A stretch of DNA of 64,000 nt. It comes from Malacoraja senta (taxonomy: Eukaryota). The stretch covers positions 269,390,001-269,454,000 of the forward strand of contig CM075977.1 of the NCBI GenBank assembly GCA_038087875.1, read 5' to 3'. The notes under the pieces were generated by a model. It searched no databases and had not been told where the DNA came from. It saw only the letters and a list, made by a program, of their open reading frames with translations. Positions 1 to 64,000 of the stretch are shown in pieces. The translations under genes and the position numbers were made by a program. The stretch's first letter is position 1; every line of letters begins with the position of its first letter.

Positions 1-1535
1 TAATGGTGCATCCAAGAGCTTCATGTAAGCAAAGAATTTCATTATTTCCTTGTGTATCTGACAATAATGAATCTCTTATCTGTTCATTTTGATTTTGATA
101 TTGGCCATTGTGCACTGCCATTAATTACCCTAAGTTTGAGTATAAAACACATTCATTTTACTTCGGAGTCACGTGAGTGATTCCGTGAAGAAGCCCCGCC
201 AGTCCGCATGCGCATCATATCGTCGCTCGCATGGTGAAGCACCGGACTGGCAGGCGTCGCTCCTGCCAGCGGTAAGTTTAAACTACAGGTAAGTTTTGTT
301 TTCTTACCTGGTTTTGATTTTCTTGCAGGAACCTCTTTTTACAGAGGTTTTCCTGCTCGATATTTTCGCGAAGTCCGACGAGGGAAACCGGCTATGGGCT
401 GTGGGGAGACCCCGGTTCCGACTGCGGAAGCGGGTAGCCGGCGAATGTCGGGTTCGCGATCCCAGTCACTGACAATGCGGTCAGTGACTTCCAGACGCTG
501 TGGTTCCCATGGAGAGGTAAATCCAGCAGTAATGCGGCTCCCAGACCGCAGTAGTCCCCAGGATATGGGTTAAAACCAACCAGAACGGGCAGCCCTATGG
601 ACTCGGACGAGTCGGGCCGGGGGGGTTCCCCTCTGGTAATGTATAAAAATTTGGAGGTTGGCCAGGATGGAGCTCCTAATGGAGTGGATGCTCCACCTAG
701 ATACACTCCAAGAGCAGGAGTTGTGTCAGCACGGGCCTATGGGAGAGCCCGCGCCAGCAGCGCCTTGGACAGGGCTGCTTAATGTTGATGCCGAGTCTGT
801 GGCAGCGCCGGCCTATGGGAGAGCCCTCGCCAGCAGCTCTTTGGCCAGGGCTGCTTAATGTCTCCCTCTTGGAGGAGGAGAGCATGTCGGGTCAGTGTAA
901 ATCTGACGCCGAGTCTGAGGGTATAGCCGTGGAGCATACCCCAAGGGATGAAGGGCACGTGTCACATTCCTGGCAGCAAGGTTTGCCATCCCAACACAAT
1001 CACGGGAAAAAATGTTCCATCCTGGTATAGGTCTGTTGGAAGGGCCATATCAGAGCAGGTAACTTCAGGGGCCTGCGGCAGCAACTGTTTGAGGGCTGCC
1101 TATGATTTGCCCTCTTTGAGGAGGGGAGTGCGAGTGGTCAGTATGTAACTGACTTTAAATTCTAAAGTATGTCTGTGGAACATACTGGAGCACATGCATG
1201 CCGGCAGTGAACAGCGCTATCAGGGGGACATTAGAGCCAGCCACCGAATCTTCTATTCAGGTAAGACCTATTCAACAGGCAAAACCTGGAGTTCGAAGCA
1301 AAAGCTGTCGGACCAATCAAGGCCAACGACGAGCAATGCTTCATCGTTTTGGCGACAACGCACCCAACGTCTTCATCGGCAGTAAGCGGTTCACTGAAGC
1401 TGGTGGCAGCATGAAAGCTGGGCAGAGGTTCCACGCACTCTACCAGTTCTACTCTACAACTAAGGGACCACTTACAAGTTGGTAATATTTTCACTTGGTT
1501 GTACAATACACAAATGGTTAAGACATTGTCATCTA

Positions 1536-2120
1536 CTTGACTACTGTAACTCTCTTCTCTTTGGAATCAATTCCAGCAACATCAACCGACTCCAACTGGT
1601 CCAGAATGCAGCCGCCCGACTCATTACCCATACCAAATCCTGGCACCACATCACCCCAGTTCTCAAAGAACTTCACTGACTTCCCATTTCCCACCGGATC
1701 ATCTACAAAATCCTGGTCCTCACCTACAAAGCCCTCAACAACTTGGCCCCCCCTTATCTCACTGACCTCCTCTCCCCCTACCAACCCTCACGGTCCCTCA
1801 GATCCACATCAGCTCGTCTCCTCTCCACTCCGAAATCAAACCTCTGCACTTTTGGAGGCAGAGCCTTCTCCTGGGCAGCTCCCAGGCTCTGGAATTCCCT
1901 CCCACAACTGATCCGAAATTCTGAGTCCATCACCATCTTCCAGTCCCGCCTCAAGACCCATCTCTTCACCTCTGCATACCCTTAGTCCCATGTTCCCCTC
2001 CCCTTTGCATCTCTGTCTTACTGCTCTATTTTGTTTTGTTTATTCTTGACTCTCAATGTAAAGCGACTTTGAGTCCTGAAAAGCGCTATATAAATAAAAT
2101 GTATTATTATTATTATTATT
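1536..2120 (+). mobile_element. 5'-truncated L2-clade LINE inserted in DIRS copy 1
   Basis: LDYCNSLL..RLQLVQNAAAR..HITPVL..RAFS.AAPRLWNSLP..LKTHLF RT C-terminus, 3' tail AAAGCGCTATATAAATAAA-(TAT)n, short ACTT repeat at both junctions. Confidence 0.9.
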
Positions 2121-2175
2121 ACTTAGAGGCATCTAATCATGTAAAACTGGACAATACTAGCATTCCAAGCAGGTT

Positions 2176-2445
2176 TGGAATTGGGCCAGAATTGTGTTTT
2201 AAGGCAGGCTCAGTATTTTGGCCAGGATTGCCTTCGAGACATGCTCGGAAATATGGGCAGAGTTGTCTTTCGAGGCAGGCTCAGAATTGTGGCCAGAATT
2301 GTCTTTTGAGACAGGCTCAGAATTATGGCCAGAGTTGTCTTTTAAGACAGGTCAGAATTATCAGATAGGCTCAGTATTATGGCCAGGATTGTCTTGCAAG
2401 ACAGGCTCAGAAATCGGGCCAGAGTTGTCGTTCGAGGCAGGCACG
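2176..2445. repeat. 36-bp minisatellite, ~7 degenerate units
   Basis: Unit approximately AGGCAGGCTCAGAATTGTGGCCAGAATTGTCTTTTG in tandem, no spacers. Confidence 0.85.
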
Positions 2446-2579
2446 AAATGATGGCAGGCGTGGCCTGTTCATTATGAAAGGTGGAGATATTTGAAATTAT
2501 CAGGAGAAGGCAATTGCTATGATGAGGCAATAATAACAGTATGATGACAGTAATGCATTGCAAAGTGGACTACTCAGAG

Positions 2580-4660
2580 TTCAAAAACACTTGTTATGTC
2601 TTTACTGGATGAGATTTTAACGCTGTATTTTGCTAAAATCAACTGTTTCAGTCTCAAACTATATTTGAGAAATTGGGCTCCTCTATCCAGTTAAAATTAA
2701 GTTGTTACCAAAGAGACTTGTTGGTCATTGGGATTTACCTTTAGCTATTAATTAGCCGATGACTCTGCCCTGGGCAACAGATTGGAGTTAATAGAAACCT
2801 GTAACAGCCTTGTTGTTATAAAGCAGCTTTCTATTCATCAAGACTAATTGGCAATATAGTAGCTGTGATTCAGCTGTGCACACGTGCCATGTAGGTCATT
2901 GTTAACACACCAATGGTATTACCAGCTGAAGCTACCAAAGTCACAATGATGGACAAACAGTATTCAGCATTGCTCCAGTAGTTTGGTCAGTAAAAATTTC
3001 AGTTATATTGCAAACTGATGCTAAGGGCTCTAACATGGAAAATTGCGAATGTCATCTCTAGTATGGAGGTGAAGGAGATTTGCATGAGTTACCAATTCTT
3101 CAGTTATAGGTATCAACTATCTATAGACCCTAGGTGCATTCTATGCATTCAAGTGATTGAGCGAATATGCATAATCTGCATGCTCAACTTCAAGTTGATA
3201 CACTATGATGGTGGCATATGTTAGTCACATGGGTGCAATCAAGTAAAAGTATCCTGTAATAGTTTATCTGATCTCATTTGCCACTGGTGTATCATCAAGT
3301 ACAGATCAATGACAACACAGAATGGGTGTTGGATCACACAGTATTTATGAAATTCTGGTTCGATGGAACACCAAATATCGATATGTTGGTTTCAAGCGTA
3401 TTCACCGGTTGCAAAAATATGTGGCATACAGTGGCGAAAGATACATTCTCGCTACAAGAAGGAGGAATGGTCTTTTATGTCTTCCTCCATTTTGCCTCAT
3501 CAGTCGGGTCTTCAAATAAAGTCATCAAGATCCCGCTTTAGGTTTTTCCTACTGTCTGATTGGCCTATGCAGCTCTGATTCCAGATTTTGTCGGGAATAA
3601 TAATACAACCTTATACGATTATTCTAAACGTAAACTTTGCTGGTTCAGCCTGTGGCTCGGGAAATCAGCCTTTGCATGATAAAATCTATTTATGACTTGC
3701 AGATTCTGAATGGACTGCCCCTATGGCTTGGGTTGTCACACCTATCCTTGTATGTGTTCACTCCAGAGTGCTGGGATAGCACCAAAAAAGCAGTACATTT
3801 CCTCTTCAGGAGATGGGAAGCGTTTTGTTTAATGCTAATATTACATTTGATACGGTACAGATTACTGACTCTTGGACTTCATTTTTTAAATGGTCTTTTG
3901 ACAATAATTAAGTTATAGGGCCATTAACTGTGCCAACGTGACTTCCCATCATATTTGCTGCAGCAAACGGGACCCACTCTGTCGGGTTTCACACCCGGAT
4001 ATTGAGTTTGTAAAGGATATCTTTAACACAATTTCTCCCAGGCCAAGTACAATGCAGTATGGGATATTGACATTGTATTAACATTAACTCACCAGGGGGC
4101 TCCAGCTACATCCTTGGCTTTGGCCGGCTCTCATGAGGTAGTTATCCTCATGGCGCTGGTTTCAGCACAACGGGTTTCAGTCGCTACATAATTGCGACTG
4201 GACAGGATGATTACATCTGTAAATAATATATATAAATGTTTATGATTTAATTAAGCAGAGTAGAAGGGGCGTCAGGTCTCAAACTAGTTTCATGGCATAC
4301 CCAGGGACCTTCGGTTATGTGAGGGCACACATATACAACAATACGTCAAGGTCACCAAGAGCCTTCGAGGCTCTGAACTAGCAATGCTTGTTAGTTACAA
4401 AAAACTTTATAAGAAGGTATCCGTTCAGACCATCTCCAGGTGATAAAATGGGGTTTGATTTATGCAGGAGTAGATACTGATTTCTAAATCTCACTCCACC
4501 AGGGCTGCTACAACATCAGCAGCAAGGGTTATTTACGTTCCGCTGGACCATATCCTAACGGCTGCAGCATGGTCAAACGAATGAATTTTCCAAACATTTT
4601 ATAATAACCATTGCCAGACCAGGGGTATTTGCCAACTCTATTTTAGGTTCTATTTATAGT
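2580..4660 (+). pseudogene. Decayed DIRS RT-RH-MT and tyrosine recombinase remnants (copy 1)
   Basis: Colinear similarity to the copy 3 ORFs with many stops and frameshifts. Confidence 0.8.
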
Positions 4661-4836
4661 TTCCCTCTGGATGAGAAGGGTTACTATTATTATTACTTGT
4701 TCATTAAACAGCATCAGCATGTTTTAAATCTATGTCATGTCTGTATACATTATGAATGTTTCCCTCATCTGTCAATGAAGCAGTTGTGATTGTGTAGACT
4801 CGTCTCTCACGGCATGAAATCACAAAGCTTTGAAAT

Positions 4837-4948
4837 CTTCACGGAATCACTCACGTGACTCCGAAGTAAAATAGTAAGATTAAATGAGAACTTACCAGTT
4901 TGAAGTTTGAACTTTATTTTATGAGGAGTTACGATGAGCGATTACGTG
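4837..4948 (+). repeat. ICR of DIRS copy 1
   Basis: Reverse complement of left terminus 156-190 joined to reverse complement of right extension 5094-5170. Confidence 0.93.
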
Positions 4949-5364
4949 CCCACCGCTACCAACCCTCTCGCATAAAGATCACTCCGTAGTTCTAGTCTCT
5001 CTAAGTCTTACTATGTTACTTTGACTACTGTTATCTGTGATTTCACACCGCTGCTTTGAAGATTGATGCGCATGCGGACTGGCGGGGCTTCTTCACGTAA
5101 TCGCTCATCGTAACTCCTCATAAAATAAAGATCAATCTTCAAACTGGTAAGTTCTCGTTTAATCTTACTATTTTACTTCGGAGTCACGTGAGTGACTATG
5201 TGAAGAACCCGCCAGCACGCATGCGCGTCATATCGTCTAACACATTGCGCAGCGACTGGCTGGAAGGCGCTTTGCTCCTCCACCGGTAAGTTTAAAAAAG
5301 GCCTGCAGGTAGGTTTTCTTATTCTGAGGTCGTTTTTTGTTTTGGGGAATTTCTTTACAGAACG

Positions 5365-6606
5365 GTGATTTCCAAAGTAATGGAAAAATTGAGGGCCAAG
5401 TCTAAGCGGGCTGCGGCGAAACTGGCTGCGGAGGACCGCGGGAGTGCGGGCAGTCAGCAGCGGCTGACTTCACCACCTGGGTCGCTGACTGTGCAGTCAG
5501 TAACCTCCGACTTGGTTCCTGCAGAATCCGCAGTGGTTCCCCAGGTTGGGGTTAAAGCCAAATGTAAGTCGGTTAGGCCTGTGGACTCGGACGAGTCGGG
5601 CCGGAAAGATTCACCGCCTGCGGCAGGTAGTGCCCGTGGGCGTTTATCGCGCATGGAGCGGTTAATGGAGCAAATGCTCCAACGTGACATACTCCTGCAG
5701 TCAGAGTTTTGTCAGCATGGGCCTCCTCGGACACCCACGGCAGCGCCTAGTACAGGACTGCACAATGTCTCCCTCTCCTCGGAGGGGAGCATAAGGAGTC
5801 AGTTCTGGGCTGGCTCTGAAGTCGGGGATTTGGCTGAAGTGTGCTTGGGGGTGCATGAAGCTCAGAAACTGCTCGGCATGGTCTCCAAATTCGCGATACC
5901 CTCACAATCAGGAGAGCCTTTACAAGAACAGCTGGCTGCTAGTATTGATTACCTTACATCAAACCAGCTGCAGGAGCAGGTAATGACCGACACAGCTGCT
6001 AAATATTTAGCACCTGCGAACTGTGCTTCTTTGAATGTTCCTGCGGTGAATAATTTGATTTGGGGATACATTGGTGGTGGCATCAGAGCCCAAGAAGTCA
6101 AGATCCAAAGAATCCTCAAGCTGCTGGCTTCGGGTATAACGGCGTTTGCCAGATCCATAGATGGAACATTGTTGTCGGATGAGCAGCAGGATGCGCTGGC
6201 ACTTTTATGCAATGCTCAGTTTGAGATCAATTGCTTTAGGGAGAGTGTGATCCGACCTGCCCTGAATCCCAAATTTGCGGGGTTGTGCAAAGTCAGCAAC
6301 ACTCAGCCACCAAATTTACTATTCAGGGAGAACCTGTCAAAACAGGTCAAGGACCTGGATGAGGAGGCTAAGGCTGTCAGGCTAATAAAGGCGCCGTCAA
6401 CCGGCAAGACCTCGCAACTTCGGCGGCAGCACCCCTATGCATCCACCAACAGAATACGTTATCCGGAGGCGGGTGAAAGCTCGAAGGCCGTACATTCTGG
6501 ACAAAGGTCTTTTTTAGGCCAAGGTCCAGAACGGCCTTCTTGGAAAATGCGCCATCCCCACATTCCAGCTCCTCTACCCCCCAGGACTCGGGGACGGAAG
6601 AAGTAA
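5365..6606 (+). CDS. gag: DIRS ORF1 gag-like protein (open; likely ATG at 5380)
   Basis: 413-aa ORF in the ORF1 position, homologous to ORF1 of copies 3-5 (IRPALNPKFAGLC; LLF..NL.K.VKD). Confidence 0.85.
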   Translation: MISKVMEKLRAKSKRAAAKLAAEDRGSAGSQQRLTSPPGSLTVQSVTSDLVPAESAVVPQVGVKAKCKSVRPVDSDESGRKDSPPAAGSARGRLSRMERLMEQMLQRDILLQSEFCQHGPPRTPTAAPSTGLHNVSLSSEGSIRSQFWAGSEVGDLAEVCLGVHEAQKLLGMVSKFAIPSQSGEPLQEQLAASIDYLTSNQLQEQVMTDTAAKYLAPANCASLNVPAVNNLIWGYIGGGIRAQEVKIQRILKLLASGITAFARSIDGTLLSDEQQDALALLCNAQFEINCFRESVIRPALNPKFAGLCKVSNTQPPNLLFRENLSKQVKDLDEEAKAVRLIKAPSTGKTSQLRRQHPYASTNRIRYPEAGESSKAVHSGQRSFLGQGPERPSWKMRHPHIPAPLPPRTRGRKK

Positions 6607-6626
6607 ACAAAAACCCATTGGTAACA

Positions 6627-8555
6627 ATGGAGGTAAGTGGGTCTGGTTTCTTCCGGAACATGGTGTGTGTAAATTGTTCACAAGTTGGTGATTACACTTG
6701 TTTTGGAATGCATGGAGTTCAATAACATCTGACCCATTTATACTGCACAGTATTCAGGGGTATAAAATTGAGTTTCTTCATAATTCCTTTCCACCAGTCC
6801 AGCATGCACCTAACTGAACGTTTGTGCTTTCACAGCAGGAAAGTTTGGATGGGCATGCAGACATTTTGAGATTACATTCAAAAGGGATAATTGAGAAGTC
6901 CCGACATGACTCTCATGAGTTTGTATCTAATATTTCTACAAGGAAAATGAAAGATGGTGGATGCCGCATCATCATTGATTTGACGCAGCTAAATACATTT
7001 GTGCAGTATATACATTTTAAAATGGAAACTTTTGTTACTGCCAAACATTTGGTTTCCAAAGGATACTTTATGGCTTGCATCGACCTCAAAGATGCATACT
7101 ATTCAGTACCTATGCACAGGGATCACCGAAGGTATCTTAAATTTAACTGGATAGAGCAGCTGTGGCAGTTTAAGGCGTTGCCTAATGGGTTAACATCAGC
7201 CCCCAGATTGTTTACTAAAATAGTAAAACCGGCACTTGCGTTTCTCAGAACACAGAAACATATTGTCATGGCATACCTGGATGATATCTTAATTATTGGG
7301 AAAACTGGAATTAGCTAAATTAGCTGTTTCAGCCACCAAGCTCTTGTTTGAGAAATTGGGGTTTCTCAACCATCCAGTTAAATCTAAGTTGATACCATCC
7401 ACAGTTATGGATTATTTAGGGTTCACTATTAACTCTGCTCACATGTCTGTGACTTTGCCTGGGGGCAAGGCAGCAGAGTTAATAGAGGCCTGTAACAGCC
7501 TTGTTGTCGTTAGTCAACCATCTATTCGACAAGTAGCCAGGGTGATTGGCAAGATAGTGGCTGCATTTCCAGCCGCACAATTTGGACCTTTGCATTATCA
7601 AAATGTACAGCAGGCAAAGGTGCAAGCACTTAAAAATCATGCTGGTCACTTTGACAGGCCAATGCGGTTACCAGTTAAAGCTATTTCTGAATTGCAATGG
7701 TGGATACTAAACATTCGGCATTGTTCTAATACCATTGTAGTCAGCAGTCCTTCAGTCGTTTTACAGACTGATGCTAGCGCTCAAGGTTGGGGTGCTACTA
7801 ATACCATCTCTAGTTGCGGTGGCAGATGGGATGCACATGAATCATCTTTGCTTTAGACACTTGGTATTAATTATTTAGAGATGTTGGGTGCATTCTATGG
7901 GGTAAGGGCTTACTGCACAAACATGCACCATCTGCATGTTCATCTTCAGATTGACAACACCACTGCGGTGGCATATATCAATCATATGGGTGGAATTAAG
8001 TTGATATCTTGTGATAATCTGGCTAACACTATTTGGCACTGGTGCATCAAAAGAAATATTTGTGTATCAGCTACTTACCTTCCAGGTAAGCTCAATACAG
8101 TGGCGGACACCAGGGCACGAAAGTTCAATGACAACACCGAATGGATGTTGAACCACAATGTGTTTGCCGACATTGTAGCTCGGTATGGAACGCCGGATAT
8201 CGATCTGTTCGCATCCAGGATTAATCACCAGCTACCAACATATGTTGCATGGGAGCCAGACCCTGGGGCAGTGGTGATGGATGCATTCTCGCTACACTGG
8301 GGAGGATTGTTTTTCTATGCATTTCCTCCCTTCTGCCTCATCAGTCGGGTCTTGCGAAAAATTCAACAAGACTCCGCGTCGGGTACTTTGGTAGTACCCG
8401 ACTGGCCTACTCAGCAATGGTTCCCTGTGGTTCTGGGTATGGTATCAGAACCATGTATGTCCATTTCCAAACACCCTGATTTATTGGTTCATCCTGTGAC
8501 AGGCGAGAGTCACCCGTGCCATGACCGGATAAATTTGTTAATTTGCAGAGTCTGA
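6627..8555 (+). pseudogene. pol: DIRS RT-RNase H-methyltransferase ORF, frameshifted/stopped (copy 2)
   Basis: Split ORFs 6824-7318, 7296-7856, 7881-8555 carrying DLKDAYY, LPNGL..APR, YLDD, TDAS..GWG, DNTTAVAY, DLFAS, YAFPPF. Confidence 0.93.
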
Positions 8556-9119
8556 GGAGACCTTTCCTGGGACTTGGACTGATGGATCGAACCCTGAACA
8601 TGATCATGGCGGCATGGAGGGATACCACCAAAAAACAATAATATCTCATATATTAGGAAATGGGAGATATTCTGTACTCGGGCTAACATCACGTCCAACA
8701 CGGCTCGTGTAACGGATGTGCTAGAATTCTTGTCCAGCCTTCATTTTGATGAAGGTCTGAGCTACAGTGCCATCAACTGTGCAAGAAGTGCCCTATTGTT
8801 TTACTTGTGGCGGCGGTCGAGACACCATGCTGTTGGGTCTCACCCTCTAGTGTCGAGACTTATGAAGGGTATTTTTAACACTAATCCCTCTAGATGGCTT
8901 AGACAGGTTTTGGCTGCTGCAGGTGTGGACACTGATGTTTTTAAATCTCATTCCACCAGGGCTGCATCGACATCGGCAGTGAGAGGGTTAGAAGTTCCTA
9001 TGGATCACATCCTTGCAACGCCAGGATGGTCTAGTGAAAGAACTTTTCAGATACTTTATAACAAACCCGTTGCCAGGCCTGGGGTGTTTGCAGATTCAAT
9101 TTTAAATTCTGTATTATAA
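8549..9119 (+). pseudogene. DIRS tyrosine recombinase with internal deletion (copy 2)
   Basis: SYSAINCARSAL..HPLV..LMKGIFN joined directly to RWL..HSTRAA..GWS..F..Y. About 410 bp missing relative to copy 3, including the first catalytic Arg region. Confidence 0.9.
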
Positions 9120-9929
9120 TTTACCCCGAATGTTAGGGGTCATTATTATTTCTTGTTAATAAAAGCATCAGCATGTTTGAATAACCATGTCATGTCTGAA
9201 TGCATTATATTTTTCTCCTCCTTGGTCAATTATTGCAGTATGTGATGCATGGACTCATTCCACGGCATGAAATCACAGAGCTTTGAAATCTTCACGTAGT
9301 CACTCACGTGACTCCGAAGTAAAATAGTAAGATTAAACGAGAACTTAACAGTTTGAAGTTTCATCTTTATTTTATGAGGAGTTGCGTTGAGGGATTACGT
9401 GCCCTCCGCGCCCAACCCTCTATCATAAAGGTCAGCTGGTATTCTAGTCTTCTCTAATCTGACTATGTTTAGTTCAATAAACTGTTATCTGTCATCTCAC
9501 AACGCTGCTTTGAAGATTGACGCGCATGCGTGCTGAAGGGTTCTTCACGTAATCCCTCAACGCAACTCCTCATAAAATAAAGATCAAACTTCAAACTGGT
9601 AAGTTCTCATTTAATCTTACTATTATATTATTTGTCTCTGGGTAGAACAAGTTTATCTTATCTTTTTACTCTGTTCATAGAGCCTCACGACCCAAGGCTT
9701 TGTGGACTACTTATCATCCCAAATAAACCTGCTTGTCTGACATGGGGACTGTTAGCAGACAACATTTTAGCTAAAAAGAATGTTCTAATCCTTACGTTAC
9801 AATGATAGCTAGAAATGTCTCTGCTGCAGTATGAATACAGCAACTTAAAACATGATCAAGCGAGAGATTGTGGGTTTTATTGTCAATGAATTGCTGACTT
9901 GGTCGAAAGATAGCCTGAATCCTATATGT

Positions 9930-10080
9930 TTAATTTAGTTTAGTTTAGTTTAGAGATACAGCAAGGAAGCAGGCCCTTCGGCCCACCGAGCCCACATATT
10001 AACATGGTCCTACACACACTAGGGATAATTTTACTATTATACCAATCAAATTAACCTACAAACCTGTATGCCTTAGGATA
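9930..10080 (-). mobile_element. HE1-type V-SINE, 3' fragment
   Basis: (TTTAG)n tail followed by AGAGATACAGC..AGGCCCTTCGGCCCACCGAG, shared with other copies. Confidence 0.75.
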
Positions 10081-10453
10081 TGGGTTATGCTTATATGAGT
10101 TATGTTTATGGTTTGATAAACATTCCTGTAAAAAAGAAACACGTGTTCATACTGGACAAAATGAGCAATCGTTTCAGTTTTGAACAACTCTGCTACCAAC
10201 ACAGTGCTAGGATCAGGGGAATTTGTTTGGAAGACTGACCTCTAGGCCTAAACATTGAACTGTAATACAATGCAATTTATAGCAAAGAAATTTAGAAATT
10301 TGGTTGATACCTCATCCGTTACAAATTCAAGCTCATGAAAACCTAAAACAGAATTGCGTAAAATTGTTCTTCGAATTCACAAATGTAATGCTTGCTGTGT
10401 TCACATATGCTGAATAGATGCTTGATACATCCCTTATTCTCATATACTGAAGC

Positions 10454-11234
10454 TGTAGATTAGTGGCTCATGCTATGAGTCATGCATTTGTAGTTACGCC
10501 CACTAGCTTGTTAGCTGCTGCATTCCGTTAAAGGCCTGTCGCACGAGTCTGCCGTCATTGGCGGCGAAACAGGAAGTATCTACCGCTCCTGGGCCGCCAG
10601 AGACCGCGGGCTCGGTCAAACGCACAATTCCGGGGCCGTGCGGTGTTGTTCCCAACACCGCACGGTGCTAAATAAAAACCAACACTGTTCAAAAATATGT
10701 TCCTACCGCACAGCCGCCGCCAGTGATTCACGAGTGCGGCACGGCCGCCGCCACAGCCGCCACCAGTGTGGCACGAGCGCCGTGAGTAGAACCTTCACCG
10801 CCACAGCCTCCGCCAGTGAGGCACGTGTGCGGCACGGCTGCCAGCACAGCCGCCGCCACAGCGCCGCGATCAGCACGGCCGCCGCCACAGCCCGGCAGAT
10901 CCGAAATGACGTCATCGCAGTCGGCCCTCCCTTTTTTTTTACTTACCGCAAGCTCGTGGGACCAGCCGTACTTAAATCACTCGGCCCCCGCGCAGCATCC
11001 GTGCGGCGCTCCCGTGGCATAGGCTCGGCACACTCGCCGTTGCCGTGCGGTCCCCTCTACCGGCGACGCCGCGCTTCACCGCACTTCACCGCCGATGACC
11101 GCAACACCGTGAGGCAGAGCCTTTAGTCCTAAAGTGAACTCTCAAGTGAGAACTTGTATTGCATGTTCCTAATAAACTCTATATAACCTGACATGGTGTG
11201 AGGCCACTGTTATTATAAGGACTACAAGTCAACA
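10454..11234 (+). repeat. 5' LTR of Gypsy element A, interrupted by a MITE
   Basis: Starts TGTAGATT (as does the LTR at 61044), has AATAAA, ends CA and is followed by PBS TGGTGTCAGA (tRNA-Leu-like) at 11235. Confidence 0.7.
10531..11122. mobile_element. GC-rich PIF/Harbinger-type MITE
   Basis: Imperfect TIRs AGGCCTGTCGCACG / CGTGAGGCAGAGCCT, TTA on both flanks, internal CACGGCCGCCGCCACAGCC subrepeats. Confidence 0.7.
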
Positions 11235-12722
11235 TGGTGTCAGAGTTTATGAGCTCACCCTTCAATTGATTATATTGTTTTTATCTTGGTCTATTTTTTT
11301 AACTGCGGTTATGGCTGCTGCTCTCAGGAAGCCAGAGGTCTTGGTGTTTGATGCAGACCGTGCAGAGCGATGGCGTGTATTCGAGGAAGATTTCTCAATC
11401 TACATTGATGCAGCGTATCCAGCTGCGACTCCTGCTCTCCGTGCTTCAATCCTCCTTAACTTAGCAGGCACTGAAGCTGCTCGACGTGCCAGAAGATTTC
11501 ACTATGCACCGGTTGTGTTGACGCTAATGGTGTACAGATTCCAGTAGAGTCTGACCGTGATCCTGAATGCCTCCTACGTAAATTCCGACAACTATGTGAG
11601 TTACAAATTAATGTGAGCATTGAACGACATACATTTTTCTCAATGTGTCAAAAACAAGGAGAACCGGTCAAGCTATATGTCAGTGCACTGAAGCATGTCG
11701 CTAGTCGATGCGATTTTAGAGAAATTGAAGATAGCTTGATAAGAGACCGCTTAATACATGGCATATTGAATGATAAACTACGCGATGAATTGTTACGTGA
11801 AGTTGGCCTGACCTTAGAAGCTGTCGAAAACCACTGTCGTATAGCTGAGTTAACCATCTTCTGCTGCTCATGAAGTCAATGCAGCCAGTGTGACTAATCA
11901 AATTACTGCTCGCCCATTCCAGGGGCCAGTTAACAGCCCAAGATGGATTTCTAATTGCTTTAATTGTGGCGTTTCACACACTGCAGTTCGCAATCAGTGC
12001 CCTGCGTATGGAAAACTCTGCAGGTTTTGCAATAAAATTTTGTAAATTGCTGCCGGTCACGAAACAGATTTCAAACGAGACAGTCAGTCAACTCGTTAAA
12101 CCAGGATGAATATCCAAGCTCCGAGTTCACACAAACAGATGGGGACAGCACAGAGATTAATGTGCATGCGTTGTCTGGTTCAGCATCCAAACTCGATCCC
12201 AAGGTTGCTCATTAATGGCAAAACTTTTTATCTTAAAGTTGATAGCGGGGCTAGGTGCAATGCTATTTCGCTGGCTGTCTTCCAACTGCTGCAAAACACA
12301 GAAACTCTAACTCAGACGACTGCATCACTTATCTCCTTTAATGGTGCACCACTACACCCTATCGGCCAAGTAAAGTTACGTTGCCGTCTCAACGCGCGTG
12401 ACCACATTGTGGATTTCTACGTGGTATGTGAGAAAGTATCCATACTGGGTGCTGATGCATGCCATGGGTTTGATTTCCTTCAGCCCTTCAGTCTGTCCAT
12501 TGACTATAGGCTGTGATTTTACACATCACATTTTACTTCGGCGTCACGTGAGTGACTTCGTGAAGAACCCGCTCAGTGCGCAGGCGCGGCATTACGCCAG
12601 CAGTGCAACAGCGGCGGCAGCTGGAGGAAGGCGCTCCGGCTGCAGTTTAAAAGACGGACCGTTGGGTAAGTATGCTGAAGTTATCTAACGGAGAAGGAGA
12701 GTTAAAGACGTGTACTTACGAA

Positions 12723-13973
12723 ATGAGTTCACAAAAGAAAAGACTCTCGAAGAGAACTGCCCCCAGCTCATCTCCACCAGAGGAGCGTTCAATCGCAGGG
12801 GGACAGCAACAGGCGGCAGGAACGCTCATAGAGCGCTCCGCTATCCCCGAGACCGAGCCGAGCCCAGTCCCGCTAATGCCTGCACAGCGGACAGGGAGGA
12901 AAGCCATGAGAAAAAGTATCCGGCCGGTCATTTCTGATTCGTCGGAGGGGGACATGTCTCCACCGAAACGGAGGAGAGACAGCCGCCAGAGCTTACAACA
13001 GCTCTTGGAGCAGATGCTCCAGCGGGATGCACAGAAGGAGCGTTCCCGCGGAGGTAGGTCAGGCACCTCCTCCACAGTGTCTTGTGCGCTGCCCTCTGCT
13101 CCCTCATTACTGGAGGCTAGCATTGGTGACCAGGGTTGGGCTGGTCTGGAACAGGGGCTGGCGGACGAATTCGGCGGTATGCAAGGGGTGCAGGAGCAGG
13201 AAGAGCTGCTGGGTGTCGTGGACCGCTATGTAGCAACCCCACGTGCTGGAAGACCGCTGGAACCAAAAATGGCGGCCAGCATAAATCATCTATCAAATAA
13301 GCCCTTGCAGGAGAAGGTACTGCTAGAGGCGCTTGACCTTTACACAGCACCAGAGAACTGTGAGGCCCTCAGAGTGAAGACTGTGAACAGCCAGATCTGA
13401 GGGCACGTGGGGTCAAACATGCGTAACCATGAAGTCAAGCTACAGCGGATCCTGAGGCTCCTGACGTCGGCCATAACAACCTTTGCTCGTTCTGTGGATA
13501 GTACGGAGATGGATACGTGCCAGCAGGATGTGCTGGCACTGATGTGCAACACACAATTTGAAATCAACAATCTCCGGCGGGAAAACATAAGACCTGCCCT
13601 CAATCCCAAATTTGCTGGGTTGTGCAGAGCCCCAGCTGCAGAGACGGATGCTCTGTTATTTGGGAAAGACCTCAATAAAAAACTGAGGGACATGGAGGAA
13701 GCAGCGAAAACTTTCGGCCTCATGAGGGCAGGCCCCGGGACGAGCAAACCAAGAGCTGCAATACCCAAGCGGCAGCACCCCATGGCATCCACCAGTCTAC
13801 GTCCTCAATATGGGACTGGTGAAAGCTCGGGGACCGCATTTTATCCCCAAAGATCTTTTTTAGATCAGGGCCCACAGCGGACCCCATGGAAAATGCGCCA
13901 CCCCCCAACATCGCCAGCACGTCAGACAAACAAACCGTACAAAAACCTCAGGAAACAAAAGAAACACCAATAA
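12723..13973 (+). pseudogene. gag: DIRS gag-like ORF1 with a single nonsense codon (TGA 13398-13400)
   Basis: ORFs 12672-13400 and 13407-13973 are in the same frame. Copies 2, 4 and 5 have TGG (Trp) at the stop position. Confidence 0.88.
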
Positions 13974-15910
13974 CCATGGAGGTAGGTGGGTCTGGTTCCT
14001 GCCAGCATATAGATAATAAGGGTGCTTTACTAACAGGGGGGAGATTACACTTGTTTAAAGAAGCATGGGTTACTGTCACGAGTGACAAGTATATACTCAA
14101 CAGCATTAGTGGATATAAAATTCAGTTCATGTCAGAACAATCGCCGCCAGTTCAGCATTGGCCCCAAAGGGTATTTTCTCCCTCCGTCAAAGAGAAACGT
14201 GAGGGACAAGCTGAACTGGTGAGACTTATCACAAAGGGGGTCATCGAAAAGACCAAACATGAACCTTTGGAATTTGTATCAAATATATTCACTAAAACCA
14301 AAAAAGATGGGGGATGTCGCATCCTCATCGACTTAAGATCACTAAATAAGTTTGTTCAGTATATACATTTCAAAATGGAAACATTTGTTACTGCCAAACA
14401 ACTGATTTCCAAAGGATATTTCATGGCAAGCATTGATCTTAAAGATGCGTACTATTCAGTCCCCATACACAAAGATCATTGCAGGTACCTAAAATTTATC
14501 TGGTTGGGGCAGCTGTGGCAGTACAAAGCATTGCCCAATGGGCTAACTTCGGCCCCAAGATTATTTACCAAAATATTGAAAATAGCCATGGCAATACTAA
14601 GAAAACAAAAACATATTGTCATGGCATATTTGGATGATATTCTGATAGTAGGGAAAACGAAGGAATTGGCTGTGGCAGCAGTATCAGCTACAAAACAGCT
14701 CCTCGAAACTCTGGGGTTCATCATACATCCAGATAAATCTAAGTTAAAGCCATCCACTATCATGGACTACCTGGGCTTCACAATTAACTCAGTCCATATG
14801 ACTGTTACCTTGCCAAAGGAAAAAATGGTTGCATTAGCACAATCATGCAACAATTTAATGGTCAACAAACGACCAACTATTCGACAAGTAGCAAGAGTGA
14901 TTGGGAAAATGGTAGCAGCATTTCCGGCTACACAATTCGGACCTTTGCACTATCAAAATTTACAAAGAGCAAAGGTACAGGCACTAAAACGACATACAGG
15001 TCACTATGATCGTGTCATGAAATTACCCACTGAAGCAATATCAGAGCTACAGTGGTGGGCAGAAAATGTTTGGCATAGTGTCAGCTCTATCATTATCACT
15101 AACCCTACTTTAGTTCTTCAAACAGATGCCAGTGCTCAAGGCTGGGGAGCAACTAACTCCATATCCAGCACAGGTGGTAGATGGACTAACCTAGAGTCAT
15201 CGTTACTACTGACACTGGGCATTAACTATCTAGAGATGTTGGGAGCCTTTTATGGTTTAAAAGCATATGTATCTACTATGCAGCACTTGCATGTTCGGTT
15301 ACAAATAGATAATACTACGGTGGTGGCTTATATTAACCATATGGGCGGCATAAAATCACTATCATGCGACAAATTGGTCAATGTGATTTGGCAATGGTGT
15401 GTCGAAAGACATATTTGGCTATCAGCTACTTATCTACCAGGTAAGCTAAACAAAGTGGCAGACACCAGGTCACGCAAATTCAATGATAACATAGAATGGA
15501 TGTTAAACCCTAAAGTATTTGCTAAAGTTATTAAGCAGTATGGAACGCCAGATATTGATTTATTTGCATCACGACTAAATCACCAGTTACCTATGTATGT
15601 CGCTTGGGAACCAGACCCAGAGGCAGCAGCGCTAGATGCCTTCACGCTGGATTGGGGAAAGTTCTTCTTCTATGCTTTCCCTCCCTTCTGCCTCATCAGT
15701 CGGGTACTTCGCAAAATACAGATGGACTCTGCTTCTGGAATTTTGATGGTGCCCGACTGGCCCACACAGCCATGGTTCCCGGTTCTACATGACATGGTGG
15801 TTGAGTCACCAATGGTCTTTCCCAGTGATCCAGGATTATTAACTCACCCAGTAACAGGCATAAGCCACCCATGTCATGAGAAGATTAAACTCCTGGGTTG
15901 CAGGTTTTGA
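13886..15910 (+). CDS. pol: DIRS reverse transcriptase-RNase H-DNA N6-adenine methyltransferase-like polyprotein (start 13886 or Kozak ATG 13976)
   Basis: 674-aa ORF with IDLKDAYY, LPNGLTSAPR, YLDD (RT); TDASAQGWG, INYLE, DNTTVVAY, N.VAD..SR (RH); DLFAS, DAF..DW, YAFPPF (MT). Confidence 0.95.
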   Translation: MENAPPPNIASTSDKQTVQKPQETKETPITMEVGGSGSCQHIDNKGALLTGGRLHLFKEAWVTVTSDKYILNSISGYKIQFMSEQSPPVQHWPQRVFSPSVKEKREGQAELVRLITKGVIEKTKHEPLEFVSNIFTKTKKDGGCRILIDLRSLNKFVQYIHFKMETFVTAKQLISKGYFMASIDLKDAYYSVPIHKDHCRYLKFIWLGQLWQYKALPNGLTSAPRLFTKILKIAMAILRKQKHIVMAYLDDILIVGKTKELAVAAVSATKQLLETLGFIIHPDKSKLKPSTIMDYLGFTINSVHMTVTLPKEKMVALAQSCNNLMVNKRPTIRQVARVIGKMVAAFPATQFGPLHYQNLQRAKVQALKRHTGHYDRVMKLPTEAISELQWWAENVWHSVSSIIITNPTLVLQTDASAQGWGATNSISSTGGRWTNLESSLLLTLGINYLEMLGAFYGLKAYVSTMQHLHVRLQIDNTTVVAYINHMGGIKSLSCDKLVNVIWQWCVERHIWLSATYLPGKLNKVADTRSRKFNDNIEWMLNPKVFAKVIKQYGTPDIDLFASRLNHQLPMYVAWEPDPEAAALDAFTLDWGKFFFYAFPPFCLISRVLRKIQMDSASGILMVPDWPTQPWFPVLHDMVVESPMVFPSDPGLLTHPVTGISHPCHEKIKLLGCRF

Positions 15911-16881
15911 ATAGACCTTATCTGGAACTGGGATTGTCCGAACGTACCATCACCACCATGTCGGCATCCCTTCGAACATCCACCAAGAGGCAGTACTTAA
16001 GCAGCATAAGAAAATGGGAGAAGTACTGCCAGGAAACAGGAACAACGTATGCAACAGCCACAGCCACCAACGTACTGGAGTTCCTGGCCCATCTACACCA
16101 TGATGAAGGGATTAGTTACAGTGCCATCAACACAGCGCGGAGTGCTCTTTCTGCGTATCTCAAACCAGCAGGACAACAGGCAATGGGATCACATCCACTG
16201 GTGGTAAAACTGATGAAGGGTATTTATAATATCAAGCCCCCTAAACCCAGGTATACCCATATTTGGGATATCAGTGTGGTCCTGACATATCTCAGGAAAT
16301 GGCCACCAGCCAGATCCCTCAGCCTCGAGCAATCTACATTAAAGACGCTCATGTTGATGGCACTCGTATCCGCTCAGAGGGTTCAGTCACTACACAAGTT
16401 AAGGCTGGACAACATGGTGACCACCCCAGATCAGATCACATTCATCATACAGGGTCTGGTGAAGCAAAGCAGGCCAGGAACAGCGAATCCACTGGTGGTA
16501 TTCCGGGCCTACCCACAAGAGCCACGGTTGTGTGTCGTGACCCATCTACAACATTATATAGACACAACCCACAATATCAGAGGGAGTGAAAAAGCCTTAT
16601 GGGTCAGCCAGAAGAAACCTCATGGCCGGGTAACGAGCCAAACCATTGCAAGATGGCTCAAACAGGTGCTGAAGGCTGCCGGAATAGATACTAATACATT
16701 TAAATCTCATTCCACTAGGGCAGCATCTACATCAACGGCGGAAAGAATGGACGTACCGGTTGACCATATTCTGAATACAGCAGGATGGTCGAGGGAAACG
16801 ACATTCAGAACTTTTTATAATAAGCCGTTGATGAAACCAGATTTATTTGCAGAGAAAATATTAGAAGCTGCAAATATATAA
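15898..16881 (+). CDS. DIRS tyrosine recombinase (phage integrase family); 5' end may be supplied by splicing at 15904
   Basis: 327-aa ORF with SAQRVQSL (R), KQSR (K), HSTRAA (HxxR), AGWS (W) and FRTFYNKP (Y) catalytic motifs. Confidence 0.94.
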   Translation: MQVLNRPYLELGLSERTITTMSASLRTSTKRQYLSSIRKWEKYCQETGTTYATATATNVLEFLAHLHHDEGISYSAINTARSALSAYLKPAGQQAMGSHPLVVKLMKGIYNIKPPKPRYTHIWDISVVLTYLRKWPPARSLSLEQSTLKTLMLMALVSAQRVQSLHKLRLDNMVTTPDQITFIIQGLVKQSRPGTANPLVVFRAYPQEPRLCVVTHLQHYIDTTHNIRGSEKALWVSQKKPHGRVTSQTIARWLKQVLKAAGIDTNTFKSHSTRAASTSTAERMDVPVDHILNTAGWSRETTFRTFYNKPLMKPDLFAEKILEAANI

Positions 16882-17049
16882 TTTAAAGCCCGGGGGAGCT
16901 ATTTAATTTTGTTATTGTTAATAAATACCTTTTTTGTTTCTTGAGAAACGGATTCATTGGTTGATTACGATAACACTTCCTCCCTCAAGAACTTCAGCAG
17001 TGAGTGAAATAAAACTGTTACACGGTTTGAAATCACAGAGCTTTGAAAT

Positions 17050-17161
17050 CTTCACGAAGTCACTCACGTGACTCCGAAGTAAAATAGTAAGATTAAACGA
17101 GAACTTACCAGTTTGAAGTTTGATCTGTATTTTATGAGGAGTTACGATGAGGGATTACGTG
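17050..17161 (+). repeat. ICR of DIRS copy 3
   Basis: Complementary to 12531-12565 (1 mismatch) and to 17310-17386 (exact). Confidence 0.95.
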
Positions 17162-18589
17162 CCCTCCGCTCCCACCCTCATTATATGGATCAAACTAATA
17201 AATTGATGTCTCCTTTTCTTTACTATGTTTACTTCAAATACCTGTGTCTTTCTGTGATTCCACACCGCTGCTTGGAAGTATGCCGCGCCTGCGCACTGAG
17301 CGGGTTCTTCACGTAATCCCTCATCGTAACTCCTCATAAAATACAGATCAAACTTCAAACTGGTAAGTTCTCGTTTAATCTTACTATTTTAACACAATAC
17401 AAGGATTTGTTTAACGACGAGCTAGGCAGGTTGCCTGTGAGATACACAATTACTATTGACCCCGAGGCAATCCCAGTTGTTCGTCCAGCTAACAGGATTC
17501 CCCATGCTATGCGGGATCGTGTACAAAGTGAACTTAACAGAATGGTGGCTCTTGGTGTGATTATTCCGGTAACTGAACCCTTAGACTGGGTCTCCTCAAT
17601 GGTTGTCGCTACTAAGAAGAATAAGATGAGATACAGATTTGTATTAACCCCAAGGACTTAAAACTGAAAGTTGAAATTACTGTTACATAACTAGAGTAAT
17701 AGCTGTGTTGTTTTTCTACACATCTTCATTTCTCTCGAACCTAAAAAGTTAGCAAGATTTTAATACGTGCCACAATATTAAAACAGTCTAACTGGGAATA
17801 CGTTTGCTGGTTCTGATAGAGCTGCAAGATGCAGACACAGTTTCAATTGTGATTGCATGTTCCCCACCTCAATCAAGAAAAGATTGATGATAAATGTTCT
17901 GGAATCTAAAGAAAGAACATGTTCTGGAGAACTCAAACTCAACACAGAGACACAAACACGTTCAGAATCTCCAAAGATACATTGGGTGATAAATTCTGGA
18001 GCCCATTTAAGGGGATCACCGTTACGTGATCCTTGCACATCACAATGCCTGCAGCTCATCATCCTGGAAGTAAATCAACACCAAGCAGAGCCATTGAATT
18101 CATCCAGCAGCTTGTTTCTGAAATGAGCAGTTGGAATTTCAGGTTGAGACCCTTCAACTGGACTGAAATCCTTGAGGGGTGATTGCTTGTATAAGGAGAT
18201 GAGGTGGGAGGGGCAAGAGCAGGGACAAGCAGCAGATGGATTCAGCTGAGGAAAGGTGCATTGGTCGATGAAGTCAGGTGGGGGAGGGAGGGAGGGGTGG
18301 AGATGGTGACATAAGCTAGGAAGTGATTCAAACAAGTAACAAGGGGCTGCAGATCATGAAATCTGATGGGAATAGTGGTTGGAGTGTGGGAGATGGGGCT
18401 AGCAGAAGGGAATATTGGGGGGAAAGGAGCTTTCCACATTATATATATATATATGTTTGTGGGTGATGGACCAAGGGTGTGCATGTAGAAGCTGGGTGAG
18501 AGTGGGGAGCATGTTTGTTGGAAAGAAGGCTATGTGTGCCTTTAATAATTAATTCATTACATGTCTGTTCTTTGTAAAAAGGTTATGAA

Positions 18590-19070
18590 AAGAGATATAG
18601 AACAAATGAATGAAATATGTGCAGAAAAGTAATGAGGATAAAGGAAGCAGGCCATTGTTAGCTGTTTGCTAGGTGAGAACGAGAGGCTGGTGTGACTTGA
18701 GTGGGGGAGGGATGGAGAGAGAGGGAATGCAGAGGTTACTTGAAGTTAGAGAAATCAGTTCATACCATTGGGTTGTAAGCTGCCCAAGCAAAATATGAGG
18801 TGCTGTTCCTCCAATTTACGTTTGGCCTCAGTCAGACAATGGAGGAGGCCTAGGACAGAAAGATCAGTGTGGGAATGGGAAGAGGAGTTAAAGTGTTTGG
18901 CAACCGGGAGATCAGGTAGGTCCAGGCGGGCTGAGCAAAGGTGTTCAGCGAAACGATCGCCCAGTCTACGTTTGGTCTCGCCGATGTATAGGAGTCCACA
19001 TCTTGAATAACGGATACAGTAGATGAGGTTGGAGGAGGTGCAAGTGAACCTCTGCCTAACCTGAAAGGAC
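18590..19070 (-). mobile_element. Penelope-like element 3' fragment (GIY-YIG endonuclease)
   Basis: Minus strand reads RFTCTSSNLIYCIR..CGLLYIGETKRRLGDRFAEHL. Confidence 0.85.
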
Positions 19071-19619
19071 TGTAATTGTTAATTGTTGTAATTAATGTAC
19101 TGTGGATATATTTCATTAAATCACTTTAATTCTGCTGAAATTTATTTTTGATTTATTTCACAAATGCTACTATAATCTCTTAAGATTTAAGTAGAAGCGT
19201 GTGTTTCCTACGGTAATCATCCAATGGATGAATCCCACAGCTTCCTTGCGATTGAATCTGTTATCCCTGTGTGTGACAAGCATTGTCAGTTCTCAGCAGG
19301 ATCACTAACTATAGCAGCTCATGGAAACAGCACATCCTATCACTGGAGTAGAAAACGCAATGCTTTCTACTGCACCTCAGGGGCCAGTGCATTGAATGTC
19401 AGGAGAACAAAGGAGACTAGCAAAGTGTAGTACTGTGAAAAGGCCACTGGAACCCAAAAGGCCTGTTTTAAAACCAATATGTGTTAATCACTCACTCCCT
19501 TAAATAACAGACCGAAAGGTTGCAGTAATTAATGAGCAGTCTCTGCCTTTATCCAGTAAAAGCAAATGTGAAAGTAGGTTCGGACCGTTTGGCAAAACTA
19601 CCGAGGTTTGCCATAGAGT

Positions 19620-19960
19620 CATACCAAAAAAGAAACAAGACACACAACTACATAAAAATTTGACATAAACATCCACCACAGCATCTCCTCCCCATTCCCC
19701 ATTGTGATGGGAGGCAATAAAGTCTTATCTTCTTTCCACCTTTTCTCCCGCAGTCATGGGAGTCGAACCATCCACAGTCGGGGCAATTGAAGCTCCTGCT
19801 GCCGGCGATTGAAGCTCCAATGTCGGGGTGATCGAAGCTCCCGGGATCGGGGCGGTTGAAGCTCCTGCAGCTTGGAGCTCCCGAAGTCAGTCACTAACCT
19901 GGGACCTTGCGCTCCACGATGTTAACTCCGCAGTGCAGACAGAGATACGACACGGAAAAA
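19620..19960 (-). repeat. Unclassified interspersed repeat with internal GGAGCTTCGATCGCCCCGA subrepeats
   Basis: Reverse-complement similarity to 26250-26690 and 57060-57735. Confidence 0.7.
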
Positions 19961-20373
19961 GTCCTTATGCTTCTTTTAACAGCCTTCTCAATTTTTCCTG
20001 CTGATATTGAATATTTATATATGTGACCCTTCTCTCTGCTCCTGCATCCTCTTTAAAGTTTCAGTTTGATTATATTATTTCCTCAGCTTTCCTATAAAAA
20101 TGCATGATTTTGGATTTTGCTCTGTTAAATTTTTATCTGCCATATATCATTCTCATTTTACTAGTCTGTAACATCCACATGGAATTAGGTGATGCTGACA
20201 TAGGCTGCATTTATTAACCCTCTCCTGAGAAGGGTGTGGTGATTCACCTTCTTGAACTGCTTTGGTTCTTCTGTTGGAAGGTTTGCCCGCAGAAATGTTC
20301 AATGGGGCATTCCACGATTTAGACCCGCAAAACTGTGAAGCAACGAGTGTAGGCAGAGGATGGCATTTAATAT

Positions 20374-20658
20374 TTTAGAGATACAGCGCGGAAACAGGCC
20401 CTTCAGCCCACCGAGTCCGCACCGACCAGCGCCACATAAACACTATCCTACACAGACTAGAGACAATTCACATTTATACCAAGCCAAATAATGTACGTCT
20501 TTGGAGTGTGGGGGGAAACAGAAGATCTCGGAGAAAACTCACACAGATCTCGGGGAGAATGTACAAACTCCGTACAGACAGCACCCATAGTCTGGATCAA
20601 ACCCAGGTCTCTGGCGCTGTAAGGCAACAACTCTACCGCTGCTCCACCGTACCACCCC
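20374..20658 (-). mobile_element. HE1-type tRNA-derived V-SINE
   Basis: tRNA-like head, GGAGTTTGTAC.TTCTCCCCG core, CR1-type tail. Confidence 0.85.
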
Positions 20659-20969
20659 TAAGCATTATTTCCTTAGCATTATTGGTGACAGAGGTCATGC
20701 ATTTAGATAACATCTTTAGGATCAGCGTAGGTGAGTACCGGGAGTGACCTTGTAATTGGTGGATACTGCGGGTACTGCGTGCCAGTGGCAGAGAGAGTGG
20801 ACACTTAGTGTAGTCGATTGAGTGACAATCAAGCAGACTCCTTTTTGTCATGTATGATGTTGAGCTAACTAGAGCTATGCTCTTCCAGGTAAATGGAGAG
20901 TGTTACATCATACCAAAAGCAAAATAGTGCACTTGCTAAAAATGAACATACAACATAACTTCATATTCG

Positions 20970-21530
20970 TAGGTTATAGGAGCAGAAATGGGCCATTTGG
21001 TCCAGCAAGTCTACTCCACCGTTCAAGCATGGCTGATCTACCTTTCCCTCTCAACCCCATTCTCCTGCCTTCTCCCCATACGCTTACTAACCAAGAATCT
21101 GCCAATCTCCGCCTTAAAAATATCCATTGATTTGGCCTCTACAGCCTTCTGTGGCAATGAATTCCACAGATTCACCACCCTTTGACTAAATACATTTCTC
21201 CTCATCTCCTTTCTCAAGGTTATATGATGCTCAGTATTAACATACAGCACGGGAACAGCCCCTTCTGTCCCCAATGTCTGTGCTGAACGTAATGCAAGAT
21301 AAACTAATCTTATCTGCCTCATCCCATCTGCTTGCACATCATCCATATCCCTTCATTTGTTGCATATACATGTGCCTACATGTGCCACTTAAATGCCACC
21401 AATGTATCTGCCTCTATCACTACCCCTGACAGCCCATTCCAGTACCCACCACCCTCAGTGAAAAGATCATCTCCTTTAAACGTTTCCCCTCTCACCTTAA
21501 AGCTATATATTTTAGTCTTCGAAATTTCCA
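20970..21530 (-). mobile_element. Two CR1/HER1 LINE 3' fragments
   Basis: FSQRVVNLWNSLPQKAVEA..IFKAEI motif and CR1 3' tails. Confidence 0.8.
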
Positions 21531-23769
21531 CCTTTATCTTTTTCTGATGGCAGGTATTGCAACTTTATGACGCATTTTATCCACTGCTTCAGTTCACCTT
21601 GGTTCATTTATTAATCCTTCCCGCTTTGTTTCCCTTAGTCCTTTCAATCTCAACGCACATCCCACTGGTGTCCCATCCAGTGTGTTCACAGATCTTTTAT
21701 TTTGCACTATTCCTCCAAAATCTTGTATCTTTCTTCCTCCCATGTTATGTCTATTGCTGGTTTCCTGGGAGAGAAACGAGACTAAAGGAAGGATTCAAGC
21801 CTGCCTGCTGAAGGATGTGCAGTGGCAGAAACATAACAGTCAAACCAATAATAGAATGGAATGGAATACTTTAATGTCACATGTGACTAGGCACAGTGAA
21901 ATTCTTTGTTTGCATGTATACAATTAGCGGCCACCTCGGGTGCTGACAATGTTACAAAGAATGCCGGCTCCTCCTTTGTTCTCCCCCTTCCACCCCCCCC
22001 CCCCCCCCATACCCACTGTGGTCACCCCACACTGGCAAGATGTCCACAAAGTGGACAGAGACCTACCAAGAAGCAATAGGCTGCAACATCTGTACAGTGC
22101 TAACATACAGTATCTATCTATACATGTTTTGAAGCCAATATTGACAGACTGTGGTACAGAAGGACTTTTCTTAGCCAATGCAGACGTTAAGGTAAAATAG
22201 TGTTAGCTTTATTTTCAAGGTTATATGATGCTCAGTGCTAAAATTCAGCACTGTTCACCTTCACTCTCAACTGTCACCTTGTTTTCATGATTACTCAGAA
22301 ATACTTAATAAATATTTATTTTCTCTCATTACTCAGCTGTCGCAGATTTTAGCCCAAGATCTATTAACAGCAGTAGAGGTGATGTCCGTTACCTTTTTAA
22401 AATGTTCTTGCCAATAAAATCTGCCATTTCACAGAGCAATTATGCAGTGTAACATAGCTTGATAAATTGTGACCTCAAATTTTGTTTATGGCTCTGTCAT
22501 TAAAAGAAAAAGCCTGTCATACATTTTCTGCTCATGTATAACTCATACTACTGTTTCTGCACTACAAGATGGACTACCATGCTAAAGTGTAAGCTTCTAG
22601 GCAAATATATACATGAAAATTGCAGTTCCCTACAAGATATGTCTCAGGTATTATCATTGATTATTCCTTGAAAAATGATTTGTAAAATGAGTACATGTAT
22701 ATTACACTGTCATTCACTAAAGTAAAAGTCAATGCTGATGAAATGCATCCTCCTGAATAATGCATGCAGTGAAACATGCAGTTTATTTTATCTCCCAACT
22801 ATTGCAAAACAGCCTTGAACTCGAGAGATAAATGGTTTCCCAGCTCTTCGGAGTAAGGACATTCACATACTTCTGTTGCAACTGAATTGCTGCAGAGTAA
22901 TATTGTCACTGTAAAGAGAGATGCAGAAAGATAGTCAGATGGATGTAATACAATTATGAAATGTGATTATCGTGAAATCAGAATGTTCAGTCAAAGAGTG
23001 GAATTCTGTTTTGTTACTGAAAGCTTCCTGGTCTAAAAAATAATCGATAGAAATGTGAAGATTTTCTTTCCAATGCTATACATTCTTTCCCAGAAAATGT
23101 TTAATGCAGATAAAAATCTTGAAGAAAGAAGAAGGCCTAAGGTCTCAACCTTTGTATTTCCTTTCCTTCAAACAGTGAAAGACTGGCACGTTGAAGATGG
23201 CGATTCGTTACTATTGACATTTGCCTTTGCTGAGAGCTGCCCAAAGGAAATGTCGGCAGTTTCCATGTTCTTGGCTTGAACTTCTGTTATCAGAGGGTAG
23301 TGTGGTACAGCGGGTGTGATTGACAGAGAACTTGTGTTTTATGATGCAAAAATTAAATTGCTGGAAGAACTCAGTGGATCAAGCAGCATATGTGGAGGCA
23401 AAAGGGATGTGTTGACATTTCGAGTCAAGTTTTTGTGTCAGGACTTTTTTGTGTCAGGTTTTTGTGAGAGGAGAGGAAAGATGGCCAACATATAGAGGTG
23501 GAGGAGGAATAGGACAGGATCCAGCATGTGATAGGAGGGGCCAGATGAGGAGGGGAATGATGGGCAGGTGGGGGACGGAGGAGGGATGGAAAAAGATGAA
23601 CAAAGAGAGAAAGAACCTGGTTGATGAAAGTGGAATAGGAACAGAAGTGTGGGTTATCCAAGTGATAATTCAATGTTCAGATCTCTGGATTGTATGCTAC
23701 TTAATTTGAATTTGTGGAGCCAAAAGGAACTGCAAATGCTGGAATCTTGAGTAAAATTCAAAGTGCAGG

Positions 23770-23890
23770 AGGGCAGTCACGGTGGTGCAGCGATAGAGTT
23801 GCTGCTTTACAGCTAATGCAGCACCAGAGACCTTGGTTCGATTCCGATTACGGGTGCTGTCTGTATGGAGTTTTGCTACTTTCCCTCCAC
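23770..23890 (+). mobile_element. HE1-type SINE, 5' fragment followed by a CT-rich tract
   Basis: CACGGTGGTGCAGCGATAGAGTTGCTGC..CTGTATGGAGTTT. Confidence 0.65.
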
Positions 23891-26155
23891 CCTCTTTATC
23901 ATCTTTTTCTTTACCATTCATTTGCACCCTCTCACCTTTCTTTCTCTCCTGTCTCTCCTCCTGGCCTTCCCCACCCCCTCCCCTCCCATCCCAACCTCAT
24001 CCTCTTTTCCATCTCCTTCCTCTCTTTATTCACCTCTCCCTTCCTCATGCATTTCCTTCACTTTCTAACCTGCAAACCCAAGAGTAATCAAATGGTCATA
24101 TGTTACAAGTACCTGAGTCTGGTGGATAATTACCAAAAAGAATCAGTCAACTAATTCATATTCTTCAATTAATGATTCAAGGGAATCTGTGGAGTGTTCA
24201 TCATTCTTTTGGGTTTTTCAAGTCTAAGGTAGACTTAAAGAAATGTGTTCCTTTGCTAGTTAATGAAGGCATTGGGTCGTCTTCCATTAATGCTGAGACA
24301 CAGGAGGAAGCTCTTCACTTTAAGTTAACATTTCATTTCCTGCCAGTCTACTCTGGCAAAATTGCAGTTAGAACTGATGGCAGCATTCAACCCAATCCTT
24401 TACTTTAAACAAGAATCGTAAAGAAATTCAATGCTTTTCCTTCACACCCCTAATTTAAAACTGTTGCCAACTAGATTGGATTGGCAGTTTGATGACTTAT
24501 TCTTTCACTTCCTTGACAGTGAGGTCAGAATCCTGATTCCTCACAGTAAATTGACAAGATAATATTAACTTGCTTGTTGTTAAATTTAAGGTCATTTTTG
24601 TGCCTCTGTAGCTGTCTGACACTGGGCTGAATTAGTCTGAATTTTTTTTTCAATTAATGCCCTCAGAAATATATTTTACAGAAGCAAGGTTCACTATTGG
24701 AAAACAATGCTTCAGTAAATTGCACCATTCAACATTTGGTTCCAAAGTTAGTGTTCCCTAGAAGGCCCAGACTAATTAACACCAACTATATATTTTTGCC
24801 TTCTGTGTTCATTTCATTGTCTAATAGATTGCTGACATGTATCAGCTATTTCTGTGTTCTCACATCAATGCATGTTAATTTTGTCAAATCCATTCATAAG
24901 CATCATCAACAGTACCTCTGTGGCTGCAATGCATTGATAACAGAACACACAGAGTAAATGGATGCAGATTGCAGCAAATAATAAAATTCCACTTGTGTTA
25001 CGTTTCACTGCAAATTTATAGGAAAGTTATATTTGAACTGTGTTTTGATTTCCACAAAACCAGTCATTTACATTCTGAATACTTAGCCGAAATAAAGCCA
25101 AATGATTTAAAAACAAATGTTCAGTGCCATGAATGTGAATTTCATGCTACCTCTCTGAACTGTGTTCAAAATAATTACATAGTATTCAGGTCAAATATAA
25201 AGAAGGCACTCTATTATATTCAGGGTTGCAGTATATGACATTTTCTGTCATGTATGGGTGCAGTTGTCTTCAATGATTTTTAATTGTTTAATCCAATATG
25301 CTGCAGGTGACCTGGGTTTCTCAGTTAGAATGAAATATATTATTACACAGGGCAAAGGACGACTGTTAGTTGAATAAGGAATTTTAATGAAGACACAAAG
25401 CCAAAGAACACTTGTTTACAATTACGCTAGGTGAAAGGAGCTAAATTATACAATCAGCAATTCTGTCATTCAGCGGTTTGAACCATTATTTTTGTTTGCT
25501 CACAGGAGCATGATTTATGTTTGGGATAAATTGGCAGCCAGCTCTTTAATGATCCTAGTGCAAGCTTTAACTTTTGACCAAGACAGTATCTTCATGAAAT
25601 GCCAGCTTTTTATATCACATCTCCAACTAAGCCAGGTAGGAATATTTTAAAACCCAAAGGATCCATCAAAAATTATTCGCCCAGGTGAAGAAAATGATAG
25701 TTTATCTGTGTGCTACTATTAACAGGCTGGAAATCTGGAATTAGGGTGGAGATAACATTTTGAGACAAATAACCTTGGGTTATCTCCTGAAAAACTGTGC
25801 AATTCGCAAGTGTTAATTTGCTTCCCCCCCCCCCCCCCCCACCCCCCCAAAGTCTTTGGTTATTACACTTCTGCTCAAAGTTTACAATTTTTCCACAGAC
25901 CATTTAACATACAAGGGCCATAATGTATTGTTGGGTCTACTGGGAAGAATATGTGAGCAAATGATATCCAAATATCCTGCATAAACGAAACCATTGAAGC
26001 ATTTTGCTACCACATAATTAGTAATCAGAATTCATTTTTACTTTCAGACTTGATTTACTTACACTTCACTGCGGAGAAATTTCCACCAGTAGATTCAAAA
26101 GCATTTGGAGACTTGCTAAGGATATAGAACCTCAACAACATCCACCATCCATTTG

Positions 26156-26243
26156 GGCAGCACAGTGGCGCAGCGGTAGAGTTGCTGCCTTACAGCGCCA
26201 GAGACCCGGGTTTGATCCTGATTACGGGTGCTGTCTGTACGGA
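26156..26243 (+). mobile_element. HE1-type SINE, 5' fragment
   Basis: Matches the head of the full copy at 27011. Confidence 0.75.
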
Positions 26244-26249
26244 AGGGTT

Positions 26250-26690
26250 GGCGGCCATTGCTGGAGACTGATTTCAAGAGCTCCACCGCGGGTGCCTGCA
26301 GGACTTTAACATCGTGGAGCTCGCGGTCTCTGATCAGACACCGACATCAGGTACTTTGTCCGCCCCGACGCGGGAGCTAGGATCGCCCCGATGCAGGAGC
26401 TTCGATCGCCCCGACGGATGGTTCGACTGCCCCGACTGCAGGAGAAAAATGAGAGAAGATTAGACTTTATTGCCTTCCATCACAGTGAGGAATGTGGGGA
26501 ATCCGCTGTGGTGGATGTTTATGTTAACTTTTATGGAAGGTATGGGAACATTATTTCACTCGCGTGCAACAGAGAGGTATTTGTAGTTGTGTGTCTTGTT
26601 GCTTTTTTTAGTATGGCTGTATGGTACATCGCATGTCACTGTGCCTTAATTGGTACATGTGACAATAAAAGACCTTTGAAACCTTTGAAG
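26250..26690 (+). repeat. Unclassified non-autonomous retroposon-like repeat with GTGACAATAAA tail
   Basis: Closely related to 57060-57735; ends GTACATGTGACAATAAA plus a short tandem tail. Confidence 0.75.
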
Positions 26691-27010
26691 TAGGTTCACA
26701 GTGATTAGGAAAGGCAACAAATAGAGTGGAGATTGTGGAGACAAGGGGAATGTGATGACAAAATTAGAGAGCTGCTCAGGTGATCTGAATGTGCATTCTT
26801 AAGAATGGAGATGCATAAGGCAAGGGTCAGTTCTTCATGAGCCAGGGCAGGCCTGAGTTTAAGTGCTCGCAGTACAATAATGTCCAATGGAGACTGCAAG
26901 TGCTGAATCTTGTGTTGAAGAAACAAAACTAAACTAAACCCTCCACCACTGTCCTTCAATTGACAGACTCACCGTGCTCCACAGCACCCACCCTACTCTG
27001 CCTTTTCAAT

Positions 27011-27365
27011 TGGGCGGCACAGTGGCACAGCGGTAGAGTTGCTGCCTTACAGCGCTTGCAGCACTTGCAGCGCCAAAGACGCGGGGTCGATCCCAACTAC
27101 GAGTGCTGTCTGTACGGAGTTTGTACGTTCTCCCCGTGACCTGCGTGGGTTTTCTCCGAGATCTTCGGATTCCTCCCACACTCCAAACACGTACAGGTTT
27201 GTAGGTCAATTGGCTTGGGTTTGTATACTTGATATAAGTGTAATATTGTCCCAAGTGTGTGTAGGCTTGTGTAAATGTGTGGGGTTCGCTGGTCGGTGCG
27301 GACTCGGTGAGTCGAAGGGCCTGTTTCCGAGCTGTAGCTCTAAACTAAATTAAACTAAACTAAAA
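27011..27365 (+). mobile_element. HE1-type V-SINE, full length
   Basis: A/B-box-like head, V-domain, GAAGGGCCTGTTTCC tail, (TAAAC)n end. Confidence 0.88.
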
Positions 27366-29333
27366 TTAACTGAGGGGAAACTCTCTCAGGAAAAGTAAGA
27401 GCTTCACACGGATATATGTCTCCTTTAAAAAATATATTTTTAAGGAACCACTTCTCTGCTGCACGCGAGTGAAATAATATTCCCATACCTTCCATGTAAA
27501 CCTGCAAATAAATAAGTGTGACCTCTGAAGGATGTGAACAAAGTAGCAGGATCAGGTGGTGTACCTAGTCGATGCAGAATAAAGGGAACAGCATGTGATA
27601 GTCTCTAATGATTTCTTGACCAAAAGAATGTGCACAGCACCTAATTGCATTGACTGTTGTGCAGAGAGCCTCCATCATTAGTCGCCCATTGTGCTTTTCA
27701 GACTGTTCAATTGGTCGAGTAACTTCAACTGAATATCACGACTCGAGTAAGTTCAAGTTCTCTCATTGCTGATTCAGAAAATACTTCAATTACTTGACTT
27801 AACTGTCAATGCAACTTTTTTTCTCTTGCATACAGATCTGGGAATTGCACTGCGTTGTCTTTTAGTTTAATTTAGTTTAGTTTAGTTTAGTTTAGAGATA
27901 CAGTGCAGAAACAGGCCCTTCGGCCCACCGAGTCCACGCCGACCTGCGATCCCTGCACACTAACACTATCCTACACACACACTAGGGACAATTTTACTTC
28001 GGAGTCACGTGAGTGACTACGTGAAGAACCCCGCCAGTGCGCCTGCGCGTCATTACGTCAGACGCCTTGACGCAAACGGACGTGACTCCTCCAGTGGTTT
28101 GTAGTTTTTCATCTACAAGGTAAGTAGAAACTTTTTTCATGTTTTCCAGGTCCGTTTACTGTGGGTCTATGGGGATTTTTTCCACAGACGCCATGGAAAA
28201 AAACGGGCAGGGGGAAGAGGCGAGCGACACAGCCGACAGAAGTCGGGAAAGTCAGGAGTCTGCGGTTAGAGACCAACCGCCTCTAAACCCCGGTACAGTC
28301 GCCAGCGGTGAGCATAGCAACTGTGGACCTGGGGCTGGTGAAAACACAGTCAGCGCCTGTCGGGCAAAAGACAAAGTTTAAATCCCAACGGCCCACGGAG
28401 GGAGTCCCAGGCAATGGAAGTAGCTCCAGGGCTAGATACTGCTTTCGATCGTATTGCCCAAATAGAAAGCCTTTTACATAGGCTGTTGGAGCAAAGTTCA
28501 CTCAGGGAGGAGTGTACTGAAAGCCATGCTGCTGGAAGCAGCTCAAACAGCTCCTGGTACAGGGCTAGATACTGCTTTCGAGCGTATTGCCCAAATAGAA
28601 AGCCTTTTCCATAGGCTGTTGGAGCAAAGTTCACTCAGGAAGGAGTGTACTGTAATCCAAGCTGCAGGAAGCAGCTTAACAGCACCTGGCTCAGGGCTGA
28701 TGGAATGCACCCTCAGGAATGAGGAGCGTGCTACGGGTCATGAGATTTCAGACCCCGACTCTGACGGTGAGGATGTACAAGGCGATGAACGGCAGCTGCC
28801 AGATGTTCCACCCCTGGCAGTAGGATTCGCTGCCCCATCAGGGTCAGGAGAGCCATTAGGAGAAGAACTGGCCTCCTTAATAAATTACTTGGTTTACTAT
28901 CAGCTGGAACAGCAGGAGATGGATGAGACTGCAAGAAAGCAGGAGACCCCAAGTAACTGTGGGTTGCTGAAAGCAGCAGCAGTGAACCAAATTATCTGGA
29001 ATCACTTGCAGAGAATATTAAAGCTGCTGGGTTCTGGAATAACTGCTTTTACCAGAATAGCAGGTAACAGCCAAGAGATGACGAAGTTGCATCAGGAAGC
29101 ACTGGGGTTGCTATGCAGCACCCACTTCGAGATCAATTATCTGAGGAATGTGCTATAGGGCCTACTATGAATCCGAAATTCGCAGCACTCTGCAAACCAA
29201 GTAATATACAATTACGGATCCTAGACCAGGACCAAGTCGCTCATCAACGCAGGGACGTAGCTGGCGGCCTGCAGCGGGAGTAAGGACCAGTGGTGGTGCT
29301 TCAGGGAGAATCCAGGGATCTCAGAATACTCAA

Positions 29334-31150
29334 ATGACTCAAGAGGTAGGTGGACCTGGTTCTCAGGGGAACATACTAACTGGATTAAGTCCAAAAGTTG
29401 GAGGCAGATTACGTCTCTTCTATAAACATTGGAAGAAGATTACTTCAGATGTGGTAATTCTGAATAATATACAAGGATTTCGAATTGAATTCAATCCAAA
29501 TTATGATTTGCCTGTCCAGCATGTTCCTAGCAGAACTCTCCACTTTGCGAAGTAATGGAGGTTCAAGTTGCGCTTCAAAACCCTATATATAAAAGGTGTT
29601 ATTGAAGAATCAGTCTACCAAATTCTCCAATTTGGGTCAAATATATTCCCTCGATCAAAAAAGGATGGAGGATGTAGGATTATTATAGACTTGACAAGTC
29701 TGAATCCTTTTGTTCAGTGTCTGTTCACTTGCAATATATGAAGTATCTTAAATTTACATGGATGAACCAATTAGGGCAGTTCAAAGCTCTGCCTAATGGG
29801 TTAACGTTCCCTCCCAGAATATTCATAAAATTGTTAAAATCAATTCTGGGGTTGCTGAGAGCCAGGGGCATGTACTAATGGCATACCTGGATGATGTCCT
29901 GATTATAGGAAGGACAAAACAGTCAACGGAAGCATCGGTTGCAGTAATAAAATCAAACTTTTGAAAGTTTGGGGGTTTCTAAATTCATCCAAAGAAATCA
30001 AGGTTAAAAACATGTACCTCGATTGATTATTTGGGGTTCACAATTGATTTAGCTCAAATGCAAATTACTTTGCCCAGTGAAAAAAGGGTGGAGTTGATTA
30101 AAGATTGCAGTAATCTGTTAAATGAGCAAAAACCTCTAATCAGACAGGTGGCTCGAGTACTAGGAAAATTAGTAGATTCCCAGCAGTCCAGTATGGACCA
30201 TTACATTATCAACAGCTGCAGAGAATCAAAGAACAGGCACTGAGAGTAAATGCTGGTCATTTTGATAGAACCATGCAAGTAACAACAAATGCTGTTTCTA
30301 ATCTGCAGTGGTGGATTCTACATGTCTCAAGCAGTTCAGGCAAAGTGCTGATTGAACAACCTTCCATGATATTACAAACTGATGGCAGTGCACTAGGATG
30401 GGGTGCAACTGACTTAACATCGAGCTGCGGAGGCAGATGGAATCAGGAAAAGTTAGTGTTACTGCAGACATGGGGAATTACCTATTTGGAGCTTTTAGGA
30501 GGTTTCTATGGACCAAGCTTATGGTTCTAACACAACTAAAAGGAAGGTTCAAGTTCAAATTAATAAACACAACAGTAGTTGCCTATATTAATGATATGGG
30601 TGGAATTAAGTCAGTGTCATGTGACAAAATGGTTAAATCAACTTTGGTCTTGGTGTATTGAAAAGAACATTTGGATTTCAGCTATCTATCTACCAAGTAG
30701 AATGAACACGATAGCAGACACCAGGTCACGAAAGTTCCATGATAATAAAGAATGGATGTTGAATCAACAGGTATTCAATGATATAGTAATCAGATTTGGA
30801 ATAACCGACATCGACTTGAATCATCAGCTATCGAGATATGTCTCATGGAAACCAGATCCAGGAGCAGTGGCGATTGATGCTTTCTCGCTACATTGGGGTG
30901 GTATGTTTTCATATATATTTCCACCTTTCTGCCTCATAAGCCAATGTTTGCTTAAAATCAGGCAAGATGCTGCTTCAAGGGTATTGGTAGTACCAGATTG
31001 GCCTACACAGCCATGGTATCCGTTGATATTAGAATTAACAACACAAATGTTGATGAAAGTCCCAAAAAAGAGTAATTTATTGCTGCACCCTGTACAGGGG
31101 AACAACATCCATTATATGATCGTTTGGATTTGTTGATTTGCAGGTTTTAA
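29334..31150 (+). pseudogene. pol: DIRS RT-RH-MT pseudogene (copy 4)
   Basis: YLDD, TDGS..GWG and YIFPPF motifs across several frames; deletion near 29720. Confidence 0.88.
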
Positions 31151-32414
31151 GAATGCCTTTTCTGGGACGAGGACTGTCTGAGCATACTGTGGACATGCTT
31201 ACGGCAGCCTGGAGGAAGAGCACTCAAAAGCAGTACCTTTCTTATATTAAGAAATGGGAAGAGTTCTGTGTACAAAAGAATGTGCAATAAAGTACTGCAG
31301 ATATTTCAAATGTTTAGAATTTCTGTCAAAACTTTATTATGATGAAGGTCTGAGTTGTAGTGCAATTAATTCAGCCAGAAGTGCATTGTCCTCATATTTG
31401 GTTCTGGATTCAGAAAGAAACTCAATTGGGTCACACCCAATTGTTTCCAGACGAATGAAAGGAATCTTTAATTCCAAACCACCGAAACCTAGGTACGTGA
31501 CAATCTGGGATGTAAGTGTGGTACTGAAACTACTTCGTGAATGGTCATCAAGTGTGTCTTTACCTTTAACCATATAACCATATAACCATAACAGCACGGA
31601 AACAGGCCATCTCAGCCCTTCAAGTCCGTGCCGAACATTAAAAAAAAAATTTTAATTAAAAATAAATACTTCCCCCTAGTCCCATCTACCTGCACTCAGA
31701 CCATAACCCTCCATTCCTTTCCCGTCCATATACCCATCCAATCTATTTTTAAAGGATAACATCGAACCTGCCTCCACCACTTCCACTGGAAGCTCATTCC
31801 ACACAGCTACCACTCTCTGAGTAAAGAAATTCCCCCTAATGTTCCCCCTAAACTTCTGTCCCTTTGGTCAAGCTCAGTATGAAAGTATTCATGCTTATGG
31901 CATGAGTGACAGCACAACGAGTGCAAACACTTGGAAAATTACAAATAGACAGTATGGAAGTAACTGAAGACAAGGTTACATTCTATATCTATGAGCTACT
32001 AAAGTAAATTAGGCCAGGTGTGACAGGATTTAAAATTATGCTAGCAGCATATCCAAATGACCCATGTCTCTGTATTAAGACATATTTATTACAATACATT
32101 GAGGTCACAAAGAATTTGAGAATACGGAAACTGGGTTGTTGATCACACACAAGAAACCACACAAGAGAGTTTCAATACAGACTATTTCCAGATGGATAAA
32201 AGAAGTCTTAACAGCTGCTGGTATTAACACTTATGTTTTTACGTCTCACTCGACTAGGGCAGCAGAAACGTCGGCGGCCAGGGCAAAAGACATCCCCGTC
32301 GACCATATCCTCGCAGCCGCCGGGTGGTCCAATGAGTTGATGTTTCAAAATTTTTACCATCGGCCTATTGTTAATGCGGGGTTGTTTGCAGAAACTATTT
32401 TATGTTCTGTGTAA
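31144..32414 (+). pseudogene. DIRS tyrosine recombinase pseudogene with CR1 insertion (copy 4)
   Basis: ORF pieces 31254-31577 and 32136-32414 align to the copy 3 YR. Confidence 0.88.
31568..31865 (-). mobile_element. CR1 LINE 3' fragment inside the copy 4 YR
   Basis: CR1 C-terminal FTQRVVAVWNELP coding remnant, (TTATATGG)n tail, CCTTT at both junctions. Confidence 0.82.
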
Positions 32415-34214
32415 ATTCCTCTTGTTTAAAGGGGATCGGATTCATTTCATTATTTAAATGAATTACTGCATTTGTGGTACAAATGTTATTATGAATGCAT
32501 GATTGATTATTCTCGTTCCGAGTCAATCTATGCAGTGAGAAGCCAGGATTGATCCACGGCATGAAATCACAGAGCTTTAAAATCTTCACGTAGTCACTCA
32601 CGTGACTCCGAAGTAAAATAGTAAGATTAAACGAGAACTTACCTAAGTTTGAAGTTTGATCTTTATTTTATGAGGAGTTACGTAGGTGATTACATGCCCA
32701 CCACGACCCTACCCTCTATCATAAAGGTCAGATGGAAGTTCTTGTATTACTCGTTTTATTATGAGACTATATTACTTCGGTTGTTGTTTTTTGTGATTTC
32801 ACACCGCTGCTTTGAAGATTGACGCGCAGGCGCACTGGCGGGGTTCTTCACGTAATCACCTACGTAACTCCTCATAAAATAAAGATCAAACTTCAAACTT
32901 AGGTAAGTTCTCGTTTAATCTTACTATTTACATTTTTACACAAAGCCAATTAACCTACAAACTTGTACATCTTTGGAGTGTGGGAGGAAACCAAAAATCT
33001 CGGAGAAAACCCAAGCGGTCACGGGGATAACGTACAAACTCTGTACAGACAGCACCTGTAGTCGGGATCAAACCCGGGTCTCTGGCGCTGCAAGCGCTGT
33101 AAGACAGCAACTCTACCGCTGCGCCACTGTGCCGCATTGTCCTTTAGTTTATTTTGCATTGTATCATTACCAATGACATGGATCAGGTAATTAAAGTATT
33201 AAGGTATTTGACCAAATGTAATGGCAGCAGCACAACTTCCTGCTGAGAAAGTGTGTAAAGGTGTGAAAAGGTCAAAGTGTTTTAAGTAACCTGGCATCCT
33301 GTGAGAATGATTGATGAATCCACTACATTAGATGTTAACTTTTCCTTAAGTGTTGGTTGATTTGATTTAAAGATTCAGCATTTTCTGTTTAAATGGAAGG
33401 AAATCCATCCAGGTTCTGTCATGTTCAAAAGTACTTGTCCAAATGTCTTTTAAATGTTGTTATAGTATATGCTTCAACTACCTCTTCTGCCAACTCCTTC
33501 CATAAACCCACTGACTCTCTGGGTTGTCACTCAGATTCCTATTCAATCTTTCCCCTCTAACCTTAAACCTATGTCCTCTGGTTCTCCATCCCAGACTCTG
33601 GGTTAAAGACTTTGTGCATCTACTCTATCTTCTTTTTAAATGTAGTTACTCCAATTTTACTTTTCAAATGTCTCAGCATGTCTGAAAATATTAAAAGTCT
33701 CGGAGCTCGACCCCGAAGAACGAAGACTGTAGGAGGAGGGAGCAGCTGGCAATGACAGACAGGTAGGAGAGTATTGCCTCCAGAGCCCCTGGGACACAGA
33801 GGTGTTTGAACGAGGAGGTTCATGGGCCGAGCCAGTCAACAGCGAAGGAGGAAACCCTGCAGCAGCCTGGGGATTACTTGGATCGGGAGCCGCTCAAGTA
33901 CACCGAGCGCGTACACTGACTGCAGACTTTTTGTAAATGGCGGCAAAATATGGCGTCTCCTGCATATGTGAGCTATGCAAAAATAATGTCACTGTGCAGT
34001 GCATACATGACAATGAAGAACCATTGAGCCTTTAGAGCTGGCCATTGAGCCTTTACAGTCTTTCATCGCTATTTTAGAGGCTATGTCCAGCTTCCCAACG
34101 TACGTGTGGGAAACATTTGCCCTGTGAGGGGATAGTGAGACTTTGTCCCTGGGAATGATAATGCCTATTCAAGCATGTACATCTCGACTGGGTGAACAGA
34201 CCTGGGGAGGTACC

Positions 34215-34311
34215 ATCTGCAGAAGGGTCTCAACCCAAAATGTCGCCCATTCCTTTTCTCCACAGATGCTGCCTGACCCACTGAGTTACTCCAGCATTTT
34301 GTGTCTATCTT
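34215..34311 (+). mobile_element. Short Penelope-terminal-repeat-derived insertion with 13-bp TSD
   Basis: CTGGGGAGGTACC at 34202-34214 and 34312-34324; body matches 39234-39326 and 41549-41640. Confidence 0.75.
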
Positions 34312-34674
34312 CTGGGGAGGTACCTCAATGTCCAGATCCAGGCAAAGAGACCAGGTCAGCAACATCTGACCCAACAATAAATAGAATTAAAAAGCATTCA
34401 GAAAAACACATAAAAGCGAAGCGCTTTATATTGAATGGTAGCTGTTCCTACTTCTTACCGAGGGCAAACATTTTCTACTTCCCAAGTCAGGAGGCTCTGC
34501 AAATTGATCAAACTCAACCCCGACCTTTGCAGTTTCACATTTATCCGGGAATGTTTTAAGTTCAAAACTTTTGTTTATTTCTAATAAGAATAAAATCAGT
34601 GAGGGAGATCTAGGCAGGAATGTTAATTTTAAAATGTCACAGTCTATCACATTCCTAACAGTATTCCTAACAAA

Positions 34675-35035
34675 TCTTATAGAGGTGTACCAAATCATGA
34701 GAGGAATAGATCGGGTAGACGCACAGAGTCTCTTGTCAAGAGTAAGAAAATCAAGAACCAGAGGACACAGGTTTAAGGTGAAGGGTGAAAAAGATTTCCC
34801 TGCGGGGTAACTTTTTCACACAAAGGGTAGTGAGTGTATCAAACAAGCTGCTGGAGTAAGTAGTTGAGCCAGGTACTATTGCAACACTTCACAATTAGAC
34901 AGGTACATGGATAGGACAGGTTTAGAGGGATATGGGCCAAATGCTGGCAGGTGGAACTAGTATACATAGGACGTTGGCCGGTGTGGACCAGTTGGGCTGA
35001 AGGGCCTGTTTCCACGCTGTAAAACTCTATGGCTC
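34675..35035 (+). mobile_element. CR1/HER1 LINE 3' fragment
   Basis: LIEVYQIMRGIDRVD..SRTRGHRFKV and CR1 tail. Confidence 0.85.
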
Positions 35036-35052
35036 TAATACTATACTGCAAG

Positions 35053-35330
35053 ATTATACAGTGACAGACCTGTGTCCACCAATATTATACCCCTCTATTA
35101 AACAGTGACAAAAACTCTGCCAACCAATACTGTACCACAGCATTACACAGTAGAAGCTAACACCCATCAACAATACACAGTTGTGACATACACAGGGACA
35201 TACCCAAGCCCTCCTGCACTGCATCCCAGTGTTACACAGTGGCAGACCTGTGCCAACCAACATTGCACCTCTGTTACGCGGGAGCAGACCAGCGCCCACC
35301 AGCGCTGTAACTCTATATGCCACATCTCTG
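35053..35330. repeat. Degenerate ~40-bp tandem repeat
   Basis: Recurring TTAYACAGTGRCAGACCTGTG..CCACCA units. Confidence 0.6.
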
Positions 35331-36849
35331 CCAATCAGCAATACACCCCATCATCACACATTGACAAGCAAGTGTTCACCAGCATTTCACCCAATGCTAC
35401 ACTATTGCAGATAGTAGCGTGGTAAACATTTTGCCAATGCATTAATATTTGTCCTTAAATAAGAAACAGTATGCCAGGTATGGTCCCAAGGCTGCTCTTT
35501 ACAATTGAAATATAGCCTCCATTTTTGTGTTCAATTCCCTTAACAATAATAACCTTCTGCTCATTTTCCTAATTACTTGTGTATCTGCACACTCGCCTAC
35601 TGTAAATCATGCCCAAGGAAATCCAAACCTCTCTGTATCTCATTGTTCTGCAATCTCTCACTATTTAGATTATATGCTGCTTTTTCATTTTTGCTCCCAA
35701 AATGGAAAACTTAGCATTTTCCCCATACTGCGCTCCTTAGTAAATCTTTTCCCATTCTCTTAACTTACCTAAATCCTTTTGCAGGTTTCTTATGTCCTTT
35801 TCAGAACTTACTTTCCAACCTCTCTTTGTGTCATTAGCAAACTTAGCCACCATACCTTCAGTCTCTTCATCCGAGTCATAAATTTATAATAATTGTGATG
35901 TGTTGAGACCCCAGCACTGATCCCCACAGCACATTATTCGTTACATCGCAATGTACTACATCACACACCATGAGCTTTCCAATTTCTGCACTAATTATTG
36001 ATGCAACTTGCATGATGATGAGCATGATGAAGACAGGCTTGGAGGAGGGCAGAGCAAACTCCGTCTGCTGATCCGTGGTCTCTGCAGCACCCCTCCATTC
36101 TCCACATGCTTCGGTCTGATGCATTCACAGTGTTCACTTCCTGAGAAATTGAGTGACGCTGTGCCTCGGCCAGTGAGCCTCACCACATGGATTACGAGTG
36201 CTGTGATTTGTTAATGACTAAAAAGCATTCCATCTGTCAATATCAGAGCCACACATAAATCCTTAGAGGGCTTCGGACTGCCAGAAATCACGTGTATTTA
36301 TCTCTGCACCAACTTGCACAATCGGTTAGTTAATAATCCAAAGATGGCGTCTTTGACCTGGAATGCAAACTGATTCTCTTTCCACAATTCTGCATGAGCT
36401 ACTGCATGATTCCAGAATTTTCACCGGCATTTGCAGTGCTTTGATTTTCAGTTGGAATTTAGCTCAAGACTTCTTGACTATTCGTTTCTGTTGTTCATTT
36501 CAAGATGGGCGTGCTGTCTGGATTCTACTATGACTAACAAATCAGCAATTTATTATCAACTTATCATCCCATGCACATTCCAAGATCTACTTCATTAAAC
36601 CATTTCAAGTTTGTTCGAGACATCCCTCATCCTGGAATCAGATTGGCAAACTAACCCATAGAACTGCTTACAAAGCCCGTCATTATTTCCTTAATTATTG
36701 AACTAGTCAAAAAGCTTATGGATAATAAGTTGCTGCTTTGTTTGGCATTATCAGCTTGCAAATTCTTCATTGATAATACCTTCATGCCTATATTAGGATA
36801 ACGTCAAATGAGACATCGATTTCCCCTTGGTCTGCTTGATAAAAATTGA

Positions 36850-37583
36850 AGGGGCTGTCCCACTGCGGGACCTAACTTGCGAGTTTAGAAGAGTTTGCGC
36901 TCGACTCAAACTCACAGCATGGTCGACACATGGTCCTTTGAAGTCCTAGGAGGTCACTATAACTCTCCTTCATGCTCGAGGGAAGTTCCCGCATACTCGC
37001 GGCCTCAGTTTGGTCGAGAGAAAATTTTCAGCATGCTGATAATTTTTACCGTGATTAAAAATTGGTCGGCATGGTTCTTTTGAACTCGTAGTGCAGGGGA
37101 GTGGGGTCACTATGTCGAGGTAGCCGTAGGCAATCTCCTTTGGTGACCGGGCATTTTAATTTGCTCATTGGAGTTTTCAGAACCAAGGAAAACCGACCGG
37201 TAATGTTAAATGCCCGCTAAACTTTGTTAAAAGTTGTCTGGCTTCTTAAAAGTGTCTCCATTCCTTCTCCCCCCCCCCCTTCTCCCCCTTCTCTCCCCCT
37301 TCTCTCCCCCTTCTCTCCCCCTCTCTCCCCTTCTCTCCCCCCCCCCCCCCCCGCGCTCTCTAAAGGACTTACCGTACACCGAGCCAGACTCTTTTACCTT
37401 CCTGTTCATCGTGGGTGTGAATTTCAGACCGCTCACCTGCTTTCCCTGGCCCCCGCCTTTGCGATGTGTTTGTGTGTGTGTGTGTGCGGTCGGTCAATCC
37501 AGCTCAAGGTTTTTCAGGCGAGTGCCCTCGAGCTTGAAGGTCGAAGACTGTCGCTGAAAAGTTGCGTTAGTGGGACAGGCCCT
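36850..37583. mobile_element. PIF/Harbinger-type MITE
   Basis: TIRs AGGGGCTGTCCCACT / AGTGGGACAGGCCCT, flanks TGA/TAA, non-coding interior. Confidence 0.8.
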
Positions 37584-38584
37584 TAAGTACATGTCATCAA
37601 ATAAGCTAATTCATGGGATTTTCAGGATTGATTGCTTTAATTCGGATCTATGTACTATCTTCTGAAATACCTCTACATGACATATTGGAATTAGTTTCTA
37701 ATTTTACAAGCTTTAGAAAATTAGCATTGTAAATGGGAGACATGCAGTTCAGATGATTGAGTGCTGCCCTCATTTTGCTCAGAGCAATACCCCAGGATTC
37801 CTCGTACCATCAAAGCAGTGAAAATAGTTCACCTTTGTGAAAATAGCAACCTCCAGATAAAACTAACTGCATTTAAAGCAAACTACAGGTGATCTGCTAA
37901 GAGCATGCAATCTAGTAGGTGTTAATAAATATGAAAACCGTAACCAGTGGACCATTGTGGTGTTGATGACCATTGTGCAGCTGGGGGTTAATTTGTGACA
38001 TATTCCAATTATCTCATCGTCAAGCAATATGGATTGGTTTGCTGCTTGGGAAATGCAGCATTTGGTAATTTGAAATCCTTTTAAGTGATAAATAATGAGA
38101 TGATGAAATTATTAGTGAAAGGATGAATTGGCAATATATGCAGAGTGAATAAAATGACTGCACTGGAGCAGGAATAGCAGAATAAATCACAAAGGTCTGC
38201 AAAAAATGAATCGCAGGTTCCACAAGCGCATAGATAGTGACAAGAACATGAGTTTGGCATGAGGCAACATCTTTGGTACTGAAGTCCTAGTTACACTCAA
38301 TCGATTTTATTATGCAGTCCATGCTGTTCACATGGCTAACACCAGACTTGTGAAACTGAGCTCTGTCATGGAAAGAGATTATCAGGCACAGTGAGAAAAT
38401 AATTTTAAGGATGTTTGTAGTTTCACCTTCATTTTCTTTTGCAACACATGAGCCCATCTGGTCCATGCTAATTCACATAGCAATCCCATCATTCTAATTC
38501 CATGTTAAGCAATCCCTGCCCCATCTGTGCAAAAGTCCACAAGTTTCACATTTACCTTATCCATCACCTTGGAACCCACAAATG

Positions 38585-38880
38585 TGCAGCACAGTGGTAG
38601 AGTAGTAGTTGCTGCCTTATAGCGCCAGAGACCCAGGTTCTATACTGACTACGGGTGCCGTCTGTGCAGAGTTTGCACGTTCTCCCTTTGACTGTGTGAG
38701 TTTTCTCTGGGTGCTCCCTTTTCTTCCCACATTCCAACGATGTGCAGGCGTGTAGGTTAATTGGCTTCTGTAAAATTGCTCCTAATGTGTAGGATAGACG
38801 GGTGATCATTGGTCGGCATGGACTTGGTGGGCCAAAGGGCCTGTTTCCACATTGTATCTCTAAACCTATACCTAAATCCA
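38585..38880 (+). mobile_element. HE1-type V-SINE
   Basis: Matches the SINE at 27011. Confidence 0.82.
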
Positions 38881-39179
38881 AAAAGGAAACAAGTCATCCT
38901 TGGTCCCATGGGATTATCTAACAATGGGAAGATATATTATATTAACTTGATTAATTGTGCATGTGATATTTTAATGCTTCAGGTATGTTCATTGAAGAAG
39001 ATTATCAAACTGTTCAGATAGGGAATTCCAGAAATATACAAGGTTAATAAAAGGTTACCAAGTCTTATAGCTATATAGTCCTACACATTTGTGAATATGC
39101 TAGGGCAGTTTGAGATTGGGAAAGAGGTGGTACTGAGGCCAACAGGCTCTTCCTCATGAGCACGAGGCTCTTTCCCATT

Positions 39180-39750
39180 ACAGGAATGATGTGGAGTCCT
39201 TGGAGTGAGTGCAGAGAGGTTTACCAGAATGATAGACATAAAAAGCTGGAGTAACTCAGCGGGACAGGCAGCATCTCTGGAGAGTAGGAATGGGTGACGT
39301 TTCGGGTCGAGACCGTTCTTCTTCCCGTTTGCCAGAATGATGCCTGGGTTAGAGGATTTCAGCTATGATGAGACGTTGGATAGACTTGGATTGTTTTCTC
39401 TAGAATGTGGGAAGTTGAGGGGAGATTTGATAGAAGTATATAAAATTATGAGAGGCATAGATAGGGTCAACACACAGAACCTTTTTCCCCAGGGTGGAAA
39501 TGTCCAACACTAGAGGCCATAGCTATAAGTTTTTTTAAACAGAGAATAGTGGGGGCCTGGAACGCATTGCCAGTGGTAGTGATGGAGGCAGATACGATAG
39601 TGACGTGCAAAAGGCTTTTAGATAGACACATGGAAGTGCAGGGAATAGAGGGATATAGATCATATACAGGCAGTTGAAATCAGTTTAACTTGGCATCATG
39701 CTTGGCACAAACGTTGTGGCTGACGGGCCCATTCCTATGCTGTATGTTCT
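39180..39750 (+). mobile_element. CR1 LINE 3' fragment interrupted by a short Penelope-derived insert (39234-39326, minus)
   Basis: LGLFSLE..LRGDLIEVYKIMRG; insert flanked by GTTT(A/G)CCAGAATGAT 15-bp TSD. Confidence 0.82.
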
Positions 39751-39989
39751 ATAATCTTACAATCAAAGATTAAGTCTGAAATATTACACACTTCACCTGT
39801 TAACACAAAAGTGAAGCAATGCAGATGCTGCAAACCCAATAAAAATAGAAAATGCTGTATTGTGGGGACGGGGAAACATTTGTGGAGAGAGAAAAACTGT
39901 GTTAACATTACTCATTCATGAAGTTACCATTCATTAAACTTTCATCATCTGATTATCTATCAGTTAAATTCTGCACCTATTCTTGATTA

Positions 39990-40330
39990 GTACAGTGTCA
40001 GGGGGTATATAGGAGAAGACAGGAGAATGGGGTTAGGAGGGAGAGATGGGTCAGCCATGATTGAATGGCAGAGTAGACTTGATGGGGCCAAATGGCCTAT
40101 TTCTATTCCTATCACTTGAGGTATTATGATCCCATTTAACATACAAATCTGTGCTTTTGGAGCTGTGAAATGATTAGAACATAGAAACATAGAAAAAGAA
40201 AATAGGTGCAGAAGGAGGCTATTTGGCCAGCATTGCCATTCATTGTGATCATGGCTGACCTTCCACAATCAGTAACCCGTGCCTGCCTTCTCCCCATATA
40301 CCTTGATTCCGCTAGCCCCTAGAGCTCTAT
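39990..40330. mobile_element. Two tail-to-tail CR1 3'-end fragments
   Basis: CAGCCATGATTGAATGGC tail on + at ~40050 and its complement at ~40230. Confidence 0.65.
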
Positions 40331-41431
40331 CACAAATGAACCCACATCCCTACAACATGGAATACTGCATCTAGCTTTAATCTAAATATTTGAAGAAAAT
40401 ACATTTTGAAGTGTGTACCTGATTTGAAAAATTCAAGAGGATGTCAACCAGGATAATCTTAATCCAAGCTGTTGAAGACGGATAAAGCTAAAAAAAAACC
40501 CTACAACACAAAGAAAATGAAAGAAATCAACTGTAAAGATGGAACTGATGGTAATAAGTCCTTTCCACTCTGTGAATCTTTTAAGATTCACAGAGTGGAA
40601 GAGGTTGGAGAGGAGAACTAAAAAAGCAATTATGAAAAATATTGATGTACGTTCTTCCTTCAGGGGATAACAACAATTCTTTGAATTATACCTCACCTTT
40701 AATATAGAAAAACATCTAAAGGCATTTCACAGTAAGTGAGGCAGACACTAAGCTAGGGATAGAGATTTGGAAAGATGGCCGAGAGCATGATGATGCAATG
40801 TCTCTTAGGGATGGATTTAGAAGAGAGAGAATTGAAGCAGGAAGGAGTTTAGAGAAGGAATATGAATTCAGCCCCTCGGTGACTGAAACTCCATCAATGA
40901 CGGTCACAAAAAAAGAGGGGGATTAGGAGTTCAAAAAGGCAGTACCTGGATAAACAGGTGGGGTTATAGGAAAGAGGTCAACTGAGATAATGGTGAAATA
41001 AAATGGAGAGGTAAATGTTTTAAAATATTGTGGCAGTTTAAGCGCTGCATCTTACTGTTCTTTGAAATCCTTCACCAGAATGTGGAGAGAAGCACAGGTT
41101 ATGATAACAGTTTACATTGAGCAAACCTTGAAATGCGACCCCAGATTCAGTTGGAATTTCAAGAGGTTGCATAATTTTCTCTGAAAGAAGCTTGGATTCC
41201 AATCTGCAGCCATTCCCCTGGTTCAGTTGAATGACAAAAAGTTGCACTCTTTTCAACGTGTTATATCTATACTAATATTTGTCAAGGTTCAAAGCCGCCA
41301 AGAAGTCACCCCTGGGAACAGTAGTGTGGCCACTGGATGGTACAGTCACACAAAGTGCATCTCCAGCTAGTAAAAATCAAGTTATGAGTCGATCACCACA
41401 ATGAGCAGAAACAAACACAGAACAAGTTTGG

Positions 41432-41642
41432 AAAAGTGTAGGAAGGAACTGGAAATGCTGGTTTAAACCAAAGGTAGACACAAAATGCTGGAGTAACTCA
41501 GCGGGGCAGGCATCATCTCTGGAGAGAAGCAATGGGTGACGTTTCAGACTGAAGAAAGGTCTCGACCCGAAACGTCACCCATTGCTCTCTCCAGAAATGC
41601 TGCCTGTCCCGCTGAGTTACTCCAGAACTTTGTGTCTATCTG
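41432..41642. mobile_element. Inverted pair of Penelope-derived terminal repeats with a minimal hammerhead-ribozyme motif
   Basis: Arms 41474-41545 and 41569-41639 are complementary; CTGAAGA-AAGGTCTCGACCC-GAAAC-GTC at 41549-41576. Confidence 0.72.
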
Positions 41643-42361
41643 CACTTTTGGAAAAAGCAGGGGAAAAGTCTTCAATGTTTATCTGAAGTGGATGCAAATT
41701 CTGTGGAGCAGTCATGGTATCTGATGATGTTGGAGCTGAGGTACAGAAAGGGGAGATTGGCAACACTTGGAAATTTGGGAGGTCATTGTGGCAAGAAAGA
41801 AGATGACGAAACAGGGAAAGGGCGGAGGGTCAGGGAGAACTAGCAGGGGAAACCTGTGATAGGGTACAGACCAGGAGAAATCGAATGACACGAGAGGAAG
41901 TGGGACTGACAGAAAAAAGGATGTTGAAGGTGAATAAGACAACATTTCTGTCCCAGTTCACCAACCAAAAAAATAATTCAACTCCCTCCCTGAGTCAGTT
42001 ACACAAATCTGGGTCTCTTTAAGTGAGAAGTAATTTACACTGACAGCTCTGGGATTGATTTTCAGCAGTGCACATAAAATTCAGTACTCGTCTGCCTGTG
42101 ATGAGGGGCAAGAGTTCCACAATAACATTTATCTGCTTTTTGACTGTTATTTTGCCTGGTCAACAGTAATGATAAGTTACTGTTGTCTGACCTTTACAGC
42201 TCAAAAGGAGAATGTTTTCAATTCTATATGGTTTTTTCCTAAGTCTTCCTTCATGTTGGAGGATGACCTGCTTCTGCTGCTATATTGTGGGCTCTGAGGT
42301 GGCGAATAAGACGAGTGTAGCATTTGCAGTCTCAGCCACAGGTAGGACGAGAGGTGATTGA

Positions 42362-42880
42362 TGGGGCAGGGGTAGTATGTAATATTGGAGTTGGTTTGCT
42401 CCTTCCATTCATTACACTTGATTTCTGCACGCCACTAGCAAAGAGGTTTAAAGTTTCACTTCTCATTAAAATACTGCTTCTTCACCTTGAACGATCATGG
42501 GTCAGGGATTTCCACAGGCCAGTGGAGATGTTGCAATATTTCAAAGCTTTAAGAATATCCTTGAACCATGATCTATGTCTTCCCGGAAATCCTTGGAGCT
42601 TGGAATTGATGCCCTTATTTGGAAAGCTGATGTTGGACATGCAAAAGACATGGAGCTGATTGGTGTCAGTGAAGCAATGATACTGGACCTGATGGTGGAT
42701 GCTGGCATTAGTTTGCTTGCACTGTGAGTGGTTTGGGAGGATTTTGCAGTTTAGTTTAGTTTAGAGATACAGCATGGAAACAGGCCCTTTGGCCCACCGA
42801 GTCTGCGCCAACCTGCGATCCCCACACACTTACACCATCCAGCACACACTAGGGGACCATTTACAATTTTACCAGTTTTT
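42362..42880 (+). repeat. Left copy of the ~520-bp direct repeat flanking the L1 (includes a SINE 3' fragment)
   Basis: Near-identical to 45910-46435. Confidence 0.95.
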
Positions 42881-45800
42881 TTTTAAAGTTTTTTTTTAAA
42901 GATATTTTTTATTGGAGGTAGATACATATCATATTCAAATCGATGACCAGTCTTACATTTTTAAATTACTAATATCGTCCATTATTATTACAATGTCTCC
43001 AATACTTTTTTTTTATTTTTTTTTTAAAACTAAATAGAACTAAAAGATATAGATGAAATAAAGAAAGAAAGAGAAAAAAGAGAAGAAACAAGAAAAAAAG
43101 GAAAAAAAAAAAAAAAAAAGATAAAAAAGGAGAATGGAATAATTTACTACGATAAAAAACTTCATTCGAGATATATTCGTACATTTCAGAGTATAACCTT
43201 TCATCTATTCCTTGGCACGGGTGTTAGTCAGGTTCCTGTGCTGAACCATTCTGACCCTTTAAATAGTCAATAAGGGAGATCATGTTCGACGAATAGTTCC
43301 TGTTTATCCAACAGGACAAGTCTAATTCTTTCCAAGTGTAAGGTCTCCGTCATTTCTATAATCCACATTTTAATTGTGGGGGTTTATAGGGCCTTTCCAA
43401 AATTTTAGAATTAATTTTTCCCAGTTATTATACTATAATCAATAAAGTTTCTTGAGTTGTTTGTAAATGTTGATTTAGTTCTAATGTTCCAAGTATTATC
43501 AATTTTGGATCCGGGTCCAATTGAATGCTAGTCACTTTAGATATTATTGTGAAAATATTTACCCAGAATTTTTAATTTTTATGCAATTTGCAACATATGA
43601 GACAAGTTAGCTTCTAAATGTTGACATTTATCACATATTGGTGAGATATGTGGAAGATTTTATTTAATTTTGTTTTAGAATAATGTAACCTATGTATTAC
43701 TTTGAATTGTATTAGAGAATGTCTGGCATTTAATGAACATTGATGTATATGTTGTAAACTTTCTTCCAAGTATCTTTCGTTATTATTTGATTTAGTTCTT
43801 TTTCCCAAGTTTGTCTGTGTAAGTCCGTCAATGGAATATCATTGTCTAATAAAATATTATATATATAAGATATTAGGTTTTTCTGTATTAGGATGTTTAT
43901 TCCAACAGTCGTCAAAAATTTCTGATTTTCTAATTCTAAAATTTCGAGTATTTGCTTTTACGTAATCTCTAAGTTGGAGATATCTGAAAAAATCATTTAC
44001 TTGAAGTCCATAAATCTGTTGCAACTCCTGAAATGAAAGAAAAGTGCCTTCCTTATAAAGTTGTCCATCTTTTTAATTCCATAGTTTTTCCATTGTGTGA
44101 AACCTTTGTCCAACCATGAGGGCTTAAACAAAGGGTTATTCGCAATTGGAAGAAAAAGTGATAAATTATCTAGTTTTAATGTCTTTTTTAATTGTTTCCA
44201 AATTCGCATAGTACTATATATTATAGGATTTTCCCTATAAACTTTTTTATTTAATTTAGAAGTAGCAAATAGTATCGAGCCGATTTCAAAAGGTGAGCAA
44301 TCTTCCTTTTCCATTTTTAACCAATCTGGTTGTTGATCTATTTCTTCCAACCAAAAATTCATATTTTTAATGTTAACTGCCCAAAAATAAAACAAAATGT
44401 TTGGTAAAACCAAACCTCCATTTATTTTTGATTTGCACATATGTTTTTTGCTTATCCTATGATTCTTATAATCCCAGATAAAGTCACTGACAATGGAATC
44501 TAACTTTTTAAAAACGTTTTTTGACAAATATATCGGAATTGTTTGAAAAAGGTATAATATTTGCGGTAAGAAAATCATTTTTATGGCATTAATTTTGCCA
44601 ACCATTGAAATAGGAAGTGTTTTCCAATGCTAAATATTCTTATGTAGTTTATTCAGTAATAGGGGAAAGTTTGCTTTAAATAATGATGTATATATCTTAG
44701 TAACATAAATGCCTAGGTATTTAAATTTTTCATTTACTATTTTAACTGGAAATTGTTGTATTATATGTTTATTATGTTCCCTTATTGGCATAATTTCACT
44801 TTTATTCCAATTTATTCTGTATACTGAGAGTGAACCAAATTGGGTTATTAGCTTTAATAAATTTGGAATACTAATTTCTGGTTTTGTAATGTAAATTAAT
44901 ACATCATCTGCGTATAGAGAAATTTTATTCACTGTATCCTTTGTGTTATACCCATATATTTCCGGATGTGTCCTGACTCTTTCTGCGAGTGGCTCTATAA
45001 CAAGCGCAAATAATAATGGAGACAACGGGCATCCTTGTCTACAACCTCTAGATAGGTTAAATTTAGATGATAACCTTTGGTTTGTTAATATTCTAGCCGT
45101 AGGGTTTGTATATAACAGTTTTATCCATGTACAAAATTTCTCGCCCAGCTGCAATTTTTCCATCACCGAAAATAAATAGGGCCATTCCCCCTGATCAAAA
45201 GCTTTTTCAGCATCGAGTGAGATTATTGCTAGATCTTCATTAATATTTCTCTTTGAATATATTATATTAAATAATCTTCTTAGATTGTAATATGAATACC
45301 GCTTCTGAATAAAACCTGTTTGGTCAGGGTGTATTAGTTTATTCATCACTGTACTTAATCTGTGCGCTAAAATTTTTGTTAGTATTTTCTGATCTGTATT
45401 TAAAAGTGCAATTGCTCTGTATGATCCTGGATCTTCGGATCCTTATCAGCTTTAGGAATAAGTGTTTATTATAGATTCATTTAAGGTATCTGGAAGTTCT
45501 GTTGAGTATAAATATGTTCATACAGCTTTTGTAAACGTGGAGAAAGCAAATCATAATTTTTTTTTATAGAATTCCGAGCCTAAACCATCTGGTCCTACTG
45601 CTTTACCATTTTTTAAAGATCCAAATAGACTCTTCAATATCTTTTATCGTAATCTCCGCTTCTAATAATTCTCTATCTTTTGAATCTAAACCTTTTAAAT
45701 TACATTTTTGTAAAATATCTGCTATTCCTTCTTGGTTGTACTACAGTTTTAGTTGAGTAAAGATTATGATAGTATTGGAGAAATCTCTCGTTTATATCCT

Positions 45801-45910
45801 TGGGCAATTTTAATAATTCTCCTGTATCTGCTCTAATTTTATGAATTATTTTTTCCCCCTCATTTTTCATAGCTGACGAGCTAATAGTTTTTGTGGTTTG
45901 TCTCCAAACT
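42881..45910 (-). mobile_element. 5'-truncated L1-clade LINE (disrupted ORF2, 3'UTR, poly-A)
   Basis: IHPDQTGF, SLDAEKAFD, GCRQGCPLSPLLF, LYADD, KYLGI, F.W...RI..GGL motifs; T-tracts at 42876-42910. Confidence 0.95.
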
Positions 45911-46435
45911 GGGGCAGGGGTAGTATGTAATATTGGAGTTGGTTTGCTCCTTCCATTCATTACACTTGATTTCTGCACGCCACTAGCAAAGAGGTTTAAG
46001 TTTCACTTCTCATTAAAATACTGCTTCTTCACCTTGAACGATCATGGGTCAGGGATTTCCACAGGCCAGTGGAGATGTTGCAATATTTCAAAGCTTTAAG
46101 AATATCCTTGAACCATGATCTATGTCTTCCCGGAAATCCTTTGCCCACATGGAGCTTGGAATTGATGCCCTTATTTGGAAACCTGATGTTGGACATGCAA
46201 AAGACATGGAGCTGATTGGTGTCAGTGAAGCAATGATACTGGACCTGATGGTGGATGCTGGCATTAGTTTGCTTGCACTGTGAGTGGTTTGGGAGGATTT
46301 TGGCAGTTTAGTTTAGTTTAGAGATACAGCATGGAAACAGGCCCTTTGGCCCACCGAGTCTGCGCAACCTGCGATCCCCACACACTTACACCATCCAGCA
46401 CACACTAGGGACCATTTACAATTTTACCAGTTTTT
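45910..46435 (+). repeat. Right copy of the ~520-bp direct repeat, ending at TTTTT/AA
   Basis: Near-identical to 42362-42880. Confidence 0.95.
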
Positions 46436-48199
46436 AAGAATCATGAAAAGGTTGATAGAATGTTAGTTTAAAAAGGTGAGGGGTGGGGGAACAATACTAA
46501 GCCTTAATTAGATCACATCACAGATTGTGGACAGACCTTTTAAAGATGGGAATGCTGGACTGATTCTCCAGAACATCACCACAACCCTGTTGGTCAAATT
46601 ATGTACCAAATTAAATGAGACTGAAAGGTTTTGGTAAACAGAAAAAGAGGGTCCATCACAAGGAGACATAATCTTAAAATTGGAGGTGGGACATTCAGGA
46701 GAAAAACTAGCATATACTTTTTCACACAACTGTGAAATGGCCTTCATGAAATTAAGGAGGCTGTGGCAAAATGTATAACTTTAAAGTTGAATTTAATTAT
46801 CTTTTGTCAGCCAAATGTATTTATGGATATGGAGCCGAGGTGGATAAATTGAACTATGAATCAGGCCAACTGTTATCTCACTGATGGTGGTATTGATAAA
46901 GAGTCTGAATGGCCTACTCCTGTTTCTCCAGAGATGTAGAATTGAAAGCTCAACATGATATTCAATGGCCAAACACCATGTGCTGGAGGAACAGCATTAG
47001 GAAGCATCTGGAGGATGCAGGGGGGGGGAGAGAATGGGTGAAGTTTCAAGTTAAGACCCTTCTTTAGAAGAAGGTACTCAAAATATCGCATGTCCATTCC
47101 CTCCCCAGATGTGCACTGAGTTCCTCTAACACTTTGTATTTTACGCAAGTTTCCTGCATCTGCAGTTTACTGTTTCTGCATGATATTCAATGGGTTGCTG
47201 GTGTTAAGAGAAATCTTGTTGAGCCAGAGATTTGTGGATGTGGATGGGAAGTTAAATTTGTTCATTTTTTGGAAGGTTCTTGCCCTAAAGTTGATGATAG
47301 GCAGAGGGGAATGCAAATATAATATATGTATCATCCAGAGTAGTGAGGGGTGGCTTGCCCCTGCACATCATGTGCAGAATAAGCCGAAAGGAAACAGGAA
47401 ATCATGACAGGTGTTGAGAGCTTATCAGAAGACTTCTATACCTCCTGCCCAATGATGGTAGTGAGAAGAAGGCATGGCCAGGATGGTGGGGTTTCATGAT
47501 AATAAATGCTGATTTATTGTGGAAGCATCTCGTGTAGAGGCTATTGATCGAGGGGAAGGCTCTGCTTGCGATGGATCACGCTGAATCCACTCATTTCTAC
47601 AGCCTCTTATGTTCCTGTCTGTTGGAATTAACAAACCATGCCATGATGCAACCAGTCAAGATACTTTCGACAATACATCTGTAAAAGATGATAGAGTATT
47701 CTGAGACATATCAAACCTCATTACATTTCTAATAAAGTAGAGATGCTGGCATGCCTTCTTCATGATTACCTTTATGTGCTGGGCCCAGGATAGGACAGTC
47801 TCCGTATTATATTAGAGCTATCGACCAAATCACGCTACAGTGCTGGTGATAGTTCCAAGGGTAAATATTGTTCATTATGCATTTGACTTCTGCACTATGT
47901 CTCATTCTGAAAAAAAAATGCAGATACTGCAAAACTGGAACAAAAAAGCAAATGCTGAAAGCATTCAGCAGATCAGGCCACTACTGCAGAAAGTGAAAGA
48001 GTTAACATTTCTGGTCCAAGAAACTTCATCAGAGTTTACAGAAACAGAGAAGGTGGAGAAAGGAATCGACAAAATCAAATAGAATATCGCCGACAGGATG
48101 AGACTAAATTAGCAATAATAGTTAAGGATCAACAGCAAGGTTATTGGTGCGAACCAAAATCATGGCAGGGACAAACATGGCCACTTCTGACTCAGACTG

Positions 48200-48660
48200 A
48201 AAGAAACACTTGCAGAATTATACATTGAATCTGGTAACCTGCAACATACCCAGACGTGTTGTCCCTCAAGATTGCGTTGGACTTCATTATAGGAGGCCAC
48301 AGGTAGAAAGATCAGAATGGAGGGGGACAAGTTCAGGTGCTCAGTATCACTCCTGTTGATGAAATGCAGGTGGTCCGCACACTGATCTTTAGTTTCTTTA
48401 GGTTTCTCCGGTGTAAAGGAGACCACATTGTAATCATGTAATGTGGTACTCTAGATTGGAAAAAGTGCAAGTGATTCACTCGTTCACCTGGAAAGACTGC
48501 TTCGGTTCCTGGATGGTGAGAAGGGAAAAGGTGAAAGGATAGATATTTTATTTCCTGCAGTTGCATGGAAAAATGTCATAAGATCGAGAACGGTAGGTGG
48601 AAGTCGAAGAATGGACCAGGGTCTTGGAAAAAAACGAATCCCTTTGAAATGCGCTTCATA
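48200..48660 (-). mobile_element. Old Penelope-like GIY-YIG fragment
   Basis: Degenerate similarity to 18760-19070. Confidence 0.55.
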
Positions 48661-49616
48661 ATGCAAGCCCACGTCAAGGCAAAATTCTGGCGAATTTCTT
48701 CTACATACTTTCTAACTTGACAATTTCCTTCTGAAAGCTGGGTGACTAAAATGACACAACAGTACCAAGTGTGGTCTCACTTGTATTGCTGTATCATGAT
48801 GTCTCAACCTTTGTACTCGATACCCATCAATGAAGGCAACAGTACCAAACACCTTCTTCACTGACCCTGTTCCTTGAACACACCATCAGAAGGTCATGAC
48901 CCACCAAAGGAGGCCATTCCACCCACTGACCACACTAGTTCTCCGCAGAACCACTCACTCTGTCGCATTCCAAAACTGTATCTTTTAATCCTTAATTCCA
49001 TCAAATGCTTATCCAACTTCATTTAAAATCATTGATTGGGTGATAGATTATTATTAATTTGACCCACTCCCTTATATGATAGGGTGAGATTTTTGTAAAC
49101 CAAAAAGTAGATCTTGTGGAAGTAGAGGGAATGTCTGGTATGCTCGGGGAATATTTTGCATCAGAAATCACAAAAAAAAGAGGATGGAGCTAATGGAGCA
49201 ACAGAGCAAGAGAAAGTGACAATGCTGGATAGGCTAAAAATGTCCTCAAGAAAGCAAAGCTTTCCTCAAGAAAGTCACCTGATTATGATAGAAATATCAA
49301 TGATGGAAGTAGAGGTGCAGATTGCAGTCTCTGGCCATCATTTTCAAATCCTCCTGAGATATGGGAGAAATGTAAAATGGCCATGTTTACAAAGAGCGAG
49401 GGATAAATAAAGGTAAATTGGCTTTGATTTGCATGCTGATACTTGATGAACTCAGAGAGATGCTTCATGATTTAATATAGTTTATGCTGCATATATCAAT
49501 TTTGAAACGGCGTTTTGACAAAGCACCCACACAAGCCATGCCAGTAAGGGGGGAATTAACAGTGAAGCAATGGAACACCAGTACATGGATGTGTAATGCC
49601 CATGCAGAGTATAGTG

Positions 49617-49928
49617 AGTTTAGTTTAGTTTTGAGCTGAAACAGGCCCTTCGGCCCACCAAGCCCGCACTGACCAGCGATCCCCACACACTAACACTGTC
49701 CAACTATTATTGCTAACACAGGATAATTTACACATACACCAAGCCAATTAACCTACATACCCAGACATCCTTGGAGTGTGGGAAGAAACCGAAGATCTCG
49801 GAGAAGACCCACACGGTCATGGGGAGAACGTACAAACTCTGTACAGACAGCACCCGTAGTGGGGATCGAACCCGGGTCTCCGGCGCTGCAAGCGCTGTAA
49901 GGCAGCGACTCTACCGCTGTGCCACCAT
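49617..49928 (-). mobile_element. HE1-type V-SINE
   Basis: Reverse complement of the SINE at 27011. Confidence 0.85.
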
Positions 49929-49978
49929 GAGGGATGGAGGGAGGTGTGCTTAGGACAACCGCTGCTTTCGATACGTAA

Positions 49979-52900
49979 TATTAAGATTAAACGAGAACTT
50001 ACCAAGTTTGAAGTTTGATCTTTATTTTATGAGGAGTTACGTTGGTGATTACGTGAAGAAGACCCATCAGGGCGCATGTGCGTCAATCTTCAAAGCAGCG
50101 GTATGAAATCACAGATAACAATATTTGAAGTAACATATTAAGATGAGCAACATGAGAACTACCATATGACCTTTTTTATGAGAGAGGGTTGGGCATGGCG
50201 GGCACGTAATCACCAATGTAACTCCTCATAAAATAAAGATCAAACTTCAAACTTGGTAAGTTCTCGTTTAATCTTAATATTTTACTTCGGAGTCACGTTT
50301 GTGACTACGTGAAGGGTTCAAAGCTCTGTGATTTTATGCCGCAGAGCCAAATCCCGGCTTCTCGCTGCATTGATTGACTTTCAATGAAAAACAATCAATA
50401 ATGCGTTAAACATTAAATGTGAATATCATGCAGTAACAATTGATTTGAATAATCAAAACAACCAGTAACCCCTCTATCCCAGGGGAAACTAAACAGGACT
50501 TAATCCTGAATTTGCAAACAGCCTCTCTCCGATCGGCCAATGGTAAAAAAAAATTCAAATAATTCATTTGACCACCCGGCACCTACAAAAATATGGCCGC
50601 TGTGAACATCCATCGCCCTAGCCGACGACATTGCTGCTGTACTAGCGGAAAAAGGATATATACACTTCAGTGTTAATACCTGCCTTAATCAACATTTGCT
50701 TTAAACGACCTTGAGATAGTCTGCACTATCACTCTCCTGTGTGGCTTCATGTAACTGATAAACAATGCTGTTTCCACATTTCTTAAGGTCTTTATAGCTT
50801 CAATATAATGAAAATAAATGTGCCATTACACATAAATATGGATCAGTAGGTTATGCTGAAACACAATATTAACAAACCTGTGACACCTGGCCTGCTCTGT
50901 TTAAACAGGACGCAGTTATATAACATAACATTCTCTTCAGCAACTTCCATCCTGTCTAGCAGAACCTTTTGCAAACTCTGCACTTGCTATGCTGAACCAA
51001 TGCCAAGAGCATAACCACTTTCATCATTAGTTTGGCAAATTCAGAGACATGACAGGAACCTACTGTCGAAGCATCTTGAGGAACACACTTACATCCCAGA
51101 TCGCCATATACCTGGGTTTAGGAGGTTTCGAGTTGAAATTCCTTTCATCAATCCAGCTATGATATGATGAAACTCAATAGGATCTTTCCTGACCCCATCA
51201 AAACCATACGATGACAAAGCACTTAAAGCTGTATTAATGGTGCTATAACCGAGCCCCTCATCATCATAGAGTGTCAACAGGAACTCTAAAATATCCACAA
51301 TACCTGCAGTACTATAGTCAATATTATTTTGTACACAATATTGCTCCCATTTTTTACATAAGTAATATACTCCTTTTGAGTACTCTTTCTCCAGGCTACA
51401 GTGAGCATGTCCACCGTTCACCCAGACAGTCCTTGCACCAGGTATGGCCTTCTTAAAACCTGCAAATTAACAAGTCAATACAATCACACAACAGATGACT
51501 TTCCCGTGTTAGCGGATGCTCCAGTCAATTCCTACGCTTGGGAATCACCAAAAAGAGGTTGGATCCCTAACTGTAACATCAAAGGGAACCATGCTTGATT
51601 CAGCCAATTAGGTATTACAAGCACCCCCAAAGCGGCATCCTGCTTGATTTCTTGCAGACTCCGACCTATTAGGCAAAATGGTAGGAAAATATATAAAACA
51701 TACCACCCCAATGTAACGTCAAAGTATCAAATACAACTGACACCTGGTCTGGTTCCCATGAAACCTATTTAGGCTGCTGATGGTTGAACCTTGATGCAAA
51801 ACAAATCGATATCTGGCATTCATATACAAGTACTATATTATTGAACACATCCTGGTTCAACATCCAATCTATGTTGTCATGGAACTTTCGTGACTTGGCG
51901 TCTGCTACAATGTAGAATCTACCTGGTAAATAAATAGCTGAAATATCTTTTTCAATGCACCAGGCCCAAATTTGATTAGCCAATCTGTCACAAAATACCG
52001 ACTTGATTCCACCGATGTGATTAATATATATGCCACTTGCGTAGTATTGTCAATCTGAAAACAGAACATGCAGATTACATTTGTTAGAGCAATAAGCCTC
52101 TTAATAGTTAATTGCCCATGTCTGCAGAAGCGATGCCTCTTGCTCAGTCCATCTGCCTCCACAGCAGAAACTCGTATCTGTGACACCCCACCCGACTGCA
52201 CTGACATTCATCTGCAAAATCATGGAAGGCTGGTAAAGCATTACCTTGCTATAACTTCTGGACACATGGTGAATCCACCATTGCAAATCAGAAATAGCCT
52301 TTACTGATAACTGCATAGGTCTATTATAATGACCCGAATGTATCCTTAATGCCTCCATTAGCTCTATACACCTATCAATTAGCTCTACCCTTTTTTCCCT
52401 GGGCAGTCACTTAATTGAATCAATTGTGACCCAAATAGTCAGGTGTTAATTTGGATTCCTCTCGATGAATAATGCCTAATCTTTGAAAATTGGATTTAAC
52501 AACTATCACCTGTTACTTCAGCTGTTCTCTTGGATACCCCTGTAATCCAGATATCATCGAGTTAAGCCATGAGCACCTGACCCTGGCCTCTCAGCATGCC
52601 TATTATAGGTTTTAACAATTTTGTTGCCATAGTTGATCCATCCAGGTGAATTTCAAATATCCTTATCCTGCAAATAACCAGACATTGAGTAATGCGCATC
52701 TTTAAGGTCTATGGTCGCCATATAGCATCCTCTTGACCCAGTTGCTTGGCAGTGACAATTCCATCTTACAATGTCTATACTATATCCCCCATCCTTTTTT
52801 GGCCTGGGACAATATTAGACACAAATTGATGGGGTTGGTGAACCAACTTTTATCACATAAGCTTGCAAGTGCAGTCTGAACATCCATCTGTTCTGTTAAT

Positions 52901-54753
52901 GAAAACTGAATAGTTCTCCCAAGAACATGCTGAATGTGTAAATCACAATTTGGATTGAAATCCATTCGAAACCTTTGAATAACACTCTGTATAAACAGAG
53001 CTAAGGTAATTTGCTTCCATTCATCCCAGAAACGGATGTAATGTACCCCAGATTTAAGTTGTGTCACGTTTGATATGTGCACCCGAGAACCAGGCCCACC
53101 TACCTCCTTGGTACCTGGTGGATGACATTGTCCCCGGCTCCTTGGCGGGAAAGCCAAGGTTTGACCATGTTCCCGCTTCGTTTGTCGGGGTACTTTCTTT
53201 TTTGGAAAACTTGCCGACTGCCGGTGGCTTGATCAAGCCCATTGTCTTTGCCTCGTCATCCATGTCCTTGACACTCTTGGCGAGGTCCTCTCCGAAGAGT
53301 AGGTTGGCCGGCTGTATGTTGCTAGGCTGGAAAAATACTGCAATCTTGGAATTAATGGTGGGCCGAATGGCACTTTCCCTGAGACAATTTATCTCAAAAA
53401 TGGGTGCTACAAAGCAACCCTAGTACCTCTTGCTGCGTCTCCGACACATGCCCTCCATCCACCGTTCTCGCGAATGCCGTGATTCCTGAGCCAAGTAATT
53501 TCAGGATTCTCTGCAGCTTCATCTCCTGGGCACTGCACGCCCACGCCCATCTGGCTCCATATCATCCGGTTCACTGCTGGCACCTTCAGCAACTCGCAGT
53601 TACCCCGTTTCTTGGTGATTCCAGACTCTGACTGGACAGCGAATCGTACTGCCAGAGATGGGAACTCTGACAACAGCCATCTTCGCTTTCCCAGTGGCAT
53701 TCCATACTCTGACGGGACAGCGAATCGTGCTGCCAGAGAATGGACCTCTGACAACGGCCATTCTTCGCTATTCAACAAAGTCTCCATCAGAGTCGGGTCA
53801 GAACTGAGCTGACCCTATCGTGGAGGCCAGCTCTTCTCCCAGTGGCACTCCATACTCTGACTGGACAGCGAATCGTGCTGCCAGAGAATGGACCTCTGAC
53901 AACGGCCGTTCTTCGCTAATTTCCAAGTCTCCGTCAGAGTCGGGGTCAGACCTTAGCTGACCCTCTGCACTCACCTCATGCATGAGGGTGCTTTAAGCAG
54001 CCCTCTACCAGGTGCTGCCGGTGTGGCCTTTCTGCAGCCTACCGCCCACACGACTCCTCCCCCCCGGAGTGTGCGTTTCTGGAGCAACCTCTGGATGAGG
54101 TGCTCCATTTGGGAGAACCTTTTTAAAATGTCTCCAGCCCCGTACAGGCTCGTTGTGGCCCGACTCAGTTGAGTCCAAGGGCCTCCCAGACTTCCCCGTG
54201 CCTTACACCCGACTGGCGTTGGCTTTGGTGGTTTTTAGCACTGAGTCTGAAGTCGCCCCGCTCCCGGTCGGCGACTGTGCAGGGGTACGAGGCAGCCGCT
54301 GACAGACCGCATTCCCGCGGCTCTCCTATGCTTTACCTGTGGCTGCCCTCCCCCTGGTCATCTTCCTCATGGTGCTGCATGTAATAAAAAACAGAGCACC
54401 ACAAAAAGAACTTTCCCTCCAGCTAAGTTCCCCACTTAGCTGGAGCTTTAAACTATAAAAGTACTTTAAAAGTACTTGCTACAGGAGGAGCTCTGTCCTC
54501 CCCTGCTCGTCTTCACCAAGGTGCTGCCTGTGACAAAACACAGAGCACAGCACCACAGTAAAGGAAACTGTTTTACTCCAACTAAGTTTCTCACTTAGCT
54601 GGAGCTTTAAAACACTTTAAAATACTCTAAAAGTACTTACCACAGGAGGAGCTCTTTCCTCCCGCTGTCCGTGCGCCAATGCGACCGACATAATGACGCG
54701 CATGCGCCCTGACGGGTCTTCTTCACGTAGTCACAAACGTGACTCCGAAGTAA
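49979..54753 (-). mobile_element. DIRS1-like retrotransposon, copy 5 (coding-defective)
   Basis: Left terminus at 54753, ICR 50203-50314, right ITR/extension 49979-50086. Decayed gag (~54370-53110), pol (~53109-51453) and YR (~51459-50490). Confidence 0.93.
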
Positions 54754-55769
54754 TGTTATGTCCTGAAATAATGTATGCAAGCAATAATTTCAAAACCATC
54801 CTAATTAATAATTAGGCTAAACTGGCAGACATGTGGCAGGTTGGCTTTAATAGGGAAAAGGAGGAATTATGGCTATTTAGTCTAAAGAATAATGTTCCAC
54901 ATGAACAGGAAGACCTGCAGAAGATAGGGGAGGGGTGAGGTAGTAGGTACACAAGTCTTTGAAACATGCACATTTTAAGCAGGCTTTGAAATAGCAAATT
55001 GGACCCATACCTTTTTAAATAGTCCAGAAGAAAGGAAACTGTGTTAATGCTGGCTAACCCACAGCAAGAGCCCTGTATTCAGTTTTGGGTTCACCACCTT
55101 AGGAAGAATGTCAGGTTTTCTAGGCAGAGCAGATTTGTTAGAATTATACCAGGGATGAGAAATTTCAATTATTTTGTCGAACTGTTGAAACAGAGGTTGT
55201 TCTTCTTAAATCAGAGAAAAAGTAAAGGGAGCTTTGACAGGGGTGACCAAAATGATTAATGGGTTTGATATAGTATAGAGAAATGATTTTCAGTAGCAGA
55301 AATACCATTAATCAGAGGCACAGGTTTAAAGCGAATGACAAAAGAACCGGTGTCAACATGGAGAAATGTTATGTGACCTGGAATTTACTTCCTGAAAGGG
55401 TGGTAGAAACAGAATTTATATTAAATCTTCACGAAAATTAGATAAAAGAAAGATTAAGAGTGGGTCAAATTAATAAGCACTATCAAAGAACCAACACTGA
55501 CATAACAGGTTAAATTTTGATATTTCAATACTACATGAAAGAAGCCATTCAGCCCACTGTGCCTGTTTTCAGCACTCCTATCAATTGTTTCCTCTCTTGT
55601 TTCCATTTGACCTATTATTACCTTTCATATTCCCCTTGATTTTCTTATCACCCACATAGAATGGCTGATTTACAATGGCCATTTAATTTACCATCATGTT
55701 GGGCGATGCTGAGCATTTAATCACTAATCTGTGAGGCAGCTCACAGATTTTCTCGAGGTCTGCAGTATA

Positions 55770-56075
55770 AGTGTGAAGGTGGAGCTGATGCCTCACAGTG
55801 CTAGAGACCCAAATTCAATTCTGACATCTGGAGCTGTCTGTGTGGAGTTTAAACGTTGTCCCCGTTTCCTCTGGGTGCTTCAGTTTCCTCCCACATCCCA
55901 AAGACATGCGGATTTCTAGTTTAATTGGCTTCCGTAAATTGCCCCAAGAATGTAAGGAGTAGATGAGAAAGTGGGATAACGTGAAACTAGTTTGAACAGG
56001 TGATCGATGGTCGGCGTGGTCTCGGTGGGCCGAAAGGTCCGTTTCCACGCAGTATCTCTGAACTAAACAAAACTG
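55770..56075 (+). mobile_element. HE1-type V-SINE (diverged)
   Basis: V-domain CTGTGTGGAGTTT and CR1-type tail. Confidence 0.75.
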
Positions 56076-56775
56076 TAAATTAACATTGTTGACTAAGCTG
56101 ATTGTACCTTGGTTGTGTCAGTGTCTGGGGTGATACCTGTGGTCTGTTTCAATTTCATTATTGTTTAGTGGTATAGTAGAACTGACTGTCTAAATCAATG
56201 AATCAATCATATATTAGCCATGACAGGTAAGAGCAGAAAATCTTTCCTTAAAATGCATATGAACAATGGTTCAGCAGTATGGTTATTACAATTACCATTC
56301 ATTTTGAATCAATTATTACAAAATTGTTCAATGTGAACATGCTAAAGTATTTTTAGATGCTTCTGGCCAGCAAAGTCTCACCATCCGACTTGCTGAACAG
56401 AGCAACGCAAAGGGTCACACATGTAAAAAGACCTTTAGAGGAGATGCCAGAGAATATTAAAGTGGCTGAAACCTTTGGCTCATCCATTGTGCCTTTTCAA
56501 GTGACAGGCGCAGCTTCCATTGTCCATTAAAATCACAACAGTCAACCAAGATTTGACTTATCTGTGTCACAGTCTAAGTTCTAGGCTTTTCAGGATGTGA
56601 CCATTGACGTCGTGGCAGGAGTGCAAGGGAGATCTTAATTTTCCCTTCTGATTTTCTTCAGCGACAAAGCTTTTGGTGTTTTGGAAGTTTTAATAGGAAA
56701 GGGAATGATTCCGGTATTGTTCAATGAAAGGAAGGTATTCTGTAGTTTGATGGGTTTATATTTTAACAAAGGAAG

Positions 56776-57035
56776 GGGTGGCACAGTGACGCACAGCGCC
56801 AGAGACCCAGGTTCCATCCTGACAATGGGTGCTCGCTGTACAGAGTTTGTACTTTCTCCCTGTGGTTATCTCCGGGTGCTCCGATTTCACATTCCAAAGA
56901 TGTGCATGCTTTAAGTTAATTGTCTTCTGCAAATAGTATGTATGTACTGTCGGATAGAAACTAGTGTACGGGTGTTCACTGGTCGTAATGGTTTCGGCGG
57001 GCCGAAGAGCCTGTTTCCACGCTATATCTCTAAAT
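56776..57035 (+). mobile_element. HE1-type V-SINE (diverged)
   Basis: Head, V-domain and tail recognisable. Confidence 0.72.
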
Positions 57036-57059
57036 TACTGATCTCTGAGATCCACTGAG

Positions 57060-57735
57060 TGGCGCCAGCAATGGCTGCCTCTCCAACTGTCTGTCTGTCC
57101 CTTCCTTCCTTGTTGCTTTAATAGTATATGTTAAATGTATGTTTTAGTGTTCTTTATTTTGTTTTATGTAGGTGGTGGGGGAGGGGAGTTGGGGGAAACT
57201 TTTTCTAATCTCTTACCTCGACAGAGATGCAATTTTTTCCCATATCGTATCTCCGTCCGCACTGCGGCCAAACATCAAGGAAGTGGCGGCCTTTGCTGGA
57301 GACTGACTTTGGGAACTCCACCGCAGGAGCCTGAGGGACACCATCGTGGAGTTCACAATCCCTGTTGGGAGTCGACTTTGGGGCTCCAACCACAGGGGCC
57401 TGCGGACTTTAACACCTTGGAGCTCGCGGACTCTGGTTAGTGGCCGACTTCTGGAACTCCAAGCCACAGGAGCTTCGATCGCCCCGATGCGGGAGCTTCG
57501 ATCGCCCCGACGCGGGAGCTTCAACCAACGGCTGCAGGAGCTTCGATCGCCCCGACGGATGGTTCGACTGCCCTGAATAAAGAGGAATAAGATTGGACTT
57601 TATTGCCTTCCATCACAGTGAGGAATGTGGGGAATCTACTGTGGTGGTTGTTTATGTTAACTTTTATGTAGTTGTGTGTCTTGTTGGGGTTTTTTAGTGC
57701 GGCTGTATGGTAATTAGCATGTCACTGTACCTTAA
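57060..57735 (+). repeat. Unclassified interspersed repeat with 23-bp internal tandem units
   Basis: GGGAGCTTCGATCGCCCCGACGC units at ~57470-57560; family shared with 19620 and 26250. Confidence 0.75.
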
Positions 57736-58213
57736 TAGAAACACATTTAATCAGCTATCTTTAAAAAAAGATGAGGACATTTTAATTTAAAAGAACAGGA
57801 AATATCACAATACTTCATTGCTGAAGACTCTATTGCCATCCTATTGCTTTATACTTCGCAATTTATGACTTTAGAAAATTTCTACTTATGTTACGTTCTT
57901 ACGTAAACTTAAGTTAACAGAACACAAGCCATTCTAAAAGTTCTTACAATTTTTGTTTGTTTGGCCAGGTTAATTAGATTCAGTCAGTTGAAAACTATAC
58001 TAAGTTCATCAAGTCCGATTGCCACTTAAAAGTCTAATGCCTGTCCTATTCCCAGTTTCATCTGGTAACAACTCATTGCAGTTCATTCTTCAGCATTCTC
58101 GAACATTACATTAGAAGTGAGAAAGATCAAGTCACTCTCTGCACATGTAGTTTCATTACTGTTTCATAGTTAATCACATTTTAAAAATGTTGCGTTTTAA
58201 GTAAAACCGTGGC

Positions 58214-58690
58214 AACACGGCGGCACAGCGATAGTGTCACCGCCTTAAGGGCCTGTCCCACTTGGGCATCATTTGCGCGTCACGCAGGTGGTGCGCAAAG
58301 ATTTTGTGAATCCCAAAATCCTGGGGCGCCACGAGCAACCGTGCGTCACTGTCTATGCCACCACACCTCGTGCGTCGTGACGCGTAAATGATGTCGCATA
58401 AATGACGTGCAAATGACGCCCAAGTGGGACAGGTCCTTTACTGTGCTAAATACCACGGTTCGATTCTGACTATGGGGTTGGCTGTTTGTGTGGAGTTTGT
58501 ACAACCCACATGGGTTTTCCCCGGGTGCTCTGGTTTCCTCCCATTCTCCAAAGATGTAGAGGTATGTAGGTTAATTGCATTCAGTAAAAAATTGTAAATT
58601 AACCTTAGTGCTAGTGTACGGGGTGATTGCAGGTCCATGCGGACTCGGTGGGCTGAAGGGCCTGTTTCCATGCTGTATCTTAAAGCCTAA
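58214..58690 (+). mobile_element. HE1-type SINE interrupted by a MITE
   Basis: Head at 58214-58247, remainder at 58441-58690. Confidence 0.75.
58248..58437. mobile_element. PIF/Harbinger-type MITE, 190 bp
   Basis: ~38-bp TIRs AGGGCCTGTCCCACTTGGG..., exact TTA TSD (58245-47, 58438-40). Confidence 0.88.
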
Positions 58691-60639
58691 GTAAAGTAGT
58701 CTAAAATTGCTCATCATCATTTATTATTTTGAAAGGGATATGCTTTAATTGCTAATCACAAGTTTGCCAAAATATCTGAACTTGGACTGTTGTTTAAAAA
58801 CTGAAAGCCTGCTTCTGAGTGAGCAGTGCAGGGGTGTTGACCAGCCACATTTACAGACCACACCATGTACTGCTTGTGACACTCTGTGAAATGGTTTCCA
58901 ATGAATGCTACCGAAGAGAAATCCTGAAATGATTTGGTGCAGAAACCAATGCAAATGATATAGATATGTTTAGTTTAGTTTAGTTTATTATTGACACATG
59001 TACCAAGGTCCAGTGAAAAGCTTTTGTTTGAGTGCTATCCAGTCAAGGAAAGACTATGGATGATAACAATCAAGCCATCCACAATGCACAGATAAAGGAT
59101 AAAGGGTACAACATTTAGTGCAAAGATAACATTGAAGTCCAATTACAGATAGTTCATAGGTCTCCAATGAGGTAGATGGGAGGTCAGGATGATACATTAG
59201 CCGATTAGAGGACCGTTCAGTTGCCTGATAACATCTGTGAAGAAACTGTTCCTGAATTTGAAGGTATGCGTTTTCAAATGTTCAGTATTGTTAATGCATT
59301 GGGTGGATGTGACATTAAATCATTGTTTCTTAAATCATGTTTATTTTTTCACCCATCATAGACACCAACAAAACTCTATCTTTAAAAGTGAATATGAAAA
59401 TTTCCAGCTGTTCCCTTGTATTGAGTTGTATTTCGGAATGTACTGAAATTTACATTCTGAAAGGAACTCAGAATTCAAGTACATTTCAGAACAGACTAGG
59501 TTTCCTCTCATAATATCTGGGAACTGTTTGCATTCTTTGATTCAGTTTTCATTACCTCCGCATGGCACTTAGAGACCAGTAATGGCTTCAAAGTGGGCTC
59601 AGTGACCATATCCCTTCATTAATAAAGGCACTTTGCAATTTCATTTTGAAAGATGCCTGCAATTGTGTGCCCAAAGTATACATTTGTTTCAGGCAATAGC
59701 CCTCAGTTTAATGTTGAATTCGGAATCCTATGAATAAGTGATTTACATTTAATGTCACAGTTGGTGAGAGCTGTTCAGTGTCTCGTGTATTGAAACCAAT
59801 GGCTCATTAAATCTAATTATCAAACTTTTTGTAAGTATTCTTAGTCCTCGCTATTGAAGCACCACTGCACTTTCACAACTTCAGACACCTCATCACATCC
59901 CAGCCCCAATGCTGCTATTGAGGTCTTCCATCGAGATCCCCACAGCAAAAAAAGCCCCTTGTGGGGCAATTCTGGAGTAGAGGTTGCAACACACTTATGC
60001 TCAGCAGACTGGAGTAGCCGAGGGACCAAAGCGCTTGTCAGAATCATTAAGAAATCCAGAAGGGAATTGCAAATTTCTGCAGATTTCCCAGCTCTGTCCC
60101 TTTCCACTTCTCACTGTCACACACCAAACACTGCTGTGGTATCAGAGTATCCCTCTGGAGTGGTAGCAAGTCCCTGAGCAAAGGCAGCCCGTGAGGGAGT
60201 AAAGGACAGAAGTTATAAAAGATTACAAAATAAAGATAAAAGGCATGCAGTAAACAGGGAATTGGAGAAGTAAAACAGCTACAGCAGAATCATTACCATC
60301 ACTTACTAACTAAAAATATGTGAGCAGGAGTAATGTTCTAATGTTATTGAAAACAGGACTTGACCCAAGATGTTGCAAACTATCTATGAAGTGTGAAAAG
60401 GAATGGCGCTCGTTTTAGATACATTAAAGAGTAAGTCCAGGGTGTGAAAGTCAAAAAACAAATGTTGTTCCTCCAAAATCATAAACAGAAAATGCTGTAA
60501 ATACTCAGCAGATTAGGATATATCTATTAATGTTTCAGCTTGAAGACTCTCTGTTAGTATTGGGATGGTGACAAAGGGAAGGAACAGAAAAGGTCGGTGA
60601 GCGAAACATACCAAAATAGAACAAAAGGTGTAATAGGCC

Positions 60640-61043
60640 ATTCGGCCCTTTGAGCCAGTACCGCCATTCAATATGATCATGGCTGATCTTCTTAAATCAG
60701 TACCCCATTCCTGCTTTTTCCCTATATCCCTTGATTCCTTTCGCTCTAAAAGCTAAATCTAACTCTCTCTTGAAAACATCCAGTGAATTGACCTCCACTG
60801 CCTTCTGTGGCAGAGAATTCCACAGATTCACAACTCTCTGGGTGAAGACATTTTTCCTCACCTCAGTCCTACATGGCCTACCCCTTATTCTTAAAGTGTG
60901 ACCCCTGCTTCTGGACTTCCACAACATCTGGAACATTTTTCCTGCATCTAGCCTGTTGAATCTTTAAAGAATTTTACATGTTTCCATAAGATCTCCTCTC
61001 ATCCTTCTAAATCCCAGTGAATACAATCACAGTCGACCCATTC
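60640..61043 (-). mobile_element. CR1/HER1 LINE 3' fragment
   Basis: SRSRGHTLRIRG..FTQRVVNLWNSLPQKAVE..FKRELD. Confidence 0.88.
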
Positions 61044-61256
61044 TGTAGATTGGTTTATGCATGGCAACCAATCATAATCACTAGCATCACTAACCCCCCC
61101 TTACTGTATCATTTATATTGACACCCACGTCCTGTACTGCGCACTTCTGGAAGCAGCTAGGATGTTCTGACAACTAACGATCTACTGTACTGTTTTAGTC
61201 TGCACATTGATTAAAGATGATCTTGGATTATATATCATGTGATTGTCGTGTTTACA
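61044..61256 (+). repeat. 5' LTR of Gypsy element B
   Basis: TG...CA ends, ATTAAA, followed by PBS-like TGGTGTTAG; begins where the CR1 fragment is cut. Confidence 0.7.
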
Positions 61257-64000
61257 TGGTGTTAGCCAGCTTGGGTTAACCCACTGCCCACTGCTTCTGT
61301 ATATCGGTTTTTATTTTCTTTTGTGAGTTTCTTTTCCGTTTTATGATGGCTCTATCTTGCCGAAAGCCTGCACAGCTTATCTTCGATTCTGACATCGGTG
61401 AGCGATGGGCGACTTTTGAGATTGATTACCAACACTACATGAACATCGTGCACCAAAATGAACCAGACCCTGTCAAAGCTTCCCTTCTACTTAACCTCGT
61501 AGAGGAGGAGGGCTAGGACTTTCCGATACGCCCCTGCAGTCCTCGGCGACAACAACCAGGTAGTTACACCAGCAGAATCTACTGACGATCCAAATGTTTT
61601 GCTGCGTAAATTTAGAGATGTTTGTGACCTGCCCTCGAATCACATTTTGGAAAGAGCAAGATTCTTTGCTAGACGACAACTTCCCGATGAGTCAGTTGAG
61701 ACATTCATTTGCGATTTGAAATATATGGCCCAAAGGTGCCGCTTTGAAAATATAACTGACCAGCTGACAAGAGACATTTTAGTGACAGGGATGAAGGATT
61801 AAAAGCTGCGGTCAGAGCTGCTGCGAAATCCTAATTTAACCCTAGATGAGGCCGCTTATGCCTGTCGTTTGGCAGAGCACGTCGCTCCATCAAACAATCA
61901 GCGCGATACTGACGAATTCCATCAATCTGACTGGATTCACCAGACCGCGAACACAGACAGACAACAGAAGATTTACGACCGAAGCCCCTCGACTGGCCAA
62001 CCAGGGGATTGGTAATGAGCCTCCCAGGAGATGTCCCAACTGTAATTATCTGCACAATCAGCAAGCGCTATGTCCTGCTTACGGGAAATCTTGTAACTAT
62101 TGCAAAAAATTGAAAAACTTCTCTGCCGCCTGTCAGGCCCGTGGGAAGAGAACCTCCGGTTTTAAACCTAATCTTCACATGTTACAGCAAAATGAAACAA
62201 CCTTGGCTCCTCAATACCAACCAGATACTGCCCCCGACAACAGTCCAATTAATTCGCAGGGGGAGTCAACCGTGTATTCATTCCTACATGCAGCTGGCAA
62301 TATTCCCGACCCTACAGTTCTGGTTACTGTCAACAATTTTAGCTTCAGGGCTAAATTGGACACAGGTGCAAAGGTCAATGTAATGTCTGTAAACCTCTAC
62401 AACAAGATAAGGAATAACGAGGTTCTGATTACGGACAGCTCCACTCTGCATGCTTACGGGGGGGAAGTGCTGGTTCCAATGGGAAGAACCATTTTTAAAT
62501 GCGTGCTGAAAAAAACTACAAGGGATCTGACCTTCTATGTTTTGAACTCTAACTTTGTGACTCTGTTGGGCAACCATGCGTTCCAGGATTTGGGGCTGAT
62601 CTCCTTTAACCAAACGGTCCACAAGCTACTGATTTCAATGGACCGGATAAAAGAATACCCTGATCTGTTCAACGACAAACTAGGCAAGCTGCCTGTGACC
62701 TACAAGATATCCACTGACCCCAACGTGGTGCCTGTCGTTCGTGCACCACATCGTGTGGCACATGCCATGAGGGACAGGATCGAGTCCAAGCTAAAAAACA
62801 TGGTCTCCTTGGGTGTGCTAGAAGAGGTCAGTGAGCCCACTGATTGGGTTTCCACCATGGTTGCTACTCTCAAGAAAGATAAAAATGAGCTCCGCGTGTG
62901 CATCAATCAGAAAGACTTGAACTCTGCCATCAGGCGCCCTCACTATCCTATGAGGACTGTCGAGGTCGTTGCGGCACAGATCGGACAAGCCACCGTTTTT
63001 TCCATCCTCGATGCAAAGAGCTCCTTCTGGCAAATACCGCTGGACAATGAGTCGTGAAATCTCACCACATTTGCCACCCCATTTGGCAGATTCAAGTTTC
63101 TAAGAATCCCATTCGGCATCAACTCAGCCAGTGAGGTCTTCCAGAGGAACATGGAGCTGCTGTTCCAGGGCCTCCCATGTGCCATCATTGTTGACGATAT
63201 CCTGGTGTTTGGCAAGACATACTGGAGCACGACCACAACCTAAGGCTTATCATGGACCGGGCACAGAGATGCCTACCCGCAGCGTGCTCGGCCTGCAGCG
63301 ATTCCTGGGAATGGTGAACTATCTGGGAAAATTCATACCAAACCTCAGTGAACTGAGTTCGCCCCTGCGACAACTGACTAAAAAGGATACCACTTGGTCC
63401 TGGTTCCAGCAACACCAAAAAGCATTCGACGATTTAAAATCGAAGCTGACCAGTGCACCAACCCTGACATTCTTTGACCTGAAGCGCCCTGTCACAGTTA
63501 CCTGTGATGCCTCACGATTCGGGCTCGGTGCAGCCTGCCTACAACCATCTGCTGATGGTGCCTTGCGCCCTGTTTCCTATGCCTCCCGCACCATGACCGA
63601 CACAGAACAACGCTATGCACAGATCGAGAAGGAGCTGCTGGCCATCATCTTTGCCTGTTCCACACCTTCACAGTCGAGACAGACCACCAACCACTGGTGA
63701 CGATCCTTAACAAACCCATCCATGCTGCACCAGCTCGCCTGCAACGCATGATGATGCAGCTCCAGCGTTTCAACTTTAAACTTGTCTACAAAAAGGGTAA
63801 AGACATGCACGTTGCGGACACTCTCTCTCGTGCACTTCGGGCATCCTGCGAACGTCACCCCTATGAACGGGAGGAGTTCACAGTCCTCGGCGTTGACTTT
63901 GTTCCTATGAAACAACTGCGCCGCTTAGCCAAACATACTGCCGCCGACGCCACCCTCCAGATACTATCATCAGTGGTCAAAAGAGGCTGGCCAGACAGAC
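61044..64000 (+). mobile_element. Gypsy (Mag-like) LTR retrotransposon B, defective, runs off the window
   Basis: gag from ~61325 with paired Cys/His knuckles (CPNC..H, CPAYGKSCNYC), protease LDTGA, RT LDAKSSFWQ..PFG..IVDD, RH CDASRFGLGA..YAQIEKELLA. Stops, frameshifts and an RT deletion near 63270. Confidence 0.93.

Follow-up and report, generated by a model that had tools for sequence, protein, structure and literature searches.

Predicted -1 frameshifting and splicing in a DIRS1-like retrotransposon of the skate Malacoraja senta

Five DIRS1-like copies, each of another family, are present in the window, that is, the whole 64,000-nt stretch of Malacoraja senta DNA analysed here (GCA_038087875.1, contig CM075977.1, positions 269,390,001 to 269,454,000). 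Copy 3 (12532-17390, 4.86 kb) is a DIRS1-like retrotransposon. Its family is young: all 40 of the genome matches scored, from 1621 candidates, are 99-100% identical. The left-end motif has 7324 matches in the genome. Copy 1 is degenerate. The closest named homologue is a skate protein. The parts of copy 3 are as follows.

12532..17390, + strand: copy 3, a DIRS1-like retrotransposon from a young family with many copies; termini and internal complementary region (ICR) seen in the sequence
12532..12593, + strand: left terminus and left ITR, complementary to the ICR (17050-17084) and the right ITR (17280-17312)
12723..13973, + strand: gag ORF, assigned from position and homology among copies
13976..15910, + strand: pol ORF with RT, RNase H-like and methyltransferase-like parts (RVT_1, E=4.5e-22)
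15904..16881, + strand: tyrosine recombinase (YR) exon (Phage_integrase, E=2e-9, plus SAM-like domains)
17050..17161, + strand: ICR, seen in the sequence
17280..17390, + strand: right ITR and terminus, seen in the sequence

In copy 3, 12560-12593 pairs with 17280-17312. The ICR is complementary to both termini, its right part also being visible in the sequence, and the left-terminal motif recurs on the minus strand at 17082, as it does near the 3' end in all five copies. The gag ORF has no Pfam match and contains one premature stop (13398-13400). The ATG at 12672, which falls within the predicted leader intron, was rejected as its start, being out of frame or missing in many sister copies. The pol frame is open from 13823. 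Its methyltransferase part has no Pfam match in copy 3; the full-length homologues P0122 and P0127 have PF05869.

Comparisons were made within a genome set of 60 elements chosen by the left-end motif and 40 chosen by the gag-end motif, and with 80 metagenome loci as distant relatives; L045 (without terminal motif), L097 (motif not located) and L186 (truncated) were left out. The recombinase boundary could be placed in 73 of the 103 elements, the remaining 30 being set aside, and both the gag anchor and the donor at the start of pol were present in 61 of 103, the other 42 being left out of the frame comparison. As families share ancestry, the counts are not independent.

The first-pass annotation placed GTAAGT donors at 272, 289, 5286, 12666, 28120 and 54640 (minus strand), and CAG acceptors ending at 344, 5360, 28187 and 54528 (minus strand). 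All are found at these positions, giving introns of 73, 75, 68 and 113 nt. The donors had been described as lying just inside the left ITR; more exactly, they come about 70 nt inward of the ITR's inner end.

272..344, + strand: predicted leader intron, copy 1 (donors 272 and 289)
5286..5360, + strand: predicted leader intron, copy 2 (donors 5286 and 5309, acceptor 5360, gag ATG 5380)
12666..12671, + strand: predicted leader donor GTAAGT, copy 3, unaltered at 27 of 30 sister loci (GTGAGT in one sub-family)
12760..12780, + strand: uncertain candidate replacement leader acceptor, copy 3, the only site passing the acceptor rule there
28120..28187, + strand: predicted leader intron, copy 4
54528..54640, - strand: predicted leader intron, copy 5

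GTAAGT as such is no commoner in the window than expected (19 on the plus and 17 on the minus strand, against 19.7 expected per strand); its position, unlike its overall frequency, is non-random. The leaders compared number 86 and fall into 27 groups. In 24 of these groups a donor lies 95-175 nt in from the left end (5.6 in shuffles, 0 on the opposite strand), and a donor followed by an acceptor is found in 17 (1.6 in shuffles, 0 on the opposite strand), with the acceptor defined as pyrimidine-rich and AG-free and the thresholds set after the sequences had been viewed. The acceptors sit mostly right before the gag ATG. In many families there is a pair of donors separated by 17-25 nt, and the leader intron may therefore be about 45-60 nt long. 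As the leader sequence is non-coding and the signals are conserved in position, a real leader intron is likely.

Removal of the leader intron had been proposed to yield the gag mRNA. Comparison supports this in most families, in which we consider splicing of the leader intron likely, but the copy 3 family keeps its donor without a clear acceptor upstream of the gag ATG, the homologous spot before ATG 12723 having no AG. An acceptor ending at 12780 would give a 115-nt intron, with the next in-frame ATG at 12876.

Near the end of gag, TCTTTTTTAG ends at 6517 in copy 2 and at 13863 in copy 3, the sole two occurrences in the window, about 110 nt upstream of the pol ATG, as first annotated. There it had been taken for a splice acceptor, joined to the leader (12665-13864) to produce an RT mRNA. 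Reading frame, selection in the -1 frame, in-frame families, an AAAAAAC variant and the acceptor context favour another reading, in which TCTTTTTTAG (13854-13863) very probably marks a -1 ribosomal frameshift heptamer and not a gag-skipping acceptor.

13856..13862, + strand: copy 3 T TTT TTA heptamer (pattern X XXY YYZ, in phase with gag), a predicted -1 frameshift site
13856..13975, + strand: predicted dual-coded overlap, copy 3; frame 0 is the gag C-terminus, frame -1 the linker into Pol
6510..6516, + strand: copy 2 heptamer, with the -1 frame open up to the pol ATG at 6627

The heptamer falls in gag phase as T 13856, TTT 13857-13859 and TTA 13860-13862, and the AG at 13863 is accounted for by its final A together with a -1-frame Arg codon. 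In the heptamer set (47 copies in 14 groups, one group without pol), no stop interrupts the -1 frame between the heptamer and the pol Met in 12 of the 13 pol-bearing groups, which are 67-88% identical, and in 35 of the 41 copies with a located donor, at a spacing of 122, 125, 128 or 146 nt, the differences being multiples of three. In equal windows upstream of the heptamer, a -1 stop is present in 33 of 36. Openness alone is nevertheless weak evidence, because stops are almost absent from the +1 frame of the overlap too, and the -1 frame stays open under synonymous shuffling with P=0.10-0.52 per family. Just after the heptamer, the synonymous share in the -1 frame is 0.27, compared with 0.06 in gag-only sequence. 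Across disjoint pairs of families (6 and 4 of them), 14 of 46 changes are synonymous in the -1 frame as against 2 of 49 in the gag-only control (p=7e-4; +1 frame, p=0.70). This pattern of change indicates that the -1 frame after the heptamer, upstream of any AUG, is under protein-level selection, which speaks against a spliced RT mRNA, as the latter would leave this stretch untranslated in the -1 frame.

The presence of the heptamer also goes with the relative frame of the two ORFs. Among the 61 copies with both anchors, pol is in the -1 frame in 27 of 33 copies with the heptamer, and gag and pol are in one frame in 24 of 28 copies without it. The metagenome relatives carry in-phase TTTTTTA (8) or AAAAAAC (7) in 15 of 25 groups, compared with 2 and 4 in the other phases, and pol is in the -1 frame in 14 of the 18 with a gag match. 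AAAAAAC has no AG and so cannot be a splice acceptor; A AAA AAC is a well-established site of shifting, described as among the most shifty heptamers (PMC5009743). Two changes of heptamer state are needed on the family tree, and no direction is claimed for them as the tree is unrooted. Within the window, the copy 4 family has gag and pol in one frame without the heptamer, and copy 5 also lacks it.

Under the earlier reading, TTTTTTAG would be a 3' splice site to which the leader is joined to give the RT mRNA, and additional removal of pol would give a recombinase mRNA translated from the pol ATG. The gag-end motif is invariant at the nucleotide level, a point in favour of this reading: a synonymously degenerate search matched 405 places in the genome, and in the first 100 of these 94 read TCT TTT TTA G; synonymous variation of these codons, checked for as a point against the acceptor, was not found, and neighbouring codons differ between families. 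However, this invariance cannot settle the choice between acceptor and heptamer. Gag skipping would also suit the copy 3 family, with its leader donor and no clear near acceptor, and the good start context of the pol ATG in 12 of 12 heptamer families; the first AUG past the AG is in the pol frame in the copy 3 family and two others, but out of frame in 9 of the 12. The context of 13863 does not make a spliceosomal acceptor (YAG with pyrimidine tract, AG-free zone, branch point) among the 12 families: a competing AG lies 10-11 nt upstream in 11 of 12, only one being AG-free, no branch-like motif (YTRAY) is present, and the T-run almost never swaps in C, unlike the leader acceptors. Further, the supposed 5' UTR is selected as -1-frame protein, the motif is missing where gag and pol are in frame and replaced by AAAAAAC in 7 groups of relatives, and an exact junction probe found no joined copy in the genome. 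We therefore judge gag skipping to be quite improbable.

The first-pass annotation named termination-reinitiation as another route to pol, and TAACCATGG is present at 13971 as it stated. Ribosomes restarting at the pol ATG, or reaching it by leaky scanning, would make free Pol or, from spliced mRNA, free recombinase. The TAA-CC-ATGG at 13971 fits such a restart, as does an ATG in good context with a few conserved preceding bases in 12 of 12 heptamer families and two in-frame families, a context that the frameshift model does not need. As a general route it fails, the gap from stop to ATG being 2 nt only in the copy 3 family and 17-23 nt in the 11 others; pol opens without a Met in several in-frame families, large ones among them, and the heptamer and the selection in the -1 frame are left unexplained. 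Restarting is an unlikely explanation of pol translation, although it may accompany the frameshift.

Returning to the predicted frameshift, no strong stem-loop was found about 5-9 nt downstream of the heptamer with folding scores or a helix search. Folding z-scores range from -1.7 to +1.0, and the search for a stimulator, which covered pseudoknots within 57 nt, gave no helix of >=4 pairs at 83% conservation. One conserved 8-pair bulged hairpin, with one covarying pair, begins 2 nt past the heptamer rather than at the 7-8 nt expected. For a bare U UUU UUA heptamer, slippage of about 0.1% is given in PMC3561942.

Beyond the gag end, a second intron is predicted, with its donor near the start of pol and its acceptor at the start of the recombinase.

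13982..15903, + strand: predicted pol-removing intron of 1922 nt, copy 3 (donor GAG/GTAGGT, acceptor TTGCAG/)
6633..8548, + strand: predicted pol-removing intron, copy 2 (GAG/GTAAGT to TTGCAG/)
3702 (end), + strand: predicted recombinase acceptor, copy 1
29346 and 31143, + strand: predicted pol donor and recombinase acceptor, copy 4
53103 and 51460, - strand: predicted pol donor and recombinase acceptor, copy 5

In copy 3 the donor lies at a pol codon boundary and the acceptor at a recombinase codon boundary, so that removal of the 1922 nt joins the recombinase in frame. The recombinase boundary is YAG in 71 of 73 copies (65 CAG, 6 TAG, 2 other) under a rule that did not demand AG. The recombinase frame is closed at most 8 codons upstream of it in 61 of 73 and is without an upstream ATG in 66 of 73. 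In copy 3 it is closed 5 codons upstream, and the first ATG (15958) is 18 codons into the conserved region. Conserved N-terminal YR residues precede the first Met. The acceptor Arg codon is AGR in 15 of 15 groups, as against 20 of 58 elsewhere. The donor Val codon, of which GT itself was required by the search rule, is GTA in 61 of 61, whereas Val elsewhere is GTA in 40 of 122; the next similar motif has GTT in 25 of 29 cases. The codon after it varies between Gly, Ser and Arg, GTAAGT included, while GTA stays. Upstream of the acceptor, the AG-free run has a median of 39 nt; the pyrimidine share is 57% on average, and there is no consistent branch point at 18-40 nt, YTRAY being mostly at -8 or -16. 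In the relatives an acceptor-like site is in phase in 38 of 41 groups, compared with 2 and 7 out of phase, the position windows having been picked after viewing, and a phase-0 donor is present in 11 of 25, compared with 4 and 1 out of phase; 12 of their YR frames open exactly at a TAG acceptor. The earlier proposal that pol is removed to reach the recombinase thus has comparative support from the YAG boundary, the fixed codon choice and the preserved frame, and the pol intron is, with good probability, spliced.

Alternatively, there may be no splicing here: GT and AG would be by-products of conserved Glu-Val and Cys-Arg residues and of composition, and the recombinase would start at its own downstream or non-AUG codon. 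A Met near the recombinase start in 44 of 69 homologues of other animals (a count biased by gene calling) agrees with this, as do the lack of intron-less genomic copies and, in relatives, the Pro-Phe-Ser codons, which are able to create YAG. However, the sequence that holds the leader signals is non-coding and diverged, the codons used at donor and acceptor are more constant than the background would give, and the donor keeps GTA though the next codon varies. In addition, the acceptor throughout one family (4 of 4 copies) is a TAG stop, right before the conserved recombinase helix, with no Met in the first 26 codons. An origin of the signals without splicing is accordingly judged unlikely.

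A second frameshift, from pol to the recombinase, was rejected, as the boundaries have no shared slippery site and in some families a stop stands directly upstream. A search for Gag-recombinase fusions without RT found no clean case among 20 longer homologues. Several candidate spliced or intron-less forms were also discarded: the skate gene model P0002 fuses the C-terminal end of pol with the recombinase, which is not the predicted junction, most of pol is missing from the metagenome locus L158, yet its join lies elsewhere than at the donor, and the gap between L195 and L189 is outside the ORFs. Goodwin and Poulter reportedly noted introns in some fungal YR elements.

Four exact junction probes each gave 0 matches to an intron-less genomic copy across the genome, compared with 2137 retained leader donors in one clade, suggesting either that copying selects unspliced RNA or that splicing is rare. 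In contigs from four sequencing runs, which look like genomic data and have no bearing on expression, none of 15 joints out of 24 coincided with a predicted splice pair. As a precedent, in Dictyostelium DIRS-1 an intron introduced after the left repeat and ahead of ORF1 is described as partly retained in cDNA (PMC7192593), and separate RNA pools for translation and copying are described for barley BARE (PMC3735527).

From these comparisons, on balance the DIRS1-like element probably makes three proteins from one transcript through splicing and a predicted -1 frameshift, the likely products being Gag, Gag-Pol and Gag-recombinase. Unspliced RNA would be the template for new copies, and in most families the short 5'-UTR intron would be taken out of the mRNA. 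At the gag end, ribosomes would either stop or slip -1 on T TTT TTA (13856-13862) into pol, giving Gag and Gag-Pol. Optional loss of 13982-15903 would swap pol for the start-less recombinase exon in frame, so that the same slip would give Gag-recombinase. In families without the heptamer, gag would be read straight into the same donor and the fusions made directly; a point against the scheme is that these families would make no free Gag. More broadly, there is perhaps an even chance that animal DIRS1 elements share a two-switch code. In this code a gag-end slip or in-frame fusion would feed one donor that decides between Gag-Pol and Gag-recombinase, a retained leader intron would mark the copied RNA, the recombinase would enter the particle as a Gag fusion, like retroviral integrase, and the acceptor would have shifted among in-phase positions across phyla.

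Described DIRS1-like elements (PMC3266345, PMC7192593, PMC9210276 and PMC3783388) have ITRs, an ICR, TTT termini, gag, pol and recombinase ORFs and short overlaps in common with those found here. No expression route is given in the available parts of these papers, whereas here a heptamer and two introns are proposed from the DNA. Splicing is not mentioned in the available parts of PMC3266345, PMC3783388 and PMC9210276, and the available passages with relevant terms in PMC7192593, PMC6681497, PMC9341512 and bioRxiv 2026.05.21.726589 concern other matters. In a frameshifting review, DIRS is not mentioned across 300,000 of its 449,034 characters. A search of the literature, main texts only, on DIRS with splicing, frameshift or introns found no description of this scheme.

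HIV-1 gag-pol has the same U UUU UUA heptamer in phase, with pol in the -1 frame (PMC3561942). The predicted site here differs from the frameshifts of HIV-1 and LTR retrotransposons in that no strong stem-loop was found 7-8 nt downstream, and in that the slip would feed either Pol or the recombinase. In Ngaro, a pol-to-YR frameshift was proposed by Poulter and Butler 2015 (quoted in PMC13003380). The recombinase ORF here resembles this case in overlapping the end of pol in the -1 frame without an obvious start, but no shared slippery site is seen at this overlap and a stop can directly precede the exon, so splicing from the donor at the pol start fits better. Alternative splicing likewise sets the protein mix of the Ty1/Copia elements EVD of Arabidopsis (PMC5580714) and BARE (PMC3735527); there, however, the splice gives Gag alone, while here one enzyme would be swapped for another behind Gag. 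Genomic copies of Penelope-like elements likewise carry spliceosomal introns (PMC4209133), although their RT and integration system are unrelated.

The notable feature is the predicted coupling of a frameshift to a pol-skipping splice. DIRS1 elements are abundant, and the papers on them, in the parts available, give three overlapping ORFs and are silent on how pol and the recombinase are translated. The model predicts that the N-termini of annotated recombinase and pol ORFs are wrong, and that engineered or traced DIRS elements rely on the splice and slip signals. If it is true, a further class of retroelement would join those known to employ -1 frameshifting and to keep introns in the RNA that is copied.

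In two elements of the family of copy 3, L037 and L039, one additional base is shared just upstream of T TTT TTA, the heptamer at the end of gag that is a predicted -1 frameshift site and that the first-pass annotation took as a splice acceptor (13856-13862 in copy 3). With this base, gag of L039 runs in frame into pol. Both elements are without an ATG homologous to that at 12723, the gag start of copy 3. The degenerate copies, comprising the element at window positions 155-5180 (copy 1) plus L033, L035, L073, L081 and L084 from the same genome, form one well-supported clade in an unrooted tree, and their reading frames have decayed beyond interpretation. In three of them (L033, L073 and L081), TCTTTCAG replaces the T-run, so that the heptamer is lost and YAG is retained. 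In assembled contigs of a related organism (sequencing run X3), the T-run at 13856 is 2 bases shorter at a summed depth of 18425 out of 41464, which may reflect either a variant family or homopolymer noise.

Copy 3 is flanked by two frames, one ending just to its left (12100-12516) and another resuming to its right (17317-17661), which we take to be protease-like and RT-like, respectively; the copy appears to have inserted within a gypsy-like pol. Its left repeat contains CACGTG, GCGCAGGCGC and TTACG motifs (12545-12600), which resemble E-box, NRF1 and CRE sites; the region is likely a promoter. Elsewhere in the window, a 403-aa ORF (61846-63057) has a weak match to retroviral-type protease and is probably a gypsy gag-pro, and a 520-bp inverted repeat, 97% identical between its arms (42362-42880 and 45910-46435), lies on either side of a minus-strand LINE-type RT fragment.

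Paired leader donors, 17-25 nt apart, are found in many families (272/289 and 5286/5309 in the window, and many other loci). The codons directly preceding the pol Met (6620-6632 in copy 2, and homologues) are invariant at the nucleotide level, the Val codon being GTA in 11 of 12 families. Most of pol is absent from the metagenome relative L158 (1333-1555), and what remains shares the reading frame of the recombinase; the two are not joined at the donor, the predicted 5' splice site at the pol start. L104, L105, L106 and L111 make up one family, in which the leader signals (predicted donor and acceptor of the short intron before gag) and the heptamer are kept, with unrelated sequence in the place of pol behind the heptamer. 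This family is probably non-autonomous.
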